Sequence record: NC_042136.1
DNA length: 64,000 nucleotides
Reading direction: 5' to 3' (one strand)
Below the pieces are notes generated by a model that worked only from the letters and a program-made list of their open reading frames with translations, did not search any database and was not told where the DNA came from. Shown here piece after piece: positions 1 through 64,000 of the stretch. Positions within the stretch are counted from its first letter, which is position 1, and the number at the start of each line of letters is the position of its first letter. A program made the translations under genes and the position numbers.

Positions 1-1317
1 GTCAACCAAAAAGACATCCTAAGTGGACACTCTTCGAAATGCACCAACGAATTCGAAGCGTGGGTTTCGTTACTGGAACAACTGCAAGCTTACGTGGAGT
101 CGGTAAAAACCGAGATCGTGGTCGTTAAGAAAGAAGAAGTGGAACATGACGTAGAATGGGTTCGCATTCTCTTTATTCCTAACGATCCTTGGTTTTACCG
201 TATCATGGAAATGACGGCGTCTCGTAAAGGTAAATGTGAAGATAATATGTGGGTTCGCATTAAAGCTCTACAAGAATTCTTCAAACCTTATATTCCTACG
301 AATGCTAATGTGGATGTCAAAGTCTCTTTAGCGAAAGGTGGGTTAGGGGCGAAACGTTTAAGTGAAGAACTTGGCTTAAGTGACGTTATGACCATGTGGG
401 GTGATGCGGCGGAGTGTTACTTAAACGCACAACCGGTAAAAGAGTACGAGAACCCGGAGACAGGGCTCCCTAAAGTAATCAGTGGGAACCGTTGGTATTT
501 CCGTACCGGGATGGGGACCGATTATTGGGAAGAAGTCGAAGGGCATCGACGTTACCAATTCGGGTCAGTAGAAAAAGGGAAACAGTATTACGGTAAGTTA
601 ACACCCGACGTGACTTATTCCGCGTTGTTTGTTAAAGAACCGATTCCTTATTTCGATCGTTTGTTCCGCTTTACCGAAGAACGAACAGAGAACCCTCGTG
701 AACTGTTGTGTGCTGGTAACTTACAGTACGTGTCCAGTAAGGGCGTGGCTCGTATGATCGACTCTTATCCCGGTGTTCGTAAAGGAAAGGACTTGGTCGT
801 TCCTTTCGTAGTAGGGACGAAAGAAGATCCTACGTTGATTGAGCTGATTGACCCTCCGGGTTTGTCGTTCATGATAGTAGAAACCATGGACCGTATTGAT
901 TTAACATTTACTTCGTTTACTAACCGAGACGAAGACAATCGTTACGGGGATAAGCAAGAGTACATCGACATCACCGATTTGTTTTATGTTAAAGAAACAA
1001 ATAAGAAAGGGGATGTGAAACTCAAACTTAACCCATCGTTCAAACCTAACGAAATGGTGATACGTTACACCGCACACCACCCTAAAGCGGTGTGTCCGGT
1101 TCCTATCATGTTGAGTGTGGGCTATGATGTCCCAGAACGTAACTGCTTTAATTCCATTAAAGACCCGGATGTTAAAGTATGGTTAAACTTAGACTTCTCT
1201 AATGATCGTTGTTTGATCTATCGTACTATTATCGAAACGACGGAATGGACTTACGTTTTCACTTCGGCGTCAGCAAATGTGCGAGTGTTGAACAAGAAAG
1301 AATTAGGCGAAAAGTAA
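1..1317 (+). CDS. RNase H-like protein (phiKZ gp155-like), 5'-truncated by the window edge
   Basis: The frame is open from base 1 (VNQKDILSGHSS... continues into the listed 94..1317 ORF). The segment WVRIK...VKVSLAKGGLGAKRLSEELG weakly resembles the RNase H C-terminal motif. Its position upstream of a gp153-like gene and uvsX matches remembered phiKZ order. Confidence 0.4.
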   Translation, partial: VNQKDILSGHSSKCTNEFEAWVSLLEQLQAYVESVKTEIVVVKKEEVEHDVEWVRILFIPNDPWFYRIMEMTASRKGKCEDNMWVRIKALQEFFKPYIPTNANVDVKVSLAKGGLGAKRLSEELGLSDVMTMWGDAAECYLNAQPVKEYENPETGLPKVISGNRWYFRTGMGTDYWEEVEGHRRYQFGSVEKGKQYYGKLTPDVTYSALFVKEPIPYFDRLFRFTEERTENPRELLCAGNLQYVSSKGVARMIDSYPGVRKGKDLVVPFVVGTKEDPTLIELIDPPGLSFMIVETMDRIDLTFTSFTNRDEDNRYGDKQEYIDITDLFYVKETNKKGDVKLKLNPSFKPNEMVIRYTAHHPKAVCPVPIMLSVGYDVPERNCFNSIKDPDVKVWLNLDFSNDRCLIYRTIIETTEWTYVFTSASANVRVLNKKELGEK

Positions 1318-1325
1318 ATAAGACG

Positions 1326-1368
1326 GAGGTAGGGGATTCCCCTACCTCATCTTTTCTTTTTATTATTT
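1326..1368. terminator. Intrinsic terminator between convergent genes
   Basis: GAGGTAGGGG-ATT-CCCCTACCTC stem followed by a long T-rich tract. Confidence 0.75.
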
Positions 1369-1370
1369 TT

Positions 1371-2180
1371 TTACAGGTTTTCGATAACGTCACATTGCGC
1401 TTTCAATACCGCAGACAATTCGTTTAACATGCCCACTAACGCACCTGTTAAGTTCATGTAACGTTCAAAATCATCGAACACACGTTTGATGTTATCGATG
1501 TCGTTCTCGTCCAATACGATATCGTTGGACATAATGCGTTGTAACACTAGCTCTGACAATTCAGCGTTCAGTTGGAGTTGTCGAGCAATGGTTTCGGCAT
1601 CACGAGGTTTAATCATTTTAACGTTTAGGTTGTACTCGTTAATACTACGGAACATTTCGTTAAAAGACGGGTAGAGATCTTTTAGAGGTAATTGCATTTC
1701 TTTTTTGCTGTTACCTAGTGTTTCGATAAAACGTTGAAGATCATCGATTTGACGACTCGTGCTAGATACGGTATAACGGAAAGTACCTGACACTTTACCC
1801 TTAGCTGCGATCTCGCGTAACCAGTCGTAGAAACGACTAGAGTCCGTTTTAAACGCGTCCACTAAACCTACTGCACTGATGCACGATTTAATGTACTTTT
1901 CCATCGTAGTTGTGCGAGGATTAAAATGCACAGGGATTGGTATCATCGTTTTACTACGGTTGAAGTAAGATTGGTGGTTTGCCTTTGCTTGAGCTTTGTT
2001 GTAATCAACGGTATGAATAGAGCTGGACATACCTGCGATTTTCTTATCGAGTTCTAGACTCAGGGACTTAAAGCGCATACGGAAACCTTCGATAGGGGTT
2101 AAGTATTTCTTAAGATCGAACGCTTCCATCCCGTCTACTGGTGCCGGGTTAAACACCAGATTTAAGTAATAATTTTCCAT
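1371..2180 (-). CDS. Putative virion (head) protein, phiKZ gp153-like
   Basis: 269-aa helical ORF between the RNase H-like gene and uvsX on the opposite strand. It has an N-terminal DGMEA putative protease site. Confidence 0.5.
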   Translation of the reverse strand: MENYYLNLVFNPAPVDGMEAFDLKKYLTPIEGFRMRFKSLSLELDKKIAGMSSSIHTVDYNKAQAKANHQSYFNRSKTMIPIPVHFNPRTTTMEKYIKSCISAVGLVDAFKTDSSRFYDWLREIAAKGKVSGTFRYTVSSTSRQIDDLQRFIETLGNSKKEMQLPLKDLYPSFNEMFRSINEYNLNVKMIKPRDAETIARQLQLNAELSELVLQRIMSNDIVLDENDIDNIKRVFDDFERYMNLTGALVGMLNELSAVLKAQCDVIENL

Positions 2181-2234
2181 GACTGTAATGCCTTAATATA
2201 GGTTAACTAACATAAAATTCATTTAGAGGTAAAT

Positions 2235-3674
2235 ATGTCAATTCCGAATTTCGGCTTCCTTAACAAAATCGAATCATCTGAGTCAATTCAAATCGGTTTG
2301 AACATTTCTCCTATCTACGATATCAATAACGGTCGTTTCTTCATCGGTAAAGATGACCTCGCGTATTGTAACGGCGGTATGACTCCAAACAACGCCGTAA
2401 CGGGCGGCTCTAACACACAAAAAACAGGCATGCTCATCCTTAGCTGTTTAAGCTTCCTAGAACGCATCCCACAAGGTGTTATCATCTATGGTGATACTGA
2501 GGCTACCCTAGACATCGGTCGTCTCTCAGAAGCTGTAGACAAACGTTTTGGTGAAACCGGTTACTTCGAACGAGAAATCCTAAACAAGCGTTTCATCTAC
2601 CTTAGTTCAGCGGATGGTTACGACGGCACACAACTGCACAACATCGTTAAAGACGCTTACAAAGACTTCCAAGAAAACAAGAACGATAGAAGCCGTTACC
2701 TAGAAACAGTGTTCCTAGACAAAAACAAAAAGCCTATCGAAATCTACACACCGATCATGGTGATCACCGATTCACTAGGTGAGTTGCGCTTTAACGAAGC
2801 GTCGGTTAAGTTCCAAGAAGGTGATGTGGATGAAGGTGGTAAGAAGCGTACTCGTGATATGGAGTTCGGTAACTTAAAACGTATCGTGTTCGAAGACTCT
2901 CACCACTTAGGTGGTATCGCTGGTCTGAAACTATGGTGGGTGGGTCAAATCACTGACGTTATCAACATGGACGGCAAACCTCAAGAGAAACAATCTACGT
3001 TTATCCGTCAAGGTAAAAAGATTGCGAAGTGTCCTAAAGCTATCCTACAGCTCCCTGCACAAGGTTACGAGATCATTCGTGGTTCTGCATTGAAATCTGA
3101 ACAACAATGGATGTACCCTAACCCACTGGGTCGTGACGTAGTAATCACTGCGGATGCTCGTGAGAACCCGGACTTGCTACAATACTCGTACACCATGTTC
3201 CGTAACAAAGGTGGTCCGTCTGGTCTTAGCGGTACGTTCTTGGGTTCTCAGTCCGATGGTATCCAAGAAGGTCTTTCTATGTACCACTCTTTGAAGACTA
3301 ACGGTTACTTTGCACTGGACGGTTCTAAAGTTTCCCATGAGTGTACTTTCTTACCGGGTGTTAAAGTAGGTCGTACTACCGTTCGTAAAGTGATCGCGGA
3401 CAACCCTAAGTTTTACCGCGCACTGACTATCGCTTACCACATCATGAAAATGCAACGTGAGTGGTTACGTCTACCAGAACAATACCGCATGACTCCAGAA
3501 GAAATCTACAAAGCGGTGAAAGACCGTGGTTTCGATTGGGATGAGTTATTGGACTCTGTGGATTACTGGCACACCAATCCTGACATTGATAAGCCGACGA
3601 TTACTGCTTACCAAATCTTCCGCCTTGCTACAGGCGAGTCTACGGCCACTGGCCGCCCTGCTAAGAAAAAATAA
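2235..3674 (+). CDS. uvsX: UvsX/RecA-like recombinase (phiKZ gp152-like)
   Basis: Variant Walker A TGGSNTQKTG, YGDTE, and Walker B MVITDSLG. GAGG SD upstream. Confidence 0.8.
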   Translation: MSIPNFGFLNKIESSESIQIGLNISPIYDINNGRFFIGKDDLAYCNGGMTPNNAVTGGSNTQKTGMLILSCLSFLERIPQGVIIYGDTEATLDIGRLSEAVDKRFGETGYFEREILNKRFIYLSSADGYDGTQLHNIVKDAYKDFQENKNDRSRYLETVFLDKNKKPIEIYTPIMVITDSLGELRFNEASVKFQEGDVDEGGKKRTRDMEFGNLKRIVFEDSHHLGGIAGLKLWWVGQITDVINMDGKPQEKQSTFIRQGKKIAKCPKAILQLPAQGYEIIRGSALKSEQQWMYPNPLGRDVVITADARENPDLLQYSYTMFRNKGGPSGLSGTFLGSQSDGIQEGLSMYHSLKTNGYFALDGSKVSHECTFLPGVKVGRTTVRKVIADNPKFYRALTIAYHIMKMQREWLRLPEQYRMTPEEIYKAVKDRGFDWDELLDSVDYWHTNPDIDKPTITAYQIFRLATGESTATGRPAKKK

Positions 3675-3688
3675 CAGTTAAATTTTAT

Positions 3689-3712
3689 GGGTGTCTTCGG
3701 ACACCCCTTATT
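3689..3712 (+). terminator. Intrinsic terminator
   Basis: GGGTGTC-TTCG-GACACCC hairpin followed by a T-rich tract. Confidence 0.7.
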
Positions 3713-3735
3713 TCATATTTCGGAGATAAAGAATA

Positions 3736-4107
3736 ATGTCAGTGAACACACAAAACATCTTGGTTATTTGTGATTCTGGTTTTGGCAATTTGTGTGAAAC
3801 ACCTATTTCTTACATTGAACGTCTGAAAACCATTATTGCTGAACGAACCAACAACGACTATGCGTTACATACGGTTAGTGGTAAGTACGGGCTAGGTGAT
3901 TTAGAACCAGAGGTAAACACATTAGAGATCGAAGATCGTAACAAGACGTCTTTTGTTCAGACTATCGAGAACATGACGGAACTCGCGAACGAACTTATCA
4001 TCATTTCTATTGTGGATCACGACCCTTACATCGAAGCACTAGCGGCGGCGTTAAGTGAGCGTTGCATTACCATTCGTCGTTACAAATATCAAAGGAAAGC
4101 GGCATGA
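3736..4107 (+). CDS. Hypothetical protein (small alpha/beta fold)
   Basis: 123-aa ORF with GGAG SD. Its stop overlaps the next start (ATGA). Confidence 0.7.
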   Translation: MSVNTQNILVICDSGFGNLCETPISYIERLKTIIAERTNNDYALHTVSGKYGLGDLEPEVNTLEIEDRNKTSFVQTIENMTELANELIIISIVDHDPYIEALAAALSERCITIRRYKYQRKAA

Positions 4108-4799
4108 GTGAAACTCGAAATCGCAAGGCAGCCGAAAAGGTCTGGCTTGACTTAATGAAAGAGATCACCAAAGGTGGTTATAACTACCGGGTTTATAAAG
4201 ACTTGTTCGCTAAGATGAACGACGAACAGTTCCATGAACTCATGGTGAAACTAGAATCAGGTGGTCAGTTATCTGTTTGGGTGGACAACAACAACCCTGA
4301 CGAATATCCTATCTACGATGATCTATTGGTGTCGTGTGAAAAACGCGGATTGGTTATTGAACAACACCTAGTGTTCTACGATCAAGACACCGGGTTGGAA
4401 TACGAAACACCGGAAAGCTTCGTGGTTGGTACTGCGGAAACTCGTAAACAACGTCAGATGTGGGTGAAGAAATTCGGGGCAGCTAAAGACGACACTAAGA
4501 TCGATGACTTAACTGGTCAAGTATTTGGTGATTCCCGCGGTACGGGTATTTCCATCCCGGAAGTTCGTGTACTGAAAACATTAGGGTTGGATCTGATGGC
4601 TCGCGAACTTTATGACGTTAAAGGTGGTGACTTAGGTGCGTTAGACGAATACCGTCGCAGTATCCAAGAAACCGGTCATGCGAGTGTTCGTGAATCCCTG
4701 CGTCGCGGTACAGGTGTTCGTTCATTAATGACGGCGGGTATTTTGATGCGTGGTCGTCACCTAGAAAACAACGTAGGGGAGCGTGAGAAAGATGAATAA
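4104..4799 (+). CDS. rpoB: Virion RNA polymerase beta subunit, C-terminal part (phiKZ gp149-like)
   Basis: TGQVFGDSRGTGISIPEVRVLKTLGL and ELYDVKGGD align with the beta C-terminal GGQRFGEMEVWALEAYGA and ELLTVKSDD motifs. ATG 4104 (ATGA overlap) is preferred to 4062. Confidence 0.8.
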   Translation: MSETRNRKAAEKVWLDLMKEITKGGYNYRVYKDLFAKMNDEQFHELMVKLESGGQLSVWVDNNNPDEYPIYDDLLVSCEKRGLVIEQHLVFYDQDTGLEYETPESFVVGTAETRKQRQMWVKKFGAAKDDTKIDDLTGQVFGDSRGTGISIPEVRVLKTLGLDLMARELYDVKGGDLGALDEYRRSIQETGHASVRESLRRGTGVRSLMTAGILMRGRHLENNVGEREKDE

Positions 4800-5307
4800 C
4801 TTTCCTAACGTCGCTCACTGGTTAGAAATATGGTGTCGAGAACTCGCTTTACTCCAATGGTCTAACACCGAAGGAGAAGCAGGTCTTCACTCTATTTTCG
4901 GACTCACCGCAGCGATGCAGATTAAACCCTTGGTTTCCGTGTCTGAAGAATACGATGACTTTATGTCTGTTGCGTTGACCAAAAAAGAACACACTTCAGA
5001 CTTCGTCAGTGAACTCATGGAACTTACCATGCGTATTACTGCGGCTATTAATTTGGACGAGTTACATAAAGAATTCGAGACTTTGATAAAAGGTCTTAAC
5101 AGTAACTTTGAACAACTTGGTGGGATCAGTTACGAGGAAATGAACCCATTGAAAACGTTCGTGTTACTTCATCGTATTTATTCCGTGGAAATCTCGGCCC
5201 GTATTAAAGCGTACGAACCAATCAGACACAACCCTGTACTGGGTTATTTCACCCCGTTGTTGGAAGAGTTGTTGATCGGAGCGGCGAAAGAAACAAAAGG
5301 AGCGTAA
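4783..5307 (+). CDS. Hypothetical protein (phiKZ gp148 position)
   Basis: 174-aa ORF translationally coupled within the operon; the start may be ATG 4792. Confidence 0.65.
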   Translation: MRKMNNFPNVAHWLEIWCRELALLQWSNTEGEAGLHSIFGLTAAMQIKPLVSVSEEYDDFMSVALTKKEHTSDFVSELMELTMRITAAINLDELHKEFETLIKGLNSNFEQLGGISYEEMNPLKTFVLLHRIYSVEISARIKAYEPIRHNPVLGYFTPLLEELLIGAAKETKGA

Positions 5308-5308
5308 G

Positions 5309-6046
5309 ATGTCGTATCGAGTCTTAACCGACATAGACACGTTACTGGACACTCGTCAAGGTACTTTAGATGTTTTACTACAAGCGAGTAAAGAAACTTT
5401 TGATAATGTTTATGCTTCTAGCTACACTAAACGCATATTGGATAAGTTCGACCGTGTACCTTTTGGGATCACTATGGATCGCTATCGAGATGCTTTTGAA
5501 AGACGGGACATTAATACCATCATAAAGGCGAGACCGACACCGCTACTACGTAACTTGTTTAAAGTCGTAGTAGACGCGGAAGGGTTAAGTGGTAAACCGA
5601 TTCAGGTTCAGTCATTAGAGATCACGGTGTTAACTCACCCTTATGATCTTCCGGATGACCTACTGGATGAACTTCGTAAAATCCTAGAACATAACCTTGG
5701 GTATCGTTGTAACGTCGCTTTTGATAAACGACATGCCAATGATGTCACAGGAAATTACGTATCGAACTTTACTCACGTCTTTATGTATCATTTGTTAGGG
5801 GAAGCTTATCCGGCTTTTACTAAAACATTTGACCAACGTCCGAGTCCAGATACTAAGTTGTTTATCCCAGCGGTGTTCTTAAAAGAACCGGAAGAAAGTG
5901 GGATTTCCCCTACCGCTCAAATCCAACGTATTAGTTTATTATGGGCGGTGTTGTGGACGGTCGTACCTTTACCGTTGAAGTTTTACGACGGGATCAGTAA
6001 AGAAGAATCAGAACGCTTGGAAGAACGTTATGGCGGAAAGAACTAA
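5309..6046 (+). CDS. Conserved jumbo-phage protein with HAD-like N-terminus (phiKZ gp147 position)
   Basis: N-terminal VLTDIDTLLD resembles HAD motif I (hhhDxD). Confidence 0.55.
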   Translation: MSYRVLTDIDTLLDTRQGTLDVLLQASKETFDNVYASSYTKRILDKFDRVPFGITMDRYRDAFERRDINTIIKARPTPLLRNLFKVVVDAEGLSGKPIQVQSLEITVLTHPYDLPDDLLDELRKILEHNLGYRCNVAFDKRHANDVTGNYVSNFTHVFMYHLLGEAYPAFTKTFDQRPSPDTKLFIPAVFLKEPEESGISPTAQIQRISLLWAVLWTVVPLPLKFYDGISKEESERLEERYGGKN

Positions 6047-6353
6047 ACCTGAACCGAGTTATGCGCCGGCATACGCGGCGATGTATCCTGAGCTTGCAAA
6101 GATCGCTAAACAACACGGCTGGGGATTATCTATCTTAGGAAGTATGCAGCGTGACTTTGATTTGGTGTGTATTCCTTGGACTGAGTCACCTCATGACCCG
6201 GAATGTGTAGTGGATGGTTTTTGTGACACCTTTGCTTTAGATAAGGTAGGAGAACCAGATGTTACACATCATGGTCGTCAACGTTTCACGTTATCAGTGG
6301 GATGGGGAGAGTGTTTCCTAGATCTTTCTTTCATGCCAAGAATCGAAAAGTAA
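6030..6353 (+). CDS. Small hypothetical protein with a nucleotidyltransferase-like GS...DxD motif
   Basis: HGWGLSILGSMQRDFDLVCIPW. Confidence 0.55.
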   Translation: MAERTKPEPSYAPAYAAMYPELAKIAKQHGWGLSILGSMQRDFDLVCIPWTESPHDPECVVDGFCDTFALDKVGEPDVTHHGRQRFTLSVGWGECFLDLSFMPRIEK

Positions 6354-6360
6354 ACATATT

Positions 6361-6383
6361 CCCACTCCCGATAAAGGAGTGGG
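6361..6383. terminator. Hairpin between convergent genes
   Basis: CCCACTCC-CGATAAA-GGAGTGGG. Confidence 0.6.
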
Positions 6384-6401
6384 AATATTATGCATTTATA
6401 C

Positions 6402-6905
6402 TTAGTTAACTTTTTCGCCGTCGAAGTCCAAATAAACCTGACCTTGTACCAATTCATCTTCACGAATTTTAGGTTGATCTTCAAGTAAGTCACCGAGTTC
6501 AGCATCCATGTTAATGATAAAAGAACCTTCACCCCATGTAGGAAGTTGAATTTCCATATTGTTAAGGGAACCTAAAGCTTCAATCATTTGATTGAAACTC
6601 GCTCGGTTTTCTTCTCGGTCTTTATTACGCTCTGCTTCCTTACGGTCGTCACGTACCGATTTTTCTAACGCCCCGACTAAGGAGTTTAAAGCATCCAATA
6701 GTTTCGGGTCGTTTGGTCGTTTTAAATAAGCAGCAGTTGCATTGTCTAAGATGAGACCACGGAGTTGTTGAATAGAACTCACTAAATTGCGTTGACTTGG
6801 ATCTTCCTCGTCTTTACGGTTAGCGTCGAAAAGTTGTTGTAAAATACCCTTTACCGTTTGATCGGAGGCATCCGCGTGGTAGGGTTTGAATTCTTGGTCT
6901 GTCAT
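6402..6905 (-). CDS. Hypothetical helical protein
   Basis: 167-aa ORF with a coiled-coil-like centre; function not recognisable. Confidence 0.7.
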   Translation of the reverse strand: MTDQEFKPYHADASDQTVKGILQQLFDANRKDEEDPSQRNLVSSIQQLRGLILDNATAAYLKRPNDPKLLDALNSLVGALEKSVRDDRKEAERNKDREENRASFNQMIEALGSLNNMEIQLPTWGEGSFIINMDAELGDLLEDQPKIREDELVQGQVYLDFDGEKVN

Positions 6906-6911
6906 AAATTA

Positions 6912-6936
6912 TTTTAAACCTATATTATCTAGGTAG
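6912..6936 (+). promoter_or_regulatory. phiKZ-type early promoter
   Basis: TTTTAAACC-TATATTAT-CTAGGTAG, matching five other copies in the window. Confidence 0.6.
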
Positions 6937-6971
6937 TAACCTACCTTATTGAAAGAAAAAGGAGTATATTA

Positions 6972-7592
6972 ATGAAGCTTTTACAGCGTCTATTAGGTTA
7001 CTTTAAAGCCAAACCTAAACCTAAGGACGTGTCTGATCATTTAAACACCTTAGCGGAAATCAAAGAGTTATTGAAACCTAGCAGCTTAACGCCAGTTAGC
7101 GAAGTCTTGCTCGCTCTATACAATTTCCAACGAGAGCTCCCGTATGGGTTTATAGAAGACTTTAGTACGTTAAGAAAGCAACGTATCAAAGTTAATTCGA
7201 GGACGTCTGAGAGCCTCTCTCTGTTCGTCAGAGACAGTTTCCGAGACCCTCATGAACGTGTTGCAGTTTATCATGACACGTTTGTTAATAGTAAACGAGA
7301 ATTACTATTATTGAACTGGTATTCTAATCGAGAGTCCATTGAAGAAATATTAGAACACTTCCCTACTTGGTTACAAATAGGGATGCGCGCACATTACGAA
7401 CATTATCAGGACGGTCCTTGCGGAGATTATGACTCACCAATATCGACCGGACAACAACGTTTCGTTTTCTCTAATAACTTTATTAAGGTTCTCAATGATT
7501 ATATCACGGTACTAGAGTTGTTATTAAACAGTCAGCCGAGAGGTGACGATTTTGAAAAAGCCAACCAACAAAGACAACAAAGACAAAAATAA
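6972..7592 (+). CDS. Hypothetical protein
   Basis: 206-aa ORF with AGGAG SD, downstream of the early-promoter motif. Confidence 0.7.
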   Translation: MKLLQRLLGYFKAKPKPKDVSDHLNTLAEIKELLKPSSLTPVSEVLLALYNFQRELPYGFIEDFSTLRKQRIKVNSRTSESLSLFVRDSFRDPHERVAVYHDTFVNSKRELLLLNWYSNRESIEEILEHFPTWLQIGMRAHYEHYQDGPCGDYDSPISTGQQRFVFSNNFIKVLNDYITVLELLLNSQPRGDDFEKANQQRQQRQK

Positions 7593-7989
7593 ACATGGAG
7601 TGGAAGTTGATCTTGATCTAGGGGTAGTGACTAAAAGCTACGTCGAAGACCGAGATCTAAAAGATCCACCATCCAGACTATTTCGTTCTTTGTTACGCAA
7701 ACTCAACTTAACGACGAGTCAATTAGTTTTATTATTAAAGGAGTATATTGATTGGGAAGTCACTAACCCAGATCCAGTTAGAGCGAAAACGGAACGCACC
7801 ACATTACTAGGGAACATCCGATCAGTGTTCTTTAAGAATGATACCATGACTTTTCCTAAACTCCTAACTGGTCTAAGTATCATCCAAGCCCGGCGCTACA
7901 AGTTCACTTTAGAAGTAGAACTGGAGAACGGCGAAACAATTACTGTGTCGGAATCGGGACGTGTGCACAACGCCCGAAACACCAAATAG
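7543..7989 (+). CDS. Hypothetical protein
   Basis: 148-aa ORF with GAGG SD, followed by a terminator. Confidence 0.7.
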   Translation: MTILKKPTNKDNKDKNKHGVEVDLDLGVVTKSYVEDRDLKDPPSRLFRSLLRKLNLTTSQLVLLLKEYIDWEVTNPDPVRAKTERTTLLGNIRSVFFKNDTMTFPKLLTGLSIIQARRYKFTLEVELENGETITVSESGRVHNARNTK

Positions 7990-8020
7990 TGGTTGTGTCT
8001 ATTATTACGTAATAAAAGAC

Positions 8021-8062
8021 CGTCGGCATCCTTCGGGGTGTCGGCGAATTTTATGTTCCTTA
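8021..8062 (+). terminator. Intrinsic terminator
   Basis: 11-bp stem CGTCGGCATCC-TTCG-GGGTGTCGGCG followed by a T-rich tract. Confidence 0.7.
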
Positions 8063-8082
8063 TTTTTTTGATGGTGGGTGAT

Positions 8083-9216
8083 ATGAGTGATAAAGCAACG
8101 TCCCTAGACTCGTTTGATCCATTTGAAGGTGTGCAGTCCACAGACCCGGTAAGTCGTGCTTCGGAAGAGATCAGTAATGACGTCGGTAGTATCCGAAAGC
8201 AAGCCACAGACCCGATAGATGCCAGTAGTGAAGATAACTATTTAGGGATCGAATCCGTCCTACCTTCGATGGAAACCTTAGACGAAACCTTAAACGGGTT
8301 TAAGAGTCAAACCTTAGGTCAAATGACCGAAGCGTATCAACAGAAAACTGAAGACTTCAGTTGGAAAGATGCAAAAGATTTAGTAGATATCGAAGACGGT
8401 AAAGTTAAACTCGACCGGGATGCGATATTAGGAGAGATCTCCGATGTAGTAGGTTACAACGTCGGGAACAGTGACATGTTCAAAGATCAAGCGGGTGATA
8501 CACTGTTTGATTTGTTTGTTCAATTAACGGACCCGGATGGTGGTGCGTTATTGGATAAGAACGGAGATAAATTAAGTTTCAAAGATGGTTGGCGAGAAGG
8601 GACCACCGAAGGACTTATCTACGCATTGGGGATGGCCGGATACGATATGTATCAGGAGGTCCAAGACTCTGCTTTAAAGGATGCGTTCGATGCGACGATG
8701 TTGTACTCGGCAGCACAAGCAGGTATGGTGGAAGCGTACGCGGGGATTTACGCTAAGATCAAGCCACAAGAAAAAGCAGACAACATGATGATCAACGCCA
8801 TGAAATACGTGATTGATAATGGAGACTATTTTAGTTTCCGTGAGATGCTTCGTATTCTAGGTAAAGATCAATACCCTAAGATTCGTTCTACTTACCCGAA
8901 CCTTCCTAGGGACTTGCTCAAGAACTATTACATGGATGATAAGATTTATCCATATCAACACACGGAGATCTGTAATGAGTTAGACGGGCATTTGTCTGAT
9001 ATCTATGGAGTAGATTGGTATTTGATGTCTACAGCCCATGGTGAGGCTTACAACGTCCTTATTGGCAGTGAATGTAGTGATGATGCCATTTTACTACTTC
9101 GTAATGATGAACGACTCAGAATAGTAGTAGCGTTACGAGGAACGTTTACCAAAGGGATGGCAGATAGTGTATTCCGTGGACACTTCCCCAACACACCCGT
9201 GATTAGCATTCGTTAG
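8083..9216 (+). CDS. Putative virion structural protein
   Basis: Acidic N-terminus with GIES/SMET putative processing sites. ATG 8083 after GGTGGGTG is preferred because the listed start 7993 runs through a terminator. Confidence 0.55.
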   Translation: MSDKATSLDSFDPFEGVQSTDPVSRASEEISNDVGSIRKQATDPIDASSEDNYLGIESVLPSMETLDETLNGFKSQTLGQMTEAYQQKTEDFSWKDAKDLVDIEDGKVKLDRDAILGEISDVVGYNVGNSDMFKDQAGDTLFDLFVQLTDPDGGALLDKNGDKLSFKDGWREGTTEGLIYALGMAGYDMYQEVQDSALKDAFDATMLYSAAQAGMVEAYAGIYAKIKPQEKADNMMINAMKYVIDNGDYFSFREMLRILGKDQYPKIRSTYPNLPRDLLKNYYMDDKIYPYQHTEICNELDGHLSDIYGVDWYLMSTAHGEAYNVLIGSECSDDAILLLRNDERLRIVVALRGTFTKGMADSVFRGHFPNTPVISIR

Positions 9217-9226
9217 TAAACAGTAA

Positions 9227-9275
9227 TAACTCCTACCTCCGAAAGGAGGTAGGAGTTATATTCACTTTTTATTTT
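9227..9275. terminator. Bidirectional intrinsic terminator
   Basis: Perfect 14-bp stem TAACTCCTACCTCC-GAAA-GGAGGTAGGAGTTA with a downstream T-run, between convergent genes. Confidence 0.85.
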
Positions 9276-9276
9276 T

Positions 9277-11457
9277 TTATCGAGCTAATGGACGAGCAAA
9301 CACTTTGGCTATATCACCAACTACAGAGTCCGCCACCATCCCCGCAATATTGCCCGGAGCGACACTTTGTTTCCACGCCACGCTTTGTGTGGTCAAACGT
9401 CTAGATAACTGACTCCAACGCAATACGGTGTCTAGGTAATCTGTCCCGGTAATACGTGCGATATAAGCGTTATACGGACCCACGTCAGTTAACATACGAG
9501 ATACCGCCGCCGCAGGGTTAGTGATAGAACTCAACAAACCAGAAGCTCGGGTAATCGGAATACTGATGTATTTCTCCATATCCACGAAAGTGAGTTCCAC
9601 GGTGATGTTCAGACATTTACGATCTCTTGTCCATCCTCCCGGTCCGTCACCAAAACGAATAGTGGCAGATTCTACCATCCCGGTACGTATGATTTGTCGA
9701 CCTTTAGCGAATACCTTACACATGAACGGTGAAGTTTGCGCAGACCCACCGGCGGAGTTTGGTAAGATCAAAGGCAACAGCATACAAAACGGAGCCCACA
9801 TGGTGGTGATTTGAGAATACAACGAAGCGTAAGTTGCCTTAAACTCGAATTTGTAAGACTCACGATGTAAGTTAGCCGTGGACTCAGACCAGTGGTCCGG
9901 GATATTAACGTGAGCGTTGTTAGTTAACGCCAAAGGGATGTTAACTATAGAGGCTGAAGCGGCTATACCACCGGCTACATCTCTAATCGCATTCATCACA
10001 CCATCTACCAGTCCTAACCCGGTTTGGAAGTCCGCTACGTCAAAACGGAAATCATTCACTGATTTAACCGCAGAGTTAAACTTAGACGCCATCGGAGAGG
10101 CAGTGGACGCGTTATTAAAGCTATCGGTTACGGCACCTTGATGATCACATCGTAATGTGAAAGCATCGAAACCACCGTATAACGATGTCTCTAACAAATC
10201 GACGATATCACCCATCCAACTACGGTCTTGTGTGTTGTCCTCGTAAGTTGCCTTAGGGGTCGCTGCTTGATAGATATTGGGTTGTGTTCCGGTTAAAGGA
10301 GGACGTTGAGAATCACCGGGGTGAGCAGGAGCCGCGTTCCCGGCAGAAGTATCTCCGTGAGGAGCGTTCCCACCTTGGTTGTTTTCATTCCCGAATAAAC
10401 CCGGGAGTTGACCACCGCCAGAATAAGTTGTGGTCTTAGGATCCCCAGTTGCAGTTGGATCTTGATAGATGTCTTGATCCAAATAAGCAGAGTGTCTTTC
10501 GGGAAAGTTAGGTTCTTCTGTACCATCCCCACGAATACGACCGACGGTATTGAGTTCTCGATCCAATAATGTTTGCAACGGTACATCGTAAGCGTTGCCG
10601 TCTCCGGGACGGAACGTACGAAGTTTGTCTTCTATCGCATCCAGTTTTTCATTCGGTGTGTTGATCAAAGCGTCATCGAGCTTCTTCACTTCTTTAACGA
10701 AATGTCGATACTTGCGAACACCACGAGTCATCATACGGGCTAAGTCTATCGTACCGTCTTCGTTAATCACGTCACCGAACGTCTTAGACAACCGTGCGAT
10801 TTCTTCTTGGTATTCTTTTTTGTACGATGGATCAATGCCGTTAACTGGTGCGGTGTCATCATACTTCATTGGGAGTACTGGTTTAATCGCTCCTAAGGAC
10901 ACCATGATGTCATTCAACAAGTTGTTAGCGGATTGCATGTATTGACCCACCGCCGGCTTGATATAGTAGAACTGGTTCTTAGGGGTGTTCGTCAGCCAAT
11001 ACAAAAACTGAGCACCGATGTTAATGAGTTGGAGAGGGGCAAAGGCTACAGTGCCAACTGCTTGTCCTACATAAAACAAAAACCCGGGAGCACGTCCTTT
11101 GTTTGCCATTACTGCTGCCACCGGATCAAACATGTTCATGATGAAAGTAAGTAAACCAGTAAACTCAGGAACACCGGGAGTAATCGTAACCAGTGAAGCG
11201 TTGTCATCAAACACACGTTTGTATTGAGTCCCCATCCCGCCTTCTTTGGTGGACATAAATTGGGTGAATCGTGGATCCGCCGATGGCGAAAACTGAGGCA
11301 ACGGGTTAATGTAACGGTTATCACCCGGGGAGCTAGAGAAAAAGTTATAGTACAGATCTTTGTTTAAGTGATCGCGTATGGTGACGTTTTCCACACCACT
11401 CGCCATCAGACGAAAAGACTTCTTCACGAGGTCTCGGTCTGTAACGGTTACACTCAC
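9277..11457 (-). CDS. Tail/baseplate-associated virion protein (phiKZ gp182-like)
   Basis: 726 aa, directly downstream of the gp181-like gene. C-terminal SPFMCKVFAKG...GMVESATIRFG...GWT segment as remembered from gp182 homologues. Confidence 0.6.
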   Translation of the reverse strand: MSVTVTDRDLVKKSFRLMASGVENVTIRDHLNKDLYYNFFSSSPGDNRYINPLPQFSPSADPRFTQFMSTKEGGMGTQYKRVFDDNASLVTITPGVPEFTGLLTFIMNMFDPVAAVMANKGRAPGFLFYVGQAVGTVAFAPLQLINIGAQFLYWLTNTPKNQFYYIKPAVGQYMQSANNLLNDIMVSLGAIKPVLPMKYDDTAPVNGIDPSYKKEYQEEIARLSKTFGDVINEDGTIDLARMMTRGVRKYRHFVKEVKKLDDALINTPNEKLDAIEDKLRTFRPGDGNAYDVPLQTLLDRELNTVGRIRGDGTEEPNFPERHSAYLDQDIYQDPTATGDPKTTTYSGGGQLPGLFGNENNQGGNAPHGDTSAGNAAPAHPGDSQRPPLTGTQPNIYQAATPKATYEDNTQDRSWMGDIVDLLETSLYGGFDAFTLRCDHQGAVTDSFNNASTASPMASKFNSAVKSVNDFRFDVADFQTGLGLVDGVMNAIRDVAGGIAASASIVNIPLALTNNAHVNIPDHWSESTANLHRESYKFEFKATYASLYSQITTMWAPFCMLLPLILPNSAGGSAQTSPFMCKVFAKGRQIIRTGMVESATIRFGDGPGGWTRDRKCLNITVELTFVDMEKYISIPITRASGLLSSITNPAAAVSRMLTDVGPYNAYIARITGTDYLDTVLRWSQLSRRLTTQSVAWKQSVAPGNIAGMVADSVVGDIAKVFARPLAR

Positions 11458-11484
11458 GGTAAGTCTCCTTATTGGTAAAAAATA

Positions 11485-11504
11485 AAGGGAGGCGAACCTC
11501 CCTT
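11485..11504 (-). terminator. Intrinsic terminator after the tape-measure gene
   Basis: AAGGGAGG-CGAA-CCTCCCTT, with an A-run at 11477-11486 (a U-tract on the minus strand). Confidence 0.7.
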
Positions 11505-11507
11505 CTC

Positions 11508-14500
11508 TTAGAACGGGTTAACCGTCGCTTGCTGTTTACGAGCCGCTTGGTTGTTCCCTTCGTTAATCGCGTTGAGTATCTGTGCCAATATCTGAGACTG
11601 GCTAGATAACGCTGCTTCGGTTTCGGGTTTCAGTTTCACATCCGCCTCCACTTTAACCGGTTCCGCCGGAGCCAACGACTTAGGCACCTCCACATCTTCT
11701 GGTTTCGGTGTGGTAGATTTAGGAACAGACACAGTTTTAACAGGCTGGTCTGTGGCGGTAGTTTTAGATGCAGGTGTTCGATTAACCTTAACCGCGGCGG
11801 AAGCTTGGGCTGGGGTGTCATCTAGAGATGGTGTAGGAATCGGTTTCGGCGTGGTTGCCGCTCGTTCTTCCTTCGCCAACGCATCTTTAGGGAGCGCTGA
11901 AGCTAGAGCGTTACCCCGAGTGAATTTGTTGTCGACTAAAACTCCGTTCTTGTATTGCTTTGATTTTTCCGCAATACGCTGTCCAACCCGATCTTCCATT
12001 TCGGACTTAGTCATGTGATTATCGACATAGTCGTTGATGTGTTTCTCGGTTTCGGACATTCCCGGGGCTGAGTCGTAAGGTGTATTCTCTTCACTCGGTA
12101 ACAAGTCTTTGGTGAGTTCACCGTTCAACAAATTATTCAGGTAATCGTTGTACAGGCGTTCACGTTTACCCATTCCCGGTAACGCTTTACCGCCGTTCAA
12201 CCCACGAGCAGCGAAAGTAAAGTCACCGTGGTCTTTGATGGAACGCATTTGTGGGTTGTTCTCGTAAAACCAAATAGCGGTCTTAGCCATGGTCTCTGGA
12301 TCTTCCGATACCAAACGAGGGTTGTTAACAATATCGATACCTAGATCCGCTCCCGCTTTTTCGTAGTTATCTTTACCGGTTAACTGTACTAGTCCACGAC
12401 CACGGTATAACCAACCATCGTTCTCTGAATCCGTATTACCTAACCAGCCGTTGTACACCGCATTCGCAAAAGCCACAGGACCTTGACGTATGATGTCTTC
12501 GACTTGTCGGATGTTGAATTTCTTCAACTTACGGAACAGATTACGGGCTCGTTGAGCATTTGAATAACGCATGTTCTCCGCGGTAGCTTTAAAACCTCCT
12601 GTTTCGTAATCCGTTAACGCTAACATCTCAGCGATTTCTCTAGGGTCGGTGTGTCCGCGTTTCACCATTTCTTGAATCAAGACTTTAACCATTTGGTCTT
12701 TGTCTAAAGAAACCCCTTTGTCATCACCGGGTTTGAGTTTCACCCCAGCGTCATACTTACGGTCGGTATTGACTTTGATTTGATCAAGTTCACCCGATAA
12801 CTGATTACGTGCCCATTGTTGCTCTCGTTTCTTACGACCGCGAGGTTTAGCTTTATCACGCATTTGTCCCGGAGTTGCTACTCCTCCTCGCAACGCTTCA
12901 AAGTCAGGCTTCGCATTCGGATCCGCCGTCATAGTACCCGGGGTCGGAGCGTAGACCGAATCATCCGTTGGTCGAGTGGGTCTTGTTAGTGATTGTTCTA
13001 AATCAGGGTCTTTGATCTTAGCTTCGTTTGCTTTAAGCTCTAGAGCGGTCATCAAACGTTTTACTTTAGTCGTCATCCCACAAGAACGTTCACCTTCAAA
13101 TGGTGCTTCATCAATCCCAAACAGACTACGTACACGTTCGTCGATCAGCACTGTCATTTCACTAACGCGACGAGCAAAGCGGAACTTAGCTGTAGAGGAC
13201 AACGTTTTCCATACCTTAGAAGGATCCCCACCGCGTTGATTGCGACACGTTTCATACCAAGCTGTGTAGACCGGTAGGAAACGATAGTTAAACCAACGTA
13301 GCGCCAGTTCACGACCACGCTTAGACGTAATACGGAACGTCATCGCAAAGGCTTTCCAAAACGCTTCATCGGTGTCATGGTACTGAGCTTTACCAGAAGC
13401 AAAGGTCATACGAGATTCCATCCAACGTTCCAGTTTCAACACGGCTTCTACACGCCAAGGCATGTTCTCGTCATTACCGTAAGCGGCTAGACGGAAAGCA
13501 GTGATGATCGCCACTGGTCGGTCACCCGGTAACATATCCGATACGTCAATGTCTTTGATGACTTCTGGTTGTTTAAACCACGTGTCCAGTTTGTCTTGTT
13601 TCTCTTGGTCTACGTAATCCCCGGTTAACTTAGCCCAAGCCGTAGACAACATGCCTTTTTCTTCATTCTCCTTGATCTGATGTTTGGTGTCCTTGATCAT
13701 CAAGTCGTCAGGGAGTTTCTCAAACATGTTGGTTTTGTCAGCTGACTTTTTGAATGCTTCGAAATAACGATTGACTTGAGCCATGGTATCCGCGTAGTCC
13801 AAAGCATAGACCTCCGGGGAGATCCAAACTTGGATACGGTACGGATTAGGGTTAACGTTTAGGATGTCCTCGTTCGCTTTCTTAGCTACCACAGCGACGT
13901 TTAGGTGTTTAGCTTCATCATACTGTTTAAAGTTCTGACAATGCAATTGACGCATCGCTGCTTGATAGATTAAGAAGATTGGTTTGAAACGTTTACCGAA
14001 CCACGTTACACCGTCTTGTAATCCTTGTTGGGTCTGACGACTTGCAAAGAACGGAGACAGTATTTTGTTGAACGGAGTGGATTCACTGAAATTAGCTTGA
14101 TTGTCATTAATACTGACATAGTTCTCGAGCTGAGCTTCCAGTTTCAATACTTCATTAATCAACTCTTCGTGTTGAGCATCAATACCGTATTGTGCCATAC
14201 GAAGTTTTTGCTGCGTGGTAAGATCACTAGCGGTAAAGTATTTGTACGCCGCGTAACCTGCTAAACCGGCACCTACTACTCCTAGTGTAATCGGGTTAAG
14301 TAAGAATGGAGCTGAAGCCGCCGCTATACCACCGAGTGAAGTACCCGCCATCCCTGCTATGGCTGATGCTGTCATACCTAGCCCGGCGACATCCAGACCA
14401 ACGGAACTGTAATCCAATACCTTATCAGTAATGGAACCTTCTTCAGGGTCTAGAGCGTCTCTGGCAGCGTCTAAAGCCATATCACCGCCGAACATAAGTC

Positions 14501-17500
14501 CTGCGCCTAAACCGACTTTAGTTAAACCACCCATTTTACCTAAACGAGGGAAACGACCACGACCTTTACGACCACGATGTTTCTTACCCTTACGATCATT
14601 ACCTGACCCATCCATCCCATCCATGATATCATCGACACCATCTTTAGCACGACGACCTAATAGCGCACCGGTTAACACTTTCCCTAATGAGAACAAACCT
14701 TTCGCGATAGTACCGTTCAGTTTCATCATGGTAGAGAAACCAGAAATACCTAAACCTAGGAACTTCTTGAACATAGCGAATAAACCACCACCTGCCATTC
14801 CCAATAGACTACCGAAAATCCCACCATCTTTCTTAGGCTTTCCATTCTCATCTTTTGGTCTAAGTGTGTCCGCGATATCGATAACCGAATCTTGGAACTG
14901 GGTTTTTTTGGCTTCTTTCTTACGGCGAATTTTATCCGCTAGTGAGTTAAGACGAACACCGGGTTTGTCAGGACGTACATCTTCATCGTCATCGACCAGA
15001 CTTTCCATCTGAGCTTTCACTTTAGGACCAAAGCTTTCCTTGGTCGGCATACGAGTGTCTTCACCCCAATGCTTACCCATCAATGCATAGATGGAATCTA
15101 AACGCGACGTAATCGGTTCGTACTTCCCATCACCCCTGATGACTTCTACGTCTTTACCTAAGATCTTACTCCCTAGTTTATCTCGCCCTTCGGTTTGTAA
15201 CCAATTAGAACCACGACCAATCATTTTGGTTAACGCACTACCGGCTTTGCTCAAAGAGTTAAGGGTTACACCCCCAACCGTTTGCAGTCCGTCATTAAGG
15301 TCTTCTAAAGAGATCAACTCATTACCTTCTTGGTCATAGACCGGACCAGTAATTTCTTTCCATCCCTTTATTTCGTTACCTTCTGCGTCGTAATACCAAC
15401 CATTCTTAAATCCACGACGAGTTAATACTGGTTCCGTATCTCCTTTAAGGTAAACGTTCAGTTGGTCCATTTCTGTCCCTAGGGTAGCCGCTACTTGCTT
15501 GGCTTTACCTACTGGGTCAATAGCTTTGAACGTTTTACTAACAAACGACTTAAATTGGTGTACCCCATCCAGTATTATTTCTCGACCGTCTGGGCCGAAC
15601 AACTTACCCATCAAGCGTTTACCTGATGCAGCTATAGCGGAACTCCCTTTACTTAGGTCGATTACCGTCCCTTTGATGTCCTTCCAAGACTTGATCACTT
15701 TACGGGAAGCTTGGTCGTAATAGTCACCTGCATTCTTTTTGGAAGCGTACAGAACCTCATTACCATCTTCATCGTAAAGGTCTTCGTCTTCATTAGGGGT
15801 GTTACCAGCATTAGCGATGTTGTTCAGTTTACCATATAACGTCGCTACAGCGGCACCACCGGCTAATAACGCGGCTGCTTTAGGATTTGACATTGCTGTC
15901 ACACCCAAGCCACCTAGTAGGCCACCTAACACCATCGGTTTGTTAGCGATTAACGATTCCACTCCTTTATTAAAGATATCAGCAGGAACAATACCGCGTA
16001 GACGTTCAATCAAAGATTGCTTGTCTTTTTGTTCTTGTTGTTTCTCTGGTGTGGTTTCTTCTTTATCTAAACCGTCAGTCCCAACTGTGGTTACTGCTTT
16101 TAATTTACGCAGTACAGCGAGTTGTTCGTTTTGTGTTTGACTGATCTCTGCTAACGTAGTGTTATTAGTGGTCATTAGATCCAGCATCGGATCAAGGTTA
16201 AGACCAACACCTGCTTTATCATTCCCGTGAATTGCTTGCAACAATTTCGTGTTGCTTTGAATTTCTACTAGGGTGTCCATGATATTGCTGAGAATGCCAC
16301 TGACTTCTTCCTGTAAGGGAAGGGGGGAGACCTGCGTACTAGAAAACCCATCGGAAAAAGGATAGGGAGTTTGACTATTATTAAGTGGAGTAGGAGTGTA
16401 ACGAGTACGACCTCCTAATTCTTCTTTAGTATCTACGCTATAACGTTCAGGTACTTTAGGAAGACTTAAGTCATGTCCTTTACCAGTTATTTGATCATGG
16501 AGTTGTTTCCAAATAAGTTCTTGGTTAACATACTCTTTATTGGTTTTCTCATCAACTTTAACGTAACCAGAAGATTTTAAACCTTCATCCAAACCTAAAC
16601 TGCGAACCAGATCAATTTTCTTAGAAACATCCGGGGTGTAGTTTTTGAGAGATTCCGTGCGCTCACTTAAACGATGGAGTAACTCTTTACCTTCCGCGGT
16701 AGGAACGACTAAACGAGCCATTAAACCGTCTAGGGTGTTTTCTTGTGTACGAGCAAGTTCTTCATCGGTGATTTGGAAACGAGCTCGAATTAAGTCCTCT
16801 ATTTCCTGAGCGTGATCTTCGTTTAGGTATTCGTCGGTTTGCATACGAATGTAATCGTACGGGTTAAAGATGTTGCCTTTATCCGATTCACGTGCTAAAC
16901 GTAATGATAACGCATCCAGTGCTTCTTTAGATAACACACCATCGGTGTCAATATCTTTAGCAATAGACTTAGCAGAATCCGCGTAGGAGTTGAGTTCCCA
17001 AGTAGGGGTTACGATACGTTCAACTTGTTTGTTTAAGTTGTCTGTGGTTGTTACACGAGACGTACGGTAGTCATAACGCAGCTTAGCCTCGTTATCATTC
17101 CCTGTACGGATTTTCTCTACCGAGTTATGGATCTCACTCAACAACGTAGGGATCTCTTCTGTTAAAGAACGAGAATCATGAATGGACCATACGGAGTTAT
17201 CCTTTAAACTAGCTAAGGTTTTCTCTTGGATTTGATAGAGACTTCCTTGAGACTCCTGAGCATTCTCACCGATTAGGTTAAACGCACCACCGGCGGCTTG
17301 CGTTGCTTTACGAATCGTGTACCACAACGCTTTAGGTATCGGGTCCTTATCCGCAGGTAGATCTTCGAGGTACTCTTCGTACGTTTGATCAGGGAGGTCC
17401 ATCATACCGGTTTCTTGGTAATGACGACCTAGTACGGTGCCAAGCGCTTTAGTAGAGTAAGATAAAGTGTCACCGAATTCCGTTAAGGATTTGTGCATTT

Positions 17501-18623
17501 CATCAAACTTCTTCGCTTGCTCAGGGTATTTTACTCTGAGTTTATTAACTAAGCGTTTACCAGCTGGTGTACCTAAGAACTCTGGTCCGCGCTCTACCAC
17601 GTACTGACCGATCATGCTGCCAATCATCTCACCAGCATTGATTCCCGCACCTTGGGACATTTCTGCTGCAAAACGTAAATCGCCTGTAAGCGATCCTAAG
17701 ACCTCTAAGCCTTCATTAATACTATCCTTGGAGATAAGCTCTCCAATCGCGTTACCGAACCCCCCAGCTCGACTCAAACTGGTTTTCAACACATTATCAC
17801 GAATACGACCTTTGGTCGCTTGTATAGCGCTGGTTTTTTCGTAATCACTGAGCCCGGTGTTTTTAGTGATGTCTTTCAACTCGGCGATCATACGGTGTTG
17901 GGACGCTTCCATGAACTTAAAGTATTTAGCACTGGTCAAAAACTGACGAGTCATTAAGTTGAGTTTAATCCCTTCACGTTTAGCTTGCACGTTCATTTGA
18001 TAATCATACAAACGTTGCAAGTTCGCATTCACTTCGTAAAGTTGCTCATTGTTTTGCAACCCTGCCGACAATTGCTTAGAACCAATGCTGCTCATAACAC
18101 GAGTCATCGTATCGGTAGCTTCTACCGTGATGGATGATTGTGTTTCTAGAGCTTCCAGCATTTGTTGTTCCATGTCTTCCGTAACGGTCTCCATGGATAA
18201 CCCGGGTTCTCGGTACTCTCCTTCTTTCTCCCAATCACTGAAATCCTTTTGACTGAATTCTTCTAATCCGTCAACGATTTTATTAGGTAACCGGTCTCGG
18301 AGTGATTCACTAAGAGTGCCTGATAAAAAGGCTAAATCGCCCATTAACTCAGCACTGTTTTCTTTAAACTCTTTGAACGCTTCTTTCTTACGACGATCTA
18401 GGTCTCGGTAGAAGTTGAAGGTCGTACCGAAAGAACTAGGCAATATTCGTCGTAATGTTTTAATCTTAGCATCGGTGTCCCCGATGGTGTTAGATTTTAA
18501 GGAAGAGAAAAATCCTTTAGATACTGATTTCAAAAAACCTTGATCTTTGTTTCCATCAAAGTCATAGTCGAAATCGAAATCGCCATCTAAGAAATCATCT
18601 CCCCAATCATTATCAGTAGCCAT
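11508..18623 (-). CDS. Tail tape-measure / virion-associated peptidoglycan hydrolase (phiKZ gp181-like) with a C-terminal GH19 domain
   Basis: 2371 aa; acidic N-terminus, long helical region and Gly-rich hydrophobic segments. GH19 motifs: LALTDYETGGF...ENMRYS...GWLYRGRGLVQLTGKDNY...GLNGG. Head-to-head with the vRNAP beta' gene as in phiKZ. Confidence 0.8.
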   Translation of the reverse strand: MATDNDWGDDFLDGDFDFDYDFDGNKDQGFLKSVSKGFFSSLKSNTIGDTDAKIKTLRRILPSSFGTTFNFYRDLDRRKKEAFKEFKENSAELMGDLAFLSGTLSESLRDRLPNKIVDGLEEFSQKDFSDWEKEGEYREPGLSMETVTEDMEQQMLEALETQSSITVEATDTMTRVMSSIGSKQLSAGLQNNEQLYEVNANLQRLYDYQMNVQAKREGIKLNLMTRQFLTSAKYFKFMEASQHRMIAELKDITKNTGLSDYEKTSAIQATKGRIRDNVLKTSLSRAGGFGNAIGELISKDSINEGLEVLGSLTGDLRFAAEMSQGAGINAGEMIGSMIGQYVVERGPEFLGTPAGKRLVNKLRVKYPEQAKKFDEMHKSLTEFGDTLSYSTKALGTVLGRHYQETGMMDLPDQTYEEYLEDLPADKDPIPKALWYTIRKATQAAGGAFNLIGENAQESQGSLYQIQEKTLASLKDNSVWSIHDSRSLTEEIPTLLSEIHNSVEKIRTGNDNEAKLRYDYRTSRVTTTDNLNKQVERIVTPTWELNSYADSAKSIAKDIDTDGVLSKEALDALSLRLARESDKGNIFNPYDYIRMQTDEYLNEDHAQEIEDLIRARFQITDEELARTQENTLDGLMARLVVPTAEGKELLHRLSERTESLKNYTPDVSKKIDLVRSLGLDEGLKSSGYVKVDEKTNKEYVNQELIWKQLHDQITGKGHDLSLPKVPERYSVDTKEELGGRTRYTPTPLNNSQTPYPFSDGFSSTQVSPLPLQEEVSGILSNIMDTLVEIQSNTKLLQAIHGNDKAGVGLNLDPMLDLMTTNNTTLAEISQTQNEQLAVLRKLKAVTTVGTDGLDKEETTPEKQQEQKDKQSLIERLRGIVPADIFNKGVESLIANKPMVLGGLLGGLGVTAMSNPKAAALLAGGAAVATLYGKLNNIANAGNTPNEDEDLYDEDGNEVLYASKKNAGDYYDQASRKVIKSWKDIKGTVIDLSKGSSAIAASGKRLMGKLFGPDGREIILDGVHQFKSFVSKTFKAIDPVGKAKQVAATLGTEMDQLNVYLKGDTEPVLTRRGFKNGWYYDAEGNEIKGWKEITGPVYDQEGNELISLEDLNDGLQTVGGVTLNSLSKAGSALTKMIGRGSNWLQTEGRDKLGSKILGKDVEVIRGDGKYEPITSRLDSIYALMGKHWGEDTRMPTKESFGPKVKAQMESLVDDDEDVRPDKPGVRLNSLADKIRRKKEAKKTQFQDSVIDIADTLRPKDENGKPKKDGGIFGSLLGMAGGGLFAMFKKFLGLGISGFSTMMKLNGTIAKGLFSLGKVLTGALLGRRAKDGVDDIMDGMDGSGNDRKGKKHRGRKGRGRFPRLGKMGGLTKVGLGAGLMFGGDMALDAARDALDPEEGSITDKVLDYSSVGLDVAGLGMTASAIAGMAGTSLGGIAAASAPFLLNPITLGVVGAGLAGYAAYKYFTASDLTTQQKLRMAQYGIDAQHEELINEVLKLEAQLENYVSINDNQANFSESTPFNKILSPFFASRQTQQGLQDGVTWFGKRFKPIFLIYQAAMRQLHCQNFKQYDEAKHLNVAVVAKKANEDILNVNPNPYRIQVWISPEVYALDYADTMAQVNRYFEAFKKSADKTNMFEKLPDDLMIKDTKHQIKENEEKGMLSTAWAKLTGDYVDQEKQDKLDTWFKQPEVIKDIDVSDMLPGDRPVAIITAFRLAAYGNDENMPWRVEAVLKLERWMESRMTFASGKAQYHDTDEAFWKAFAMTFRITSKRGRELALRWFNYRFLPVYTAWYETCRNQRGGDPSKVWKTLSSTAKFRFARRVSEMTVLIDERVRSLFGIDEAPFEGERSCGMTTKVKRLMTALELKANEAKIKDPDLEQSLTRPTRPTDDSVYAPTPGTMTADPNAKPDFEALRGGVATPGQMRDKAKPRGRKKREQQWARNQLSGELDQIKVNTDRKYDAGVKLKPGDDKGVSLDKDQMVKVLIQEMVKRGHTDPREIAEMLALTDYETGGFKATAENMRYSNAQRARNLFRKLKKFNIRQVEDIIRQGPVAFANAVYNGWLGNTDSENDGWLYRGRGLVQLTGKDNYEKAGADLGIDIVNNPRLVSEDPETMAKTAIWFYENNPQMRSIKDHGDFTFAARGLNGGKALPGMGKRERLYNDYLNNLLNGELTKDLLPSEENTPYDSAPGMSETEKHINDYVDNHMTKSEMEDRVGQRIAEKSKQYKNGVLVDNKFTRGNALASALPKDALAKEERAATTPKPIPTPSLDDTPAQASAAVKVNRTPASKTTATDQPVKTVSVPKSTTPKPEDVEVPKSLAPAEPVKVEADVKLKPETEAALSSQSQILAQILNAINEGNNQAARKQQATVNPF

Positions 18624-18644
18624 TATGAAACCTCATGGTGATTT

Positions 18645-20087
18645 ATGAAACCTACAAACGTTTCTTTATTAAACCCAAGTAAAGTTGCTTGGTCGCTGAT
18701 GCGTCCTGTATCATCAGCGGATGTAAACGAGGGTTCTTCTACCAGCTTGCACCCAGACGGGTTGTATTCAGTAGAAACCTTCGGACGTGTGGGTAGTGAT
18801 GAACGTGATCGTAAGTTCTCTTACATTGACGTTAAACTACCCATTTTTAACCCTACGTATTTCAAATCCATGATTACCCTCAAATCTTTATATGCGGGAA
18901 TAATCAAAGGGACGGAATACGCCGTCTGGGATAATGAAAGCAAAGACTTCATAAAATCCAATCTACTCGATGGTGAAACTGGGTTCAGTTTCTTTATCTC
19001 CCATTTCAATGATTTGGAACCTAAGTTAACCGAGTCCTTTCGCCGTAAGAAAAAGATCGAGTTGTTCCACCGTTTTCAACCTCAAGCATTAACCAGTAAA
19101 ATCCTAGTTATCCCCGCCGGTCTTCGTGATGTACAGTTCTCTCCAGACGAACGCACCATCGAACCAGAGATTAACGAATACTACCGTAAACTGTTATTCC
19201 GTACTAAAGCAGTTGTTGTCAGTGATGGTGAAGAAAACTCCCCGGTTTACGATAACTTACGTTGGGGCGCACAGTCCAACTTTAACGACATCGATACTTA
19301 CATTCAAGGGTTGATGCGTGGTAAGACGGGATTCTGGCAGAAACGTGTGGCGACACGTGGTGTCGTTGGTGGTACACGTAACGTTATTTCAGCTCGTCAT
19401 GTTTCCATGGCCGATGCTGACGTTCCTACGGGTGTGGATGTTAACACCACCGATATCGGTATGTATCAAGCGTTGTTAGAATACCAGTACACGTGTCGAC
19501 ACGGTATGCTGAACGGTTGGTTACAAAACGTGTTCACTGCGGGTAACCCGATGGCGAAATTGGTGAACCCGAAAACGTTCGAATACGAATATAAAGAAGT
19601 AGACATTAAAGTGGTTGATAAATGGATGACCCCAGAAGGGTTAACTCGTTTGTTCAATGGCTTTAAAGACACACATCTACGTAGCAAACCTATCATGATC
19701 TCTGGGTCCCTTATGGGGTTGGTGTATGATGATGGTGAACATGTTCGTATTGTTGGTGACAAATCCGAGATCGGTGACCGGGATCCCAAACACTTACGTC
19801 CATTAACGTATATGGAACTATTTTACATCAGCTGTGGTAATTTGATCGAGACCCGTATGAGTCAGATCACTCGTTACCCGATCACCGGTGTAGGTTCCAT
19901 CTATCCTTCCAAGGTTAACCTCCGCACCACGATTGAATCTAAACCTCGCGTGTTGTTGGATGAGTTCTGGGAAGAAGGCCAACGTCTGAACAATTACCCT
20001 GTACTGACCGGGAAACCAAGTTACTTTGACGCAATGTCTGTAGACGGTTCTCGATTAGATCGCTTGGGCGGCGATTATGACGGTGAT
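18645..20087 (+). CDS. rpoC: Virion RNA polymerase beta' catalytic subunit (phiKZ gp180-like), exon 1
   Basis: beta' motifs LHPDGLYSVETFG, ILVIPAGLRD, RNVIS, ITRYP and the catalytic GGDYDGD. The frame stops immediately after the last Asp, at the intron. Confidence 0.9.
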
Positions 20088-20584
20088 TAAAAAGTGTGTT
20101 ATCACTATCGTAGTGTTATAGTTTAAATAACATTACGTGATAGAGATGAAAAACTTAGATAGCACATATAGTCCGGCTAGGCACGAAAGTCCTAGACCGT
20201 TTTCTCTTGAATTGCTGGGACGTCCATAAAAGTTTACAACCAAAGGGTGGCCTGAAAGGGCTCAAAAAACGACCTGAGGGTGTCGAAAGACAGAAATAAT
20301 AGTAAGCCTGCTCTATGCCAAACAATAACGCTACGGAGTGATGACAAGGGACAATCAGCAGCTACGCTTCCTAAGGGGATAACCTATGGAGCAAGTTCAA
20401 CGACTAGGGCCTTACCAGCCTGTACCTACTAGCAGAGTTTAGTGGGGAAGTGTGAGAATACCTAAGGGTTTAAGACCTATGGTAAAGATATAGTCTGTTC
20501 CCGGTTTAAGAGACCGGGCGGGTACCACCGTCGAGATGACGCACGCGTACCGGCTACCTAAGCGATTAGGTGGTGGACAATAAG
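20088..20584 (+). ncRNA. Group I self-splicing intron (IA-like, no ORF), 497 nt
   Basis: P AATTGCTGGGA (20210-20220), Q AATCAGCAGC (20353-20362), R GTTCAACGACTA (20395-20406), S AAGATATAGTCT (20485-20496). P3 TTCTC/GAGAA (20202/20454). The 5' exon ends in U with IGS GTTATC (20098-20103). Terminal G at 20584. Excision restores the frame. Confidence 0.93.
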
Positions 20585-20749
20585 CAACTTAACAGTAATG
20601 GTATTGAGGCAGAGGACTCAATCAAACAGGCTCTCAAACGTATGGGTGAACGCAGCTTCTATATTACCGGTTCTGGTGATTTCCTATACGAGCCGGTGGT
20701 GGAACCTCATGAATTCTTATTACGCGCTCTAACGAGTGGATTGGAGTAA
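20585..20749 (+). CDS. rpoC: Virion RNA polymerase beta' subunit, exon 2 (54 aa; not in ORF track)
   Basis: Translates QLNSNGIEAEDSIKQALKRMGERSFYITGSGDFLYEPVVEPHEFLLRALTSGLE*. The spliced junction DYDGD-QLN mirrors NADFDGD-QM. The stop lies 2 nt before the next ATG. Confidence 0.85.
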   Translation, partial: QLNSNGIEAEDSIKQALKRMGERSFYITGSGDFLYEPVVEPHEFLLRALTSGLE

Positions 20750-20751
20750 AC

Positions 20752-23700
20752 ATGCAATTTAAAGACGCCTTAGAGATCGATGCGATGTCGGTTGATGGCT
20801 TGGAAGCTTTGTATCCTTTGTTCTTCAAAGAGTACGTGCTTCGTCGTAAGAACGACCTCACTAATCCAAGATTCCATAACTTGAGTGATGTCGAATTACC
20901 TCGAGACGCAGCTTTCTTTTATTACCCTAAACATCAACAAGATTTAGGACCAAGCAACCAAGAACCAATGGTGGCTAACTACCCTGATGTTATTAACGTC
21001 GGGTTTGATAGTCAATACGAAGTGTTTGTGGGTAAGGCTCGTCCTGCTCCCATGGATGAGCGTAAACAGATACAACGCTACCGTAATGGTCATTTCAAAT
21101 ACAAATACGCTCGTAACTTAGCTCAGCCTTTGAACCGAGCGAAAGAGTTAGTGGTGATCAATAACGCTTTAGGACAACTAAAGTGGAATTACGTTCCTAA
21201 TCGTTTCTTAGCTTTCGATAAGAGTTATAACCAATTAGCGAACATCCTAGATATCATGAACAAATACACGACGGGTAACAACCGTCAGTTCTTCATGCGC
21301 ATCGAACTCCCTAACCAGATTCCTTTGCATCAGAAATTCGTGGAGTATTTCCGTCACTACGAAAAATTCTTCAGTCGCAATGAAGATGGTGAAATGGTTA
21401 TTACAGACCGTAATGACCAAGCGCTGCGTGATTTAAAACGCACTGGTGCTTTTTGGTTGTTTGACTGGTTTGCTTGGTTAAGCGGTAAATACGAGTATTC
21501 CTTATTTAACCGTTTGTCACCCGCTGCGTTAGAACGCTTAAATTTAGTCTTTACTAAAAACGGCAAAGCGGTTATACTTAAACCCGGGTTATTACGTAAC
21601 TGGTTGGATGAACTAAACAAAGTTACTGTAGTAAAAGGCGAAGAAACAGTCGACTACGAAACATCACAGCGAATTAACGCTGTTAAACGCACACTGACTA
21701 TTTTCATGAAGATGGTCACTTTTGTTGATCAGGAGGAAGTGGATGCTGGCGAAGTTGAAGAAGCTGGTGCAGATGAGAACGGGCGTACAGAGAAACGGGG
21801 TTCTACATCCTCAGAAAAAGAACACGGTGAGGCGGATGCCGACGTGGGTTCTGATGATGATTCTGATTTGTTCACTGATTTTCTCAATGGACTTGAAATG
21901 GACGCTGAGGGAGTGGATGGAGACTCCGGAGAAGAACCAAGCGGACGTGGTGCAGGATCAGATTCACGAGTTGATGAAGAAGAAACCATTGAAGCTTGGA
22001 CTGATGAAGTAGACGATACCGAATACCAAATTGAAGAAGCCGATATTCGTGCTGAACATCACCGTATGGTGGATGAAGATTTATCAGCGGGTGTCAAACG
22101 TGCTATTCAACGTAAAGCAAAAGATGGACAACTAACGAAATCTCAACAAGAGTTTTTCTTACGTCAATCCGAACGTTACAAAGAACTCGCTATGCCTAAC
22201 GGTCAAACGTTGGAAGAGTTCATTCGTTTAGACGAAGAGGCACTGCGTGATCTCCCGAGTGCAGTCGCTCCTAAGATGGTGGGTGTGGAAGATGAGTCTT
22301 ACTTAGAGTCCACAGTCAGTCATCTGAAAAACGGCTACGTAGAACACTTCATGATGAAGGATATGGTTCGTGCTATTCTTGCAGTACAACAAGCAGGGAT
22401 ATGTGTTACTAACTTCGACATGGATACGGTACATAACGTAGATGGCACTTACGATGTCTTTAAAGTGCAATTCCATCCAGTTGGTGGTAAAGCGGTAACT
22501 CGTAGTTTCCGCATAGCACGTGTGGGTAAAGACGGTACGTTCGTTATAGATGGGAAGAAACGCACTAAAGCACTTCAGCGTATCGATCACCCGATTCGTA
22601 AGCTGGATGATTACCGTGTAGGACTATCTTCTTACTACGGTCGTAAGTTAATTGTGAGTCGTTCTAAAGCGGTGGCTGACGATTACGGCGTTTGGTTATC
22701 TAAACAAATCCGCCGTCTGGGCCTTCGTGGTGACATCGACATCCATGTGGGTGGTGTTTACACTAACGATTATAAAGTCCCTCGTTTGTTCAGTTTGTTG
22801 TCTCGTCGTTTCACTACTATCAAAGTGAAAGATTTAGATTTGATGTTCGACATTAAAGCGATCATCGCTAAAGACGAAACATTAGAACCATTGTTTACTG
22901 CTGATCAAGCACCGATTGGTTTCCGTGGCAAAACACCGGTCATGCTCGATGCTTACGGTATGTTGACAGTAGGTAAAGAGTCCCTCGGGTCGTTGGAAGG
23001 TTACCTTGGTATCAACATCACTAAGGCTCCAGTCGAGTACGGTCAGATCAATATCAATGGCTACCGTTTCCCTATGGGTGTGGTGTTGTCTTATTACTTT
23101 GGTTTCGATGAGTTACTGAAGATCCTTAAGATCGAACCTAAAACGGTTCCGGGTGGTCAACGAGTGAAACTGGAGCAAGATGAGTTCGCTATTCGTTGTG
23201 CGGATGAAACCTTGATCTTTAACCGTCGTGATCCAATGTCTTCTTTGGTGTTCGGTGGTATGACGAAACTGAACAACTTGCACACCTTTAACCGTTTCGA
23301 TATGAACGATCCTGAAATTTGGGTGACCGCTATCGATAACCCTAAGGTGAAACCAACTCACTTCCGTGAGATGCATAACTTGCTCAACATGTTCATCGAT
23401 CCAATTACCCGTGATGAATTGAAACGTTTAGGTCACGCGACCAGTTTTGATTATTTGTTGATTGAAGCTACGGAAATGTTACGTACGGAGCAACACCGTC
23501 ACGAAGTAGAAATCGAAGAACAACGTTTCATTGGTTACGAAGCATTCGCTGGGACTATTTACCATCAGTTAGTGACTTCTGCTCGTCAACTGGAAGCCAA
23601 GGGGATGGATCCTCGTGCTACTTTCGATTTGAATCCGGAAGCCATCATGATGGAAGCTTGCATGAATGACACGTCAGTGGACATGGTGCAAGAAGTGAAT

Positions 23701-25104
23701 CCGATTCATGAAATCAAAGAGCAAGAAACCGTTACCTTCGGTGGTAATAATGGTCGTAGTGATGTAACCATGGTTCGTCGTACTCGTGGACAACTCCCTA
23801 CTTACAAAGGGGTAATCTCCGAAGCGGGTAAGGACTCGGGTAAAGTAGGTTACGTGACGTACACCACCAGTAACCCTAAGATCGCGGATTTCCGTGGTAA
23901 CATTGATAGTAGTCGAGATGTGGGTAAAGCTGGGTTAGGTTCCGTCACTATGAACTTGATGCCGGGAGCCAACAAAGATGATCCAAAAAGATCATTGTTC
24001 TCAAGTGTTCAACACTCACAGGGGACCAGTGCGGTTAACTACACACCTAACATCATGCGTAGTCCTTACGACATGGTTATCGCTCACCGTACTTCTGAGC
24101 TTTATTCTAAACCAGCTAAGAAAGCCGGTAAGGTAGTAGAAGTAACGAAAGACGGTATTCGCGTTGAATACGAAGATGGAACGAGTGATAGTTATCCTTT
24201 GGGCATTAAGTTGGGTGACGCTGCGGGTGAAGTCCACCGCCATAACCGCATTACCGATTTGTCGGTAGGTGATACTTTTGACGCTGGTGACATCCTAGGT
24301 TGGGATGAAGTGTATTTCCAACGTGATCTGGCTAACCCTAGACAAGTCGTTTGGAAGTGTGGTGTGATGACTCGTATAGCACTGATTGAAAACCAGTTCA
24401 CTTTCGAGGACTCCATCGAGATCTCTAAAGAGTTCGCTGAAGCAACTAAAACTTCTTACATCTTAGGTAATAAGTTTTATTGTAATTTCGACCAAGGGTT
24501 GAAAATGCACGTAGACATCGGCAGTGATGTAGACTACGAAACGATTTTATGTGACATCGAGGACGCGTCCTTGGTTGGTGTGGAAGAAGAGGAATCTGAT
24601 TTCATGTCTGGTTTGGATCGTTTGGGTACAAAACAAATCCGTAGTAATCACCACGGTAAAGTCGTTTCTATTGACGTTCGTTACAATGGTGATAAAGAGG
24701 ATATGTCTGAACCAGTCCGTAAGTTCGTGGAGAAGTTTGACCGTCTTCGTAAACGTCAATCTACCATCACTGGTGACGGTGTGGTGAATGGTAACGTTGC
24801 GGGGAGTCGTGGGATGCGAACGTCACTTGAACCCGGACAAGTTTCTATTGAAGTATTCGTAGAAGACTTTACTGAAACGACCACGGTGGATAAGTTCGTT
24901 ATCGGTAACCAGATGAAGGGTACCGTAGGCAACATCGCTCCTCGTCAATACTACACTAAAGATGGTCGTAAAGTGGACATTCTGTTCTCTTTCAAATCTT
25001 TGTTTAACCGAATGGTATTGAGTCTTCGTGACAAACTAGTCACCAACGAAGTCGTCATTCATACAACTCAATTAATGGTAGACGCCTACCGAGGAAACAA
25101 GTAA
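20752..25104 (+). CDS. rpoB: Virion RNA polymerase beta subunit, large part (phiKZ gp178-like)
   Basis: 1450 aa. beta motifs: EVNPIHEIKEQE-TFGGNNGRS, SEAGKDSGKVG, QFTFEDS, DKFVIGNQMKGTVG, DGRKVDILFS. Confidence 0.88.
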   Translation: MQFKDALEIDAMSVDGLEALYPLFFKEYVLRRKNDLTNPRFHNLSDVELPRDAAFFYYPKHQQDLGPSNQEPMVANYPDVINVGFDSQYEVFVGKARPAPMDERKQIQRYRNGHFKYKYARNLAQPLNRAKELVVINNALGQLKWNYVPNRFLAFDKSYNQLANILDIMNKYTTGNNRQFFMRIELPNQIPLHQKFVEYFRHYEKFFSRNEDGEMVITDRNDQALRDLKRTGAFWLFDWFAWLSGKYEYSLFNRLSPAALERLNLVFTKNGKAVILKPGLLRNWLDELNKVTVVKGEETVDYETSQRINAVKRTLTIFMKMVTFVDQEEVDAGEVEEAGADENGRTEKRGSTSSEKEHGEADADVGSDDDSDLFTDFLNGLEMDAEGVDGDSGEEPSGRGAGSDSRVDEEETIEAWTDEVDDTEYQIEEADIRAEHHRMVDEDLSAGVKRAIQRKAKDGQLTKSQQEFFLRQSERYKELAMPNGQTLEEFIRLDEEALRDLPSAVAPKMVGVEDESYLESTVSHLKNGYVEHFMMKDMVRAILAVQQAGICVTNFDMDTVHNVDGTYDVFKVQFHPVGGKAVTRSFRIARVGKDGTFVIDGKKRTKALQRIDHPIRKLDDYRVGLSSYYGRKLIVSRSKAVADDYGVWLSKQIRRLGLRGDIDIHVGGVYTNDYKVPRLFSLLSRRFTTIKVKDLDLMFDIKAIIAKDETLEPLFTADQAPIGFRGKTPVMLDAYGMLTVGKESLGSLEGYLGINITKAPVEYGQININGYRFPMGVVLSYYFGFDELLKILKIEPKTVPGGQRVKLEQDEFAIRCADETLIFNRRDPMSSLVFGGMTKLNNLHTFNRFDMNDPEIWVTAIDNPKVKPTHFREMHNLLNMFIDPITRDELKRLGHATSFDYLLIEATEMLRTEQHRHEVEIEEQRFIGYEAFAGTIYHQLVTSARQLEAKGMDPRATFDLNPEAIMMEACMNDTSVDMVQEVNPIHEIKEQETVTFGGNNGRSDVTMVRRTRGQLPTYKGVISEAGKDSGKVGYVTYTTSNPKIADFRGNIDSSRDVGKAGLGSVTMNLMPGANKDDPKRSLFSSVQHSQGTSAVNYTPNIMRSPYDMVIAHRTSELYSKPAKKAGKVVEVTKDGIRVEYEDGTSDSYPLGIKLGDAAGEVHRHNRITDLSVGDTFDAGDILGWDEVYFQRDLANPRQVVWKCGVMTRIALIENQFTFEDSIEISKEFAEATKTSYILGNKFYCNFDQGLKMHVDIGSDVDYETILCDIEDASLVGVEEEESDFMSGLDRLGTKQIRSNHHGKVVSIDVRYNGDKEDMSEPVRKFVEKFDRLRKRQSTITGDGVVNGNVAGSRGMRTSLEPGQVSIEVFVEDFTETTTVDKFVIGNQMKGTVGNIAPRQYYTKDGRKVDILFSFKSLFNRMVLSLRDKLVTNEVVIHTTQLMVDAYRGNK

Positions 25105-25959
25105 ATGTCATTCACGTTAATTTCAGCAGTTAAACGTATTCAGTTAGGTGCACTCATCGCTGGTACGTACAACTCTAAGATTGACGGCATTTGGGGTAAG
25201 GGTAGCCGTTCGGCTACCCTTGGTCTTTTTAATGTCGTTGCAACTAAAAAAGAAATCGTTGATATCCCGGCTTGGTCTAAAGCTGAAGACATCATTAAGG
25301 GTTTCCAAACTAACTGTCGTGCTACCGGCTTTTATATCGGTGCGGTCGATGGGATCTGGGGTAAAGGTAGTCAACGTGCACTGGATAACTTGGTGCTCGC
25401 CAACCGCCGTTTCGCGGAACAACCTGATTTGGACCTAGCATGGTCTGCTTTGGTTCCTAGCGAGTTTACTGCGGTAGTTAAGGCTTGGGTCGAAGAACGT
25501 GGTTATGAACCATGTGTGGCGGATTACGTGATGTCTATCATGGCATTTGAATCCGGTCGAACTTTTGATCCCGCTATTCAAAACCAAGGTGGTAGTAGCG
25601 CGTTCGGCCTTATCCAGTTTATGGCTCCTGCGGCTAAAGACTTGGGTTACACGTTAGACCAGATTCGTAAGATGGGTCAAATCGAACAACTAGAAAAATG
25701 TGTGTTGCCTTATTTCGACATGCGTGCTCGTCGTAAACCGATGCGTAATCTCGAGGACTTCTATTTAAGTGTACTGTACCCGGCTTACGTTGGTAAGGGA
25801 CTTGATGAAGTGTTGTTCGTGGAAGGTAGCGTTGGTTATCGTCAAAACCGTGGCTTGGATAAAAACAAGGACGGCAATATTGTAGTGGGTGAGATCGCTG
25901 AAACTATCTACCAAATGTATTACGAAGGCATGAAGCCTAAGAACCGGAGTATGCTCTAA
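25105..25959 (+). CDS. Modular endolysin (two PG-binding-like repeats plus an SLT/lysozyme-like domain)
   Basis: Repeated DGIWGKGS motifs. Catalytic-type MAFESG followed by AFGLIQFM. Confidence 0.8.
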   Translation: MSFTLISAVKRIQLGALIAGTYNSKIDGIWGKGSRSATLGLFNVVATKKEIVDIPAWSKAEDIIKGFQTNCRATGFYIGAVDGIWGKGSQRALDNLVLANRRFAEQPDLDLAWSALVPSEFTAVVKAWVEERGYEPCVADYVMSIMAFESGRTFDPAIQNQGGSSAFGLIQFMAPAAKDLGYTLDQIRKMGQIEQLEKCVLPYFDMRARRKPMRNLEDFYLSVLYPAYVGKGLDEVLFVEGSVGYRQNRGLDKNKDGNIVVGEIAETIYQMYYEGMKPKNRSML

Positions 25960-26124
25960 ATGAATAAACCTGAACAGTACGTTAAAGATGTGGTGACTAT
26001 CGCCAACATCCAAGAAATCACTCGTGGTGTACTGACGAGTGTGGGTCTGGAAGTTCTCCCTCCTGTAGAAGACTCTAAGTTGAACGAAATTGTTTCTAAG
26101 GTCGTTACGGAGGAACTACAATGA
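25960..26124 (+). CDS. Small hypothetical protein, 54 aa (not in ORF track)
   Basis: MNKPEQYVKDVVTIANIQEITRGVLTSVGLEVLPPVEDSKLNEIVSKVVTEELQ*. Abuts the endolysin stop and overlaps the next start (ATGA). Confidence 0.65.
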   Translation: MNKPEQYVKDVVTIANIQEITRGVLTSVGLEVLPPVEDSKLNEIVSKVVTEELQ

Positions 26125-27608
26125 TCCAGAAAAATTCTATCCTAGTCGCATCTCCTATTGCGCTAGCCATGCAACACCGTGATGCCAGTGTTTACGAACG
26201 CACACCAGACTTTATCCAAGCTTTGGTTAACGTTTCTACTGGTACCGCTCCGTTGACCCCTGATAACTTAGTAAGTGAAGTTCCTGCGGCTACAGAAGCA
26301 GGCAGTGATCACGGTTTGATGCAACAACAAGCTATTGAACACATCGCTAACGGTGTTCGTAATGCTTTCCAACAAATCCGTCAGTACATCCGTCCTCTGG
26401 ACTCAGCAATCACTGAAGGTGTGCAAGATTTTTATTCTCCAACCAGTGCAATTACTGCGGTTCATAATAACTTCTACATTTCTTACGTAGAGTTAGAAAA
26501 CCCGTTCTTTGTTTCTCCATTGTTCCCAGAAACTGTCCCATCTAAAGTTTGGGATTACCAAAACTTCGAAGTTCGTCATTTGACTGAGCACGCTAACAAA
26601 TTCCCTCGTATGGAGTTGAACCAGATCGAAGACTTGTTACATACTACGAGTGAAGAGTTATCTCACTTCTTAGACGTTGAAGTTGCTCAATCGGCTTACA
26701 ACTACTACGTGGCTGCTGGTGAATGGGCAGGGTTGTTCCCTGCTAAAGAGAAACACTTGGTACTGGACCGTGATGCAGATCTTCCTACATTGATCCAGCT
26801 TTACATTGTACTGTCTCGTTTAGACGTGGAAGAAACAGTACTGGAAGGTGTTCAAGACATGACTTTGGACGCTTACCGTGCTTACATCAAAACCGCTCTG
26901 AACGTAGTGATTTACGCTTTACAACGTAACCGTCAATACTGCGGTGATTTGGCTAAACAAATCTTGCCGATCATCAAAGAAGAAATTGGCGCTACACGTG
27001 CTGAATACGGTACGGTGTCAGGTTCTATTCGTGTTGGTCTGACCGAGCGCGCTATTGAACTGGTAGAAGAAAACAATACTTCATTAAGTGAAGTCTTAAT
27101 CGGTTACGCGGTTGCTCGTGCAAGTAACAAAGACGCAAACCACGTCCCACCACTAGACGCTATCCCTGAGTACTTGGAGAAATACAACGAGTACCTAAAC
27201 GGTGTTAAAGCGGAGATCATCTCTAAAGCAGTGAAACACGTAACTCGTGTTGCGGAAACTAAGATCAATGAGTTTCAGAAACAACACGAAGAACTGGGTG
27301 ACATCATTGCTAAGTTTAATGACGATCTACCTTACCGTCGTTTAAGCACAGCAGTTGCTAACGAAATCTCGACGTGGGCGCATCGTTACCGTGACCAAGT
27401 GATTAATGGTGATAAAGAAGATAAAGTCTTTTTATCTCATCCTACCATCGCTATCGCGGTTGCTAAGAAACTAGGCATGACATTCGCTGCTGAAATCCTA
27501 AGTCGTTCAGTAGTGACCAGTGACATGACCTTGGAACAACGTCGTGATAAACTGGCGGAAGCAGTAGGTGAATGTGTCGCTGGACTGTGCTTAGGTAAAA
27601 ACCTGTAA
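26121..27608 (+). CDS. Conserved jumbo-phage protein (phiKZ gp177 position)
   Basis: 495-aa helical ORF with GGAGG SD; gene order gp178-177-176-175. Confidence 0.55.
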   Translation: MIQKNSILVASPIALAMQHRDASVYERTPDFIQALVNVSTGTAPLTPDNLVSEVPAATEAGSDHGLMQQQAIEHIANGVRNAFQQIRQYIRPLDSAITEGVQDFYSPTSAITAVHNNFYISYVELENPFFVSPLFPETVPSKVWDYQNFEVRHLTEHANKFPRMELNQIEDLLHTTSEELSHFLDVEVAQSAYNYYVAAGEWAGLFPAKEKHLVLDRDADLPTLIQLYIVLSRLDVEETVLEGVQDMTLDAYRAYIKTALNVVIYALQRNRQYCGDLAKQILPIIKEEIGATRAEYGTVSGSIRVGLTERAIELVEENNTSLSEVLIGYAVARASNKDANHVPPLDAIPEYLEKYNEYLNGVKAEIISKAVKHVTRVAETKINEFQKQHEELGDIIAKFNDDLPYRRLSTAVANEISTWAHRYRDQVINGDKEDKVFLSHPTIAIAVAKKLGMTFAAEILSRSVVTSDMTLEQRRDKLAEAVGECVAGLCLGKNL

Positions 27609-27623
27609 TAAGGGGAGCCTAAC

Positions 27624-28358
27624 ATGGAACCAAGTAAACTGACACGTAATCAGTTGTTGTACCGTAAAGCCTTGCGTAAGTTGGAAGATGGTTCCGTAAT
27701 TGCTACCCGATCTTTGGTCGGGTACATTCCGGTTCGTTTCATCGAGAACTCCATGGCGACTGCGAGTGAAACAGTAACAACTGTAGGTGTAATTGGTTTT
27801 GTCGATCCTAAAGCCGATCAGTTCTTTAGTACTTACATCCAAACCAACTTCACTTTATGTCCTAGTAACATGGGTGAAGAAAACGTGAATGGTGAACGTT
27901 ATTTGACCATGGACTTCGAAGAAGGCGATATCGTCTTTAAGAGTCTGAGTAGCATTCAAGACGCGAACCTTAACTTTACGTTTTACCGAGAGTTTTGTTG
28001 GCTTAACAAACTCCCTTGGTACACGGACTACACTAAAGTGCGTACGACTTTCGACCGATCTAAGTTAATCACCAACCGTGGTGTGGGAAGTTCTCCAACG
28101 GTTTATCGTGTGTTGACGTCTTTAACGGAACGTGATCCCGATGACCCGAGTAAGCCTTATCGTTATTCTAAAGCGATGGGGGAAGGACGACCTCCTTTGA
28201 CAGTCGGGCTTAACAACGGCAGCTTATTGATTGACGGCACCTTCAACCGCCTAATCGGTGGTTACGACCAAGACAACTTGATTATGGCTGTCTTGGAACA
28301 AGACGATAAAGTAACAACAGAAGAATTAATAATTAAAGGTGGCTTCGGCAATGAGTAA
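27624..28358 (+). CDS. Conserved virion protein, putative fifth vRNAP subunit (phiKZ gp176 position)
   Basis: 244 aa, immediately upstream of the prohead protease. The assignment rests mainly on gene order. Confidence 0.5.
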   Translation: MEPSKLTRNQLLYRKALRKLEDGSVIATRSLVGYIPVRFIENSMATASETVTTVGVIGFVDPKADQFFSTYIQTNFTLCPSNMGEENVNGERYLTMDFEEGDIVFKSLSSIQDANLNFTFYREFCWLNKLPWYTDYTKVRTTFDRSKLITNRGVGSSPTVYRVLTSLTERDPDDPSKPYRYSKAMGEGRPPLTVGLNNGSLLIDGTFNRLIGGYDQDNLIMAVLEQDDKVTTEELIIKGGFGNE

Positions 28359-29247
28359 ACTTACTTACGGTAACATCGAACTAGCGATGTCCGAGAACAA
28401 AGGAATTATTACCCCTAACAGCGATGGCTATTACCGTATTGCGGGTGGTGGTTTTAATATCGCAAACCGCATGGGTATCACGTACCGCATGAACCAATAC
28501 TTGCTAGAGTGTTTGGAAGAAGGTGATCGTGTAGGGTCTGGTAGCGACTTACGTCGTCGATTAGATCGTGGTGAAGTGTACATGGAGATGAATCATCCGG
28601 TGCAGTGGTTCTACGAGAAAATAGACGGTAAAGTTGTCCGTACTCAGATCACGGACGTACTGACTTGGATTAACCGTCTGAAGACCATTGATATGGATCG
28701 TATTTGTGGCGCTATCAGTGAGATCTACCCGGACATGTCCAAGTTTGATCGCCGCACCATGAATGGTCCAGTGTTCTTTGATATAGACGCTAAGCCGTTT
28801 GGACCGTTCGGTCATTACTTCAAAGAAAACCTAGATTCACCGAAAATGGGTACAGCGGTATCTATCCGTACCGTTACCGCCCCTCAACAATTCGGTGACA
28901 CCACTCGTCAAGTAGAATACTGGACTGGTTTGGATTGGGTTCCTGAACCGGGTTTCGCAGAAGCGACTAAGTACCGCACTGGTGTTAACCAAGTTGGTGG
29001 TATGGAATCACTGATGCTGGAAATGGGTTTTGAACGTGACCATTCCGAAGGCATGACGGTTGATGCTGGTAAATCCATCGAGTTGATGGAAGCTGCGTTA
29101 GGTGATAAGAATAAGATTCAAACCGTAGAAGGTATGGAGTCTTTCAATCAACTTAACGACATGGTGACTACACTGAAACGTAATCACCACATCGTAAATG
29201 GTAAGCGAGAAATTATTACCAACGTGAATCCTTTAGACTTGTTCTAG
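28339..29247 (+). CDS. Prohead (head maturation) serine protease, phiKZ gp175-like
   Basis: EMNHP (His), VSIRT (Ser) and DWVPEPG motifs of the T4 gp21/gp175 family. The start may be ATG 28351. Confidence 0.8.
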   Translation: MASAMSKLTYGNIELAMSENKGIITPNSDGYYRIAGGGFNIANRMGITYRMNQYLLECLEEGDRVGSGSDLRRRLDRGEVYMEMNHPVQWFYEKIDGKVVRTQITDVLTWINRLKTIDMDRICGAISEIYPDMSKFDRRTMNGPVFFDIDAKPFGPFGHYFKENLDSPKMGTAVSIRTVTAPQQFGDTTRQVEYWTGLDWVPEPGFAEATKYRTGVNQVGGMESLMLEMGFERDHSEGMTVDAGKSIELMEAALGDKNKIQTVEGMESFNQLNDMVTTLKRNHHIVNGKREIITNVNPLDLF

Positions 29248-29258
29248 TTCGTTAATTA

Positions 29259-29286
29259 AGTAGGCGGGCCACCGTCTACTTTTACC
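29259..29286 (+). terminator. Intrinsic terminator
   Basis: AGTAGGCGG-GCCA-CCGTCTACT followed by a T-run. Confidence 0.7.
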
Positions 29287-29356
29287 GCTTTAGTAAATTT
29301 TTACTCCACTGTTTTATTTATTAGCAAAAACCGAAAACCATCAAAAAGGTAATAAC

Positions 29357-30022
29357 ATGAAGATCACTTATATTCAAAAACTTGCAATCGTTTCAGCTAT
29401 GGCTTCTGTTCGTGGTGACGTGATGATCATCAGCGGGATTAAAGAGTCCGCTAAAGACGTTTGGGAGAACTATCGTGATAAAGCGTCGGGTTCACACCTG
29501 ATCGAGCGCGTGGCTTTCTCTAACCTTAAAACTGAGTCACTGAAGTCTTTTGGTGCAGCGGTACTTAAACTTAGCTTAAACGCTAAGGGTAAAACATTGA
29601 CCGGTTTCAGTGATGAAATGGTCGTAGAAGAATCAGAGCGTTTCACTTCTACGTTATCTCGTCTGGCTGCGGTTAGCGACCTTACTTTCGAACACGCATT
29701 CGCCACCGTTATGTCCACGGTAGTAGGTTACGACCAGTGGTTGGTAGAACGCAGTGAATATGCAAACAACAATCCTTACGAATTGGCTAAGTTGACTTAC
29801 GCTTACGCAGTACGTAAGTTTGATTTGTGTGATATGGACTACGCGGACACTATGGTGTTGTCTAACATGGACGAGTCTATGGTTAAGGTGATGTTTGAAC
29901 GTCGTGACGTGTTCTGGAACATGGCAATGGCGGAAGTGATCGATCGCGATTATCTGGATCTGTTTGAAGTACTGAAAGACATCGCTAATATGGATTGCAC
30001 TATCTTTGACACGGTTTCTTAA
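29357..30022 (+). CDS. Hypothetical protein
   Basis: 221-aa ORF with AGGT SD. Confidence 0.7.
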   Translation: MKITYIQKLAIVSAMASVRGDVMIISGIKESAKDVWENYRDKASGSHLIERVAFSNLKTESLKSFGAAVLKLSLNAKGKTLTGFSDEMVVEESERFTSTLSRLAAVSDLTFEHAFATVMSTVVGYDQWLVERSEYANNNPYELAKLTYAYAVRKFDLCDMDYADTMVLSNMDESMVKVMFERRDVFWNMAMAEVIDRDYLDLFEVLKDIANMDCTIFDTVS

Positions 30023-30026
30023 AATA

Positions 30027-30052
30027 TTTCAAACCTATATAACTTAGGTGAA
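30027..30052 (+). promoter_or_regulatory. phiKZ-type early promoter
   Basis: TTTCAAACC-TATATAAC-TTAGGTGAA. Confidence 0.7.
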
Positions 30053-30122
30053 CAAAGACCACAGCGTCTAGGGAACCGTGCCACGTTCCTTTTTAATTAA
30101 CTAAACTATATCGAGGTAACTC

Positions 30123-30569
30123 ATGTCTGATACAAAAGCTCCTAACTACGGCGATCTACAATCTAACCTTGTTAAAAACCTGACTAAGAATCACGAGTAT
30201 AACAAGGGCACTAATGTCGTAGTATTCGATGCTGACAAACTGGAAATGCCAGAAGGCATTACTGGTGAGTCAATGGAAGCTCACGTAAACTTCATGAACC
30301 AAGTTAGCGGTGCAGTAGAAGTTGCTACTGCTGAGATCACTCGTGAACTCTACGCGGAGAATGATAAGATTAACAACGTTGAAGGTACGTTGTCTATTCC
30401 GGGTGTCGTATTCAATACCGAACACACACTGCGCGCCGAAGTAGGTGAAGAAGCTCTTTATGGTGGCAGCACTACCATGACGGACTTCATCCACACACAA
30501 GAAGCTTCTGACTGGTTAGCAGAACAACGCGCTAGCAACGAAACTCTAGCGAGCAAACTCTTTAAATAA
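30123..30569 (+). CDS. Small acidic hypothetical protein, probably highly expressed
   Basis: 148 aa with GAGGT SD, its own promoter and its own terminator. Confidence 0.75.
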   Translation: MSDTKAPNYGDLQSNLVKNLTKNHEYNKGTNVVVFDADKLEMPEGITGESMEAHVNFMNQVSGAVEVATAEITRELYAENDKINNVEGTLSIPGVVFNTEHTLRAEVGEEALYGGSTTMTDFIHTQEASDWLAEQRASNETLASKLFK

Positions 30570-30577
30570 ATAGCAGT

Positions 30578-30630
30578 AACCCTCATCTCTTAACGGAGAT
30601 GAGGGTTGTTACCGCTTCCTTTATTTTTTA
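30578..30630 (+). terminator. Intrinsic terminator
   Basis: AACCCTCATCTC-TTAACG-GAGATGAGGGTT, with a T-rich tract further downstream. Confidence 0.7.
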
Positions 30631-30641
30631 CATATAGTTTG

Positions 30642-30667
30642 TTTTAAACCTATATAACCTAGGTGAA
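30642..30667 (+). promoter_or_regulatory. phiKZ-type early promoter
   Basis: TTTTAAACC-TATATAAC-CTAGGTGAA, nearly identical to the copy at 30027. Confidence 0.7.
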
Positions 30668-30714
30668 TAGTAAAGTGCTATTCTTAATCATCTAACCTTA
30701 TATAGGAAATTATT

Positions 30715-31233
30715 ATGTCAAGCATTATTCTTTACACCATCTTAGTGATGGTTCTTTTGGTAGTAGCAGCTGGTCTGTTTCGTTTCGCTATGTCTCGTCT
30801 AAGCATCGTGGCGGATGAATATGGTTACACACATTCAGTTGGGGTTACTAATGTCCTAAGACGATTCAGACTCTATGTGAAATACAACAATGGGAAAGAA
30901 CACTCAGTCTACATCAATCTGGTGAATACTGATTACGTGATTTCGCAACCGTATCAACTCGATGAGGAAGGTAATCTAGTTATCACCATGAAACCATGTG
31001 ATCGCGAAGGCATTCCTTCGATCTTCCGTAATGAAGAAGTTCGCGCACACGGTGAAGCGGGTGAACTATTTTACAACATGTTCAATCGTGACATCACGGC
31101 TCTCCCTTATCAATTCAGTTGTTCAGGTGTTCGTCGTATGTTCATTGAAGCAATCGCTACTGAGATTGTTAAAAAGCAGCACGCTCATCTTGAGTACTTA
31201 GAAAGAAAGATTGATCGTAATCTTTCTCGTTAA
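30715..31233 (+). CDS. Membrane-anchored hypothetical protein
   Basis: N-terminal hydrophobic helix IILYTILVMVLLVVAAGLF. Confidence 0.7.
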   Translation: MSSIILYTILVMVLLVVAAGLFRFAMSRLSIVADEYGYTHSVGVTNVLRRFRLYVKYNNGKEHSVYINLVNTDYVISQPYQLDEEGNLVITMKPCDREGIPSIFRNEEVRAHGEAGELFYNMFNRDITALPYQFSCSGVRRMFIEAIATEIVKKQHAHLEYLERKIDRNLSR

Positions 31234-31243
31234 TTAAAGTTCG

Positions 31244-31270
31244 GTCCCGTCATACGGCGGGACTTCTTCT
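31244..31270 (+). terminator. Possible intrinsic terminator
   Basis: GTCCCGTC-ATAC-GGCGGGAC followed by TTCTTCT. Confidence 0.5.
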
Positions 31271-31282
31271 AAGGAACAAATT

Positions 31283-31750
31283 ATGGATTTGTTATCGATC
31301 TTCCCACTTACTTTATTTGCCTTGGTTTTAGTTTGGGCTTTATTACGACAAACTGATCAAGATGGTGTTGAGTCTTTATTAACTCGTTGTATCAGTAATC
31401 GCAATGCTCACTTGGTGTGTGTTTATCATTCCGGGGGAGATCAAACTTATTTATCTACTTTCTTTGAAGACGTAGAACAAGCGGTGCTGGGCTATGACGA
31501 GCATTTACAGTCATATACCATGACATTACCTTTGGATTGCAAAAACGCCATGAAGGGGCGTATGGAGGCTCTCAAGGCATTAGCTAACAGTAAACTCGGT
31601 CGTACTGAAAACGGATACGAGTTTTTACAAGATATGGTGATCATTGAAGCGATCTTAACTGGAGAACTTCAGGATTACTATAATGAGTGGTCACGTGATC
31701 AAATCAAAGACGCTCATGATAATTGGTTAACACATCTAGAAACTATCTAA
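31283..31750 (+). CDS. Membrane-anchored hypothetical protein
   Basis: N-terminal LLSIFPLTLFALVLVWALL. Confidence 0.7.
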   Translation: MDLLSIFPLTLFALVLVWALLRQTDQDGVESLLTRCISNRNAHLVCVYHSGGDQTYLSTFFEDVEQAVLGYDEHLQSYTMTLPLDCKNAMKGRMEALKALANSKLGRTENGYEFLQDMVIIEAILTGELQDYYNEWSRDQIKDAHDNWLTHLETI

Positions 31751-31770
31751 CCTTAACAAAGGAACTCATT

Positions 31771-32430
31771 ATGGAACAAACAGCATTAAACTTCACTATC
31801 GCTATGATCGCTATTCTTTCGGTTATGGTTATCGCCGTATTAGTTTATGGTCGTCGTGTGGATCCTAACAAAACGTTCAACTTCGAAATAAAGCCTGAGC
31901 GAGGTATGATTCGTTTCATTGCTAACAATCCAGTAAAACCATCCCTTGGGTTTGAAGCACATTTCTATCCTAAAGCTCGCGACCAAGTAGAATCCGTTAT
32001 CTTGAAAGAAAGTGGGGTTGAGATTGAAGAACACGTTTTCCGTGAAGGTCGTGAACGTCCCGCAACTACTTTACCGCGTGTTCAACAATACTTCGGTAAA
32101 CGTGTTTATACTTTCATTGGAACGAACACTGACACCAACCATCTTAACGTTGCTCAGTTGGGAGAAATGTTTATCGCGATGGAGTTAGAAGACCGTTTAG
32201 GTAAATCTGATGACCGTGTTGAATTCGAGATGGGTGTGTTACGTGATCTGTTGTTCGGGTTTTATTACGAGGAACTCGAAGCTGCATCAACTATTTACTC
32301 TCCTGCGATGTACAACTCTATAGTAGAAGCTACTCGTGAGTTCGCTAAACTTAATTCACGTAGTTTTAACATTGTTGGAGAGAAACCAGCTAAACCAGTT
32401 AACTTTAAATGGGTGAAAGCAGCAGCATGA
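31771..32430 (+). CDS. Membrane-anchored hypothetical protein
   Basis: ATG 31771 after AGGA SD. N-terminal FTIAMIAILSVMVIAVLVY. Confidence 0.7.
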   Translation: MEQTALNFTIAMIAILSVMVIAVLVYGRRVDPNKTFNFEIKPERGMIRFIANNPVKPSLGFEAHFYPKARDQVESVILKESGVEIEEHVFREGRERPATTLPRVQQYFGKRVYTFIGTNTDTNHLNVAQLGEMFIAMELEDRLGKSDDRVEFEMGVLRDLLFGFYYEELEAASTIYSPAMYNSIVEATREFAKLNSRSFNIVGEKPAKPVNFKWVKAAA

Positions 32431-32912
32431 CTTTAATGTGGATGGGATTACTTGTCATCATACTAGCGGGGGCGTGGCATAACGCCCTCACTACTAAACA
32501 TGATGGAGTCGGAGACTTTTATTCAGTCTCCATGGGTGAACAGAAAGAGGGACGAGTTACGTTTGCACTTTCTTGTTCTGACAGCAACAAAAACTTTTTA
32601 ATCACCTTGGTCTTAGACGACTTAGAAAACATTTCTGGATTCGATTTAGAAATTGAGTATCAAGAAATCCCAAACACACTTTATTTAGGTGTTCAACCGG
32701 GAGAGACTTTTATTCGATCGACGATTCAACAATTAGAATCTGCTATTGCTTATCATAAAGAGAACCGAGCAATGGAAGAAAGATTGTTGATCACTCATGA
32801 TTTGTTTCAATTCGTCTATGACCAAAGTTCTATGAAAATCACACAGCGTGGGAACTTCCATGTGGATTACGCTGTGGAGAGAAAACTGATTTCTTTGGGA
32901 GCAACATTATGA
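32427..32912 (+). CDS. Membrane-anchored or exported hypothetical protein
   Basis: ATGA overlap at 32427. N-terminal LMWMGLLVIILAGAW. Confidence 0.7.
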   Translation: MTLMWMGLLVIILAGAWHNALTTKHDGVGDFYSVSMGEQKEGRVTFALSCSDSNKNFLITLVLDDLENISGFDLEIEYQEIPNTLYLGVQPGETFIRSTIQQLESAIAYHKENRAMEERLLITHDLFQFVYDQSSMKITQRGNFHVDYAVERKLISLGATL

Positions 32913-33427
32913 TCTTCGCATTCGTATTAATGGCAATCACTGGTTTCGTATTCATTGTTAGTCCATTCGACCACAACTTCTTTTATACCACTATGCTTGC
33001 TATTGGAACTGTTGGTGCTTTCATCATCAGTTTCAGTGATGTACATTTTGGTAAACGTTACCATGTAACAGTGGGAAACAATAAAGACGGTGAGTTCCTA
33101 CGTATCACTGACCGTCATTTTAAAATGGTTCATGAATTGGAGTTGGTTGAAACTCCTGATTATGGTGCTGAAATCGTCAACGACCATAACAGCTTGAACC
33201 GCATCTCATTCCGTGCACAAACTGGGTCGTGTGATTACAACCATTTGTTAATGCGCTTGGGATCTCTAGTAGACGTTGACAGATCAACTACTAGTGACAA
33301 CATGTTGAACTTAATGTTATTAGTGAGACATCAAAAACCTGTCATTCTTAACACATGTCTAGCAGACTACGCTATTAGTGATCGAGCTCGTCGTCTATTC
33401 GCTCGTGATTTGAAAATTGTAGTCTAA
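32909..33427 (+). CDS. Membrane protein with two N-terminal TM helices
   Basis: IFAFVLMAITGFVFIV and FFYTTMLAIGTVGAFIISF; ATGA overlap. Confidence 0.7.
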   Translation: MIFAFVLMAITGFVFIVSPFDHNFFYTTMLAIGTVGAFIISFSDVHFGKRYHVTVGNNKDGEFLRITDRHFKMVHELELVETPDYGAEIVNDHNSLNRISFRAQTGSCDYNHLLMRLGSLVDVDRSTTSDNMLNLMLLVRHQKPVILNTCLADYAISDRARRLFARDLKIVV

Positions 33428-33459
33428 AGGAATATTACCAGTAATAAAAGGAGAGGGAA

Positions 33460-33930
33460 ATGAGAAAGTCCTTAATGATCTTCGTCTTATGGTTTGTCGC
33501 GTCCGCTGCTAATGCTGCGTATTTGACCTTGGATGACAGTTCGTCAAAACAGTGGGAATACCATCCTACTAATGAAGCGTATTCGTTTACGTTTCATTAC
33601 CAAGTCAATAGTTCGGTATCGATGACTCTGAGATGTCAACCATTAATAGAAAACGCTGAATTCACTTTGTTGATTGATGGCGAAGAACGAAAAGTGGTGA
33701 GAATCTTTGGTTACGACCACCGTACTGATTTGGCTCAGAGCATGGACTTGACTTTAGAAGGATTTGTTTACGGAGACTTTGCACACATCTTTGCACAATA
33801 CGAAACTATTTGGTTGATTGGTGAAGATGGTCGCGAGATCGTTACTTTCGATAATCAAAACCGCATGGCGGCGAATGAGTTGTTCTCGTTTAGAAAACAG
33901 TGTCGTTTAGTCGTACCAAGTAAAAAGTAA
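33460..33930 (+). CDS. Secreted/periplasmic hypothetical protein
   Basis: Sec signal MRKSLMIFVLWFVASAANA|A. Confidence 0.7.
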   Translation: MRKSLMIFVLWFVASAANAAYLTLDDSSSKQWEYHPTNEAYSFTFHYQVNSSVSMTLRCQPLIENAEFTLLIDGEERKVVRIFGYDHRTDLAQSMDLTLEGFVYGDFAHIFAQYETIWLIGEDGREIVTFDNQNRMAANELFSFRKQCRLVVPSKK

Positions 33931-33932
33931 TA

Positions 33933-33990
33933 TTATTAGGTAGGTGGACGTCCACCTACCTAATAACTACAATCATATTTTTTTTTATTA
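33933..33990 (+). terminator. 34-bp perfect palindrome acting as a probable terminator
   Basis: TTATTAGGTAGGTGGAC|GTCCACCTACCTAATAA (33933-33966); T-run about 12 nt downstream. Confidence 0.65.
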
Positions 33991-33997
33991 AAAAATG

Positions 33998-34021
33998 TCA
34001 GTTCTATATTATCAATGTGTT
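33998..34021 (+). promoter_or_regulatory. phiKZ-type early promoter
   Basis: TCAGTTC-TATATTAT-CAATGTG upstream of folA. Confidence 0.55.
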
Positions 34022-34045
34022 AAACCTTAACTAATTGGAGTTTAT

Positions 34046-34561
34046 ATGTACCGACAACTATCCATGATCGTAGCGATGTCTAAAAACCGTTGCATCGGTC
34101 GTTCCAATAAACTGCTTTGGAACTTACCTGCTGACATGAAGTGGTTCCGTAAACAAACTGAAGGTAGACCGGTGGTGATGGGTCACCGCACCCATAAATC
34201 TATTGGTCGTTTGTTGCCTAACCGTCAAAACATTATTCTTAGCCGTGATGAGGATTTAGTCATTCCGGGTGCACTGGTTTTAAATAGTGTTGAGGAAGTA
34301 TTGCGGATGGCGGAATTACTAGATGACATGGTCATCATTGGTGGGGAGAATATTTATAAGGCATTCTTACCTTATACCAATCTTATCATGCGTACTACGG
34401 TCGATGCTGAAATGGAAGGGGATGCTTTCTTTCCTGATGTGGATAACGAGTTTTATCAATTTGCGGTCACTCGTTATGAACAAGACGAAAAACATTTTGC
34501 GGATCTTACTTTTGAGATCTTAATGAGAAACACGGAGGACACTCATGAAACAACGGATTAA
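34046..34561 (+). CDS. folA: Dihydrofolate reductase
   Basis: MIVAMSKNRCIG...LLWNLPADMKWF...VVMGHRT..SIGRLLPNRQNIILS...IIGG...GDAFFP. Confidence 0.97.
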   Translation: MYRQLSMIVAMSKNRCIGRSNKLLWNLPADMKWFRKQTEGRPVVMGHRTHKSIGRLLPNRQNIILSRDEDLVIPGALVLNSVEEVLRMAELLDDMVIIGGENIYKAFLPYTNLIMRTTVDAEMEGDAFFPDVDNEFYQFAVTRYEQDEKHFADLTFEILMRNTEDTHETTD

Positions 34562-35339
34562 TAACTTCATTGCTAAGTTCAAGACCTTAGCGCAAATCGG
34601 TGGGATCACTGTTGATCCTAATATCTTAGAGTTTTGTGTGATTAGTAATAACAAAAACGACAAAGCTCATAACCTAGAACACGTACATGGTGTTGTAAAG
34701 CTCGGTGTGGAGCTTGGAGTCAAAGAGGGGTACTATGGTACCAAAGAGATGTTAATCATCTACTACGGCTGTCTCATGCACGATTTGGGTTGTCGTTGGG
34801 ATAGAGATTCCCATCATGTGGAATCTGCCATGTTAGCAGAAGATTTGTTAACGGTATTTGAACCCGGATCTTTAACGGAGAAAGATATCGATCAAGTCAG
34901 GCTGTGTTGTTTAGAACACCGCAGTAGTTATGCCGGTGGTCCCACTACTCCGTTATCTACACTCGTTGCTATCGCTGACCGAGGCAAACCTAACTTCCCG
35001 TTATACGTGATGCGCGCTTTCGTATTCCGTAAAACAGAAGGACTGACCCAACATGAAATGGTGGATGAAGTCTACGCTCACCTAATGGATAAGTTCAGTC
35101 GTTCGAACGGTTATAACTGGAGTAGCTATCCTAATGAAGGATTAAAGTACTTTGCTGATGAGTGGGAGGAGTTCGATCGTTTATTACTTCGTAAGAACGT
35201 CGTTTCATTAGTCAACACTTATACCGAACAATACATCAGTACCGGGGAAGTTACTCCGGTAAAAGAAATCGATGTACTGTACACCGGTGCCTTCGGTAGA
35301 GTGAACGACAAACGTAAGATCGTTTATAATCCGAAATAA
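34545..35339 (+). CDS. HD-domain metal-dependent phosphohydrolase
   Basis: HNLEH...LMHDLG...HHVES...CLEHR...IAD. Confidence 0.85.
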   Translation: MKQRINNFIAKFKTLAQIGGITVDPNILEFCVISNNKNDKAHNLEHVHGVVKLGVELGVKEGYYGTKEMLIIYYGCLMHDLGCRWDRDSHHVESAMLAEDLLTVFEPGSLTEKDIDQVRLCCLEHRSSYAGGPTTPLSTLVAIADRGKPNFPLYVMRAFVFRKTEGLTQHEMVDEVYAHLMDKFSRSNGYNWSSYPNEGLKYFADEWEEFDRLLLRKNVVSLVNTYTEQYISTGEVTPVKEIDVLYTGAFGRVNDKRKIVYNPK

Positions 35340-35349
35340 TCCTTTTGGT

Positions 35350-35385
35350 GTGGTAGGGGAATTACCCCTACCACCTTCTTTTTGC
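35350..35385 (+). terminator. Intrinsic terminator
   Basis: GTGGTAGGGG-AATTA-CCCCTACCAC followed by CTTCTTTTT. Confidence 0.7.
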
Positions 35386-35398
35386 TTTCCATAAAAAA

Positions 35399-36316
35399 GT
35401 GGTTACTATGATTTACACAAATTTTAAAGAATTGGGTCAACGTGTTCTTAATGAAGGAGAGTTGGTTTTTAATGAACGTACAGGTAAAAACTGTTTAACA
35501 GTCATTAATGCGGACATGACTTACCGCAATGACTTAAATGCGGTGCCGGCTAACACCTTACGTCAATCCCCTTTCTTCTTAGGTGTGGGAGAGTTGTTGG
35601 GTTACTGGAAAGGTTTAATGAACGCCGCGGACTTCCGTGCTTTAATGACCAAGTCTTGGGACAATAATGCTAATGAAAATAAAGCGTGGTTAAATAACCC
35701 GAACCGTTTAGGTGAAGATGACATGGGTGTGGTGTACGGTGCGGTTGCTAACCACTGGCCTCTCATGGAGTTCGTGAATCGTTCTGCTCGTATTAAAGAC
35801 GATGGGACACTAGACTTACGTCATTCAGGTGAGATTGACATACTACACAGTATCTATACCGACCTTAGCAATGGTTTGGATGACCGTGGTGAAATCCTGA
35901 ACTTCTGGAACCCGGGTATGTTCCACTTAGGTTGTTTACGTCCTTGCATGTATTCTCACCATTGGTCATTGGTAAACGACAACATGTACTTGAACTCAAC
36001 ACAGCGTAGTGCTGATTTAGGTTTAGGTGTGAGTTCCAACATGATTCAAGTTTTCTTGAGCAATGCGCTTATGGCTCAAATCACCGGTCATCATGCTAAA
36101 GAGTCTTATCACAAGCTGGTTAACGTGCATTTGTATGAAGATCAAATTGATCTGTTCCGTGGTGAGATGGAACGTGAGCCGTTGGACGCCCCTACACTGT
36201 GGATTAACCCAGACATCAAGACTTTGGAAGATGTTCGTACTTGGGTGACTCCTAAAGACTTTGCTTTGATTGATTACAAACATCATGACAAAATCGTTTA
36301 TCCATTCACGGTTTAA
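35399..36316 (+). CDS. thyA: Thymidylate synthase
   Basis: RTG, LRPCMYSH (catalytic Cys), QRSADLGLG..N and HLYEDQ. NERTGK.CLTVINAD and WLNNPNR.GEDDMG.VYG resemble Vibrionaceae ThyA. The start may be ATG 35408. Confidence 0.96.
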   Translation: MVTMIYTNFKELGQRVLNEGELVFNERTGKNCLTVINADMTYRNDLNAVPANTLRQSPFFLGVGELLGYWKGLMNAADFRALMTKSWDNNANENKAWLNNPNRLGEDDMGVVYGAVANHWPLMEFVNRSARIKDDGTLDLRHSGEIDILHSIYTDLSNGLDDRGEILNFWNPGMFHLGCLRPCMYSHHWSLVNDNMYLNSTQRSADLGLGVSSNMIQVFLSNALMAQITGHHAKESYHKLVNVHLYEDQIDLFRGEMEREPLDAPTLWINPDIKTLEDVRTWVTPKDFALIDYKHHDKIVYPFTV

Positions 36317-36322
36317 TTATTA

Positions 36323-36360
36323 CGGGTGGGGCTTCGGTCCTACCATCTTTTTTACTTTTT
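36323..36360 (+). terminator. Intrinsic terminator
   Basis: GGTGGGGC-TTCG-GTCCTACC followed by a T-run. Confidence 0.65.
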
Positions 36361-36379
36361 AATATTTAAGGATTAAGTC

Positions 36380-36814
36380 ATGCGTACTACACCCATGCAA
36401 TTCCAAAAACAACGTAGTTTAAACGGTAGTACTGATTTTCTAAAACTCCGTGGATTCGACTCAGACATGCTACCGGTAGTCCGAGCAGTGAATCGTTGCA
36501 AAGAACTCGCTACTCATCAGTGTTGTTCAGGTCATCCGGAACGGGACCCTACTTATCGTACATACCACATTCAAATGATGTATACCGAGAAAGCATTAAA
36601 AACTCTTCATCTTATCTTTACCGCTTTAAGTGGTGAATATCCTCATCCTAATATGGTGAGACTTTCTTTTGTACGCAAGCGAGTTAGTCTGCAAGACCGT
36701 CGTGAAACGTCCGTAGCGGTGATTTCGGTTGATCGGTCTCTAGGAGTACGACCTAGCGCGCTCAGCATTAATCAGACTATTATACACGCACTTACACATG
36801 GTGCGGAGGAGTAA
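36380..36814 (+). CDS. Hypothetical protein with a TYW3-like D...LN...T..CCSGH motif
   Basis: FDSDMLPVVRAVNRCKELATHQCCSGHP. Confidence 0.55.
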   Translation: MRTTPMQFQKQRSLNGSTDFLKLRGFDSDMLPVVRAVNRCKELATHQCCSGHPERDPTYRTYHIQMMYTEKALKTLHLIFTALSGEYPHPNMVRLSFVRKRVSLQDRRETSVAVISVDRSLGVRPSALSINQTIIHALTHGAEE

Positions 36815-36817
36815 ATC

Positions 36818-37462
36818 ATGCCATTAATATGTTTAGATAAAACCGGTGTCTTGTTTGAAAGTGTCCATGAACTCGGTGGAGACTTTTGGGTAACGAACTT
36901 AATGTTCGGTACACCAGTATGGAAAGATCGTTTACCGATCAAGTATACCGATGATGAAGGTAACGAACAAGAAACCAAAGTACGTTGGGGGGCGGTGGTA
37001 ACGGACGATACCTCTGCTAACTGGAATAGTGCAGAGATCGACGATATCCTTTGGGCGTACCGACAAAAAGAACTCAAGGTAGGGAGTCATCGAATCGCTT
37101 ATGGTCTTAAAGTAGTGACTAAGTTCCCTTCACTTACTTATTACGGGTTATGTGATAACGATCGTGTTGTAGAAATCTCTATCAATAAAGACCGTCTACG
37201 CATCGGGTTATTGAATGAAGGGAGTTGGATCATCGACCCTGATTACAAATACGCGGATTCCGCAACGGTGCTGGGGATAGATTGCCCGATAGAGACGTTT
37301 TCTTGGGCAATGGTTCAAAAGTTAAAAACCTCCACACCTAAGATGACCGCGCTTTTTAAAACAGAAACCAGTACGACTATTTTATCCGAAACTAAATACG
37401 AACAATCGGATATCGATAATTGGCTGGAGTTATTCGATAAAGTTATGGAGAAACACCAATGA
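36818..37462 (+). CDS. Hypothetical protein
   Basis: 214-aa ORF with GGAGGAG SD, coupled to the next gene. Confidence 0.7.
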   Translation: MPLICLDKTGVLFESVHELGGDFWVTNLMFGTPVWKDRLPIKYTDDEGNEQETKVRWGAVVTDDTSANWNSAEIDDILWAYRQKELKVGSHRIAYGLKVVTKFPSLTYYGLCDNDRVVEISINKDRLRIGLLNEGSWIIDPDYKYADSATVLGIDCPIETFSWAMVQKLKTSTPKMTALFKTETSTTILSETKYEQSDIDNWLELFDKVMEKHQ

Positions 37463-38226
37463 CAGTAATAGTGGGACACCGAGGCAACTTCTTCGCCGAT
37501 TCAAAAGAAACGGTTTCTATGCCAACCGTTAATGACGAGTACAATAATGACCGAGTCAAGATCATAAAAGCTCCGTCAATAACACCAGATTATGTCAAAG
37601 CCGATGGGACTCGTATTAAACCAGACTACATGGCGATGTGTGGTTCAACAGCTCTTATATTTCGTCACACACTGGATCCTAAAGATTGGTTGGCGTTATT
37701 TGACCTCGAAGAATTTAAAGAAGGGGTTTGGGAACGTGAGTTGATTCATTTGTCGGTGAACAGTGAGCGTATTGCTAAGATCTTTTACCGTATTGAAGAA
37801 GAGTTTTTCGAAGTGGACTTCCGTGGTAACGAACTCCGTATCAGTCAACCTTTGACTTACGCTATAGCAGGATCCGGGGCGGATGTATTCGAAGGGGTGA
37901 TGACTTCCATCACTGGGAATAAGTCGGTCACTGCTTATGACGTACTATTGGTATTAAAACTGGTATTGCGATCAGAAGTCGAGGAAACCATCGGTGGGAA
38001 TGTTAGAGCATTATTCACAGGCGGTAGTGTTGTCCAAGAAATACCAAATAAGTTGGATCCTGATGAACAGAAACATTTGCGTGATCGTTACGAGAAACGT
38101 TTGTACGAAATCACTGGATTGACTAAACCGGAAGTCGTGGAGTCTAAAGAAACCAAACCAGCGAAGAAGGCTAAGAAAAAGCCTAAGAAAGAAACCAAGC
38201 CCAAAGAAACTGAGAAAAAGGATTGA
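37459..38226 (+). CDS. Ntn-hydrolase (HslV/proteasome-beta-like) family protein with a Lys-rich tail
   Basis: M-T-VIVG...FFADSK N-terminus (Thr nucleophile after Met removal) and AIAGSGA. Confidence 0.6.
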   Translation: MTVIVGHRGNFFADSKETVSMPTVNDEYNNDRVKIIKAPSITPDYVKADGTRIKPDYMAMCGSTALIFRHTLDPKDWLALFDLEEFKEGVWERELIHLSVNSERIAKIFYRIEEEFFEVDFRGNELRISQPLTYAIAGSGADVFEGVMTSITGNKSVTAYDVLLVLKLVLRSEVEETIGGNVRALFTGGSVVQEIPNKLDPDEQKHLRDRYEKRLYEITGLTKPEVVESKETKPAKKAKKKPKKETKPKETEKKD

Positions 38227-38653
38227 TGTATGCTGAACACAGTTGGTGCTCTGATCAAAAACGATGAAGGTAAAATCTTGGTGCAGACTTCGCCGTGAAC
38301 TCTTAGNNNNNNNNNNNNNNNNNNNNNNNNNNNNNNNNNNNNNNNNNNNNNNNNNNNNNNNNNNNNNNNNNNNNNNNNNNNNNNNNNNNNNNNNNNNNNN
38401 NNNNNNNNNNNNNNNNNNNNNNNNNNNNNNNNNNNNNNNNNNNNNNNNNNNNNNNNNNNNNNNNNNNNNNNNCTTCGCCGTGAACTCTTAGAAAAGGATT
38501 GATGTATGCTGAACACAGTTGGTGCTCTGATCAAAAACGATGAAGGTAAAATCTTGGTGCAGATGCACGTTAAGATCGGCGGGTATACGGTACCTAGTGG
38601 GAAGTTAGAAGCAGGTGAAACTTTAGAACAAGGTCTTCGCCGTGAACTCTTAG
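38216..38653. repeat. Scaffold gap (166 N, 38307-38472) with flanking duplications
   Basis: The 72 bp at 38216-38287 equals 38492-38563. The 19-mer CTTCGCCGTGAACTCTTAG occurs at 38288, 38473 and 38635. Confidence 0.9.
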
Positions 38654-38901
38654 AAGAAATCGGAGTATCAGATTTAACCATCCTTGATGGGTACCACCAC
38701 TGGTTTAATACGTATCCTAATTTGGGAAACGTGGAACAAAATATCTTCACGGTAGAAATCCACGAAGAACCTCGTAATATGGAACCTGATCGTCATTCTT
38801 ATTTAGGTTGGATGTCGCCAGATGAAATCCTAACTTCCGGGAAACACCTAAGTAATTATTTAACCACCATATTAGAGAAAGAAACAACCGCTGCTGATTA
38901 A
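38506..38901 (+). CDS. Nudix hydrolase
   Basis: Nudix box GKLEAGETLEQGLRRELLEEIG. Confidence 0.9.
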   Translation: MLNTVGALIKNDEGKILVQMHVKIGGYTVPSGKLEAGETLEQGLRRELLEEIGVSDLTILDGYHHWFNTYPNLGNVEQNIFTVEIHEEPRNMEPDRHSYLGWMSPDEILTSGKHLSNYLTTILEKETTAAD

Positions 38902-38903
38902 AC

Positions 38904-38943
38904 ACAGATCTATATTACTAGGGTGTAATATCCCTAGTAATAT
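38904..38943 (+). promoter_or_regulatory. phiKZ-type early promoter embedded in a 12-bp inverted repeat
   Basis: CAGATC-TATATTAC-TAGGGTG. Inverted repeat ATATTACTAGGG (38912-38923) / CCCTAGTAATAT (38932-38943). Confidence 0.7.
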
Positions 38944-38970
38944 TCATTCAAACTTTATAGAGAGTAAAAT

Positions 38971-40275
38971 ATGAAAACCAAACAAATCACTGAACTACTA
39001 TTCCAAATGGTAGACGCTTACGGTAAACTGACTAACAACCGTCCACATCGTGCGGTGCAAGATCTTAATAGTGGTTATTGTTACATGGTCGCTACTTTAG
39101 CACAACACATCTTAAAAGAGAAATACCGTATTGACGTCAATATGGTTTCTCATCCGCACCACTGTTTGTTAGAATATGAAGGTGAGTACTACGACACCAT
39201 CTACCCAACTGGGTATCCTGATGACCCTTGTAAGGTTTGGAAACTAGAAGAAGCTAAGTGTCGTTCTACCTTAGATCTCTTAGAATACGGTGAAGTTGGT
39301 ATTTTGAATCCACACCCACGCCAAATTGTTTTGGTCGAATGGATGTGTGAAGAATTTGGAGTATCTAAACCGGACTACTACCAACACATGTTGGAGTGGT
39401 ACGATACACCAGACGCTTACCGTCGTTTTAAATGGAAAGGCTACCCTGACTTTACTAAGACTACGTATCGTCGTTTGATGACTCGTTACCGTCGTCGTCA
39501 CCATCAGTATTTCGACGAACCTCTAACGAAATACTCCATGGGGTGGATGGCAGACTTCATCGCTTACCCAGAAGACTTGTGGGTGACATTACGAGTTACC
39601 GATTACCGTACTTGGTTGAAGAATGTCATCAGAACACGTTATCCGTCTTACGAGGAGGTGATGGTATCTTGTTTTGGCGAAGAGGTATACGATAGACCCA
39701 ACATTCAGATAGCAGGGCGACTTTCCACCATCGCAGAACCGGGATTAAGTAAACTTCGTGGTTGTATTCCGACGGTCCAAATGATCGATGACGCGGGATA
39801 CCAAAAGCACTCAGATGAACGTGGAACGGTTGAGTTGGAAATGCATTGGGGTGGATGTGAATCACCAATCAATACTTTACCTAAACTCGATTTAAGTACA
39901 CCGCTTCAACTAACAGACCTTTCTAGTGGATGTGATGATAACGTCTTGACACTAGGTTCACCGGATATGTTAAAAGATGGGTCAGAGGAGTCGGAGGAAA
40001 ATCACAACATCACACTCGCAGATATAGCCTTGGCAATAGCCCCACGTTCTACTGTGGAAACGAACCTTTCCACTGGAGACGGTGAGAAAGTATTGACTTC
40101 TGACTCCCCCGATTTATTGAAAGACGAACTTAAAGTCGAGGGGACAAATGAAGAAGAGAAAACGGAGCACAACGTTTATGTTGGTCGTAAAGCTTCTGGT
40201 GTTGGATCCTTTCTCGGAGGTGGTTTAGTTGGTGGGTTAATTGGTTACGGCATCAGTAAACTCCGAAACAAATAG
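38971..40275 (+). CDS. Protein with an N-terminal Cys-His-Asp (papain/transglutaminase-like) domain and a C-terminal Gly-rich membrane anchor
   Basis: LNSGYCYMVA...HPHHCLLEYEGEYYD. C-terminus GVGSFLGGGLVGGLIGYGISKLRNK. Confidence 0.55.
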   Translation: MKTKQITELLFQMVDAYGKLTNNRPHRAVQDLNSGYCYMVATLAQHILKEKYRIDVNMVSHPHHCLLEYEGEYYDTIYPTGYPDDPCKVWKLEEAKCRSTLDLLEYGEVGILNPHPRQIVLVEWMCEEFGVSKPDYYQHMLEWYDTPDAYRRFKWKGYPDFTKTTYRRLMTRYRRRHHQYFDEPLTKYSMGWMADFIAYPEDLWVTLRVTDYRTWLKNVIRTRYPSYEEVMVSCFGEEVYDRPNIQIAGRLSTIAEPGLSKLRGCIPTVQMIDDAGYQKHSDERGTVELEMHWGGCESPINTLPKLDLSTPLQLTDLSSGCDDNVLTLGSPDMLKDGSEESEENHNITLADIALAIAPRSTVETNLSTGDGEKVLTSDSPDLLKDELKVEGTNEEEKTEHNVYVGRKASGVGSFLGGGLVGGLIGYGISKLRNK

Positions 40276-40300
40276 TATGTAGACTATTTAGGAGGGTTTT

Positions 40301-40516
40301 ATGTCAAGACTGGGATTGGCTGTGAGCGTGTGTTCGGTGTTAGTGGCAGGTTCGCTAGCCACTACTTCAATAGACGTGTTATATGAAATGGTGGAGGATA
40401 AGAGTTATAGAGTCAAATCTCATCCTCCTTATATTGTGTCAAGCTTTAATTGCATCCTAGGAAAAGGTAAGTTAAACTTGGATCGATTTTACTACTTCGC
40501 TAGAAGGAATAGTTAA
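40301..40516 (+). CDS. Possible small membrane protein
   Basis: GGAGG SD, hydrophobic N-terminus, abuts the next ATG. Confidence 0.5.
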   Translation: MSRLGLAVSVCSVLVAGSLATTSIDVLYEMVEDKSYRVKSHPPYIVSSFNCILGKGKLNLDRFYYFARRNS

Positions 40517-40897
40517 ATGTTTAAAAAAGAGAATGTAAAAATATTTGTTATCGGTGGCGTACTTGCGTGTCTGTTCCAAATAGTGTTATACCTTTTACCA
40601 AACACTTATGTGGTGGAAGGTGAAATCATAGAAATCGTAGAACACACGATGGATACGTCAACAGTACACTTTCCAACGGTAGGTGAACCAAGATTAATTG
40701 AACCTGAGTTAAATACTTTCAAACGTTATCATCTTACAATCTTGTTCGCCAACTACGTGATAGATTGTCCGCTAAGAGAAAACAATGAAGGTCTGATCAA
40801 TGGAAGTAACCATGTGGAAGTGACTTACGAGATCATGGACACCGGTGAATTCCGTTGCATCGATGTTAATCCTAGTGTTGTTTGGGAAAGCATGTAA
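40517..40897 (+). CDS. Membrane-anchored small beta-barrel protein (paralogue 1)
   Basis: N-terminal TM; EG.I..I ... C ... V.Y ... G...C pattern shared with the next gene. Confidence 0.7.
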   Translation: MFKKENVKIFVIGGVLACLFQIVLYLLPNTYVVEGEIIEIVEHTMDTSTVHFPTVGEPRLIEPELNTFKRYHLTILFANYVIDCPLRENNEGLINGSNHVEVTYEIMDTGEFRCIDVNPSVVWESM

Positions 40898-41250
40898 TGA
40901 AAAGAACCACCTTAATTAAAACTCCTTTCTACGGAGTGATCTCAGCTCTACTCGCTTTCTTAGCGTGGTGTTCTATCAATTATGAGATACGTTCAGCAGA
41001 AGGGTATGTCACTGACATTTTCACCACGACCAGTCAAGGTGAAGTATTAACCATGAGCCAGTTCGATAACATTCGAATAGAAGGTGACGAAACTCAGATG
41101 TATCAGTACTTTGTACGAACACCAGATGGGCTGGTAGAATGTGAACTCGATCAAGAAGCTCATATGGAAGTGAACGGATTACGACATTTACAAGTAATCT
41201 ATGACCGCTATCCTACCGGTGAGATAAGTTGTCTTTACTTAGGTTACTAA
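40897..41250 (+). CDS. Membrane-anchored small beta-barrel protein (paralogue 2)
   Basis: ATG 40897 (TAATG overlap). N-terminal TM and the same two-Cys pattern as the previous gene. Confidence 0.7.
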   Translation: MKRTTLIKTPFYGVISALLAFLAWCSINYEIRSAEGYVTDIFTTTSQGEVLTMSQFDNIRIEGDETQMYQYFVRTPDGLVECELDQEAHMEVNGLRHLQVIYDRYPTGEISCLYLGY

Positions 41251-41299
41251 GATGGTGGGTCCTTCGGGGTCCACCATTTACCTTTCTTTTTATTTTTTA
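41251..41299 (+). terminator. Intrinsic terminator
   Basis: ATGGTGGG...TTCG...CCACCAT hairpin followed by a long T-rich tract. Confidence 0.65.
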
Positions 41300-41310
41300 C
41301 TTGGAGTTTA

Positions 41311-41338
41311 TTTCAGATCTATATTACCAAAGTGTAAT
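41311..41338 (+). promoter_or_regulatory. phiKZ-type early promoter
   Basis: TTTCAGATC-TATATTAC-CAAAGTGTAATA. Confidence 0.7.
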
Positions 41339-41374
41339 AGAACTATATTTAACCTTTACGTGAGGAACTGTATC

Positions 41375-41638
41375 ATGGAATTTTTAAAAGACCGTCCATC
41401 TAAAGACGAAATCCGTTTAATAAAAGCGGGAACAGGTATAGCAGTTGCTGCACTACAAACCGCAGTGAAAGGTGAGGTGCAAGTTAAAGATTTAGTTTGT
41501 ACTGCCATCGGAACTACCGTGTCCGTAGCGAACACCAGAGAGTCAGAACGTTACCGCATCAACGCACGCGAAGACGCAGTATGGAACACCGTAGGTAACA
41601 TCTTAGTAACTAATGTTATCGCATCCCTTATTTCTTAA
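41375..41638 (+). CDS. Small hypothetical protein (87 aa)
   Basis: ATG 41375 after GAGGA SD; the listed start 41252 lies within the terminator. Confidence 0.65.
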   Translation: MEFLKDRPSKDEIRLIKAGTGIAVAALQTAVKGEVQVKDLVCTAIGTTVSVANTRESERYRINAREDAVWNTVGNILVTNVIASLIS

Positions 41639-41663
41639 TCTAACCTTTATTGAGGAATTTATT

Positions 41664-41993
41664 ATGAAAGCACAATCTGCAATCATCAAAGAAGTCATGC
41701 CAATCAACTGGAAAGCATGCAAAGACGGGTCCCTAAAAGAGTTCGGTATTTTTAACAAAACGGATCCAGTATCTGGGAAACTTATCCTCCTAATGGTCGG
41801 TGATGAAAGAACTGATTCAGCTTTCACATTGGCAATCGGTGGGATGAAAAACGGTTGGGTAATCCGTGACCTAGCTCAACACGAAGCCTTGGGTGGGAAT
41901 TATAAAGATGGCCTGTTGGAAGAACTTGATGGATGTGACGCTACAACAGCGGTAACTAAATTCATCGAAATCTTAGAATCAAACAATCTTTAA
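41664..41993 (+). CDS. Hypothetical protein
   Basis: ATG 41664 after GAGGA SD. Confidence 0.7.
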   Translation: MKAQSAIIKEVMPINWKACKDGSLKEFGIFNKTDPVSGKLILLMVGDERTDSAFTLAIGGMKNGWVIRDLAQHEALGGNYKDGLLEELDGCDATTAVTKFIEILESNNL

Positions 41994-42003
41994 GGAGTTC
42001 ATT

Positions 42004-42405
42004 ATGGAAAACTTTATTTACAAAGACGTTAACTACATGGACTTGGTGAAAGCGACCTTTGGTAAACACAGCTTCTATATCAGTAAATGGGATGTGGAAA
42101 CTAAACTACCAAATAGTGGAATCCAACTAACCGAGGAACGTCCGGTAGAGTTTAATACGGAATTACATATTGAACTCAATATAACTATGTACTCAAGTGT
42201 GACTATTCATATCACCGATTCTTTACAAGCACTGGAGATCGCTAAAGAACTTTCTTCTGAGCTTAATAAAGAAGTGGTTATTTATTCACACGCTCGTTAT
42301 CTGGCTCGTTTCCTAAAAGGTGAACAAGTTGGTGAGCTACGCACATTAGATGATTTCTATACGAACATCACTGATGAAGAACGTGCACTGACTCGTTTAA
42401 AATAA
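42004..42405 (+). CDS. Hypothetical protein
   Basis: 133 aa with AGGAG SD. Confidence 0.7.
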   Translation: MENFIYKDVNYMDLVKATFGKHSFYISKWDVETKLPNSGIQLTEERPVEFNTELHIELNITMYSSVTIHITDSLQALEIAKELSSELNKEVVIYSHARYLARFLKGEQVGELRTLDDFYTNITDEERALTRLK

Positions 42406-42420
42406 TTAGAAAGCATAAAA

Positions 42421-42476
42421 CCTCCTACTACCCCTCGGGGTAGTAGGAGGAAACCTATGCAGATTATTTTTTTTTG
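42421..42476. terminator. Bidirectional terminator between the early block and the tail genes
   Basis: 13-bp stem CCTCCTACTACCC-CTCG-GGGTAGTAGGAGG, with AAAA upstream and a T-run downstream. Confidence 0.75.
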
Positions 42477-42483
42477 CTTTGGA

Positions 42484-43380
42484 TTATACCATCGCGTTTT
42501 TGTTCTTAACAGTTTTAGCGCGAGCGTCCATCTGTTCCATGATACCAGTATCACGTAGAGAGTTAAGAACCGCAGTACGGTCTTTAAAGCCTGACGGGAT
42601 ACTAGCACCGATGTTGTTGTACAACGGCAGTTTCTTCAAGAACGTGCGAGCTACTTCACGAGTCGCCAGAGTGTCGAACTCAGTAAGACCAGTGTATTCC
42701 ATGTTGATCTCACGGATTTGACCAGCTTCTTCTTTGTTACGACGAATGCCAACTTCTACTGTAGAACGAGGCATGACTGCCATAGTGATAGCGGCGTGTG
42801 CGATATCACGCATGTTCTCAGTCGTGTTGAACATCAGTAGTGTGGCTGAACGTTCGTCGATCAGTAGGTCGCCCGGGTTGCTCAGTACCACGGCACGAGG
42901 TGCTGCTAGGTCTGGGTCGTAACCCAACCATTTCACCCAGATAGAGTGTAGGTTAGTGAAGACTTCACCTACTACGTCGTTACCTTGGAATGAAATAGGG
43001 CCTAGAGTACGAGTACCGCCAGTAGGAACGCTTAGCGTACGGCCAGACCAGCGAACGTCACCGAACTCAAGTTCAGTACGGTCAGTTGGACCTTGCCAAG
43101 TACGTGCACGTGTTTCGAACCACGCTTTAGCTAACGCATGCAAGTAGTTACCCGCCGGTAGCTTGCTGAACAACGCCGGTGTTGACATCACGAAACACCA
43201 ACCTTGTTGGTCAACGTGCGGATGCTCGTTAACGTATAGGTAGGAGTCCGGTGCGAAACCGTATTGACCACCTTGAGTACCATCTAACGTTGGGCGTACA
43301 CCTTTGTCAGTGTTGGTAAAGAAGGCAGATGAATTAGACACTAAAGTCTTATTACCGCGATGCGGTTGGTTAGAAGACAT
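42484..43380 (-). CDS. Tail tube protein (phiKZ gp30-like)
   Basis: 298 aa, directly after the sheath gene; GGQYG N-terminal motif. Confidence 0.75.
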   Translation of the reverse strand: MSSNQPHRGNKTLVSNSSAFFTNTDKGVRPTLDGTQGGQYGFAPDSYLYVNEHPHVDQQGWCFVMSTPALFSKLPAGNYLHALAKAWFETRARTWQGPTDRTELEFGDVRWSGRTLSVPTGGTRTLGPISFQGNDVVGEVFTNLHSIWVKWLGYDPDLAAPRAVVLSNPGDLLIDERSATLLMFNTTENMRDIAHAAITMAVMPRSTVEVGIRRNKEEAGQIREINMEYTGLTEFDTLATREVARTFLKKLPLYNNIGASIPSGFKDRTAVLNSLRDTGIMEQMDARAKTVKNKNAMV

Positions 43381-43385
43381 CTAAA

Positions 43386-45524
43386 TTACCCCTCAGCTGC
43401 CAAGTCTTGCTCGTTGCGTGCAACGAGAGACATATCCATCATGTACTTACCTTTACGGAAAGCAACATAGCCAGTCACGTAAAGAACAGAACGAGAATCA
43501 GGACCACCTTCGTTGTAAGTTGGTTCTACAACCAAATCTTCGAACATAGTACCTAGGCGCTCACGACATTCTGTTTCAGCACGATCTTTAACAATCGCTG
43601 CGTATTCTTCAGCAGTGATCGTAGTATCACCAGAAACCAGTGTCCACGTATCTTGGATGATCTTCTCAACACACACCGAAGTGAAGACAGTAGTCCAATC
43701 TTTCAGAACAGAATCTGAATGTGGGTAAACCGTCGGTAGTGCAGGACGGTACAACTGTTCTTGGTTGTAAGGACGAAGCGTACACGCACCGTTATCGAAG
43801 TTAGCCGCAGCAACAGGGTCCGCTTCTAGATCAACCGTAGGGTTAAACATAGTGCTTAGGATACGGTTGTCCGCGTGATCAGGAGAATTCGCTTTGATCA
43901 ATTGACCTTGAGCGTTACCACCCAATTGCGCCATGTGGTTAGCGATGTCAAGTACATGAGAGAATACTTCACCAGACTCTTCATTGATCTTGTTCATTTC
44001 CCACATTGCAATCATCGCACGACATGCGGGTGTGCCGTATTTTTCTGATTCAGGGATCAGACGAAGACGGTTAGTGATGTACGTTTGACGAGAGTATTGC
44101 TCTTGGATCGTTGCGTTTTTCAACCACTCCGCTGACGCAAATACCGCCACGTGGTCTTTACGTGTCGCCAGTAGTTGGATCTGTTCGTCTACGATGTCCG
44201 AATTGAAACCAACATCGAAGATGATAGATTGACGGTTACGAGTCCAGTCCGTGATCTCTAGAGATTTACGGTATTCTACGATATCCGCTAGCAATAGAGC
44301 TTGTGTTACTGCCCACGCATCCTTACGGCTAAGTTCTTCAACCGGACCGTTAGCAGGATCAAGGTTGTACTCACGAGACAACGTCACGCCAGTAGGTACT
44401 TTGTACTCTTTAGTTAGGAAAGGAGAGATACCACCTTTCGCATCTAGTTGAGCACCCATGTTGAACAAACGAGTTTCCGTAGCGATCTCGATTGCGTAGT
44501 ATGGAATACCTTCGTGGGTAACTGCCGTTAGTGGGTTCATTTGTTTGTAAGGTTTAACACCTTCCAAGTAAACCAAGTTATCCGGCATCGCCTCTTCTTC
44601 AACAGCAAACATCAGCTTAGCTAGAGCTTCGATTGATTCGTTGTAGACATGTGCTTCGTAGAACGGAGCAGGGCGAGGTGTCATTGGACGATTAGCAGTT
44701 GCACCAGTGTAAGCACCGATCGCTTCTTTCATAGAGTAACGGACACCGTTAGCACGTAGATCGAATAGCGTGAATGATGCTTCTTCGGTATTAGTCAGTG
44801 TTTTCGCCATCACTGGTGTACCGTAGATTGATTTCTCGTACAACTTAATAGTGAATGGGAATACACCAAACTCATTTACGAAGTTAGCGATTTGTTGGAA
44901 GTCCGCAGATGGATTAACACCAGCGTAATGACCCATACGGTTGTAGTGGTCACCAATACCTGCTGGGAGTTCGTAAAGCGGGTAGATGGTGAAAGTTTCG
45001 TCTTCCGTAGCACCTTGACCTTCTACTGGTTTCAAACCTTTGTAGGCTAGACCAGTGGTGTCCATAAGTACATGTTCCATTTTAAGACCATCGTACTCAG
45101 TAACACCGTCAGTAACCGGGATACGTTTACCTTCGTCATCCAGTGTAAATTGTTGAGCAGCGTCACGTTTAAACTGAGCAACTTTACCTTTAGTGACTTT
45201 AACACCAATCGCCACACGAGCGATTTCTTTGTTCGCTGTTAGACGGCGATGACCAAACGACGCCTGACCACCACTTGACAGTGAATGGATCAGAGCAGCG
45301 ATCGGGTTGTAGTACGGTCCATCAGTGTCTTGGACGTCACCGTAGATGTCGCCGTAATCACTCATGTTGATGTACTTTTGTCCGAGCGGTCCTTTAGGAG
45401 TAACCATACTGATAACTGGGAAGTTACAAGGATAGGTAGCAAGTTGAGGAACCACGACTGGGCGTGAATCGTCACCGATACCTTGGTTACGGACTTGCCC
45501 CGGAACTATATTAGTAAAGGACAT
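43386..45524 (-). CDS. Contractile tail sheath protein (phiKZ gp29-like)
   Basis: 712 aa; N-terminal VPGQVRNQGIGDDS, IFDVGFN, and C-terminal KGKYMMDM as remembered for phiKZ-type sheaths. Confidence 0.8.
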   Translation of the reverse strand: MSFTNIVPGQVRNQGIGDDSRPVVVPQLATYPCNFPVISMVTPKGPLGQKYINMSDYGDIYGDVQDTDGPYYNPIAALIHSLSSGGQASFGHRRLTANKEIARVAIGVKVTKGKVAQFKRDAAQQFTLDDEGKRIPVTDGVTEYDGLKMEHVLMDTTGLAYKGLKPVEGQGATEDETFTIYPLYELPAGIGDHYNRMGHYAGVNPSADFQQIANFVNEFGVFPFTIKLYEKSIYGTPVMAKTLTNTEEASFTLFDLRANGVRYSMKEAIGAYTGATANRPMTPRPAPFYEAHVYNESIEALAKLMFAVEEEAMPDNLVYLEGVKPYKQMNPLTAVTHEGIPYYAIEIATETRLFNMGAQLDAKGGISPFLTKEYKVPTGVTLSREYNLDPANGPVEELSRKDAWAVTQALLLADIVEYRKSLEITDWTRNRQSIIFDVGFNSDIVDEQIQLLATRKDHVAVFASAEWLKNATIQEQYSRQTYITNRLRLIPESEKYGTPACRAMIAMWEMNKINEESGEVFSHVLDIANHMAQLGGNAQGQLIKANSPDHADNRILSTMFNPTVDLEADPVAAANFDNGACTLRPYNQEQLYRPALPTVYPHSDSVLKDWTTVFTSVCVEKIIQDTWTLVSGDTTITAEEYAAIVKDRAETECRERLGTMFEDLVVEPTYNEGGPDSRSVLYVTGYVAFRKGKYMMDMSLVARNEQDLAAEG

Positions 45525-45668
45525 AAATAACTCCGTTGGTTATTGTTTTGAACTGAAAGTTTTTTGATCAAAAAACTCACTTCCCATCAATCGTATGACA
45601 GGAAATACTGTCTTATAACTGAAACGTAGAAAGTAAGTTTCTACATAGGATTCAATACGGAGTTTATC

Positions 45669-46547
45669 ATGTTTTCTAATGCTTACGACACTTACGTCGG
45701 CAAACCATTAGCTCACCTAGATCACGTCCCATCCACTCTTAAGCGTTTATCGGTTGTCAATGACCTGTTATCACTTGGAGACGGGGTGCAAGCTATCACC
45801 CACGCTAATGGTCAAGGTATTCCTTTCCTTAACTTTCCTCTGTCCATGATTGGGTTTAACCGTAAACCAATCACCGTTATGGATGACCGTCCTTACACCA
45901 ACAAAAACGGTATTGTAACTAACTCGTCTGAACGTGTGGCTTTATTAGTAGCGGCTTTCGTTCAACAAGACATCATTGACGGTAATATGTCAGTGGTCCG
46001 TGGTACACAATCTACTGTTGCTCGCGCCTTAGCCCGTTCTTGGGGATCCCAAATCATTCGTCAGTCTGGCATCGAAGAAGATAAAGCGTTAACCGTTTAC
46101 ATCATTCTTATCCATTACTATAACTGTTTGGTGAATGGTAACGTCGGTGATATGACCTTTACTTCTCAGAATTTGTGTCAGCAAGTCATGGGTATTGATC
46201 GTAAACGTAGTCTAGAGGTCTTAGAGCAAATTGACTTCATCGATACGTTACCTAAGTTACACGATGCATTGGTGAACTACCCGGGCATGTACAAACTGAA
46301 AAACATGCAGGTGAAAGACTTGATCGCTTTAGGTCAACGTATCTGGTATTCGGCAACGGGTAAACAGATCGTTGGTGCAGGTCTAGAACACCCACCTTTG
46401 TTGATTGGTATGTGCGCGGCGACGATCGCAGATAAAAACGCGTACGGCAAAACTCCACTGGGTATGCAGTTAGATCCGAAGTACAACGAGAAAAACAACC
46501 GTGCTTTGGTAATGACCATTACTAACTCTTATCCTATCATCCTTTAA
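45669..46547 (+). CDS. Virion structural protein (phiKZ gp28-like)
   Basis: 292 aa, divergent from the sheath gene; MFSNAYDT start and GLEHPP motif. Confidence 0.6.
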   Translation: MFSNAYDTYVGKPLAHLDHVPSTLKRLSVVNDLLSLGDGVQAITHANGQGIPFLNFPLSMIGFNRKPITVMDDRPYTNKNGIVTNSSERVALLVAAFVQQDIIDGNMSVVRGTQSTVARALARSWGSQIIRQSGIEEDKALTVYIILIHYYNCLVNGNVGDMTFTSQNLCQQVMGIDRKRSLEVLEQIDFIDTLPKLHDALVNYPGMYKLKNMQVKDLIALGQRIWYSATGKQIVGAGLEHPPLLIGMCAATIADKNAYGKTPLGMQLDPKYNEKNNRALVMTITNSYPIIL

Positions 46548-46578
46548 TTCCTTAATACTTTCCTTATGAGGGGAACCT

Positions 46579-49161
46579 ATGTTAGTCGATAATTATCGCA
46601 CCCCTTTAGCGCGTTACGCCATTAAGGACATGTATTCCAATCCCGGTACTGGTCGTCAGTTTCAATTGATGCTGACGCAAGTATCACCGGACGTGGGATA
46701 CATCAACACGTTCCAGTTCATGGGACGTTACCGCAAGACTCCGATTGAACGAGACTACTTCATGATTTACAACATGTCTGGCTTTGATGGTTCGACATGG
46801 AACTTCCATGAATTGTTCACTCGCATGGATCCGGTAGACCAATGGATTAACGTTGCGAAGATTTGTAAAGAACGAGGTATGATCATTGACATCTACGGAG
46901 ATGACGGTCGTTTATATCCTCGAGACAAATGTTGGATCATGTCAACTTATGACGGTCAACAATTGTTAGCGATACAAAAGTTGCGAGCTTTTAAACAGAG
47001 CTGGAAAGAACCTCGTTATGTACACTGTTACACGATACAAACCGAAGTTTACAATCCACTTACCAACAATCAACAATTAGACTGGCCGCGGTTCAGTTCT
47101 AACAACGATAACTCAGCGGAAGAAAAAGACCGCATGAAAATCATCTACGCAGAATACCTCAAGTTACCGGGTTTAACCTCGGTATACCTTAACGGTTATT
47201 TGTGGGATGGATTTCCAGCGGACGCTAATTTGTTAAACGCCGAGGTCATCGAGATCACTAATGACCCGAGCGTGTGGAAGACCGAGTCTTATGAAGTCGG
47301 TTCTTTGCCTAACTTCCAGTCTAAACGAGATAACGTTCGCAAGTTGATTATTCACCCCCCTAAAGTAGAAGGAGAGTTTGGTTACCAATACGTAGCTGAT
47401 GTCGCTTTCTATTTGGTGAACCGTAAACGACGTGGGGTGTATCTGAACCGTAACGAGGCGTCTCACTTCCGCCAGTTAACCCATCGCGACTACGCCGTCA
47501 GCGCATCCTTAGTGGATGATAAATCTAGCATGGAAGAATTGTTGAACGAAGATCGTCCTCAATTACTGTTAGTTTATCGCCGTAACAACTACGCTCAAGA
47601 GATTCCTTATGAGTCTAATGGTGTGCGGTGGTTGTATCGAATGAACGATGAGAACATCGTGGGAGCATTAATCGGGATTAACTCGACCATGAAAGAATGG
47701 TTAGCAGTGAATCTAGAACAATCTCCAACCAACGAGTTCTTAACGATCCCTTATAAGGACATTACTCATGAATTAGCGGTAGAGTCCATCGGCTATAACC
47801 GAGCCACACAAGTGCTGTGTGCATCGCCTATGAGTTATGACGCGTCTACTGGAATGGAGCTCGAAGTTCCGCCAGCGTGTCGTAACGAGTTAACGATGTT
47901 CGAATACGATCCTGATGGATTGTTTTTACGCATGCGTCACTTGAGTCGTGTGAACTTTGTTAAGCCGAATAGCGATGTGGGATTGGTGGAGTTCTTCCCG
48001 GGTAAGCCGGGACGTCGCATCCATGCCGAAGCCGGTCGTGGTGTAATGAACGTTGATCCCAACACGACACCGCGTTTTTACGTGCAAGCGGTAACTACGG
48101 AAGGAGAATACGCTGGGGAACGTATTCCGGCGATTGAAGGGAAAGATTACACTTTTGATCGTGATACTGGGAACGTGACATGGACGTTGTTGTCTAAGAT
48201 GTTCATTGGTGTGATATTGTACAATGACCAAACGTTGTACAAAGAGTTCACACTGGATCACATCGATAACTCTTTAACGTTCAGTATTACTCGTGAGTGG
48301 TTGCAAGGCGGGCTGTTAATGGATGTGGCTCCGGCTAACATCATGGTGATCATGAATCGACACTCCTTAATAGAGAACGTAGATTACGTAGTTGATTTCC
48401 CGGACGTTCATATTTTGAACCATCAATATTTAAAAGATGGTGGGAATGACTTTGTTCTTTATTGTAGCGAGTGGTCTCCGATCGATGACAAGACGCCTCT
48501 AGAGCAATCTGAGCTCGGTTACGTCACCGGAGGTGTAATCGGTCATAACTTACGCTATAACCTAAGAGAGGACCGTGTAACGCGAACTACGATAGATGGT
48601 AAGGTTTGGGATCCGGCTTTAGTTCCGGTGGCTGAACTTGACGCACCGTCTGAACTGCTGAATACACTGAACGGTAAACCGTATGGAGTGAAACACTGGT
48701 ATCTACCTTTACGAGATTGGGTAGCTTACGATAACACCGCAGGGTGGGAAGAAGCTCGAGACCGAGATCGTCGAATGAGTCAGTACTTGACTTTGTTTGC
48801 TAAGAAACCAGAACCAACGGTTATTCCATCTTTAATGGATAAGTACCGTGTGTTTAGTCCATTCATGAACATGGTGGTAAACCGCATCTTACTCGGTCTT
48901 TTGGAACTGGATGACCTACCTAGTGGTGAATCTTACTCTAAAGACTATGTATTGAGAAAAACGGCTGACTTCCAGTGGTTGTTAAAATACGATCCAGTAG
49001 AGCGTGACTATGACGTTCGTTATTTCGCGGTCTTCCCTTATGTCCAACAACACACAGCATTAGTGGAAGCGAAAGAACTGATTTTCATACAGCGGGTTAA
49101 CGAGGTTTTCTTAAAATCTCGTATTAATATTAATGGACACTTTGAGGTTAAAAATGTTTGA
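46579..49161 (+). CDS. Virion structural / baseplate protein (phiKZ gp27-like)
   Basis: 860 aa; FRQLTHRDY, LNRHSLIENVDY and YRVFSPF motifs; gene order gp28-27-26. Confidence 0.65.
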   Translation: MLVDNYRTPLARYAIKDMYSNPGTGRQFQLMLTQVSPDVGYINTFQFMGRYRKTPIERDYFMIYNMSGFDGSTWNFHELFTRMDPVDQWINVAKICKERGMIIDIYGDDGRLYPRDKCWIMSTYDGQQLLAIQKLRAFKQSWKEPRYVHCYTIQTEVYNPLTNNQQLDWPRFSSNNDNSAEEKDRMKIIYAEYLKLPGLTSVYLNGYLWDGFPADANLLNAEVIEITNDPSVWKTESYEVGSLPNFQSKRDNVRKLIIHPPKVEGEFGYQYVADVAFYLVNRKRRGVYLNRNEASHFRQLTHRDYAVSASLVDDKSSMEELLNEDRPQLLLVYRRNNYAQEIPYESNGVRWLYRMNDENIVGALIGINSTMKEWLAVNLEQSPTNEFLTIPYKDITHELAVESIGYNRATQVLCASPMSYDASTGMELEVPPACRNELTMFEYDPDGLFLRMRHLSRVNFVKPNSDVGLVEFFPGKPGRRIHAEAGRGVMNVDPNTTPRFYVQAVTTEGEYAGERIPAIEGKDYTFDRDTGNVTWTLLSKMFIGVILYNDQTLYKEFTLDHIDNSLTFSITREWLQGGLLMDVAPANIMVIMNRHSLIENVDYVVDFPDVHILNHQYLKDGGNDFVLYCSEWSPIDDKTPLEQSELGYVTGGVIGHNLRYNLREDRVTRTTIDGKVWDPALVPVAELDAPSELLNTLNGKPYGVKHWYLPLRDWVAYDNTAGWEEARDRDRRMSQYLTLFAKKPEPTVIPSLMDKYRVFSPFMNMVVNRILLGLLELDDLPSGESYSKDYVLRKTADFQWLLKYDPVERDYDVRYFAVFPYVQQHTALVEAKELIFIQRVNEVFLKSRININGHFEVKNV

Positions 49162-52100
49162 GAAAGGTTTAACTAGCCCTACTCAGTCCGCCATTATTCC
49201 GGGAGCTGGTCCACAGCTCCCTAATGATAATGAAGCAGGACGCTTTCACTATATCTGGGACGTCTATAATCCTGATACCGTGAAACCGGGCGAAGAGAGT
49301 CGTTACCGTGTACCTAAAGAGAAAGAAGTGGTCTGCGACCCGGTTGCTCAACAATGGTACATCGTAACTCATGTTAACTGGGAAGGGGATTTGCGTTCGA
49401 CTTTAGAACCGATCTTCAACTTTGGTGGTGACGGTAACGTTGATCCACTTAATTCCATCTTTGGTTTACCAGCAGGTTACCAAGGTGAAGCGATTGTTGG
49501 TATCGATTACTCTGTACGTCCTAACCGTGCAGTCGTGGACGGTCAAGTCATGGCACCGGGAGCCGCGTATGCGTTGTTGTACGAAGGTAACACCGTAGGA
49601 GAAAACGGTAAAGTTATTTCGGTGGTTTACGGTAGTAATGGTGAGATGATCTCCAACCGTATTCCAGCAGGTCTGGCAGCACACCACAGTTTGACGAATA
49701 AAGAGATCATGGTAACTCAACCATTCTCAGTCAACCGTAATGCTGAAGAACTCCCAGACGGCAGTCGTGTGACCTTGGTATGGTTCGACCATGCGGGTAA
49801 CATGATTCCTAAAGCGCGTTCTTTGTCAGTTCAACATACAGCGATGTTACGTGACCACCAAGTAGGTAAACGCTACATCCGTAAAGTTCAATTGGTCGCA
49901 CCTTGGTTCTTGAACTCGGGTGATCCTAAAACCTTGAACGTACCGGTAAACACGGTATTACAAAACTTAGCGTTCCGAGCTATCGTGCATTACAGCGATG
50001 GTTCTAAATCGGAAGAGTTACCTATCGATGGTCAGAAAGTCATTTTGTACGGTCTGAATGAGCACAAGCCTTCTACTCCGGGGCAACGTGGTACATTGAC
50101 CTTAGTGTACAACTTAGACGCTGATGAACACATCTACGAAGCCCAACCGGGTAATCCTAATCAGTTCCGTGATTCTTACTCGTTGTTAGCAGTAGACTTC
50201 AATGGTGCTTACTCACCTAAGCTTTACTCTTACCCTACATGGGTAAATGGTCAGTACCAGTTGAAACACTACTTGACTGACTTAGATCGTTCTTTCATTA
50301 TTGATGCAACCGACCACGTTCGTATTAATGAACTGTCCCCTGCTTTCCGTCCTACGACTTACGGTGTGGAACAAACCATTGAACTTAACTTACGTCTAAG
50401 TGATGTGGTTCCTACGTTTGAACCGATGATCATGCGTCAGTCCACGACGTTCATTTTGAAAGCGCCGGGTAATGAAGACGGTAGTAAGTTTGATGTTCGT
50501 TATTCTTACGATCAGCGTGCTTACAACGACCCTACGTTTAAAGCAGTAAACCAAGCGGATGGTCGACAACAAATTGAATTTGGTAAAGGTTTCGAATCTC
50601 AAGAAGATTGGTTGGATGAAGTTTACTACGCGGTAGAACCTTCTTATAACACTCAACGTGAGAAAGGTCCAATTAAACCGACTCACTTCGAAATCGAAGC
50701 CAGTTCAGGTAAGCTTTACACTTACAACATTTCTAAGTGGAATGACAAACTTTATTTAGATGTGCAAGAACCGCAAGGTCGTACCATCTATGTCCGTTGG
50801 GTTCACGAATCCATTCAAGGCGATCGTTTGTTATTGGCGACGACCGGTATCTCTATCGACGTGGTAGAAGGTCCGAGTTCCGACACACCAGTTCCTACTT
50901 CTATTGAACTTGATCGTTCAGTGGTTAAGAAAATTGGTGTTAACGAAGTGTTCTCCGTAAGTGGTGTGGTTTACGACCAGTTCGGTAAACCAATGAAGGA
51001 TGGCTTAACCAACTTAATGGTTCGTGGTGGGACTCAACACGACAAGTCTCCTCGTAAAGTGGCGGTTAAGATTGATGGTACTTTCCGTTTCTACACTTGG
51101 TCTGAGAAGGCACTAGGTGAGACTGAGACCATCGAGTTTGCGTTTGAAACAGGTAAAGCTCCGGTTTACATCTTAGAACGTAACATCGACATCATCGAAA
51201 ATGAAATGAAAGTCGGCAGTGACTTCTATCCTTATTCTCCTACGAAAGTGGGTGTGAATAAACCAGCGCGTGCGTTTGGTTACTTAGAAGACCCTGAAGG
51301 TAAGCGTTTACGTGACTACCAGTTCTACTCAATGGTTGGTGATGACTTGGATAGCATCCGAGTAGAAACTACCGATGAGAACGGCGACTTCTTACTGACT
51401 CGTTTCCACACGGGTGATGAGAAAGTAGCGGTAATGAACATCAAAGCCGGTGGCACTGACGATGTACGTGTACTGACTTGGGTAGAGACCGAGTCTTACG
51501 GTGACCGTATTACCTTAGACCAAATTGACTGGACCTTTACTGGTACGGATCAAATGTCTGTAACGGGTCGTGTCTACGATCAGTTCGGTGACTTGGTTCA
51601 AGGCGTGAACGCGACGTTTGGTTTCGGTCCTTTATGGAATCCAGCCAACGTAACGACTACGGCAGCGAAAGGTACTTACGTACTGAACCACGCTTACATG
51701 GAACCGGGCAATACTTACGACATCGTCGTATGGACTGATAATGACTTCGCTTTCGGCACGGCAACGTGGGAGAAAGAGATCATCGTCGCTGACCGTATTG
51801 TACTGGATAGTGAAAACCCTTCTGAAGCACCAGCAGGTACCACGGTTTCTATTAGTGGTAAGTTGGTTGACAAAGACGGTAACGACTTCGTTAGTGAAAG
51901 TCAAACACCAATCAAGGTTACTCGACTAGGTAGCGGTGAATCTGAACTTATCTACGCTGGTTTGGATGGACGCTTCGAAACCCAAGTCGGTCCGTTTAAA
52001 GATTGGGAAGTCACTACGTTCTTGTTTGAACTTACTGGTAAAGCTCCGGTTACACACACCATTACTTGGATGGGTGAACCTGCTCGCTTAGACAACTTGA

Positions 52101-55100
52101 AGTTTGACGCTGGCTTGCCTCGTGAAACTAAGATTGGTCTACCAGCACTATTGCAAGGTGAAACCGTTGACCAACATGGTAAGTTGTTTGCTCCGGGTAA
52201 CGAGTTTGAGTTCGACGTAGAATACGGTGACGGTAACGTAGCTAAAGCGCACTCCTTAGGCGACGGTCGTTGGACATTCCACGCATCTAGCGATGTGGAA
52301 GGTGATGTACAATTTACCTTTAAGTCTAATACTCGTGTTGTGGGTACGTTTACAGTTAAGTTCGAGGGTGAGATATTTATCCATCCATTACCCAACGTTG
52401 ATATCAACTACCGCATTCCAGTCGGGGAAACTATGACCATCGGTTGGTACGTAGTGGACGAAACTGGCGCGGCTATGGTGGGTCAACGTATTGACATCGT
52501 TCAACGTTTACCGGTTGAGAAAGACTTGGGTTACGGTGTAACTGACAAGTACGGTAAATTCGAATACACGGTTCCTTACTACCAAACTAACTTCGGAGAA
52601 ATCCATGGTTACGCCGGTGTGAAAGAAGCCAAAGTTGAATTGATTTGGACAGAAGAAAAAGACATCGCTCACACCATCTCTTCGTTTAACGCTCCGCAAT
52701 TCGTTTACAACGGTGTAACACCGTTAGTACGTGCGGTGGTGACGAATGAAGATGACGAACCATTGCCAATGGGACGTTTGATGTGTTACAGTCGCGATGA
52801 CTACTCTTTGATTGAACTAACGCCTTACGATCCAGATAACCTACCTCCTGCTCACGATCTTAACGAATGGGGCGGTGTGTTAGGTAACGGTGAACAAGCG
52901 TTCTGGGTAGAACCATTACCGGAAGGTAAACATAACCTAGTGTTCTTCTCTGAGTGCGATACTAAGGTGTGGCCGATCACATGGCGTGTGTACGATAAAG
53001 TGCTGTCTCGTATTGATTTGGCACCAGACACTGCAACCAAAGCGTTGACTCCGGTAGATGCTCCTACGGTTTACATCCGTGGCACTGGTATTACTGGGGA
53101 TGAATCGGTTTACCAACCATCAGCTCCGAAAGCGTTAACGTGGGAAGGCAGTGATGGCACTACAGGTGATATCGAAATTGATACCGATGGTTCTGTGGGT
53201 TACTACATCCACGGTGTGAAAGGTAGTGGTACCGTAGTGTACACCATCAAAGATGGTACACGTATCCTAGCGACGTTCGAAATCGAATACATCAATGGTA
53301 CGTTAGTCGAACTTCCTTATTCACAAACCATGCGCTATAACGGTGAGTCAGCTCGTGTGGCTTGGGGTGTTCGTGATGAACATGACCAAGGTGTGGCTGG
53401 TCTAACGTTGTTGAAAGCCATTAACCCAGAAGCGAATGAAGTGTACACCAACGGTATTACCGACGAATGGGGTATCATGGAACTCGTGTTAACTGGTGAT
53501 GATGCAGTACCGGGTTCTACTAAGGTGACTGCTTCGTTCGATAATGATCTGCCAAGCAAACAACTCGTAGACACTCCAGTGGTTCTAAGTGGCACTAGTA
53601 AAGTTATCGAAACCACTTCTGGTGAAGCGAAGGTCCTCGTTAAGATGGAACCTAGTGTGCAAACCGTAACTTGGTTCGACAGCGGTGTTACCGATCCATT
53701 GATGGCTAACGTGACTGATGTGACGTTCATTGATACGATTGGTTATGGTCAAGGTGACGTTCGTGTTACGACTGGTGTTAAAAGTGTGATAGGGGAAACC
53801 CGTCCTACGGATAACTTCGTCGTGTTCGATAAAGGTTCATTTGACTACGTTGATTGTGGGACTAAGGGTGAGGGTGACGTACGTCCTAACCATTACGAGT
53901 TTAACGAAGATGGTTCTTTGGAACTGAACATTACGGGCGGTCCTAAGTGGGATGGTACTCGTCACTTGATGTTCGCTACTGGTTACGACATCCGTGAAGA
54001 AACCATCGAGTGGGTAGGTGAAGCTGAACCAGTTACGGGTCTGCGTGTACTTCCTTACTCTAACACTTCTCAGGCTTACGAAAGTGATGGCTTCGTAGCG
54101 ATTGCAGCGATTGGTCTATCTGGTAAAGGTGTTCCTAACATCCCAGTGACGATTAACCTGCGTTACGACGGTCTACAACCACAAACGGTACTTACTGACG
54201 AATTTGGTATCGCTGAATTCATTATCCCTGATAATGATGAAAACCCTAAAGAAGTTCAATGGGGTGGTGAAACTCAAATGCGACCAGTGTACTGGGACGG
54301 TGATATTAAAGTTCTAGCGAAGTACACACCAGACCATAATGTGGAACACGTTATTAACTGGACGCAAGGTTCGGCTGGCTTGATCACCACACTGCGTTGG
54401 TTGGATTACACGGATGTGGTTGGTAAAGACAGTGAAGGTGTCATTACCGCAGCGACACTTGATGCACGTGATCAATTCACACCGCTAACGGGACTGTCGG
54501 CGTTTAACAAGAAAACATTGAAAGATGTGGAATTGACTACGCATGACGTCATCAATGGGCTGTACTACGCTCATATCTCTAGCCAGTCTACTGGTGATCA
54601 TGATATCGCGTTCTACACACCAGCCCTACAGTTTACTCGTAAACTGACATGGGAAGATGTGACCGCAACACATTGGGATGCGATTGGTTGGAAGATCCCA
54701 ACAGACGCAGAAGAGATCGTGGGCACTGGTGGTCCTACAACGGTCGACGGTATGCTTATGAAGTGGACTCCGGAAACGGGCGAACAACGTATGCGTATCA
54801 AAGGTCCTGTGCAGGTAGACTACCGTCGTACGGATGATGTGGAATTCGGTAAAGTTTGGGCTCTACCTGACGGTACCGTGAGTATTCCTGTTAATCAAAG
54901 TGCGGAAGGTCAATGGTACTACAGCTTTGTCAACAACGGTCAAGACGTCGCAACTAAGACTGTCAAGTTTGTTGAAAGACTCAGAGTAGCTTACGCACCT
55001 TACTCTCACCATGTGGGATTAGTAGGTGGGGAGTTCTTTGTAGCGGCTTACGTCGTAGATGAAGATGGTAAGGGTCTCCCTAACGCCACAGTGCCGTTCT

Positions 55101-56605
55101 TCTTGATGAACCTACCTATCTTACCAATGGATAAAGTTCGTACTGACCGATTCGGTATCGCGGAAACAGCGGTGAGATGGGATGAGTTTGTTGCACAAGA
55201 AACCTTAGTGGTCACATTCGGTATGGTATACGAGTTCAAAGAACTTGAGTGGACTACGGTGGATGCTCCGATGCAGTACCCATCTAGCTTCGGTTCATTG
55301 AACGTTGTACGTCAAGCTGAACTACCTAACCAGTTGAACGTGAGTGGTACCATCTTGACACAAAACGGTAACCAGTCGTTTGACGATGGTTATTTATTAG
55401 TGTTCTCTAAAGAACTACTAAGCATGCAAGGTCTGGTTGGCGGTTCTTCACCAGATGGTGTGTTCAACGTGAACTACGGTCCGTTTAAAGAAGGGAACAA
55501 CAACATAGTCTTCGCGATGGACATGTACCACCAAGAAGAACAGGTCGTGTGGAATACTCGTCCTATGGTGTTGGCTGAACTTACACCAAGCGAGTTCACT
55601 ACTGATTTCTGGGCTACTGGTTCAGATTACGTGGTGAAAGGTAAAGCGCTTCAGTTGGATGGTTCTCCGTACACACCAGATGTTGCTGAAGAGTTTATCG
55701 CAACAGACACCGTGAATGGCGGGACCGTTAAGGGCACGATCGGTGTAGATGGTAACTGGTCGATCAACCTACGCAGTAATGTGGAAGGTCTAACGACTTG
55801 GAGACTGTCTCCTGTGAACGACCCTGACGTGGGCATGGGTAATGTTAACATTACTTACCACAACGGTGTGGAAATGTTCCCAGCACCATACAGTAGTTCT
55901 GAACTACACTTTGGTAAAGAAGGTACATTGGCTTACGCGTTTAAAGATGCAAACGGCGACCCTATTAAAGATGCAGTGTTCTGTGTCGCGATTAATAGTG
56001 ACGAGCCGAATGCTAAGATCAGTACGGATGATTGGGGTGTGGCAACATTCACCATCCCATACGTGGTTGATCAAGATCGTGTTACAGCTGATGCTGAATT
56101 CGCTGGTAAACAGAACCAACACGTCATTGTCTGGTCTTCGGACAGCATTCTGTTGCCGGTAGACTTTGAAGATCTAATCCGTCCAGATGGCATTGCTCTA
56201 GGTGACTTGTTCACTATTAACGGCAAAGCTATTGACCAACGTGGTAACCCGATTGATCACGGCCCTGTGGGTCTTTACGATCGTCGTACGTTTAACTACG
56301 GTCAACGAGCGGTGGATCCTTCGTCTAAACGCTTCGAGTTGGAAATGGGCCCTTGGGACCAAGCTGGTGTGAAAGAGATGATCCTTTACACTGGTTCCCA
56401 TTACGAAGTGGTGACTGTAGAGGTGATCGACGGGTTGATCAGCTTTAACCGTGTTAATGTTGATGAATCATCAAACAAATACATCTTGATTGAAAATGGT
56501 GAGGTCCTACCTAAACCGATCGACATCAAGATCACGTTAGATGGTGATAACCCGAGCGTAGGTATCGTTAACGAACAAATCTTAGTGAAAGGTGACGTAA
56601 GCTAA
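49154..56605 (+). CDS. gp26-like baseplate-region protein fused to about 1900 aa of tandem Ig-like (Big_1/invasin-type) repeats; giant fibre subunit 1 (2483 aa)
   Basis: ATG 49154 after GAGG SD. The N-terminal about 570 aa is gp26-like (YSPKLYSYP.W motif). It is followed by repeats with DQFG.P and TDxxGxAxF motifs. Confidence 0.75.
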   Translation: MFEKGLTSPTQSAIIPGAGPQLPNDNEAGRFHYIWDVYNPDTVKPGEESRYRVPKEKEVVCDPVAQQWYIVTHVNWEGDLRSTLEPIFNFGGDGNVDPLNSIFGLPAGYQGEAIVGIDYSVRPNRAVVDGQVMAPGAAYALLYEGNTVGENGKVISVVYGSNGEMISNRIPAGLAAHHSLTNKEIMVTQPFSVNRNAEELPDGSRVTLVWFDHAGNMIPKARSLSVQHTAMLRDHQVGKRYIRKVQLVAPWFLNSGDPKTLNVPVNTVLQNLAFRAIVHYSDGSKSEELPIDGQKVILYGLNEHKPSTPGQRGTLTLVYNLDADEHIYEAQPGNPNQFRDSYSLLAVDFNGAYSPKLYSYPTWVNGQYQLKHYLTDLDRSFIIDATDHVRINELSPAFRPTTYGVEQTIELNLRLSDVVPTFEPMIMRQSTTFILKAPGNEDGSKFDVRYSYDQRAYNDPTFKAVNQADGRQQIEFGKGFESQEDWLDEVYYAVEPSYNTQREKGPIKPTHFEIEASSGKLYTYNISKWNDKLYLDVQEPQGRTIYVRWVHESIQGDRLLLATTGISIDVVEGPSSDTPVPTSIELDRSVVKKIGVNEVFSVSGVVYDQFGKPMKDGLTNLMVRGGTQHDKSPRKVAVKIDGTFRFYTWSEKALGETETIEFAFETGKAPVYILERNIDIIENEMKVGSDFYPYSPTKVGVNKPARAFGYLEDPEGKRLRDYQFYSMVGDDLDSIRVETTDENGDFLLTRFHTGDEKVAVMNIKAGGTDDVRVLTWVETESYGDRITLDQIDWTFTGTDQMSVTGRVYDQFGDLVQGVNATFGFGPLWNPANVTTTAAKGTYVLNHAYMEPGNTYDIVVWTDNDFAFGTATWEKEIIVADRIVLDSENPSEAPAGTTVSISGKLVDKDGNDFVSESQTPIKVTRLGSGESELIYAGLDGRFETQVGPFKDWEVTTFLFELTGKAPVTHTITWMGEPARLDNLKFDAGLPRETKIGLPALLQGETVDQHGKLFAPGNEFEFDVEYGDGNVAKAHSLGDGRWTFHASSDVEGDVQFTFKSNTRVVGTFTVKFEGEIFIHPLPNVDINYRIPVGETMTIGWYVVDETGAAMVGQRIDIVQRLPVEKDLGYGVTDKYGKFEYTVPYYQTNFGEIHGYAGVKEAKVELIWTEEKDIAHTISSFNAPQFVYNGVTPLVRAVVTNEDDEPLPMGRLMCYSRDDYSLIELTPYDPDNLPPAHDLNEWGGVLGNGEQAFWVEPLPEGKHNLVFFSECDTKVWPITWRVYDKVLSRIDLAPDTATKALTPVDAPTVYIRGTGITGDESVYQPSAPKALTWEGSDGTTGDIEIDTDGSVGYYIHGVKGSGTVVYTIKDGTRILATFEIEYINGTLVELPYSQTMRYNGESARVAWGVRDEHDQGVAGLTLLKAINPEANEVYTNGITDEWGIMELVLTGDDAVPGSTKVTASFDNDLPSKQLVDTPVVLSGTSKVIETTSGEAKVLVKMEPSVQTVTWFDSGVTDPLMANVTDVTFIDTIGYGQGDVRVTTGVKSVIGETRPTDNFVVFDKGSFDYVDCGTKGEGDVRPNHYEFNEDGSLELNITGGPKWDGTRHLMFATGYDIREETIEWVGEAEPVTGLRVLPYSNTSQAYESDGFVAIAAIGLSGKGVPNIPVTINLRYDGLQPQTVLTDEFGIAEFIIPDNDENPKEVQWGGETQMRPVYWDGDIKVLAKYTPDHNVEHVINWTQGSAGLITTLRWLDYTDVVGKDSEGVITAATLDARDQFTPLTGLSAFNKKTLKDVELTTHDVINGLYYAHISSQSTGDHDIAFYTPALQFTRKLTWEDVTATHWDAIGWKIPTDAEEIVGTGGPTTVDGMLMKWTPETGEQRMRIKGPVQVDYRRTDDVEFGKVWALPDGTVSIPVNQSAEGQWYYSFVNNGQDVATKTVKFVERLRVAYAPYSHHVGLVGGEFFVAAYVVDEDGKGLPNATVPFFLMNLPILPMDKVRTDRFGIAETAVRWDEFVAQETLVVTFGMVYEFKELEWTTVDAPMQYPSSFGSLNVVRQAELPNQLNVSGTILTQNGNQSFDDGYLLVFSKELLSMQGLVGGSSPDGVFNVNYGPFKEGNNNIVFAMDMYHQEEQVVWNTRPMVLAELTPSEFTTDFWATGSDYVVKGKALQLDGSPYTPDVAEEFIATDTVNGGTVKGTIGVDGNWSINLRSNVEGLTTWRLSPVNDPDVGMGNVNITYHNGVEMFPAPYSSSELHFGKEGTLAYAFKDANGDPIKDAVFCVAINSDEPNAKISTDDWGVATFTIPYVVDQDRVTADAEFAGKQNQHVIVWSSDSILLPVDFEDLIRPDGIALGDLFTINGKAIDQRGNPIDHGPVGLYDRRTFNYGQRAVDPSSKRFELEMGPWDQAGVKEMILYTGSHYEVVTVEVIDGLISFNRVNVDESSNKYILIENGEVLPKPIDIKITLDGDNPSVGIVNEQILVKGDVS

Positions 56606-56650
56606 GAGTAGTTATCCGTAGGTGACATACTACGGCATCGTCCATAATCT

Positions 56651-56680
56651 TAGGGGGAATTCGTTCCCCCTATTCATTCA
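56651..56680 (+). terminator. UUCG hairpin with weak U-tract between fibre genes 1 and 2
   Basis: TAGGGGGAA-TTCG-TTCCCCCTA followed by TTCATTC. Confidence 0.55.
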
Positions 56681-56734
56681 ACAAACCATGATGTCAACAA
56701 AAGAATTTAATTAACCTAATTAACGGAGTTAATA

Positions 56735-59700
56735 ATGATTGGGATTATTAAGGGTAATATACTGGATGCTCGGGGAGAACCTGTTGTTCCCGGAGAACCA
56801 GTGACCATTACCGGTGTCCGTAGTGATGGTGGGGATGATATCTCTATCATTACCGACAATGACGGTAATTGGTCGTTTAACCTGTCTTCCGAAGCGGTAG
56901 GTGCGTGTGATATCACATTCATGTACAACGGTTTAGAAGTTGGTTCCTATGAAGTTTACTTCGTAGACGACTTGGATTTAAAAGTCCTTCCTTATTCAAC
57001 AACTTTGGTTCATGCGGACCACAGCGCTTTAATAGCTTTCGCAGTAACTGACCCTGATGGTAAAGGTGTCCCTAATGCTCCTGTAACGTTCTATGACGAC
57101 TCTTCGTCCCCTGAACCGACCATGACTATTAATACTGACCGTTTCGGCATAGCAGAGTTCCTAGTGAGTTCTACCGAGGTTATGGGAGAACGTAGCTTTA
57201 ACGCTACTATCGGTAAAACGATGACCAAGCACACGGTAGAGTGGACGACGACGTCTGACTCTTTGGTGTACTCGTTCAGTGAGTTCATGCACACGGAAGA
57301 AGTAGAGACCGGGAATCAAGGTGTGCTTTCAGCTTACGCTTTGGACCAAACTGGTGAGCGCGTACTTTATCAAGGTCAGTACCGATTGTTCAACAAAACC
57401 ACATTAAGTGATGTGGGGTTAGAACGATTAACTAACCGAGACCATCGTGAGTGTTTATCTACGTCAGTATTAAGTGACGGTGAATATCGTTTTTGTGTTT
57501 ATGCTGATAACGCTCGTAAAGACGTTTCCATGACTTGGCAAGATCTTGCTTCCAGTGAGATCGCTAAATTCGAAGAAGTTTCTGGTGCTTCGGTTTATCC
57601 TACCAATTACCCGTCAGTGGTTAAGTTCAACGGCTTGGATTATGAGTTAGAACCTATCACAGTTCGTGGTAAGATTGTAGTGACAGAACTCATCGACGGT
57701 GCTACCAAGGGTAACGATGCGATAGTCTTACCAGACGGGACAGTGGATTTCTTTAACTATTCTGAAAGTGAAGTAACACAAACCAGAAAAATCAAAACCG
57801 CGGACTGGACGTCGGCTTTACAACAATACGAGTTCCGTGATGGATTAAGCATCCGAGCGTGTGAATACAGTAATGACCAAATCCCCACTGGCGAAGATGG
57901 TTTTGTAGTATTCGCAGTTACGGATACAGATGGAAAAGTGGTTCCTGACGCGGCAGTCAAATATACGTTCACTAACGGCGACACGGGTTACACTAGCGCT
58001 TACGATGGTGGTTTCCTCCGTTTTGATATTTCTCAGGATGGGAATGAAAATCGTACCTATGAAGAAGTCAGTGTTTACATCGGTACATCTAAAGCGGTGG
58101 CGGGTGCTTATTGGCGTCCTACTAGCGTTCCTGTTGGTGTTAAATTCGAAGAAGTAGTTTTTCCTACTGAGTCTAAAGATAACGTCGCTATGACGATTAC
58201 AGGGCTTTTGAAGGATCAAAACGACACTCCTATTAAAGATACTAAGTTGGGTATCTTTAACGTATCAACTTTAGCCTACGAAGAGTTTGGTAAAAACGGC
58301 GCTATTGGTGACGACGGTCGTTTTGAAATAGAGTACGGTCCTTTGTCGATAGGTGAACATGAATTGATTCTTACCGCTAACGCGGTAACAGAACATCATG
58401 ACACTACTTGGATTGACAGTGTTCCTGCATTTGATGGCTTCCAACCATTACCATGGATGACAAACTCTACCCCAGAAAACACCGAGGCAATGATTGGTGT
58501 TGCTGCTCGTAAAGAAGACGAGTCTTTAGCCGCAGGTGTTCCTGTAACATTCTACCGTTCAGACTTTAATCAAACGGTGGGTGAAGAACTGGGCACAGTG
58601 ATGACCAATGAATTCGGCATTGCTGAATTTAAAGTGACTGAAACAGAACCATTAACCCAAGCGTTTGAAACCGTTTACTACTTAGCGAAGTACAAAGACA
58701 AACAAGTAAGTCTGAGTTACACTCGTACCAACGTGAGACCTACAGCGGTTGAGATCACTGATTTCTCCATCAACGCTGAAACCCAAGTAGGTAAGAAAGC
58801 GGTAGTGAAATGTACGATAGTAGATAAACTTGGTACACCAATGACCAGCCTTCAAGGCTTACAAGTTTACCACTTACCTTCGTTTAAGTCTCTTGATGTT
58901 TCTAGCCCTGACATCGGTTATGACGCCACTGGTATCTACGCTATTGAAACCGCCGAAACGTTCGGTGATTACAAACTGGAGGTTGGAACACACCCTATGG
59001 TCATGTGGCATCGTAGCTCCAATGCTCGCGTCTATTTTGATCTGGTTGTGGTGGATGAAGCTGATGTGGTTAAACCAGCAAGCATCGTACTGACTGAAAA
59101 TGCACCTACTGTGGGTATGGTTAATGATAGCGGTTCATTCCCTATCATGGCACAAGCTCAAGACGCCGATGGTAATCCGTTCAAACCGGCTTATGGTATC
59201 CAAGTGGCTATCAGTCGTAAGATGGATGGTGTGGATTACAATGGCGGTTATGCGTACATCGGACCTAACGGTGAAGTGTATGGTAATGTAACCCCAGCCG
59301 CTGACGGTGACTTTACGTTCTGGTTCGAAGACCAAGACTACGATGGTGATCAAGGTGAGAACTACGGTGAGTTCAACATTACGTTCCGCGATGACTTGTT
59401 GGTAGAAATGTCCAAAGCAACTACTGAACATATCGCACACGGTGAACAAGCAACCTTGGTCGCTCGTGCTATGAACCAAGTACATCAAGGTGTTGAGAAT
59501 GTTTGGGTGGACTTCACTTCAGAAGAACTCTACGGTAACGTAAGCGGTGGTACGTCGGATAGTCGTGGTTACGCCATGGGTAAAGTTTCCGAAGCGTACA
59601 CAGTGTCTCTGACCGATCCTGAGATGATCACGGTGAAAGCGTCACTCGCTGACACCGTTGTGTCTGAAGAAGGGGTCGTAGTCACTTGGGATAGTGAAGT

Positions 59701-61894
59701 TAAACCGGTCGTGTTAACTAATGTTGTGGTTCCTGATACCACACTTCCTAACAAACCAGTAAGTGTCATCGGTAATGTGGAAGATGCAGACGGTAATCCA
59801 CTTGATGAAGTTGTCGTTACGATTACCGACAAATTCAGTGGCCGTGATTACGTGACCCCACCTACTGTCGAAGGTGAGTTCCGTATCGACATCATTCTGG
59901 TAGAAGAAGGTGATCACGACTTAATCATTAGTGCAGGTAGTGCGTTAGTGAACGAAAGCATTAAAGTGGAACTGGTCATCCCAGACTACGATAATGTTGA
60001 GAAACTACCGTTCTCTACTCAACGATCGGCAACCGGTGGTGAAGTCTTCCTAGCGTTTAAAGCAACGAATCAAGGCGCTGGTGTTCTAGACTTACCAATC
60101 GATCTTTACATCCAAGGTACTCCTCAACCGGTACGTAGTTCTTACACGGACGACCGTGGTTATGGTGCACTGTCATTTAGCTTAACTGAACCAAGTTCAA
60201 CGGTACTACTAGAAGCTAAAGTGGGTGAAGATCTCATCGGTTACTACGAGGTTAACTTTACGGACGATCCAGTAAGTAGTAATATTGCTGAAGCATTGAA
60301 CTCAGAACCTACGGTTAATGGTGAGTCAATGTTGTTCGACATCACCATCACTGACCAGAACGGTGCGGTAGTGGTTGACCCTGTTATTGGTGCTTACGAC
60401 TTCACTAACATGGAACCATTGACCATTACAGCGGATACTAACCAACACGGTCGTGGGTTGTACGTGATCGACGGTATGACTGATACATCTATTGATGTGA
60501 TGATCTATACTGAAAACGCTCACCGTCCAGTGATCGCTACTTGGTCACCAGAAGAACCTAAGGTTTACCAAACCATTGTTCTCGATGAGTACGAAGCAAA
60601 CCCAAGTGAAGGTGAAGAAGTTGAACTGACCGGTCATCTGTTAGGGGTCGATGATGAATTGATTAAACCTAACACTATCCTAGTCGCGAAACTCACGGAT
60701 ACGGATGGCGGTGAAGTTCTAAGTACGTTGGATACGGATGGTGTGTTCTTGTTCCCTCTAAGTTACGCGGAATACACTAAGAAGACCTACACCGTGAGTG
60801 TAGGTGAAGTATCAACAGAACCATTTGATATCGAATGGGGTCACTTAGATCCTCCAGTCTACACCAGCATCGAGTGGGTAGGTGAACAACCAGCGAATGG
60901 TGAAGTCGGCACTCCGGTGACACTACGAGCTCGTTCACTAGACCAATACGGTGATCCAATTGAAGGCGTGTCTGTACGTCCATTCATTAACGGTGAACCG
61001 GGTAATGCGTTCCGTTCTCCTCCGGGTGGTGAGTGGTCGTTCGACTACAACGCTACCGAAGAAGGTGACGTGGTCTATGAATTCGGTTGGGACCCGGATA
61101 TCGCTCACATCAGTCATACGGTAACGTGGGCATTACCTGAACCTATCTTTACTAAGATGGAATTGGTGAGTGCGCCTACTGAAGGCACCACAGGCGAAGA
61201 CGTAGTGATTACGGTTAAAACCCTAGATCAGTTTGATCGTCCTATGGCAGGTCAATCTGTAGCATGGTCTGACGGTGGCACTAACTTACCGGCTAACACC
61301 AGTGACCCAGATGGTATCGCGACGTTTACTGTAAACGAAGCAGATGCTGGGGATGTCACTTACACGTTCATTGGTGGTGGTGAAGTTCTTAACCTGACTC
61401 ACACCGTAACATGGACTGCTCCTAAACCAGTATCTACGACTATCGAAGTAAATGGTCCGGACACAGCAGTCATTAATGAAACGGTTCCTGTACAAGTGAT
61501 CGTGAGAGACCAGTTCGGTCAACCTATGTCTAACGTCAGTGTGGTGTGGAATGATGGCGGTATTCCGTTCCCTCAATCCATGACTGACGCTGACGGTCAA
61601 ATCACGTACCAGTTGACTCGTGATAAGGAAGAAGTAGTGACTTACTCTTTCAACGCAGGTCAAGGTGTTAACGCACAACACGTGATTAGTTGGGTGAGTA
61701 ACATCCTTCCAGCGGAAGGGTTAGCGATTCAACCAATCGAAATACCAGTAGCATTAGCGGGTCAGTCATTCACTATTTCAGGTGAAACTACTGATCGTGT
61801 TATCCCACCAGCGGAAAGCATTACTATTGATGAAATGGACGTTCCTGTAGGCACTACGACAGGCACAGTTACTATCACTGGTGACGCTTCTTAA
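56735..61894 (+). CDS. Tandem Ig-like repeat protein; giant fibre subunit 2 (1719 aa)
   Basis: GGAG SD; repeated TDxFGxAEF, DQFxxPM and DxxGxP motifs; very acidic. Confidence 0.8.
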   Translation: MIGIIKGNILDARGEPVVPGEPVTITGVRSDGGDDISIITDNDGNWSFNLSSEAVGACDITFMYNGLEVGSYEVYFVDDLDLKVLPYSTTLVHADHSALIAFAVTDPDGKGVPNAPVTFYDDSSSPEPTMTINTDRFGIAEFLVSSTEVMGERSFNATIGKTMTKHTVEWTTTSDSLVYSFSEFMHTEEVETGNQGVLSAYALDQTGERVLYQGQYRLFNKTTLSDVGLERLTNRDHRECLSTSVLSDGEYRFCVYADNARKDVSMTWQDLASSEIAKFEEVSGASVYPTNYPSVVKFNGLDYELEPITVRGKIVVTELIDGATKGNDAIVLPDGTVDFFNYSESEVTQTRKIKTADWTSALQQYEFRDGLSIRACEYSNDQIPTGEDGFVVFAVTDTDGKVVPDAAVKYTFTNGDTGYTSAYDGGFLRFDISQDGNENRTYEEVSVYIGTSKAVAGAYWRPTSVPVGVKFEEVVFPTESKDNVAMTITGLLKDQNDTPIKDTKLGIFNVSTLAYEEFGKNGAIGDDGRFEIEYGPLSIGEHELILTANAVTEHHDTTWIDSVPAFDGFQPLPWMTNSTPENTEAMIGVAARKEDESLAAGVPVTFYRSDFNQTVGEELGTVMTNEFGIAEFKVTETEPLTQAFETVYYLAKYKDKQVSLSYTRTNVRPTAVEITDFSINAETQVGKKAVVKCTIVDKLGTPMTSLQGLQVYHLPSFKSLDVSSPDIGYDATGIYAIETAETFGDYKLEVGTHPMVMWHRSSNARVYFDLVVVDEADVVKPASIVLTENAPTVGMVNDSGSFPIMAQAQDADGNPFKPAYGIQVAISRKMDGVDYNGGYAYIGPNGEVYGNVTPAADGDFTFWFEDQDYDGDQGENYGEFNITFRDDLLVEMSKATTEHIAHGEQATLVARAMNQVHQGVENVWVDFTSEELYGNVSGGTSDSRGYAMGKVSEAYTVSLTDPEMITVKASLADTVVSEEGVVVTWDSEVKPVVLTNVVVPDTTLPNKPVSVIGNVEDADGNPLDEVVVTITDKFSGRDYVTPPTVEGEFRIDIILVEEGDHDLIISAGSALVNESIKVELVIPDYDNVEKLPFSTQRSATGGEVFLAFKATNQGAGVLDLPIDLYIQGTPQPVRSSYTDDRGYGALSFSLTEPSSTVLLEAKVGEDLIGYYEVNFTDDPVSSNIAEALNSEPTVNGESMLFDITITDQNGAVVVDPVIGAYDFTNMEPLTITADTNQHGRGLYVIDGMTDTSIDVMIYTENAHRPVIATWSPEEPKVYQTIVLDEYEANPSEGEEVELTGHLLGVDDELIKPNTILVAKLTDTDGGEVLSTLDTDGVFLFPLSYAEYTKKTYTVSVGEVSTEPFDIEWGHLDPPVYTSIEWVGEQPANGEVGTPVTLRARSLDQYGDPIEGVSVRPFINGEPGNAFRSPPGGEWSFDYNATEEGDVVYEFGWDPDIAHISHTVTWALPEPIFTKMELVSAPTEGTTGEDVVITVKTLDQFDRPMAGQSVAWSDGGTNLPANTSDPDGIATFTVNEADAGDVTYTFIGGGEVLNLTHTVTWTAPKPVSTTIEVNGPDTAVINETVPVQVIVRDQFGQPMSNVSVVWNDGGIPFPQSMTDADGQITYQLTRDKEEVVTYSFNAGQGVNAQHVISWVSNILPAEGLAIQPIEIPVALAGQSFTISGETTDRVIPPAESITIDEMDVPVGTTTGTVTITGDAS

Positions 61895-61926
61895 CATTAA
61901 CTCGTAAAGGTCAGCCTTTACACAAC

Positions 61927-61969
61927 ACCATAACTCGGAGTACCTGACTCCGAGTTATGGTTATTTTTT
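61927..61969 (+). terminator. Strong intrinsic terminator between fibre genes 2 and 3
   Basis: 14-bp stem CCATAACTCGGAGT / ACTCCGAGTTATGG followed by TTATTTTTT. Confidence 0.8.
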
Positions 61970-62015
61970 GAAATTGTATGACTGGTTTTAAAGTCTATTA
62001 AAAACGGAGAGTCTA

Positions 62016-64000
62016 ATGGCTAATACGAATACAGGTGTCGGTCCTCGTAAACTCACTATGAAACGTAGTGATGGGAAACCAGACACGGACATCATTAGTG
62101 ACGCTAATGGTAAGTGGTCCATCGATGTAGGTAGCGAAGGTAAAGGTAAAGTTACTTTCCAATTCTTCAGTGGTGAAGAAAAACTCGGTGAACAAGAAAT
62201 TAACTTTGTTCAGAAAACAGATCTCCTAGACGGGTTTGATAATCTGTCAACGAAAAACTACAGCAACGTTAAAGGGTTGGTCCTCAATGACAAACTCGCT
62301 CCTATCAGTGATGTAGTACTGGACTTCTCTTACAGTGTAGATGGCGCAGCCGCAGTAACAGGTAAGACTTACCCTTCTTCTAACACTGGTCTATTTACTT
62401 TCAGCTTACCTACTGATGAAATGGTCGGTAAAAGTAAAGTAGAAGTGACCGTGACTTACGATGGGACTACAGCTACTCGCACATTTGATTTAGTGGACGA
62501 ATACTTACCCGCTAACTTCGCCACACTTCACGCTCCCGTCCAAGTGCGTCCCGATGAGACAATGACGGTGTACGGTAAAGCTTTCTACGATTACAACGCT
62601 CTGCCTTTGTTGGGTCCAAGTCGTAAGTTGTTTTACTTTGACAAACACCCAGCGATGATGCACGACGTTACCGATGCACTAGAAGACAACGGGTTCTTTA
62701 AACTAGAAATTCCGGCCACCGGTTACTTTAGCGTAATCAACAATGGCGGAGTTACACAACAAGGTATTAACGTGGTTAAGGAGCTTACTCCTCCACACTT
62801 GTTCCGTGTTGCTCCTCGTAGCTTGATGATCTTTGATAGCAGCTGGGCGGGTTCTTCATCAGAATGGTGGGGTCGTGTTTTTGATGAAAACGGTAACACT
62901 CCTAATCTGATCAACGGCAATGTGGTTTGTGCTGACTTGCGTATGTCTCGTCAATACAAATCGGCGTCATTCAACAGTGACGGTTCGGTCGAGAACTGGT
63001 TAAGTGTAGATGAAGATGCGAAAAACCCTTACTGCTTTGTGGACGGTCGCATGGTTCTACCTAACATGACTCGTTACAACCACAGTGGTGACATGTTTAA
63101 CCTAGCCGCTGGGACCACTAACTGGGTTCGCGCTGGCAAACCAGTGGTTAACGCCTTTGCTTATACCGACGAAGTGAGTATTCCTAAAGCAGGCGTTTCC
63201 GTTAAACTAAGTTCTATCGAGAACGGTGTTCGTACTGAAATCGGCACAGCGGTAACTGACAAATACGGCGTGGTCAAGTTTGATGTTCCAGCACGTGAAG
63301 AACCTACTCGTTTAGAGATGGTAGCGGAAGCTGGTGAATTCGAATTGTTCTTTGTGAACGACTGGGTGGATCCAGCTAAATTCAAAGTGGCTACTGACAT
63401 CACGTTGCCATTCATTCCGCCGATCTATTTCGATGGTTACATCCAAATCAACTTTGATCCTATCGACCAAAACGGTGAGCGATTCAACTTGGATCCTCAA
63501 ATCACTTATGAAGGGATGCACATGCAAATTCGTGACTATCCGTTCTTCCGTCCTTACTTGGACTTAGGTGACAACCAAGGCCGTTACATGTTCTCACTGC
63601 AATCAGCACAAGACAAGTTCCCTAGTCGTACTCGTATTGCGATGACGTGTGATGAGCTGAGTGTGGAGAAAGATTTGGTCATAGGTTCAGCAGAAGGTAT
63701 TAACCCGTTGATCTATGCAGCTGGCGCTGGCGTGGCAGGTTTCCCTATCACCGCAGGTTGGCGCATCCTAGATGTGAATAAAGCTCCGTTGTCTGGTAAA
63801 ACGGTTAAAGTTTGGTACGATAAAGTAGAAGGCGAGCCAGCTCATACTTTGACCACGGACAAATACGGTAGTGTATTGGCGGACATTCCTTGGAAACCAC
63901 TAAACTATACTCGTACCATCATTATCCAATCTGAAGGTGATGAGTTCACACAACAACTAATGTGGACTAAGAAACCTACGGGTAGTGAAATCGATCTACG
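62016..64000 (+). CDS. Tandem Ig-like repeat protein; giant fibre subunit 3, runs off the window (not in ORF track)
   Basis: ATG 62016 after GGAG SD; hand translation is open to base 64000 (MANTNTGVGPRKLTMKRSDGKPDTDIISDANGKWSIDV...TDKYGVVKF...TDKYGSVLA...). Confidence 0.85.
   Translation, partial: MANTNTGVGPRKLTMKRSDGKPDTDIISDANGKWSIDVGSEGKGKVTFQFFSGEEKLGEQEINFVQKTDLLDGFDNLSTKNYSNVKGLVLNDKLAPISDVVLDFSYSVDGAAAVTGKTYPSSNTGLFTFSLPTDEMVGKSKVEVTVTYDGTTATRTFDLVDEYLPANFATLHAPVQVRPDETMTVYGKAFYDYNALPLLGPSRKLFYFDKHPAMMHDVTDALEDNGFFKLEIPATGYFSVINNGGVTQQGINVVKELTPPHLFRVAPRSLMIFDSSWAGSSSEWWGRVFDENGNTPNLINGNVVCADLRMSRQYKSASFNSDGSVENWLSVDEDAKNPYCFVDGRMVLPNMTRYNHSGDMFNLAAGTTNWVRAGKPVVNAFAYTDEVSIPKAGVSVKLSSIENGVRTEIGTAVTDKYGVVKFDVPAREEPTRLEMVAEAGEFELFFVNDWVDPAKFKVATDITLPFIPPIYFDGYIQINFDPIDQNGERFNLDPQITYEGMHMQIRDYPFFRPYLDLGDNQGRYMFSLQSAQDKFPSRTRIAMTCDELSVEKDLVIGSAEGINPLIYAAGAGVAGFPITAGWRILDVNKAPLSGKTVKVWYDKVEGEPAHTLTTDKYGSVLADIPWKPLNYTRTIIIQSEGDEFTQQLMWTKKPTGSEIDL

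What the first reader, a model, noticed from the sequence alone, without database searches (positions are those of the whole stretch)
20088..20749. ORF-less group I intron placed directly after the vRNAP catalytic aspartate triad, with a hidden second exon
P, Q, R, S, P3, P1/IGS, a plausible P10 (AAGTGTG with exon-2 CAACTT) and the terminal G are all visible. Excision of 20088-20584 joins GGDYDGD to QLNSNG... and gives a 535-aa beta'. Unspliced RNA yields a product ending at the catalytic Asp, so splicing gates virion RNAP production. As I recall, the homologous site in phiKZ and phiPA3 holds endonuclease-encoding introns used in inter-phage interference. This copy has no endonuclease ORF, so it may be a late-stage relic or one retained because an occupied site is immune to cleavage by competitors' homing endonucleases.
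Basis: partly seen in the sequence, partly recalled or inferred. Interest (0 to 1): 0.7.

Follow-up and report, generated by a model that had tools for sequence, protein, structure and literature searches.

The report
ORF-less intron in phage polymerase gene
A 497-base self-splicing group I intron with no endonuclease gene interrupts the virion RNA polymerase beta-prime gene of Vibrio phage VP4B right after its catalytic aspartates; this is a new example of a known kind of phage intron, at a spot that related phages show to be a crowded intron landing site.

Summary
The window is Vibrio phage VP4B (Chimalliviridae). Rfam's group I intron model hits 20114-20518 at 51.2 bits, just above its cut-off of 50. 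Five intron-less relatives read GGD[F/Y]DGD-QLNSNG without a break, which fixes the junction at 20087|20585. That gives a 497-nt intron and a 535-aa beta-prime N-terminal subunit (phiKZ gp180 homologue). The exon ends in U and the intron ends in G. VP4B keeps 73 of 75 family consensus pairs, and 51 of those pairs show compensatory changes across 11 related introns. There is no endonuclease ORF or remnant, although most relatives carry a homologous ~420-aa HNH gene upstream of the core. Splicing itself is not shown, because no informative RNA data exist. The proposed P1 and P10 pairings are no better than chance.

The PhiPA3 gp210 intron lies in the neighbouring beta gene, and phiKZ is its intron-less target. 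HNH-bearing introns at VP4B's own site occur in Shewanella phage FishSpeaker and a Raoultella phage; phage EL's lies 6 nt upstream. "Gating" has no support.

About a fifth of the 120 best homologue clusters stop at the Asp triad, at four insertion points within 12 nt. Some carry tandem insertions around 9-12-nt micro-exons. Verdict: new member of a known kind.

The parts
18645..20087 (+). Exon 1 of the vRNAP beta-prime N-terminal subunit gene (481 codons, ends ...GGDYDGD). Annotated in RefSeq as a separate CDS (FDJ61_gp015).
   Evidence: ORF list. PHROG 2986 positions 5-488, E 2e-203. 94% identical to the uninterrupted pTD1 protein. RefSeq annotation.
20073..20087 (+). Codons for the Mg2+-binding Asp triad D-Y-D-G-D, the equivalent of bacterial beta-prime NADFDGD. 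The last base, U20087, is the 5' splice-site nucleotide.
   Evidence: Read from the sequence. Alignment with homologues. The DFDGD motif of phiKZ Gp180 is described in PMC10612078.
20088..20584 (+). Group I intron, 497 nt, without an ORF.
   Evidence: RF00028 at 51.2 bits. Boundaries fixed by intron-less relatives. 73 of 75 family consensus pairs kept.
20088..20090 (+). In-frame TAA formed by the first three intron bases. It would end translation of unspliced RNA right after the third Asp.
   Evidence: Relatives also stop at once or within 1-4 further codons.
20082..20103 (+). Candidate P1: exon GGUGAU (20082-20087) pairs with intron GUUAUC (20098-20103), with U20087-G20098 as the wobble pair. 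An alternative register uses AUCACU (20101-20106). The loop AAGU (20092-20095) could form P10 with exon-2 ACUU (20587-20590).
   Evidence: Pairing scan. Neither pairing is above chance, so this part is inference only.
20105..20143 (+). Long P2-type hairpin (15 bp with a 2-nt bulge). It occupies the place where relatives carry the ~420-aa HNH ORF. The first 82 nt of the intron match no relative.
   Evidence: MFE fold. blastn similarity to relatives starts only at about 20169.
20177..20195 (+). Hairpin with a GAAA loop. It holds the 17-nt family signature TAGGCACGAAAGTCCTA, identical in 8 of the 11 aligned cores.
   Evidence: Alignments A1, A2 and A4. 5 of its 7 pairs show compensatory changes.
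20202..20458 (+). P3 (20202-20208 with 20452-20458). It encloses P4 (20212-20218 with 20355-20361, the P and Q elements), P5 (20222-20225 with 20349-20352) with its extension helices (20232-20340), P6 (about 20362-20394), the R element / P7 5' strand (20395-20406) and a 42-nt P7.1/P7.2 insert (20407-20448).
   Evidence: cmscan alignment. RNAalifold consensus with compensatory pairs. Column-to-coordinate map.
20461..20496 (+). P8 (20461-20469 with 20475-20482) and the S element AAGAUAUAGUCU (20485-20496). UAGUC at 20491-20495 pairs with GACUA at 20402-20406 to form P7, the guanosine-binding helix.
   Evidence: The P7 pairing was read from the sequence; the Rfam model does not include it because it crosses P3.
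20500..20584 (+). 3' domain: P9 (20500-20518), P9.1 (20521-20551), P9.2 hairpin (20554-20573), the conserved tail GGACAA..G, and the terminal G (omega-G) at 20584.
   Evidence: The tail motif GGACAA is shared with PDCC-1, FishSpeaker, the Raoultella phage and phiKp_32.
20585..20749 (+). Exon 2: 54 codons (QLNSNG...TSGLE) plus the stop. RefSeq annotates 20570-20749 as a separate 59-aa CDS (gp016) that starts at a GTG inside the intron.
   Evidence: PHROG 2986 positions 491-539. 54/54 aa identical to pTD1. Annotation.

Best explanation
Positions 20088-20584 are a self-splicing group I intron. It looks like subgroup IA because it has a P7.1/P7.2 insert. It sits in the gene for the N-terminal half of the beta-prime-like subunit of the virion RNA polymerase of Vibrio phage VP4B. 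The intron lies between the codon of the third catalytic Asp and the next Gln codon.

Inferred mechanism: the pre-mRNA folds into the ribozyme. An external guanosine attacks after U20087. The freed exon-1 3'-OH then attacks after G20584, joining GGUGAU to CAACUU. The spliced mRNA encodes one 535-aa subunit that carries the complete Mg2+-binding loop. Unspliced RNA would be translated to a stop at the first intron codon.

The intron belongs to a mobile family found in chimalliviruses of Vibrio, Photobacterium, Pseudomonas, Shewanella, Raoultella and Klebsiella. In 8 of the 11 members compared, the family carries a homologous ~420-aa HNH homing endonuclease gene just upstream of the core. VP4B has lost that gene, so its intron cannot move on its own. 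It persists because only a base-precise deletion would leave the catalytic loop intact.

Shown here: intron identity, exact junction, conserved fold, and absence of the ORF. Inferred: splicing activity, ORF loss rather than never having had one, and the reason for persistence.
For: RF00028 hit at 51.2 bits against a gathering score of 50, E 4.5e-10, with the P, Q, R and S elements aligned.

The junction is fixed to the base by five intron-less relatives. The two exons cover PHROG 2986 at positions 5-488 and 491-539. U is at -1 and G is the last intron base.

Eleven related introns give a consensus of 75 pairs. 51 of them have compensatory changes, and VP4B keeps 73.

Homologous introns sit in the same 15-nt stretch of the same gene in phage EL, FishSpeaker, Raoultella phage VB_ZK_P1, 2 TSL-2019, PDCC-1 and metagenomic contigs. 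Each of these isolates and contigs L022, L049 and L050 carries an HNH ORF of PHROG 59 / Pfam HNH_3, and these are mutually 27-40% identical.

In the core tree VP4B sits inside a clade with 91/93 support, surrounded by HNH-bearing members.

No HNH remnant is in the intron or the window, and there is no homologue anywhere in the VP4B record at E<=1e-8.

The VP4B core is 90% identical to the PDCC-1 core, while the flanking exons are only about 65-85% identical to PDCC-1 and closest to VP4B's own genus. This fits lateral spread of the intron.

DNA contigs from separate runs cross both boundaries.
Against: There is no transcript evidence. The only run flagged as possibly RNA holds a single contig (20025-20176) that crosses the 5' splice site unspliced, and no run shows a joint.

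The Rfam score is only just above the cut-off.

P1 and P10 are weak. The register with the canonical U-G pair has three wobble pairs, and both pairings are matched or beaten by about a third of shuffles.

The first 82 nt, which must hold the internal guide, have no homologue, so covariation could not be tested there.

ORF loss rests on an unrooted tree with modest support.
Confidence: 0.85

Rival explanations
1. The insertion is a dead intron remnant. The subunit is made as two polypeptides: 481 aa, plus 59 aa started at GTG 20570. They would assemble non-covalently, like the other natural splits of chimallivirus RNA polymerases.
For: RefSeq annotates two CDSs. An in-frame GTG ORF spans 20570-20749. 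These polymerases are naturally split into several polypeptides (PMC7598289). No spliced RNA was seen.
Against: The ribozyme fold is intact, with 73 of 75 consensus pairs, and has canonical U and G ends. Exon 2 is 54/54 aa identical to the uninterrupted pTD1 protein and in phase to the base. The break would fall inside the active-site loop. By my reading of the sequence, no Shine-Dalgarno-like motif precedes the GTG. The natural beta-prime split site lies after the DPBB domain, which corresponds to the end of this 535-aa protein, not to this position.
Confidence: 0.06
2. The intron splices, and it is kept by selection as a plug. By breaking the target sequence, it would protect VP4B's polymerase gene from the HNH endonucleases of co-infecting relatives.
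For: HNH-bearing introns of the same family target this exact stretch in related Vibrio and Photobacterium phages. Intron endonucleases do act as weapons between chimalliviruses (PMC11620839). At least two further ORF-less copies exist in this codon stretch: L048 at the same site and L033 intron 1 after Asp1.
Against: Nothing here tests cleavage or fitness. ORF-less introns are the expected decay stage of the homing cycle without any benefit (established model of Goddard and Burt). I-HmuI-type HNH nickases recognise mostly downstream exon sequence and can cut intron-containing alleles (established knowledge), so protection is not guaranteed. Close relatives pTD1 and phiKT1028 persist without any intron.
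Confidence: 0.2
3. Splicing is regulated and times virion polymerase production.
For: Only that splicing is obligatory for a full-length product. In nucleus-forming phages, transcription is separated from translation (PMC12908238).
Against: No regulatory feature was found. Five close relatives make the same protein from an uninterrupted gene. The patchy presence of the intron fits a selfish element rather than a regulator.
Confidence: 0.05

Closest known systems
HNH-encoding introns at the same codon stretch of the beta-prime-N gene in Pseudomonas phage EL (gp184 / HNH gp185), Shewanella phage FishSpeaker, Raoultella phage VB_ZK_P1, Vibrio phage 2 TSL-2019 and Photobacterium phage PDCC-1
   Same: Same gene. 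Homologous ribozyme core, 66-90% identical to VP4B. They share the signature hairpin, and most share the GGACAA..G tail. FishSpeaker and the Raoultella phage have exactly the same insertion point, after Asp3.
   Different: All of them carry a 416-440-aa HNH ORF between the 5' splice site and the core, where VP4B has a 39-nt hairpin. EL sits 6 nt upstream (after Asp2) and 2 TSL-2019 sits 12 nt upstream (after Asp1). None of these introns is annotated in the records, and I found no paper that describes them.
PhiPA3 gp210 intron (Birkholz et al. 2024, PMC11620839)
   Same: A group I intron in a chimallivirus virion RNA polymerase gene, placed right after conserved catalytic-region aspartates. The relatives of VP4B's intron also carry an HNH endonuclease.
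   Different: It is in a different gene: the beta-like gp211/209, homologue of phiKZ gp178 and of VP4B 20752-25104. PhiPA3's beta-prime-N gene (gp212) is uninterrupted. The PhiPA3 intron carries a working nickase, and VP4B's carries none.
Phage T4 td, nrdB and sunY introns and SPO1/Bastille DNA polymerase introns (classical phage group I introns, subgroup IA)
   Same: Self-splicing intron in an essential phage gene at a conserved catalytic site, with an in-frame stop at the start of the intron. ORF-less variants are known among related phages (established knowledge; PMC11878797 and PMC2988022 are listed but were not read).
   Different: Different host gene and phage family. Here the endonuclease ORF of relatives lies in the P1-P2 region. 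The host phage family transcribes inside a phage nucleus, separated from ribosomes.

Membership tests
Group I intron (Rfam RF00028) | Conserved catalytic core (P3-P9 with P/Q/R/S elements) scoring at or above the curated threshold | tested here: met
   51.2 bits against a gathering score of 50, full model 1-253, E 4.5e-10. Related copies score 29.5-63.8 bits.
Group I intron (Rfam RF00028) | Core helices maintained by compensatory base changes among relatives | tested here: met
   51 of 75 consensus pairs have both-side changes across 11 introns. VP4B keeps 73 of 75.
Group I intron (Rfam RF00028) | U as the last exon base and G as the last intron base | tested here: met
   U20087 and G20584. 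The junction is fixed independently by intron-less homologues.
Group I intron (Rfam RF00028) | P1 helix with a U-G wobble at the 5' splice site, formed with an internal guide sequence, and P10 with the 3' exon | tested here: inconclusive
   A 6-bp P1 (20082-20087 with 20098-20103) and a 4-bp P10 exist but are no better than chance (34% and 38% of shuffles). No homologous 5' region is available for covariation.
Group I intron (Rfam RF00028) | Exons joined precisely in RNA; self-splicing with guanosine | tested here: inconclusive
   The one possibly-RNA run has a single unspliced contig across the 5' site and no joints. In-vitro splicing cannot be tested with these tools.
Subgroup IA group I introns | Extra P7.1/P7.2 helices between the P7 5' strand and the P3 3' strand | tested here: met
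   A 42-nt insert at 20407-20448 between the R element and P3'. RNAalifold pairs part of it, with compensatory changes. Finer assignment (IA1, IA2 or IA3) was not attempted.
Mobile (homing) group I intron | Encodes a homing endonuclease | tested here: not met
   No intron ORF exceeds 56 aa. No tblastn hit to eight family HNH proteins better than E 0.6. No homologue in the VP4B record at E<=1e-8.
vRNAP beta-prime N-terminal subunit (phiKZ gp180 family, PHROG 2986) | Full-length match to the family, including the D-x-D-G-D metal-binding motif and the C-terminal ~50 residues | tested here: met
   PHROG 2986 is covered at positions 5-488 and 491-539 by the two exons. The PhiPA3 gp212 annotation names phiKZ gp180 and EL gp184 as its homologues. 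Erwinia phage RAY's homologue is annotated as vRNAP beta-prime subunit 1. phiKZ Gp180 is a virion RNAP subunit with the DFDGD motif (PMC10612078). There was no Pfam hit and no solved structure by sequence search.

The most novel reading that the evidence does not exclude
The 15 nt that encode the metal-binding Asp triad of the chimallivirus virion polymerase may be a contested landing zone for several competing HNH intron lineages. There are four insertion points within 12 nt, and some genomes carry tandem insertions separated by 9-12-nt micro-exons. Under this reading, ORF-less copies such as VP4B's are not mere relics. They would be kept because they break the targets of those nucleases and so protect the phage in mixed infections.
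Probability: 0.2. Interest if true: 0.65.

Novelty: new member of a known kind. Interest (0 to 1): 0.45.

Why it matters
First, it corrects the annotation. VP4B gp015 and gp016 are one spliced gene, and the same error affects the PDCC-1 and 2 TSL-2019 records. In the EL, FishSpeaker and Raoultella phage records, exon 2 is not annotated at all.

Second, it adds a second intron-invaded polymerase gene to the chimallivirus story. So far that story rests on the PhiPA3 gp210 intron in the beta gene.

Third, it offers a natural test panel within one subfamily: no intron (pTD1, phiKT1028, phiKT1019, Aphrodite1, USC-1), an intron with HNH (2 TSL-2019), and an intron without HNH (VP4B). That panel can show whether an occupied site protects against intron endonucleases. 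It can also show how group I introns splice when transcription is separated from translation in a phage nucleus.

The clustering of four insertion points and the micro-exons in the catalytic loop is the most interesting by-product.

Tried and rejected
Transcript evidence: two run searches found one possibly-RNA run. It held only an unspliced contig across the 5' site, so splicing stays unshown.

P1/P10 covariation: the first 82 nt of the VP4B intron match no relative, and the guide sequence could not be located consistently in relatives. Both pairings are at chance level.

Co-conversion tract: the exon flanks of VP4B are closest to its own genus on both sides of the intron, and no donor-like tract is visible.

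Exon-like duplicate: I first read the 3' tail GGTGGTGGACAATAAG as a duplicate of the end of exon 1. I rejected this because the GGACAA..G tail is a conserved intron element in FishSpeaker, the Raoultella phage and phiKp_32.

Phage EL: I first read EL as having non-canonical splice ends. Comparison with GSDHDGD-type homologues shows that its exon 1 ends after Asp2 and its exon 2 starts with GGCGATCAA, so both ends are canonical.

More family members: IMG/VR held only the same three isolates. A 17-mer scan of metagenomes gave 30 loci, of which only two are real relatives.

Other searches: Pfam and a sequence search of the PDB gave nothing for the protein.

Assembly artefact: rejected, because separate DNA runs contain the intron-bearing sequence.

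Full report
WHAT THE WINDOW IS. Positions 18645-20760 are 100% identical, at the same coordinates, to Vibrio phage VP4B (KC131130 / NC_042136; Chimalliviridae, Gorgonvirinae, Tidunavirus). RefSeq annotates three consecutive 'RNA polymerase beta subunit' CDSs: 18645-20090, 20570-20749 and 20752-25104. No intron is annotated.

CHECK OF THE OBSERVATION. The ORF from 18645 ends ...GGDYDGD. Its last codon GAT is at 20085-20087, and a TAA follows at 20088-20090. CAA at 20585 opens QLNSNG..., which runs to the stop at 20747-20749. Rfam's group I intron model RF00028 matches 20114-20518 on the + strand over its full length at 51.2 bits (gathering score 50, E 4.5e-10). This is the only Rfam match in the window. 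The classical elements align: P (AAUUGCUGGGAC, from 20210), Q (AAUCAGCAGC, to 20362), R (GUUCAACGACUA, 20395-20406) and S (AAGAUAUAGUCU, 20485-20496).

PHROG 2986, a 539-position family, is matched by exon 1 at positions 5-488 (E 2e-203) and by exon 2 at 491-539 (E 5e-07). The decisive evidence is comparative. Relatives pTD1, phiKT1028, phiKT1019, Aphrodite1 and USC-1 have one uninterrupted 535-536-aa gene that reads GGD[F/Y]DGDQLNSNG. The bases on either side of each boundary differ, so the junction cannot slide. It is 20087|20585, the intron is 497 nt, and the product is 535 aa. The exon ends in U and the intron ends in G, as group I chemistry requires. Contigs from separate DNA runs cross both boundaries, so this is not an assembly artefact.

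THE GENE. PhiPA3 gp212 is the homologue, and its record names phiKZ gp180 and EL gp184 as relatives. Erwinia phage RAY's homologue is annotated as vRNAP beta-prime subunit 1. PhiKZ Gp180 is a virion RNA polymerase subunit that carries the metal-binding DFDGD motif (PMC10612078). The interrupted gene is therefore the N-terminal beta-prime-like subunit of the virion polymerase, and the intron sits between the third catalytic Asp and the following Gln. The next gene (20752-25104, 1450 aa, PHROG 3148) is the phiKZ gp178-like beta subunit.

IS THE RIBOZYME INTACT? Blastn with the intron finds related cores in 23 phage records, all from jumbo phages. I aligned eleven cores: VP4B, PDCC-1, 2 TSL-2019, EL, FishSpeaker, Raoultella phage VB_ZK_P1, Klebsiella phage phiKp_32 and four metagenomic or assembly contigs. 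RNAalifold gives 75 consensus pairs covering the signature GAAA hairpin, P3, P4, P5 and its extensions, part of P7.1, P8, P9 and P9.1. Of these, 51 pairs show at least one both-side change. VP4B forms a standard pair at 73 of the 75. P7 (GACUA at 20402-20406 with UAGUC at 20491-20495) can be read directly from the sequence. A 42-nt insert between R and the P3 3' strand fits the P7.1/P7.2 helices of subgroup IA. The whole intron folds better than all 100 shuffles (z = -2.5).

The weak point is the 5' end. The best P1 is 6 bp, either GGUGAU with GUUAUC (U-G at the splice site, three wobble pairs) or with AUCACU. Shuffles of the same sequence equal or beat these in 34% and 38% of trials. The first 82 nt of the intron match no relative, so covariation cannot settle the matter.

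NO ENDONUCLEASE, AND WHY THAT LOOKS LIKE LOSS. No intron ORF exceeds 56 aa. tblastn with eight family HNH proteins finds nothing in the intron better than E 0.6 and nothing in the 64-kb window. The whole VP4B record has no match to the PDCC-1 enzyme at E<=1e-8.

In contrast, PDCC-1, 2 TSL-2019, EL and its relatives, FishSpeaker, the Raoultella phage, phiKp_32 and contigs L022, L049 and L050 all carry an ORF of 416-457 aa. It lies between the 5' splice site and the signature hairpin. The ORFs belong to PHROG 59 / Pfam HNH_3, and some also show NUMOD1. They are 27-40% identical to one another. In VP4B that space holds a 15-bp hairpin at 20105-20143.

In a maximum-likelihood tree of the cores, VP4B groups with L048, PDCC-1, L033 intron 1 and the 2 TSL-2019/L049 pair (support 91/93). 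HNH-bearing members lie inside and outside this clade. Loss of the ORF is therefore the economical reading, though the tree is unrooted. Two other ORF-less copies have different short 5' regions, which suggests separate deletions. They are L048 (88% protein identity to VP4B, same site) and L033 intron 1.

The VP4B core is 90% identical to PDCC-1's. The flanking exons are only about 65-85% identical to PDCC-1 and are closest to VP4B's own genus on both sides, with no visible co-conversion tract. The intron has thus moved between lineages more recently than the genes diverged.

WHAT IS NOT SHOWN. Splicing itself is not shown. The only run flagged as possibly RNA holds one contig, 20025-20176, which is unspliced across the 5' site. 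No run shows a joint. This neither supports nor refutes splicing, because the contig may derive from DNA or from pre-mRNA.

The structural reading is right. The comparison with phiKZ and PhiPA3 is not. According to PMC11620839, gp210 lies in an intron in the beta-subunit gene gp211/209, after two conserved Asp residues of that subunit, and its target is the intron-less phiKZ gp178. The PhiPA3 record confirms this and shows that gp212, the homologue of the VP4B gene, is uninterrupted. PhiKZ-like phages carry a free-standing HNH gene right next to the beta-prime-N gene. In phage U5 it is at 244000-244701 beside 244853-246277, and it is 28% identical over 245 aa to the intron enzyme. 'Gating' has no support: five close relatives make the same protein without an intron. 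The 'immune occupied site' idea remains an untested hypothesis.

THE WIDER PICTURE, BEYOND THE FINDING. Among the 120 best protein clusters homologous to exon 1, 24 end inside or just after the Asp triad. Sequence inspection shows four insertion points within 12 nt:
- After Asp1: 2 TSL-2019, L049 insertion 1 and L033 intron 1.
- After Asp2: EL, L022 and L050.
- After the Gly codon: L033 intron 2. L051 also has a 254-nt insert here that Rfam does not recognise.
- After Asp3: VP4B, L048, FishSpeaker, the Raoultella phage and the second L049 insertion.
These rest.

Where the 3' end is present in the record, each insertion is flanked by U at -1 and ends in G. L049's first insertion is the exception: it is flanked by U at -1, but its exact 3' boundary was inferred from the sequence printed. 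Two contigs carry tandem insertions. L033 has two ORF-less RF00028 hits separated by the 9 nt CACGATGGT. L049 has an HNH intron, then the 12 nt TTTGACGGTGAT, then a second insertion with its own HNH_3 ORF.

PDCC-1 has the 5' part of the Asp1-site intron, with an HNH 100% identical to that of 2 TSL-2019. This is joined at the signature hairpin to a VP4B-type core and an Asp3-site 3' end. As a result, the 12 nt for YDGD are absent from the record. This could be a collapse of two tandem introns, either real or in assembly. I could not decide which.

VERDICT. The finding is real and correctly delimited. It is an unannotated, apparently undescribed ORF-less member of a mobile group I intron family in a chimallivirus virion polymerase gene, so it is a new member of a known kind. 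Literature searches found no description. Interest is moderate. The hot-spot pattern and the micro-exons raise it somewhat.

Noticed in passing
L033 1-1130 (metagenome contig OGVK01003917.1): Two ORF-less group I intron hits lie in tandem (121-510 at 29.5 bits, 547-875 at 38 bits) inside the Asp-triad codons of a chimallivirus beta-prime-N gene. Exon 1 ends ...GLDSD at 121. A 9-nt micro-exon CACGATGGT (His-Asp-Gly) lies at 550-558. The last exon starts with GATCAATTA at about 952.
   Followed up: partly
L049 2930-5534 (Logan contig ERR11042258_7836): Exon 1 ends ...LGAD. It is followed by an HNH intron (RF00028, 62 bits), then a 12-nt micro-exon TTTGACGGTGAT (Phe-Asp-Gly-Asp), then a second insertion that carries another HNH_3 ORF. 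The contig ends before the core of the second insertion.
   Followed up: partly
L002 2920-4660 (Photobacterium phage PDCC-1, NC_048821 160343-162083): Hybrid intron. The 5' splice site and HNH are of the 2 TSL-2019 type (after Asp1, with C instead of U at -1). The core and 3' splice site are of the VP4B type (after Asp3). The 12 nt encoding YDGD, which include two catalytic Asp, occur nowhere in the locus. This is either a real recombinant or a collapse of tandem introns.
   Followed up: partly
Proteins P0001-P0120: 24 of the 120 best homologue clusters end in or just after the Asp triad. This implies insertions at four positions within 12 nt: after Asp1, after Asp2, after Gly and after Asp3.
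   Followed up: partly
L051 5455-5711 and 9078-9418 (Logan contig ERR15804849_4502): A 254-nt ORF-less insert lies between the Gly and Asp3 codons, with U before it and G at its end. Rfam does not recognise it as a group I intron, even at E<=10. A separate RF00028 hit (32.7 bits) lies at the end of the 1090-aa beta-like ORF, reminiscent of the PhiPA3 gp210 site.
   Followed up: partly
L006 1560-3340 (Klebsiella phage phiKp_32, LC768500): The same intron family, with an HNH ORF (457 aa) and an RF00028 hit at 51.3 bits, interrupts a different RNA polymerase gene. PHROG 3295 is split at positions 402/403. The intron is not annotated in the record.
   Followed up: partly
L012 1542-3724 (Aeromonas phage PS1, NC_070998): A partial match to the intron core lies just downstream of the nuclear shell protein gene and a 475-aa ORF, and is followed by a 52-aa ORF. 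This may be an intron in or next to the chimallin gene.
   Followed up: no
window 20085-20087, compared with L003, L004, L007, L009 and L010: All five intron-less Gorgonvirinae alleles use GAC for the third Asp, so C would be at -1. All alleles with an insertion after Asp3 use GAT, so U is at -1 (VP4B, L048, FishSpeaker, the Raoultella phage, L049 second insertion).
   Followed up: partly
Pseudomonas phage U5 MT995928, 244000-244701 beside 244853-246277: PhiKZ-like phages carry a free-standing HNH gene directly beside the beta-prime-N gene. It is 28% identical over 245 aa to the intron-borne HNH of PDCC-1. The link to phiKZ gp179 is my inference from the PhiPA3 annotation note.
   Followed up: no
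window 11508-18623 (- strand): A 2371-aa ORF is transcribed divergently from the polymerase gene. It is annotated as tail fiber or endolysin in relatives, and the homologue in L050 carries a Glyco_hydro_19 hit. The arrangement of this gene next to beta-prime-N and beta is conserved from Vibrio to Pseudomonas phages.
   Followed up: no

What the first reader, a model, noticed from the sequence alone, without database searches (positions are those of the whole stretch)
56510..62213. Candidate new system: Ig domains split across gene boundaries, linking three giant proteins into one fibre
Gene 1 ends ...KITLDGDNPSVGIVNEQILVKGDVS*, only the first two strands of an A domain. Gene 2 starts MIGIIKGNILDARGEPVVPGEPVTITGVRSDGGDDISIITDNDGNWSFNLSSEAVGACDITFMYNGLEVGSYEVYFV, the rest of an A domain, followed by the expected B domain. 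Gene 2 ends ...SITIDEMDVPVGTTTGTVTITGDAS* at the same register. Gene 3 starts ...KLTMKRSDGKPDTDIISDANGKWSIDVGSEGKGKVTFQFFSGEEKLGEQEINFV, homologous to the gene 2 N-terminus. Both upstream proteins end G-D-(V/A)-S and have an extra partial A-strand just before. Two breaks at the same point in the fold, each with its own SD, argue against random fission. The simplest model is donor-strand-like complementation, as in chaperone-usher pili: each C-terminal strand pair completes the next subunit's N-terminal Ig, giving an ordered, swappable fibre of more than 4800 aa. Alternatives are RNA-level joining or recent fission.
Basis: partly seen in the sequence, partly recalled or inferred. Interest (0 to 1): 0.85.

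Follow-up and report, generated by a model that had tools for sequence, protein, structure and literature searches.

The report
Phage fibre genes, domain split between genes
A giant Vibrio phage encodes a row of long bead-on-a-string fibre proteins; each later protein starts with the same small domain lacking its first two strands, and the baseplate-anchored first protein ends in an unfolded strand pair that could supply them, so the proteins may clip together much as pilus subunits do, though this is inferred and not shown.

Summary
The window is the first 64 kb of Vibrio phage VP4B, a phiKZ-like jumbo phage. The quoted sequences, coordinates and ribosome-binding sites are correct.

Genes 1, 2 and 3 are intact, separate genes. 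They belong to a row of five Ig-repeat fibre genes, and the row is conserved in 13 related genomes and contigs.

Gene 1 is the homologue of the phiKZ peripheral-baseplate protein gp26, extended by about 1,900 aa of Ig-like domains. Every later gene begins with one special "head" domain. It matches Big_1 positions 24-93 of 93, so it lacks the A/A' strands. It occurs only at N-termini (23 of 23).

The 56-aa end of gene 1 is predicted unfolded. Its first half is conserved across two genera. In Aphroditevirus the stop and start fall exactly in the A'-B loop, 10 nt apart.

This supports a split domain at the gene 1/gene 2 boundary, probably rejoined by strand complementation. It is not shown.

The strict chain is weaker. 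The gene 2 tail is absent in phiKT1028, and genes 3-5 end in complete domains. Tail-to-strand sequence similarity is marginal.

Sequencing error, recent fission and RNA joining are excluded.

Verdict: partly supported; a new variant of a known kind.

The parts
45669..46547 (+). gp046, homologue of phiKZ gp28 (Pfam PhiKZ_VTX); first gene of the conserved block downstream of the tail sheath gene
   Evidence: Pfam PF25614, E 1.2e-27; same position in all relatives
46579..49161 (+). gp047, homologue of phiKZ gp27 / Goslar gp220, the scaffold of the outer peripheral baseplate
   Evidence: PDB 9xqd_G, E 7.8e-47, and 11pb_C, E 1.8e-58; role taken from PMC13250141 and PMC13742148
49154..56605 (+). Gene 1 (gp048, 2483 aa): an N-terminal phiKZ gp26-like peripheral-baseplate module (residues about 39-564), followed by at least 15 Ig-like (Big_1/MG-type) domains and a 56-aa unfolded C-terminal tail
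   Evidence: PDB 9xqd_a (PHIKZ026), E 4.3e-61; PHROG and Pfam matches; 15 profile-matched domains; AlphaFold2 model of residues 1840-2483
56435..56602 (+). Gene 1 tail (residues 2428-2483). The first strand-turn-strand motif H1 (56438-56500) is conserved across both genera. The second motif H2 (56516-56602) is variable and present only in Tidunavirus
   Evidence: pLDDT 29-35 with no secondary structure. It lies where the paralogous stretch of gene 2 starts its next domain (alignment A4). The last 30 aa are only 40% and 27% identical to pTD1 and phiKT1028, whereas H1 is kept
56651..56672 (+). G+C-rich hairpin in the 129-nt spacer between genes 1 and 2, terminator-like with a poor T tract; the GGAG of gene 2 lies at 56725-56728
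   Evidence: the hairpin is kept with compensatory changes in the lgnC, pTD1, lgnB and phiKT1028 loci
56735..61894 (+). Gene 2 (gp049, 1719 aa): the head domain, at least 14 Ig-like domains and a tail of about 63 aa. Its first 620 aa are a colinear paralogue of gene 1 residues 1864-2483
   Evidence: AlphaFold2 model of residues 1-300; the fold search returns tandem Ig/MG arrays such as invasin 1cwv, SbsC and alpha-2-macroglobulins
56735..56965 (+). Head domain of gene 2 (residues 1-77): a Big_1/CarboxypepD_reg-like beta-sandwich that starts at strand B and has 6 predicted strands
   Evidence: Pfam register; SusC N-terminal domain 9hfj_A, E 1.5e-3; strands at 2-8, 24-29, 36-39, 45-51, 56-64 and 67-76, pLDDT 66-78; it is the most conserved part of gene 2 (84% and 69% identity against 67% and 37% overall)
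61703..61891 (+). Gene 2 tail (about residues 1657-1719): two strand-turn-strand motifs after the last complete domain
   Evidence: the last full profile match ends at residue 1666. The tail is kept in pTD1, lgnB (whose gene 2 is 2897 aa) and lgnC, and is absent in phiKT1028. No structure model was made of it
61927..61971 (+). Strong intrinsic-terminator-like hairpin (15 pairs) followed by a T run, in the 121-nt spacer between genes 2 and 3; the GGAG of gene 3 lies at 62006-62009
62016..64000 (+). Gene 3 (gp050), cut by the end of the window; it is 1630 aa in the phage record. Its short-form head occupies 62016-62225. The protein ends in a complete domain with no tail

Best explanation
The region is the fibre module of the peripheral baseplate of a phiKZ-like jumbo phage.

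SHOWN.
- Gene 1 is the baseplate-anchored stalk: a gp26-like anchor followed by a string of Ig-like beads.
- Genes 2 to 5 are separate polypeptides. Each begins with one dedicated head domain, an Ig-like sandwich without its A/A' strands, and this head is found only at N-termini.
- The gene boundaries are old and conserved.
- The tail of gene 1 is not a folded domain.

INFERRED.
- The head is the attachment module of every distal fibre protein.
- The conserved orphan A-turn-A' motif at the end of gene 1 docks into the head of gene 2 by beta-strand complementation. This rebuilds in trans a domain that the gene boundary splits.
- The polarity is that of type V pili: a C-terminal donor fills the place of an absent N-terminal strand.
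- In Tidunavirus the extra motifs on gene 1 and gene 2 may offer further docking sites. That would give a branched or serial assembly rather than one obligatory linear chain.
For: - Anchor. Gene 1 residues 39-564 match phiKZ gp26 (9xqd, E 4e-61). gp047 matches gp27 and gp046 matches gp28. In phiKZ these proteins build the outer peripheral baseplate, where the fibres dock (PMC13250141).
- Head. 23 of 23 N-termini of genes 2-6 score 73-104 bits on one profile. The best internal domain scores 30 bits.
- Head distribution. A search of 1.84 billion representative proteins found true heads only at the N-termini of proteins of this phage group.
- Missing strands. The head covers Big_1 positions 24-93 of 93. 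It has 6 strands, against 8 in domain 2 and 9 in its internal paralogue, which has two extra N-terminal strands.
- Tail. Residues 2428-2483 have pLDDT 29-35, while every domain in the same model scores 70-94.
- Exact split. In 7 Aphroditevirus-type genomes and contigs, gene 1 stops right after an A-turn-A' motif and gene 2 starts 10 nt later at strand B.
- Co-conservation. The motif (about 50% identity between genera) and the head (47-51%) stand out against about 24% in neighbouring domains.
- No fusion. No fused gene 1+2 exists among long gp26-like proteins, which come only as 1576-1587 or 2481-2486 aa.
- Modularity. The body of VP4B gene 5 equals the middle of Aphroditevirus gene 3 (30% identity over about 690 aa). 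So fibre genes split and fuse, and each free polypeptide carries a head.
- Precedent. In the same phage family, head-to-tail filaments joined through an intermolecular beta sheet have been proposed on the peripheral baseplate (Goslar DUF7941, PMC13742148).
Against: - No contact between tail and head was computed or observed.
- The tails resemble A strands only weakly in sequence.
- The head aligns from position 2 of CarboxypepD_reg, and with a SusC N-terminal domain solved as an isolated 85-aa protein. A six-strand sandwich may be stable alone.
- The lower pLDDT of the head (66-78) is shared by its internal paralogue, which does have A/A' strands. It is therefore not a sign of incompleteness.
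- Donor motifs are too few in most lineages: one motif for two heads in Aphroditevirus, and at most three for five heads in phiKT1028.
- The alignments behind the models are shallow (5 and 7 sequences).
- I had no coordinates, so strand pairing could not be inspected.
Confidence: 0.5

Rival explanations
1. Shared N-terminal anchor, no strand donation. The head is a complete small sandwich that docks each fibre protein directly on the peripheral baseplate, or heads dock on one another, as the similar N-terminal segments of the phiKZ gp131 paralogues do. The tails are flexible ends or leftovers of domain duplication and play no part in joining.
For: - The head is present on all of genes 2-6, whether or not the upstream protein has a tail.
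- The head matches CarboxypepD_reg from position 2, and a SusC N-terminal domain solved on its own.
- phiKZ fibre paralogues share N-terminal segments that co-assemble at the baseplate (PMC13250141).
- The last 30 aa of gene 1 are its least conserved part.
- Gene 1 residues 1864-2483 and gene 2 residues 1-620 are colinear paralogues, so a duplication could have left a truncated domain.
Against: - It does not explain why the orphan motif at the end of gene 1 is conserved across genera at twice the identity of its neighbours.
- It does not explain why the Aphroditevirus stop and start sit exactly in the A'-B loop, only 10 nt apart, in all seven genomes and contigs.
- A 22-aa strand pair that cannot fold alone is unlikely to be kept without a partner.
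Confidence: 0.3
2. One reading: an ordered linear chain, gene 1 -> gene 2 -> gene 3, in which each C-terminal strand pair completes the N-terminal domain of the next subunit, giving one fibre of more than 4800 aa.
For: - In VP4B, pTD1 and two related contigs, both gene 1 and gene 2 end in strand-turn-strand tails and both downstream genes start with heads.
- The gene 2 tail is kept even where the body of gene 2 has grown by 1171 aa (lgnB).
- In the five-gene phages there are four such motifs and four heads.
Against: - phiKT1028 gene 2 and Aphroditevirus gene 2 end in complete domains, yet gene 3 there has the same head.
- VP4B genes 3, 4 and 5 end in complete domains, yet genes 4 and 5 have heads.
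- The similarity of the gene 2 tail to A strands is not significant in pTD1, lgnB and lgnC (54-72 of 400 shuffles reach it).
- No structure model of the gene 2 tail was made.
Confidence: 0.2
3. Artefact or recoding: the stops are sequencing errors or a recent fission, or the genes are joined by readthrough, frameshifting or splicing.
For: Only that in VP4B the spacer between genes 1 and 2 is a multiple of three (129 nt).
Against: - The same boundaries occur in 13 independent genomes and contigs.
- Spacer lengths are 98-129 nt in Tidunavirus and 10 nt in Aphroditevirus, in different frames.
- The spacers between genes 1, 2 and 3 hold 2-5 stops in the upstream frame.
- In Aphroditevirus, two stops in the gene 2 frame lie just before its ATG.
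- Every gene has its own Shine-Dalgarno sequence, and terminator-like hairpins lie between genes.
- No Rfam family matches, introns included.
- Long gp26-like proteins come in two fixed sizes.
Confidence: 0.02

Closest known systems
Type V pili of Bacteroidota (FimA/Mfa1): protease-mediated strand exchange
   Same: The polarity of the proposed joint is the same. C-terminal donor strands of one subunit take the place of an N-terminal strand that the acceptor sandwich lacks. The link is non-covalent and head-to-tail (PMC13655056).
   Different: In pili the N-terminal strand is first present and is then cut away by a gingipain. Here it is absent from the gene. The pilins are lipoproteins with a different two-domain fold, and no Pfam match links the two. 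Pili are homopolymers, whereas here the joints would connect different giant proteins.
Chaperone-usher pili: donor-strand complementation and exchange
   Same: An incomplete Ig-like fold is completed by a strand from the neighbouring subunit.
   Different: Pilins lack the C-terminal G strand and receive an N-terminal extension, which is the opposite polarity. They need a periplasmic chaperone and an usher, and no counterpart of either is expected or seen in the phage module.
DUF7941 filaments of Chimalliviridae (Goslar gp22/gp23, phiKZ gp126/gp127)
   Same: The phage family and the place on the virion (peripheral baseplate) are the same. Head-to-tail assembly is proposed through a disordered stretch of one protomer that adds to a beta sheet of the N-terminal domain of the next (PMC13742148).
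   Different: The domain family differs: no DUF7941 match was found in genes 1-5. Those proteins are small and abundant and form homo- or hetero-polymers. Here there are five giant Ig-repeat proteins.
phiKZ fibre paralogues gp131, gp133, gp134 and gp135, which share N-terminal segments
   Same: Consecutive paralogous fibre genes share an N-terminal attachment part and differ distally. They dock on the outer peripheral baseplate built from gp26, gp27 and other proteins (PMC13250141).
   Different: The phiKZ N-terminal segments form a helical bundle, not an Ig-like sandwich. The phiKZ gp26 is 552 aa and has no Ig string.
Invasin/intimin-type Big_1 arrays and bacterial alpha-2-macroglobulin MG domains
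   Same: The fold and the tandem arrangement of the beads are the same: Pfam Big_1, Invasin_D3, MG4 and bMG3, and Foldseek hits to 1cwv, 5a42 and 4u48.
   Different: Those arrays are single polypeptides with complete domains. None has a domain divided between two genes.

Membership tests
phiKZ gp26 family (outer peripheral baseplate protein) | Sequence homology over the whole gp26 chain | tested here: met
   Gene 1 residues 39-564 match 9xqd_a residues 22-545 of 552, E 4.3e-61; PHROG 3430, E 8e-145
phiKZ gp26 family (outer peripheral baseplate protein) | Conserved neighbourhood with gp27-like and gp28-like genes next to the tail sheath gene | tested here: met
   the same order in all relatives
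Big_1 (PF02369), invasin-type Ig-like domain | Match to the full profile above Pfam's gathering score | tested here: met
   Met for whole proteins: gene 2 scores 128.9 bits and gene 1 56.8 bits against a cut-off of 34.9. The head alone scores 21.7 bits, below the cut-off, and covers only profile positions 24-93 of 93
CarboxypepD_reg (PF13620) | Match to the full profile above the gathering score | tested here: inconclusive
   The head scores 23.6 bits against a cut-off of 32.3 and covers positions 2-65 of 82, so the last strand of that model is not covered. SusC N-terminal domain 9hfj_A, E 1.5e-3
Chaperone-usher donor-strand systems | The acceptor lacks the C-terminal G strand and the donor is an N-terminal extension | tested here: not met
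   The heads lack N-terminal strands, and the candidate donors are C-terminal tails
Chaperone-usher donor-strand systems | Dedicated chaperone and usher genes | not tested
   Only the proteins of the fibre module and some large ORFs of the window were scanned. None matched such families
Type V pilus strand exchange | C-terminal donor strands that are unfolded or releasable in the free subunit | tested here: inconclusive
   The gene 1 tail is predicted unfolded and has alternating hydrophobic residues. Binding was not tested
Type V pilus strand exchange | FimA/Mfa1 pilin fold, lipoprotein signal and proteolytic removal of the N-terminal strand | tested here: not met
   No pilin family appears among the Pfam matches. 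The heads begin at Met1 with no leader
DUF7941 fibre proteins of Chimalliviridae | Presence of the DUF7941 domain | tested here: not met
   It is not among the Pfam matches of genes 1-5 at E <= 0.01
Ig-like domains added to phage structural proteins by programmed frameshift (recalled from memory: Fraser et al. 2006) | An open downstream frame that overlaps the end of the upstream gene and is reachable by a shift | tested here: not met
   The upstream frame holds stops in 17 of the 19 spacers. In Aphroditevirus, two stops in the gene 2 frame lie directly before its ATG

The most novel reading that the evidence does not exclude
A phage-encoded strand-complementation system that needs no chaperone or protease. 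Orphan C-terminal A-turn-A' motifs on the baseplate stalk, and in Tidunavirus also on gene 2, act as plugs. A dedicated N-terminal Ig-like head without A/A' strands acts as the universal socket. Giant Ig fibres could then be swapped, split and fused as modules and still mount on the virion. In VP4B-type phages there are four motifs and four heads.
Probability: 0.3. Interest if true: 0.75.

Novelty: new variant of a known kind. Interest (0 to 1): 0.55.

Why it matters
The outer baseplate and fibres are the least resolved part of phiKZ-like phages. Both recent virion structures leave them largely unmodelled (PMC13250141, PMC13742148).

A conserved socket-and-plug joint would explain three things:
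- how very long Ig-like fibres are mounted on the virion;
- why these genes can be cut and pasted between lineages without losing assembly;
- where to look for host-recognition modules.

It would also add a natural split Ig domain with type V-pilus polarity, occurring outside bacteria.

If the rival explanation holds, this is an ordinary case of paralogous fibre genes sharing an N-terminal anchor.

Tried and rejected
- No two-chain prediction is available, and no model coordinates are returned. Strand pairing and exposed surfaces could therefore not be examined.
- Pfam gives nothing meaningful for the tails alone: one chance-level hit for gene 1 (E 0.12) and no hit for gene 2.
- A search of IMG/VR with the head alignment returned only the six known isolates.
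- The search of 1.84 billion representatives returned mostly generic Big_1 adhesins, whose many repeats add up to high scores. Reading twelve of them showed only two new true heads, both N-terminal.
- Counting motifs against heads fits the five-gene phages (4:4). It fails in phiKT1028 (at most 3:5) and Aphroditevirus (1:2), so I do not rely on it.
- Published accounts of pVa-21 and of phiKT1019/phiKT1028 describe no fibres.
- I considered intermolecular isopeptide bonding of the SpyTag kind and dropped it, because the heads have no invariant lysine.
- Recoding, an intron and sequencing error were rejected.
Full report
IDENTITY AND CONTEXT

The window is identical to bases 1-64000 of Vibrio phage VP4B (KC131130 / NC_042136). 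VP4B is a 236-kb jumbo myovirus of the genus Tidunavirus, subfamily Gorgonvirinae, isolated on Vibrio harveyi. Published comparisons place it among distant phiKZ relatives (PMC6034870).

The finding lies in a row of plus-strand genes just after the minus-strand tail tube and sheath genes. The row is:
- gp046, 292 aa;
- gp047, 860 aa;
- gene 1 = gp048, 49154-56605, 2483 aa;
- gene 2 = gp049, 56735-61894, 1719 aa;
- gene 3 = gp050, from 62016 and cut by the window end, 1630 aa in the record;
- outside the window, gene 4 (975 aa) and gene 5 (759 aa), followed by the large terminase.

CHECK OF THE OBSERVATION

Genes 2 and 3 each have a GGAG 6-7 nt before the ATG.

The 129-nt and 121-nt spacers each hold a stable hairpin. 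The second has 15 pairs followed by a T run, which is a textbook intrinsic terminator.

The genes are whole and separate. The row is conserved as follows:
- the same five-gene row in pTD1 and in a VP4B-like Logan contig; two further Logan contigs that carry only part of the row show the same boundaries;
- a six-gene version in phiKT1028;
- a three-gene version (1576-1588 aa, 3522-3908 aa, about 2550 aa) in USC-1, Aphrodite1, 2 TSL-2019, PDCC-1, phiKT1019 and two further contigs.

Spacer lengths and frames differ between relatives. All but two spacers hold 1-6 stops in the upstream frame, and every spacer longer than 20 nt has a hairpin with compensatory substitutions. Rfam finds nothing in the region. 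Error, recent fission and RNA-level joining are therefore excluded.

WHAT THE PROTEINS ARE

Gene 1 residues 39-564 are homologous to phiKZ gp26 (PDB 9xqd, E 4e-61). gp047 is homologous to phiKZ gp27 (E 8e-47). gp046 is homologous to phiKZ gp28 (Pfam PhiKZ_VTX).

In the phiKZ virion atlas, gp26 and gp27 build the star-shaped outer peripheral baseplate on which the fibres dock. There are five gp26 per lobe, six lobes, and the gp26 termini cross-link the parts (PMC13250141). The Goslar structure confirms the gp27 homologue in the spokes. It also notes that the peripheral baseplate and fibres remain largely unmodelled (PMC13742148).

phiKZ gp26 has 552 aa. VP4B gene 1 continues for about 1900 more residues. 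These residues, like the whole of genes 2-5, are tandem Ig-like domains:
- Pfam matches Big_1, Invasin_D3, MG4, bMG3 and CarboxypepD_reg;
- my own iterated profile finds 7-15 domains per VP4B protein;
- the AlphaFold2 model of gene 2 residues 1-300 matches invasin, S-layer SbsC, bacterial alpha-2-macroglobulin and titin arrays.

THE HEAD

All of genes 2-6 in all relatives begin with one homologous domain of about 70-77 aa. In an alignment of 17 heads, the invariant columns are M1, R29, D31, D35, G44, W46 and F76 in gene 2 numbering.

A profile built from that alignment scores 73-104 bits at 23 of 23 N-termini. It scores at most 30 bits at any internal domain of the 33 proteins.

A profile search of 1.84 billion representative proteins found true heads only at residue 1 of proteins of this phage group. 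Two were new, of 3712 and 1825 aa. The internal hits I read were ordinary Big_1 adhesins whose many repeats sum to a high score.

The head is the best-conserved part of gene 2. It is 84% and 69% identical to pTD1 and phiKT1028, against 67% and 37% overall, and 47-51% identical to Aphroditevirus, where the two proteins are about 24% identical over their colinear length.

The register of the head:
- it covers Big_1 positions 24-93 of 93 and Invasin_D3 positions 27-96 of 98;
- it starts at position 30-33 of my profile, while internal copies start at 1-25;
- the model has six strands, against eight in the next domain. That next domain begins with two short extra strands;
- the closest internal relative of the head, gene 1 residues 1864-1951, also has two extra N-terminal strands.

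So the head lacks the A and A' strands that its internal cousins have.

Against reading this as incompleteness:
- the head also aligns from position 2 of CarboxypepD_reg;
- it aligns with a SusC N-terminal domain that was solved as an isolated 85-aa protein;
- its moderate pLDDT (66-78) is shared by the internal paralogue.

THE TAILS

After its last complete domain, gene 1 has 56 residues (2428-2483) and gene 2 about 63. Each stretch reads as two strand-turn-strand motifs with alternating hydrophobic residues.

In the model of gene 1 residues 1840-2483, every domain has pLDDT 70-94. The whole tail has pLDDT 29-35 and no secondary structure. It is not a domain and does not pack on its neighbour.

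In the colinear paralogue (gene 1 residues 1864-2483 against gene 2 residues 1-620, 24% identity), the tail lies where gene 2 begins its next domain.

Sequence similarity of the tails to the A-strand part of the profile is weak. The number of shuffles out of 400 that reached the observed score was:
- 3 for VP4B gene 1;
- 20 (last 30 aa) or 6 (last 53 aa) for VP4B gene 2;
- 54-72 for gene 2 of pTD1, lgnB and lgnC;
- no signal for Aphroditevirus gene 1.

In VP4B the last tail strand aligns with the same profile positions as the first head strand. The halves therefore overlap rather than abut.

THE TELLING COMPARISON

In all seven Aphroditevirus-type genomes and contigs, gene 1 ends directly after one such motif. 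In USC-1 the protein ends FVNFDSVGIDESSNRVALITK. The TAG stop overlaps an AGGA, and the ATG of gene 2 follows after 10 nt in another frame, with two stops in that frame just before it.

Compared with internal junctions, which run strand G, then A, loop, A', short loop, B, the stop and start fall exactly in the A'-B loop.

The same motif is the first half of the VP4B tail (ISFNRVNVDESSNKYILIEN). It is about 50% identical between the genera, where the flanking domains are about 24% identical.

Long gp26-like proteins come only in two sizes, 1576-1587 and 2481-2486 aa. No fused gene 1+2 was found.

A short orphan strand pair that cannot fold alone is conserved, and it lies next to a conserved domain lacking just those strands. 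This is best explained by the two meeting in the virion.

WHAT DOES NOT FIT A SIMPLE CHAIN

- phiKT1028 gene 2 and Aphroditevirus gene 2 end in complete domains, yet their gene 3 has the head.
- VP4B genes 3, 4 and 5 end in complete domains, yet genes 4 and 5 have heads.
- The count of motifs against heads is 4:4 in the five-gene phages, at most 3:5 in phiKT1028, and 1:2 in Aphroditevirus.
- If gene 1 is present in many copies, as gp26 is in phiKZ, different heads could share the same plug. That is conjecture.
- Fibre genes are clearly reshuffled. VP4B gene 2 is colinear with the first 1672 aa of the 3529-aa USC-1 gene 2. The body of VP4B gene 5 equals USC-1 gene 3 residues 1269-1949 (30% identity). 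One pTD1-like contig has a gene 2 of 2897 aa with the same head and the same tail. Each free polypeptide carries a head.

MECHANISM AND COMPARISON

The most likely account has four parts, marked by how well each is supported.
- Shown by homology: gene 1 is the baseplate-anchored stalk.
- Inferred from its exclusive N-terminal position and its conservation: the head is the attachment module of every distal fibre protein.
- Inferred: the conserved motif of gene 1 completes the gene 2 head by strand complementation.
- Open: the extra Tidunavirus motifs may add further joints.

The polarity matches type V pili, where C-terminal donor strands replace the N-terminal anchor strand of the acceptor (PMC13655056). 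It does not match chaperone-usher pili.

Within the same phage family, Goslar DUF7941 proteins are proposed to form head-to-tail filaments through an intermolecular beta sheet at the peripheral baseplate. That is a different domain but the same idea.

The main rival is a plain shared N-terminal anchor, like the N-terminal segments of the phiKZ gp131 paralogues, with the tails playing no part in joining.

LIMITS

- The decisive computation is a two-chain complex prediction. I could not run it.
- No model coordinates were available.
- The alignments behind the models hold only 5-7 sequences.
- The gene 2 tail was not modelled.

VERDICT

I rate it a new variant of a known kind: phage fibre paralogues with a shared N-terminal adaptor, here an Ig-like domain apparently split across a conserved gene boundary.

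Noticed in passing
window 56606-56734 and 61895-62015; L001-L004, L009 and L010 spacers: Every intergenic spacer of the fibre row longer than 20 nt, in all relatives examined, carries a strong stem-loop. The stems differ in sequence but keep their pairing. Only some are followed by a T run, so they may be terminators, attenuators or RNA-stability elements.
   Followed up: partly
window 54743-56602 against 56735-58594: The last 620 aa of gene 1 and the first 620 aa of gene 2 are colinear paralogues (24% identity, six domains in the same order). This points to an old block duplication across the gene boundary.
   Followed up: partly
L001:31955-34231 (VP4B gene 5) against L004:24738-32390 (USC-1 gene 3): The body of gene 5 (residues 60-745) is 30% identical to residues 1269-1949 of the 2550-aa Aphroditevirus gene 3, while VP4B gene 3 matches that protein's first 1150 aa. 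One gene in one genus therefore corresponds to two head-bearing genes in the other.
   Followed up: partly
L009:13144-21837: A pTD1-like metagenomic contig has a gene 2 of 2897 aa instead of 1726 aa. The head and the C-terminal tail are the same, so about 1170 aa of domains were gained or lost in the middle.
   Followed up: no
window 56819-56839 (gene 2 residues 29-35) and the same columns of all heads: The heads share the invariant residues R29, D31 and D35, with G32 nearly invariant, in a loop that the internal domains lack. This could be a metal site or a contact site.
   Followed up: no
window 11508-18623, minus strand: A 2371-aa ORF has a Glyco_hydro_19 (lysozyme/chitinase-like) segment near residue 2100. 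It is probably the counterpart of the large tail-associated cell-wall hydrolase of phiKZ-like phages (phiKZ gp181, recalled from memory).
   Followed up: no
window 49133-49161: The mechanical ORF of gene 1 starts at 49133, but the record annotates 49154. Either start overlaps the end of gp047 (49161), and the same 8-nt overlap with the annotated start is seen in all relatives.
   Followed up: no
L004:24420-24590 (C-terminus of USC-1 gene 2): Aphroditevirus gene 2 ends in a complete domain that is among the more head-like internal copies (19.5 bits on the head profile). A head-like domain thus sits immediately before the true head of gene 3.
   Followed up: no
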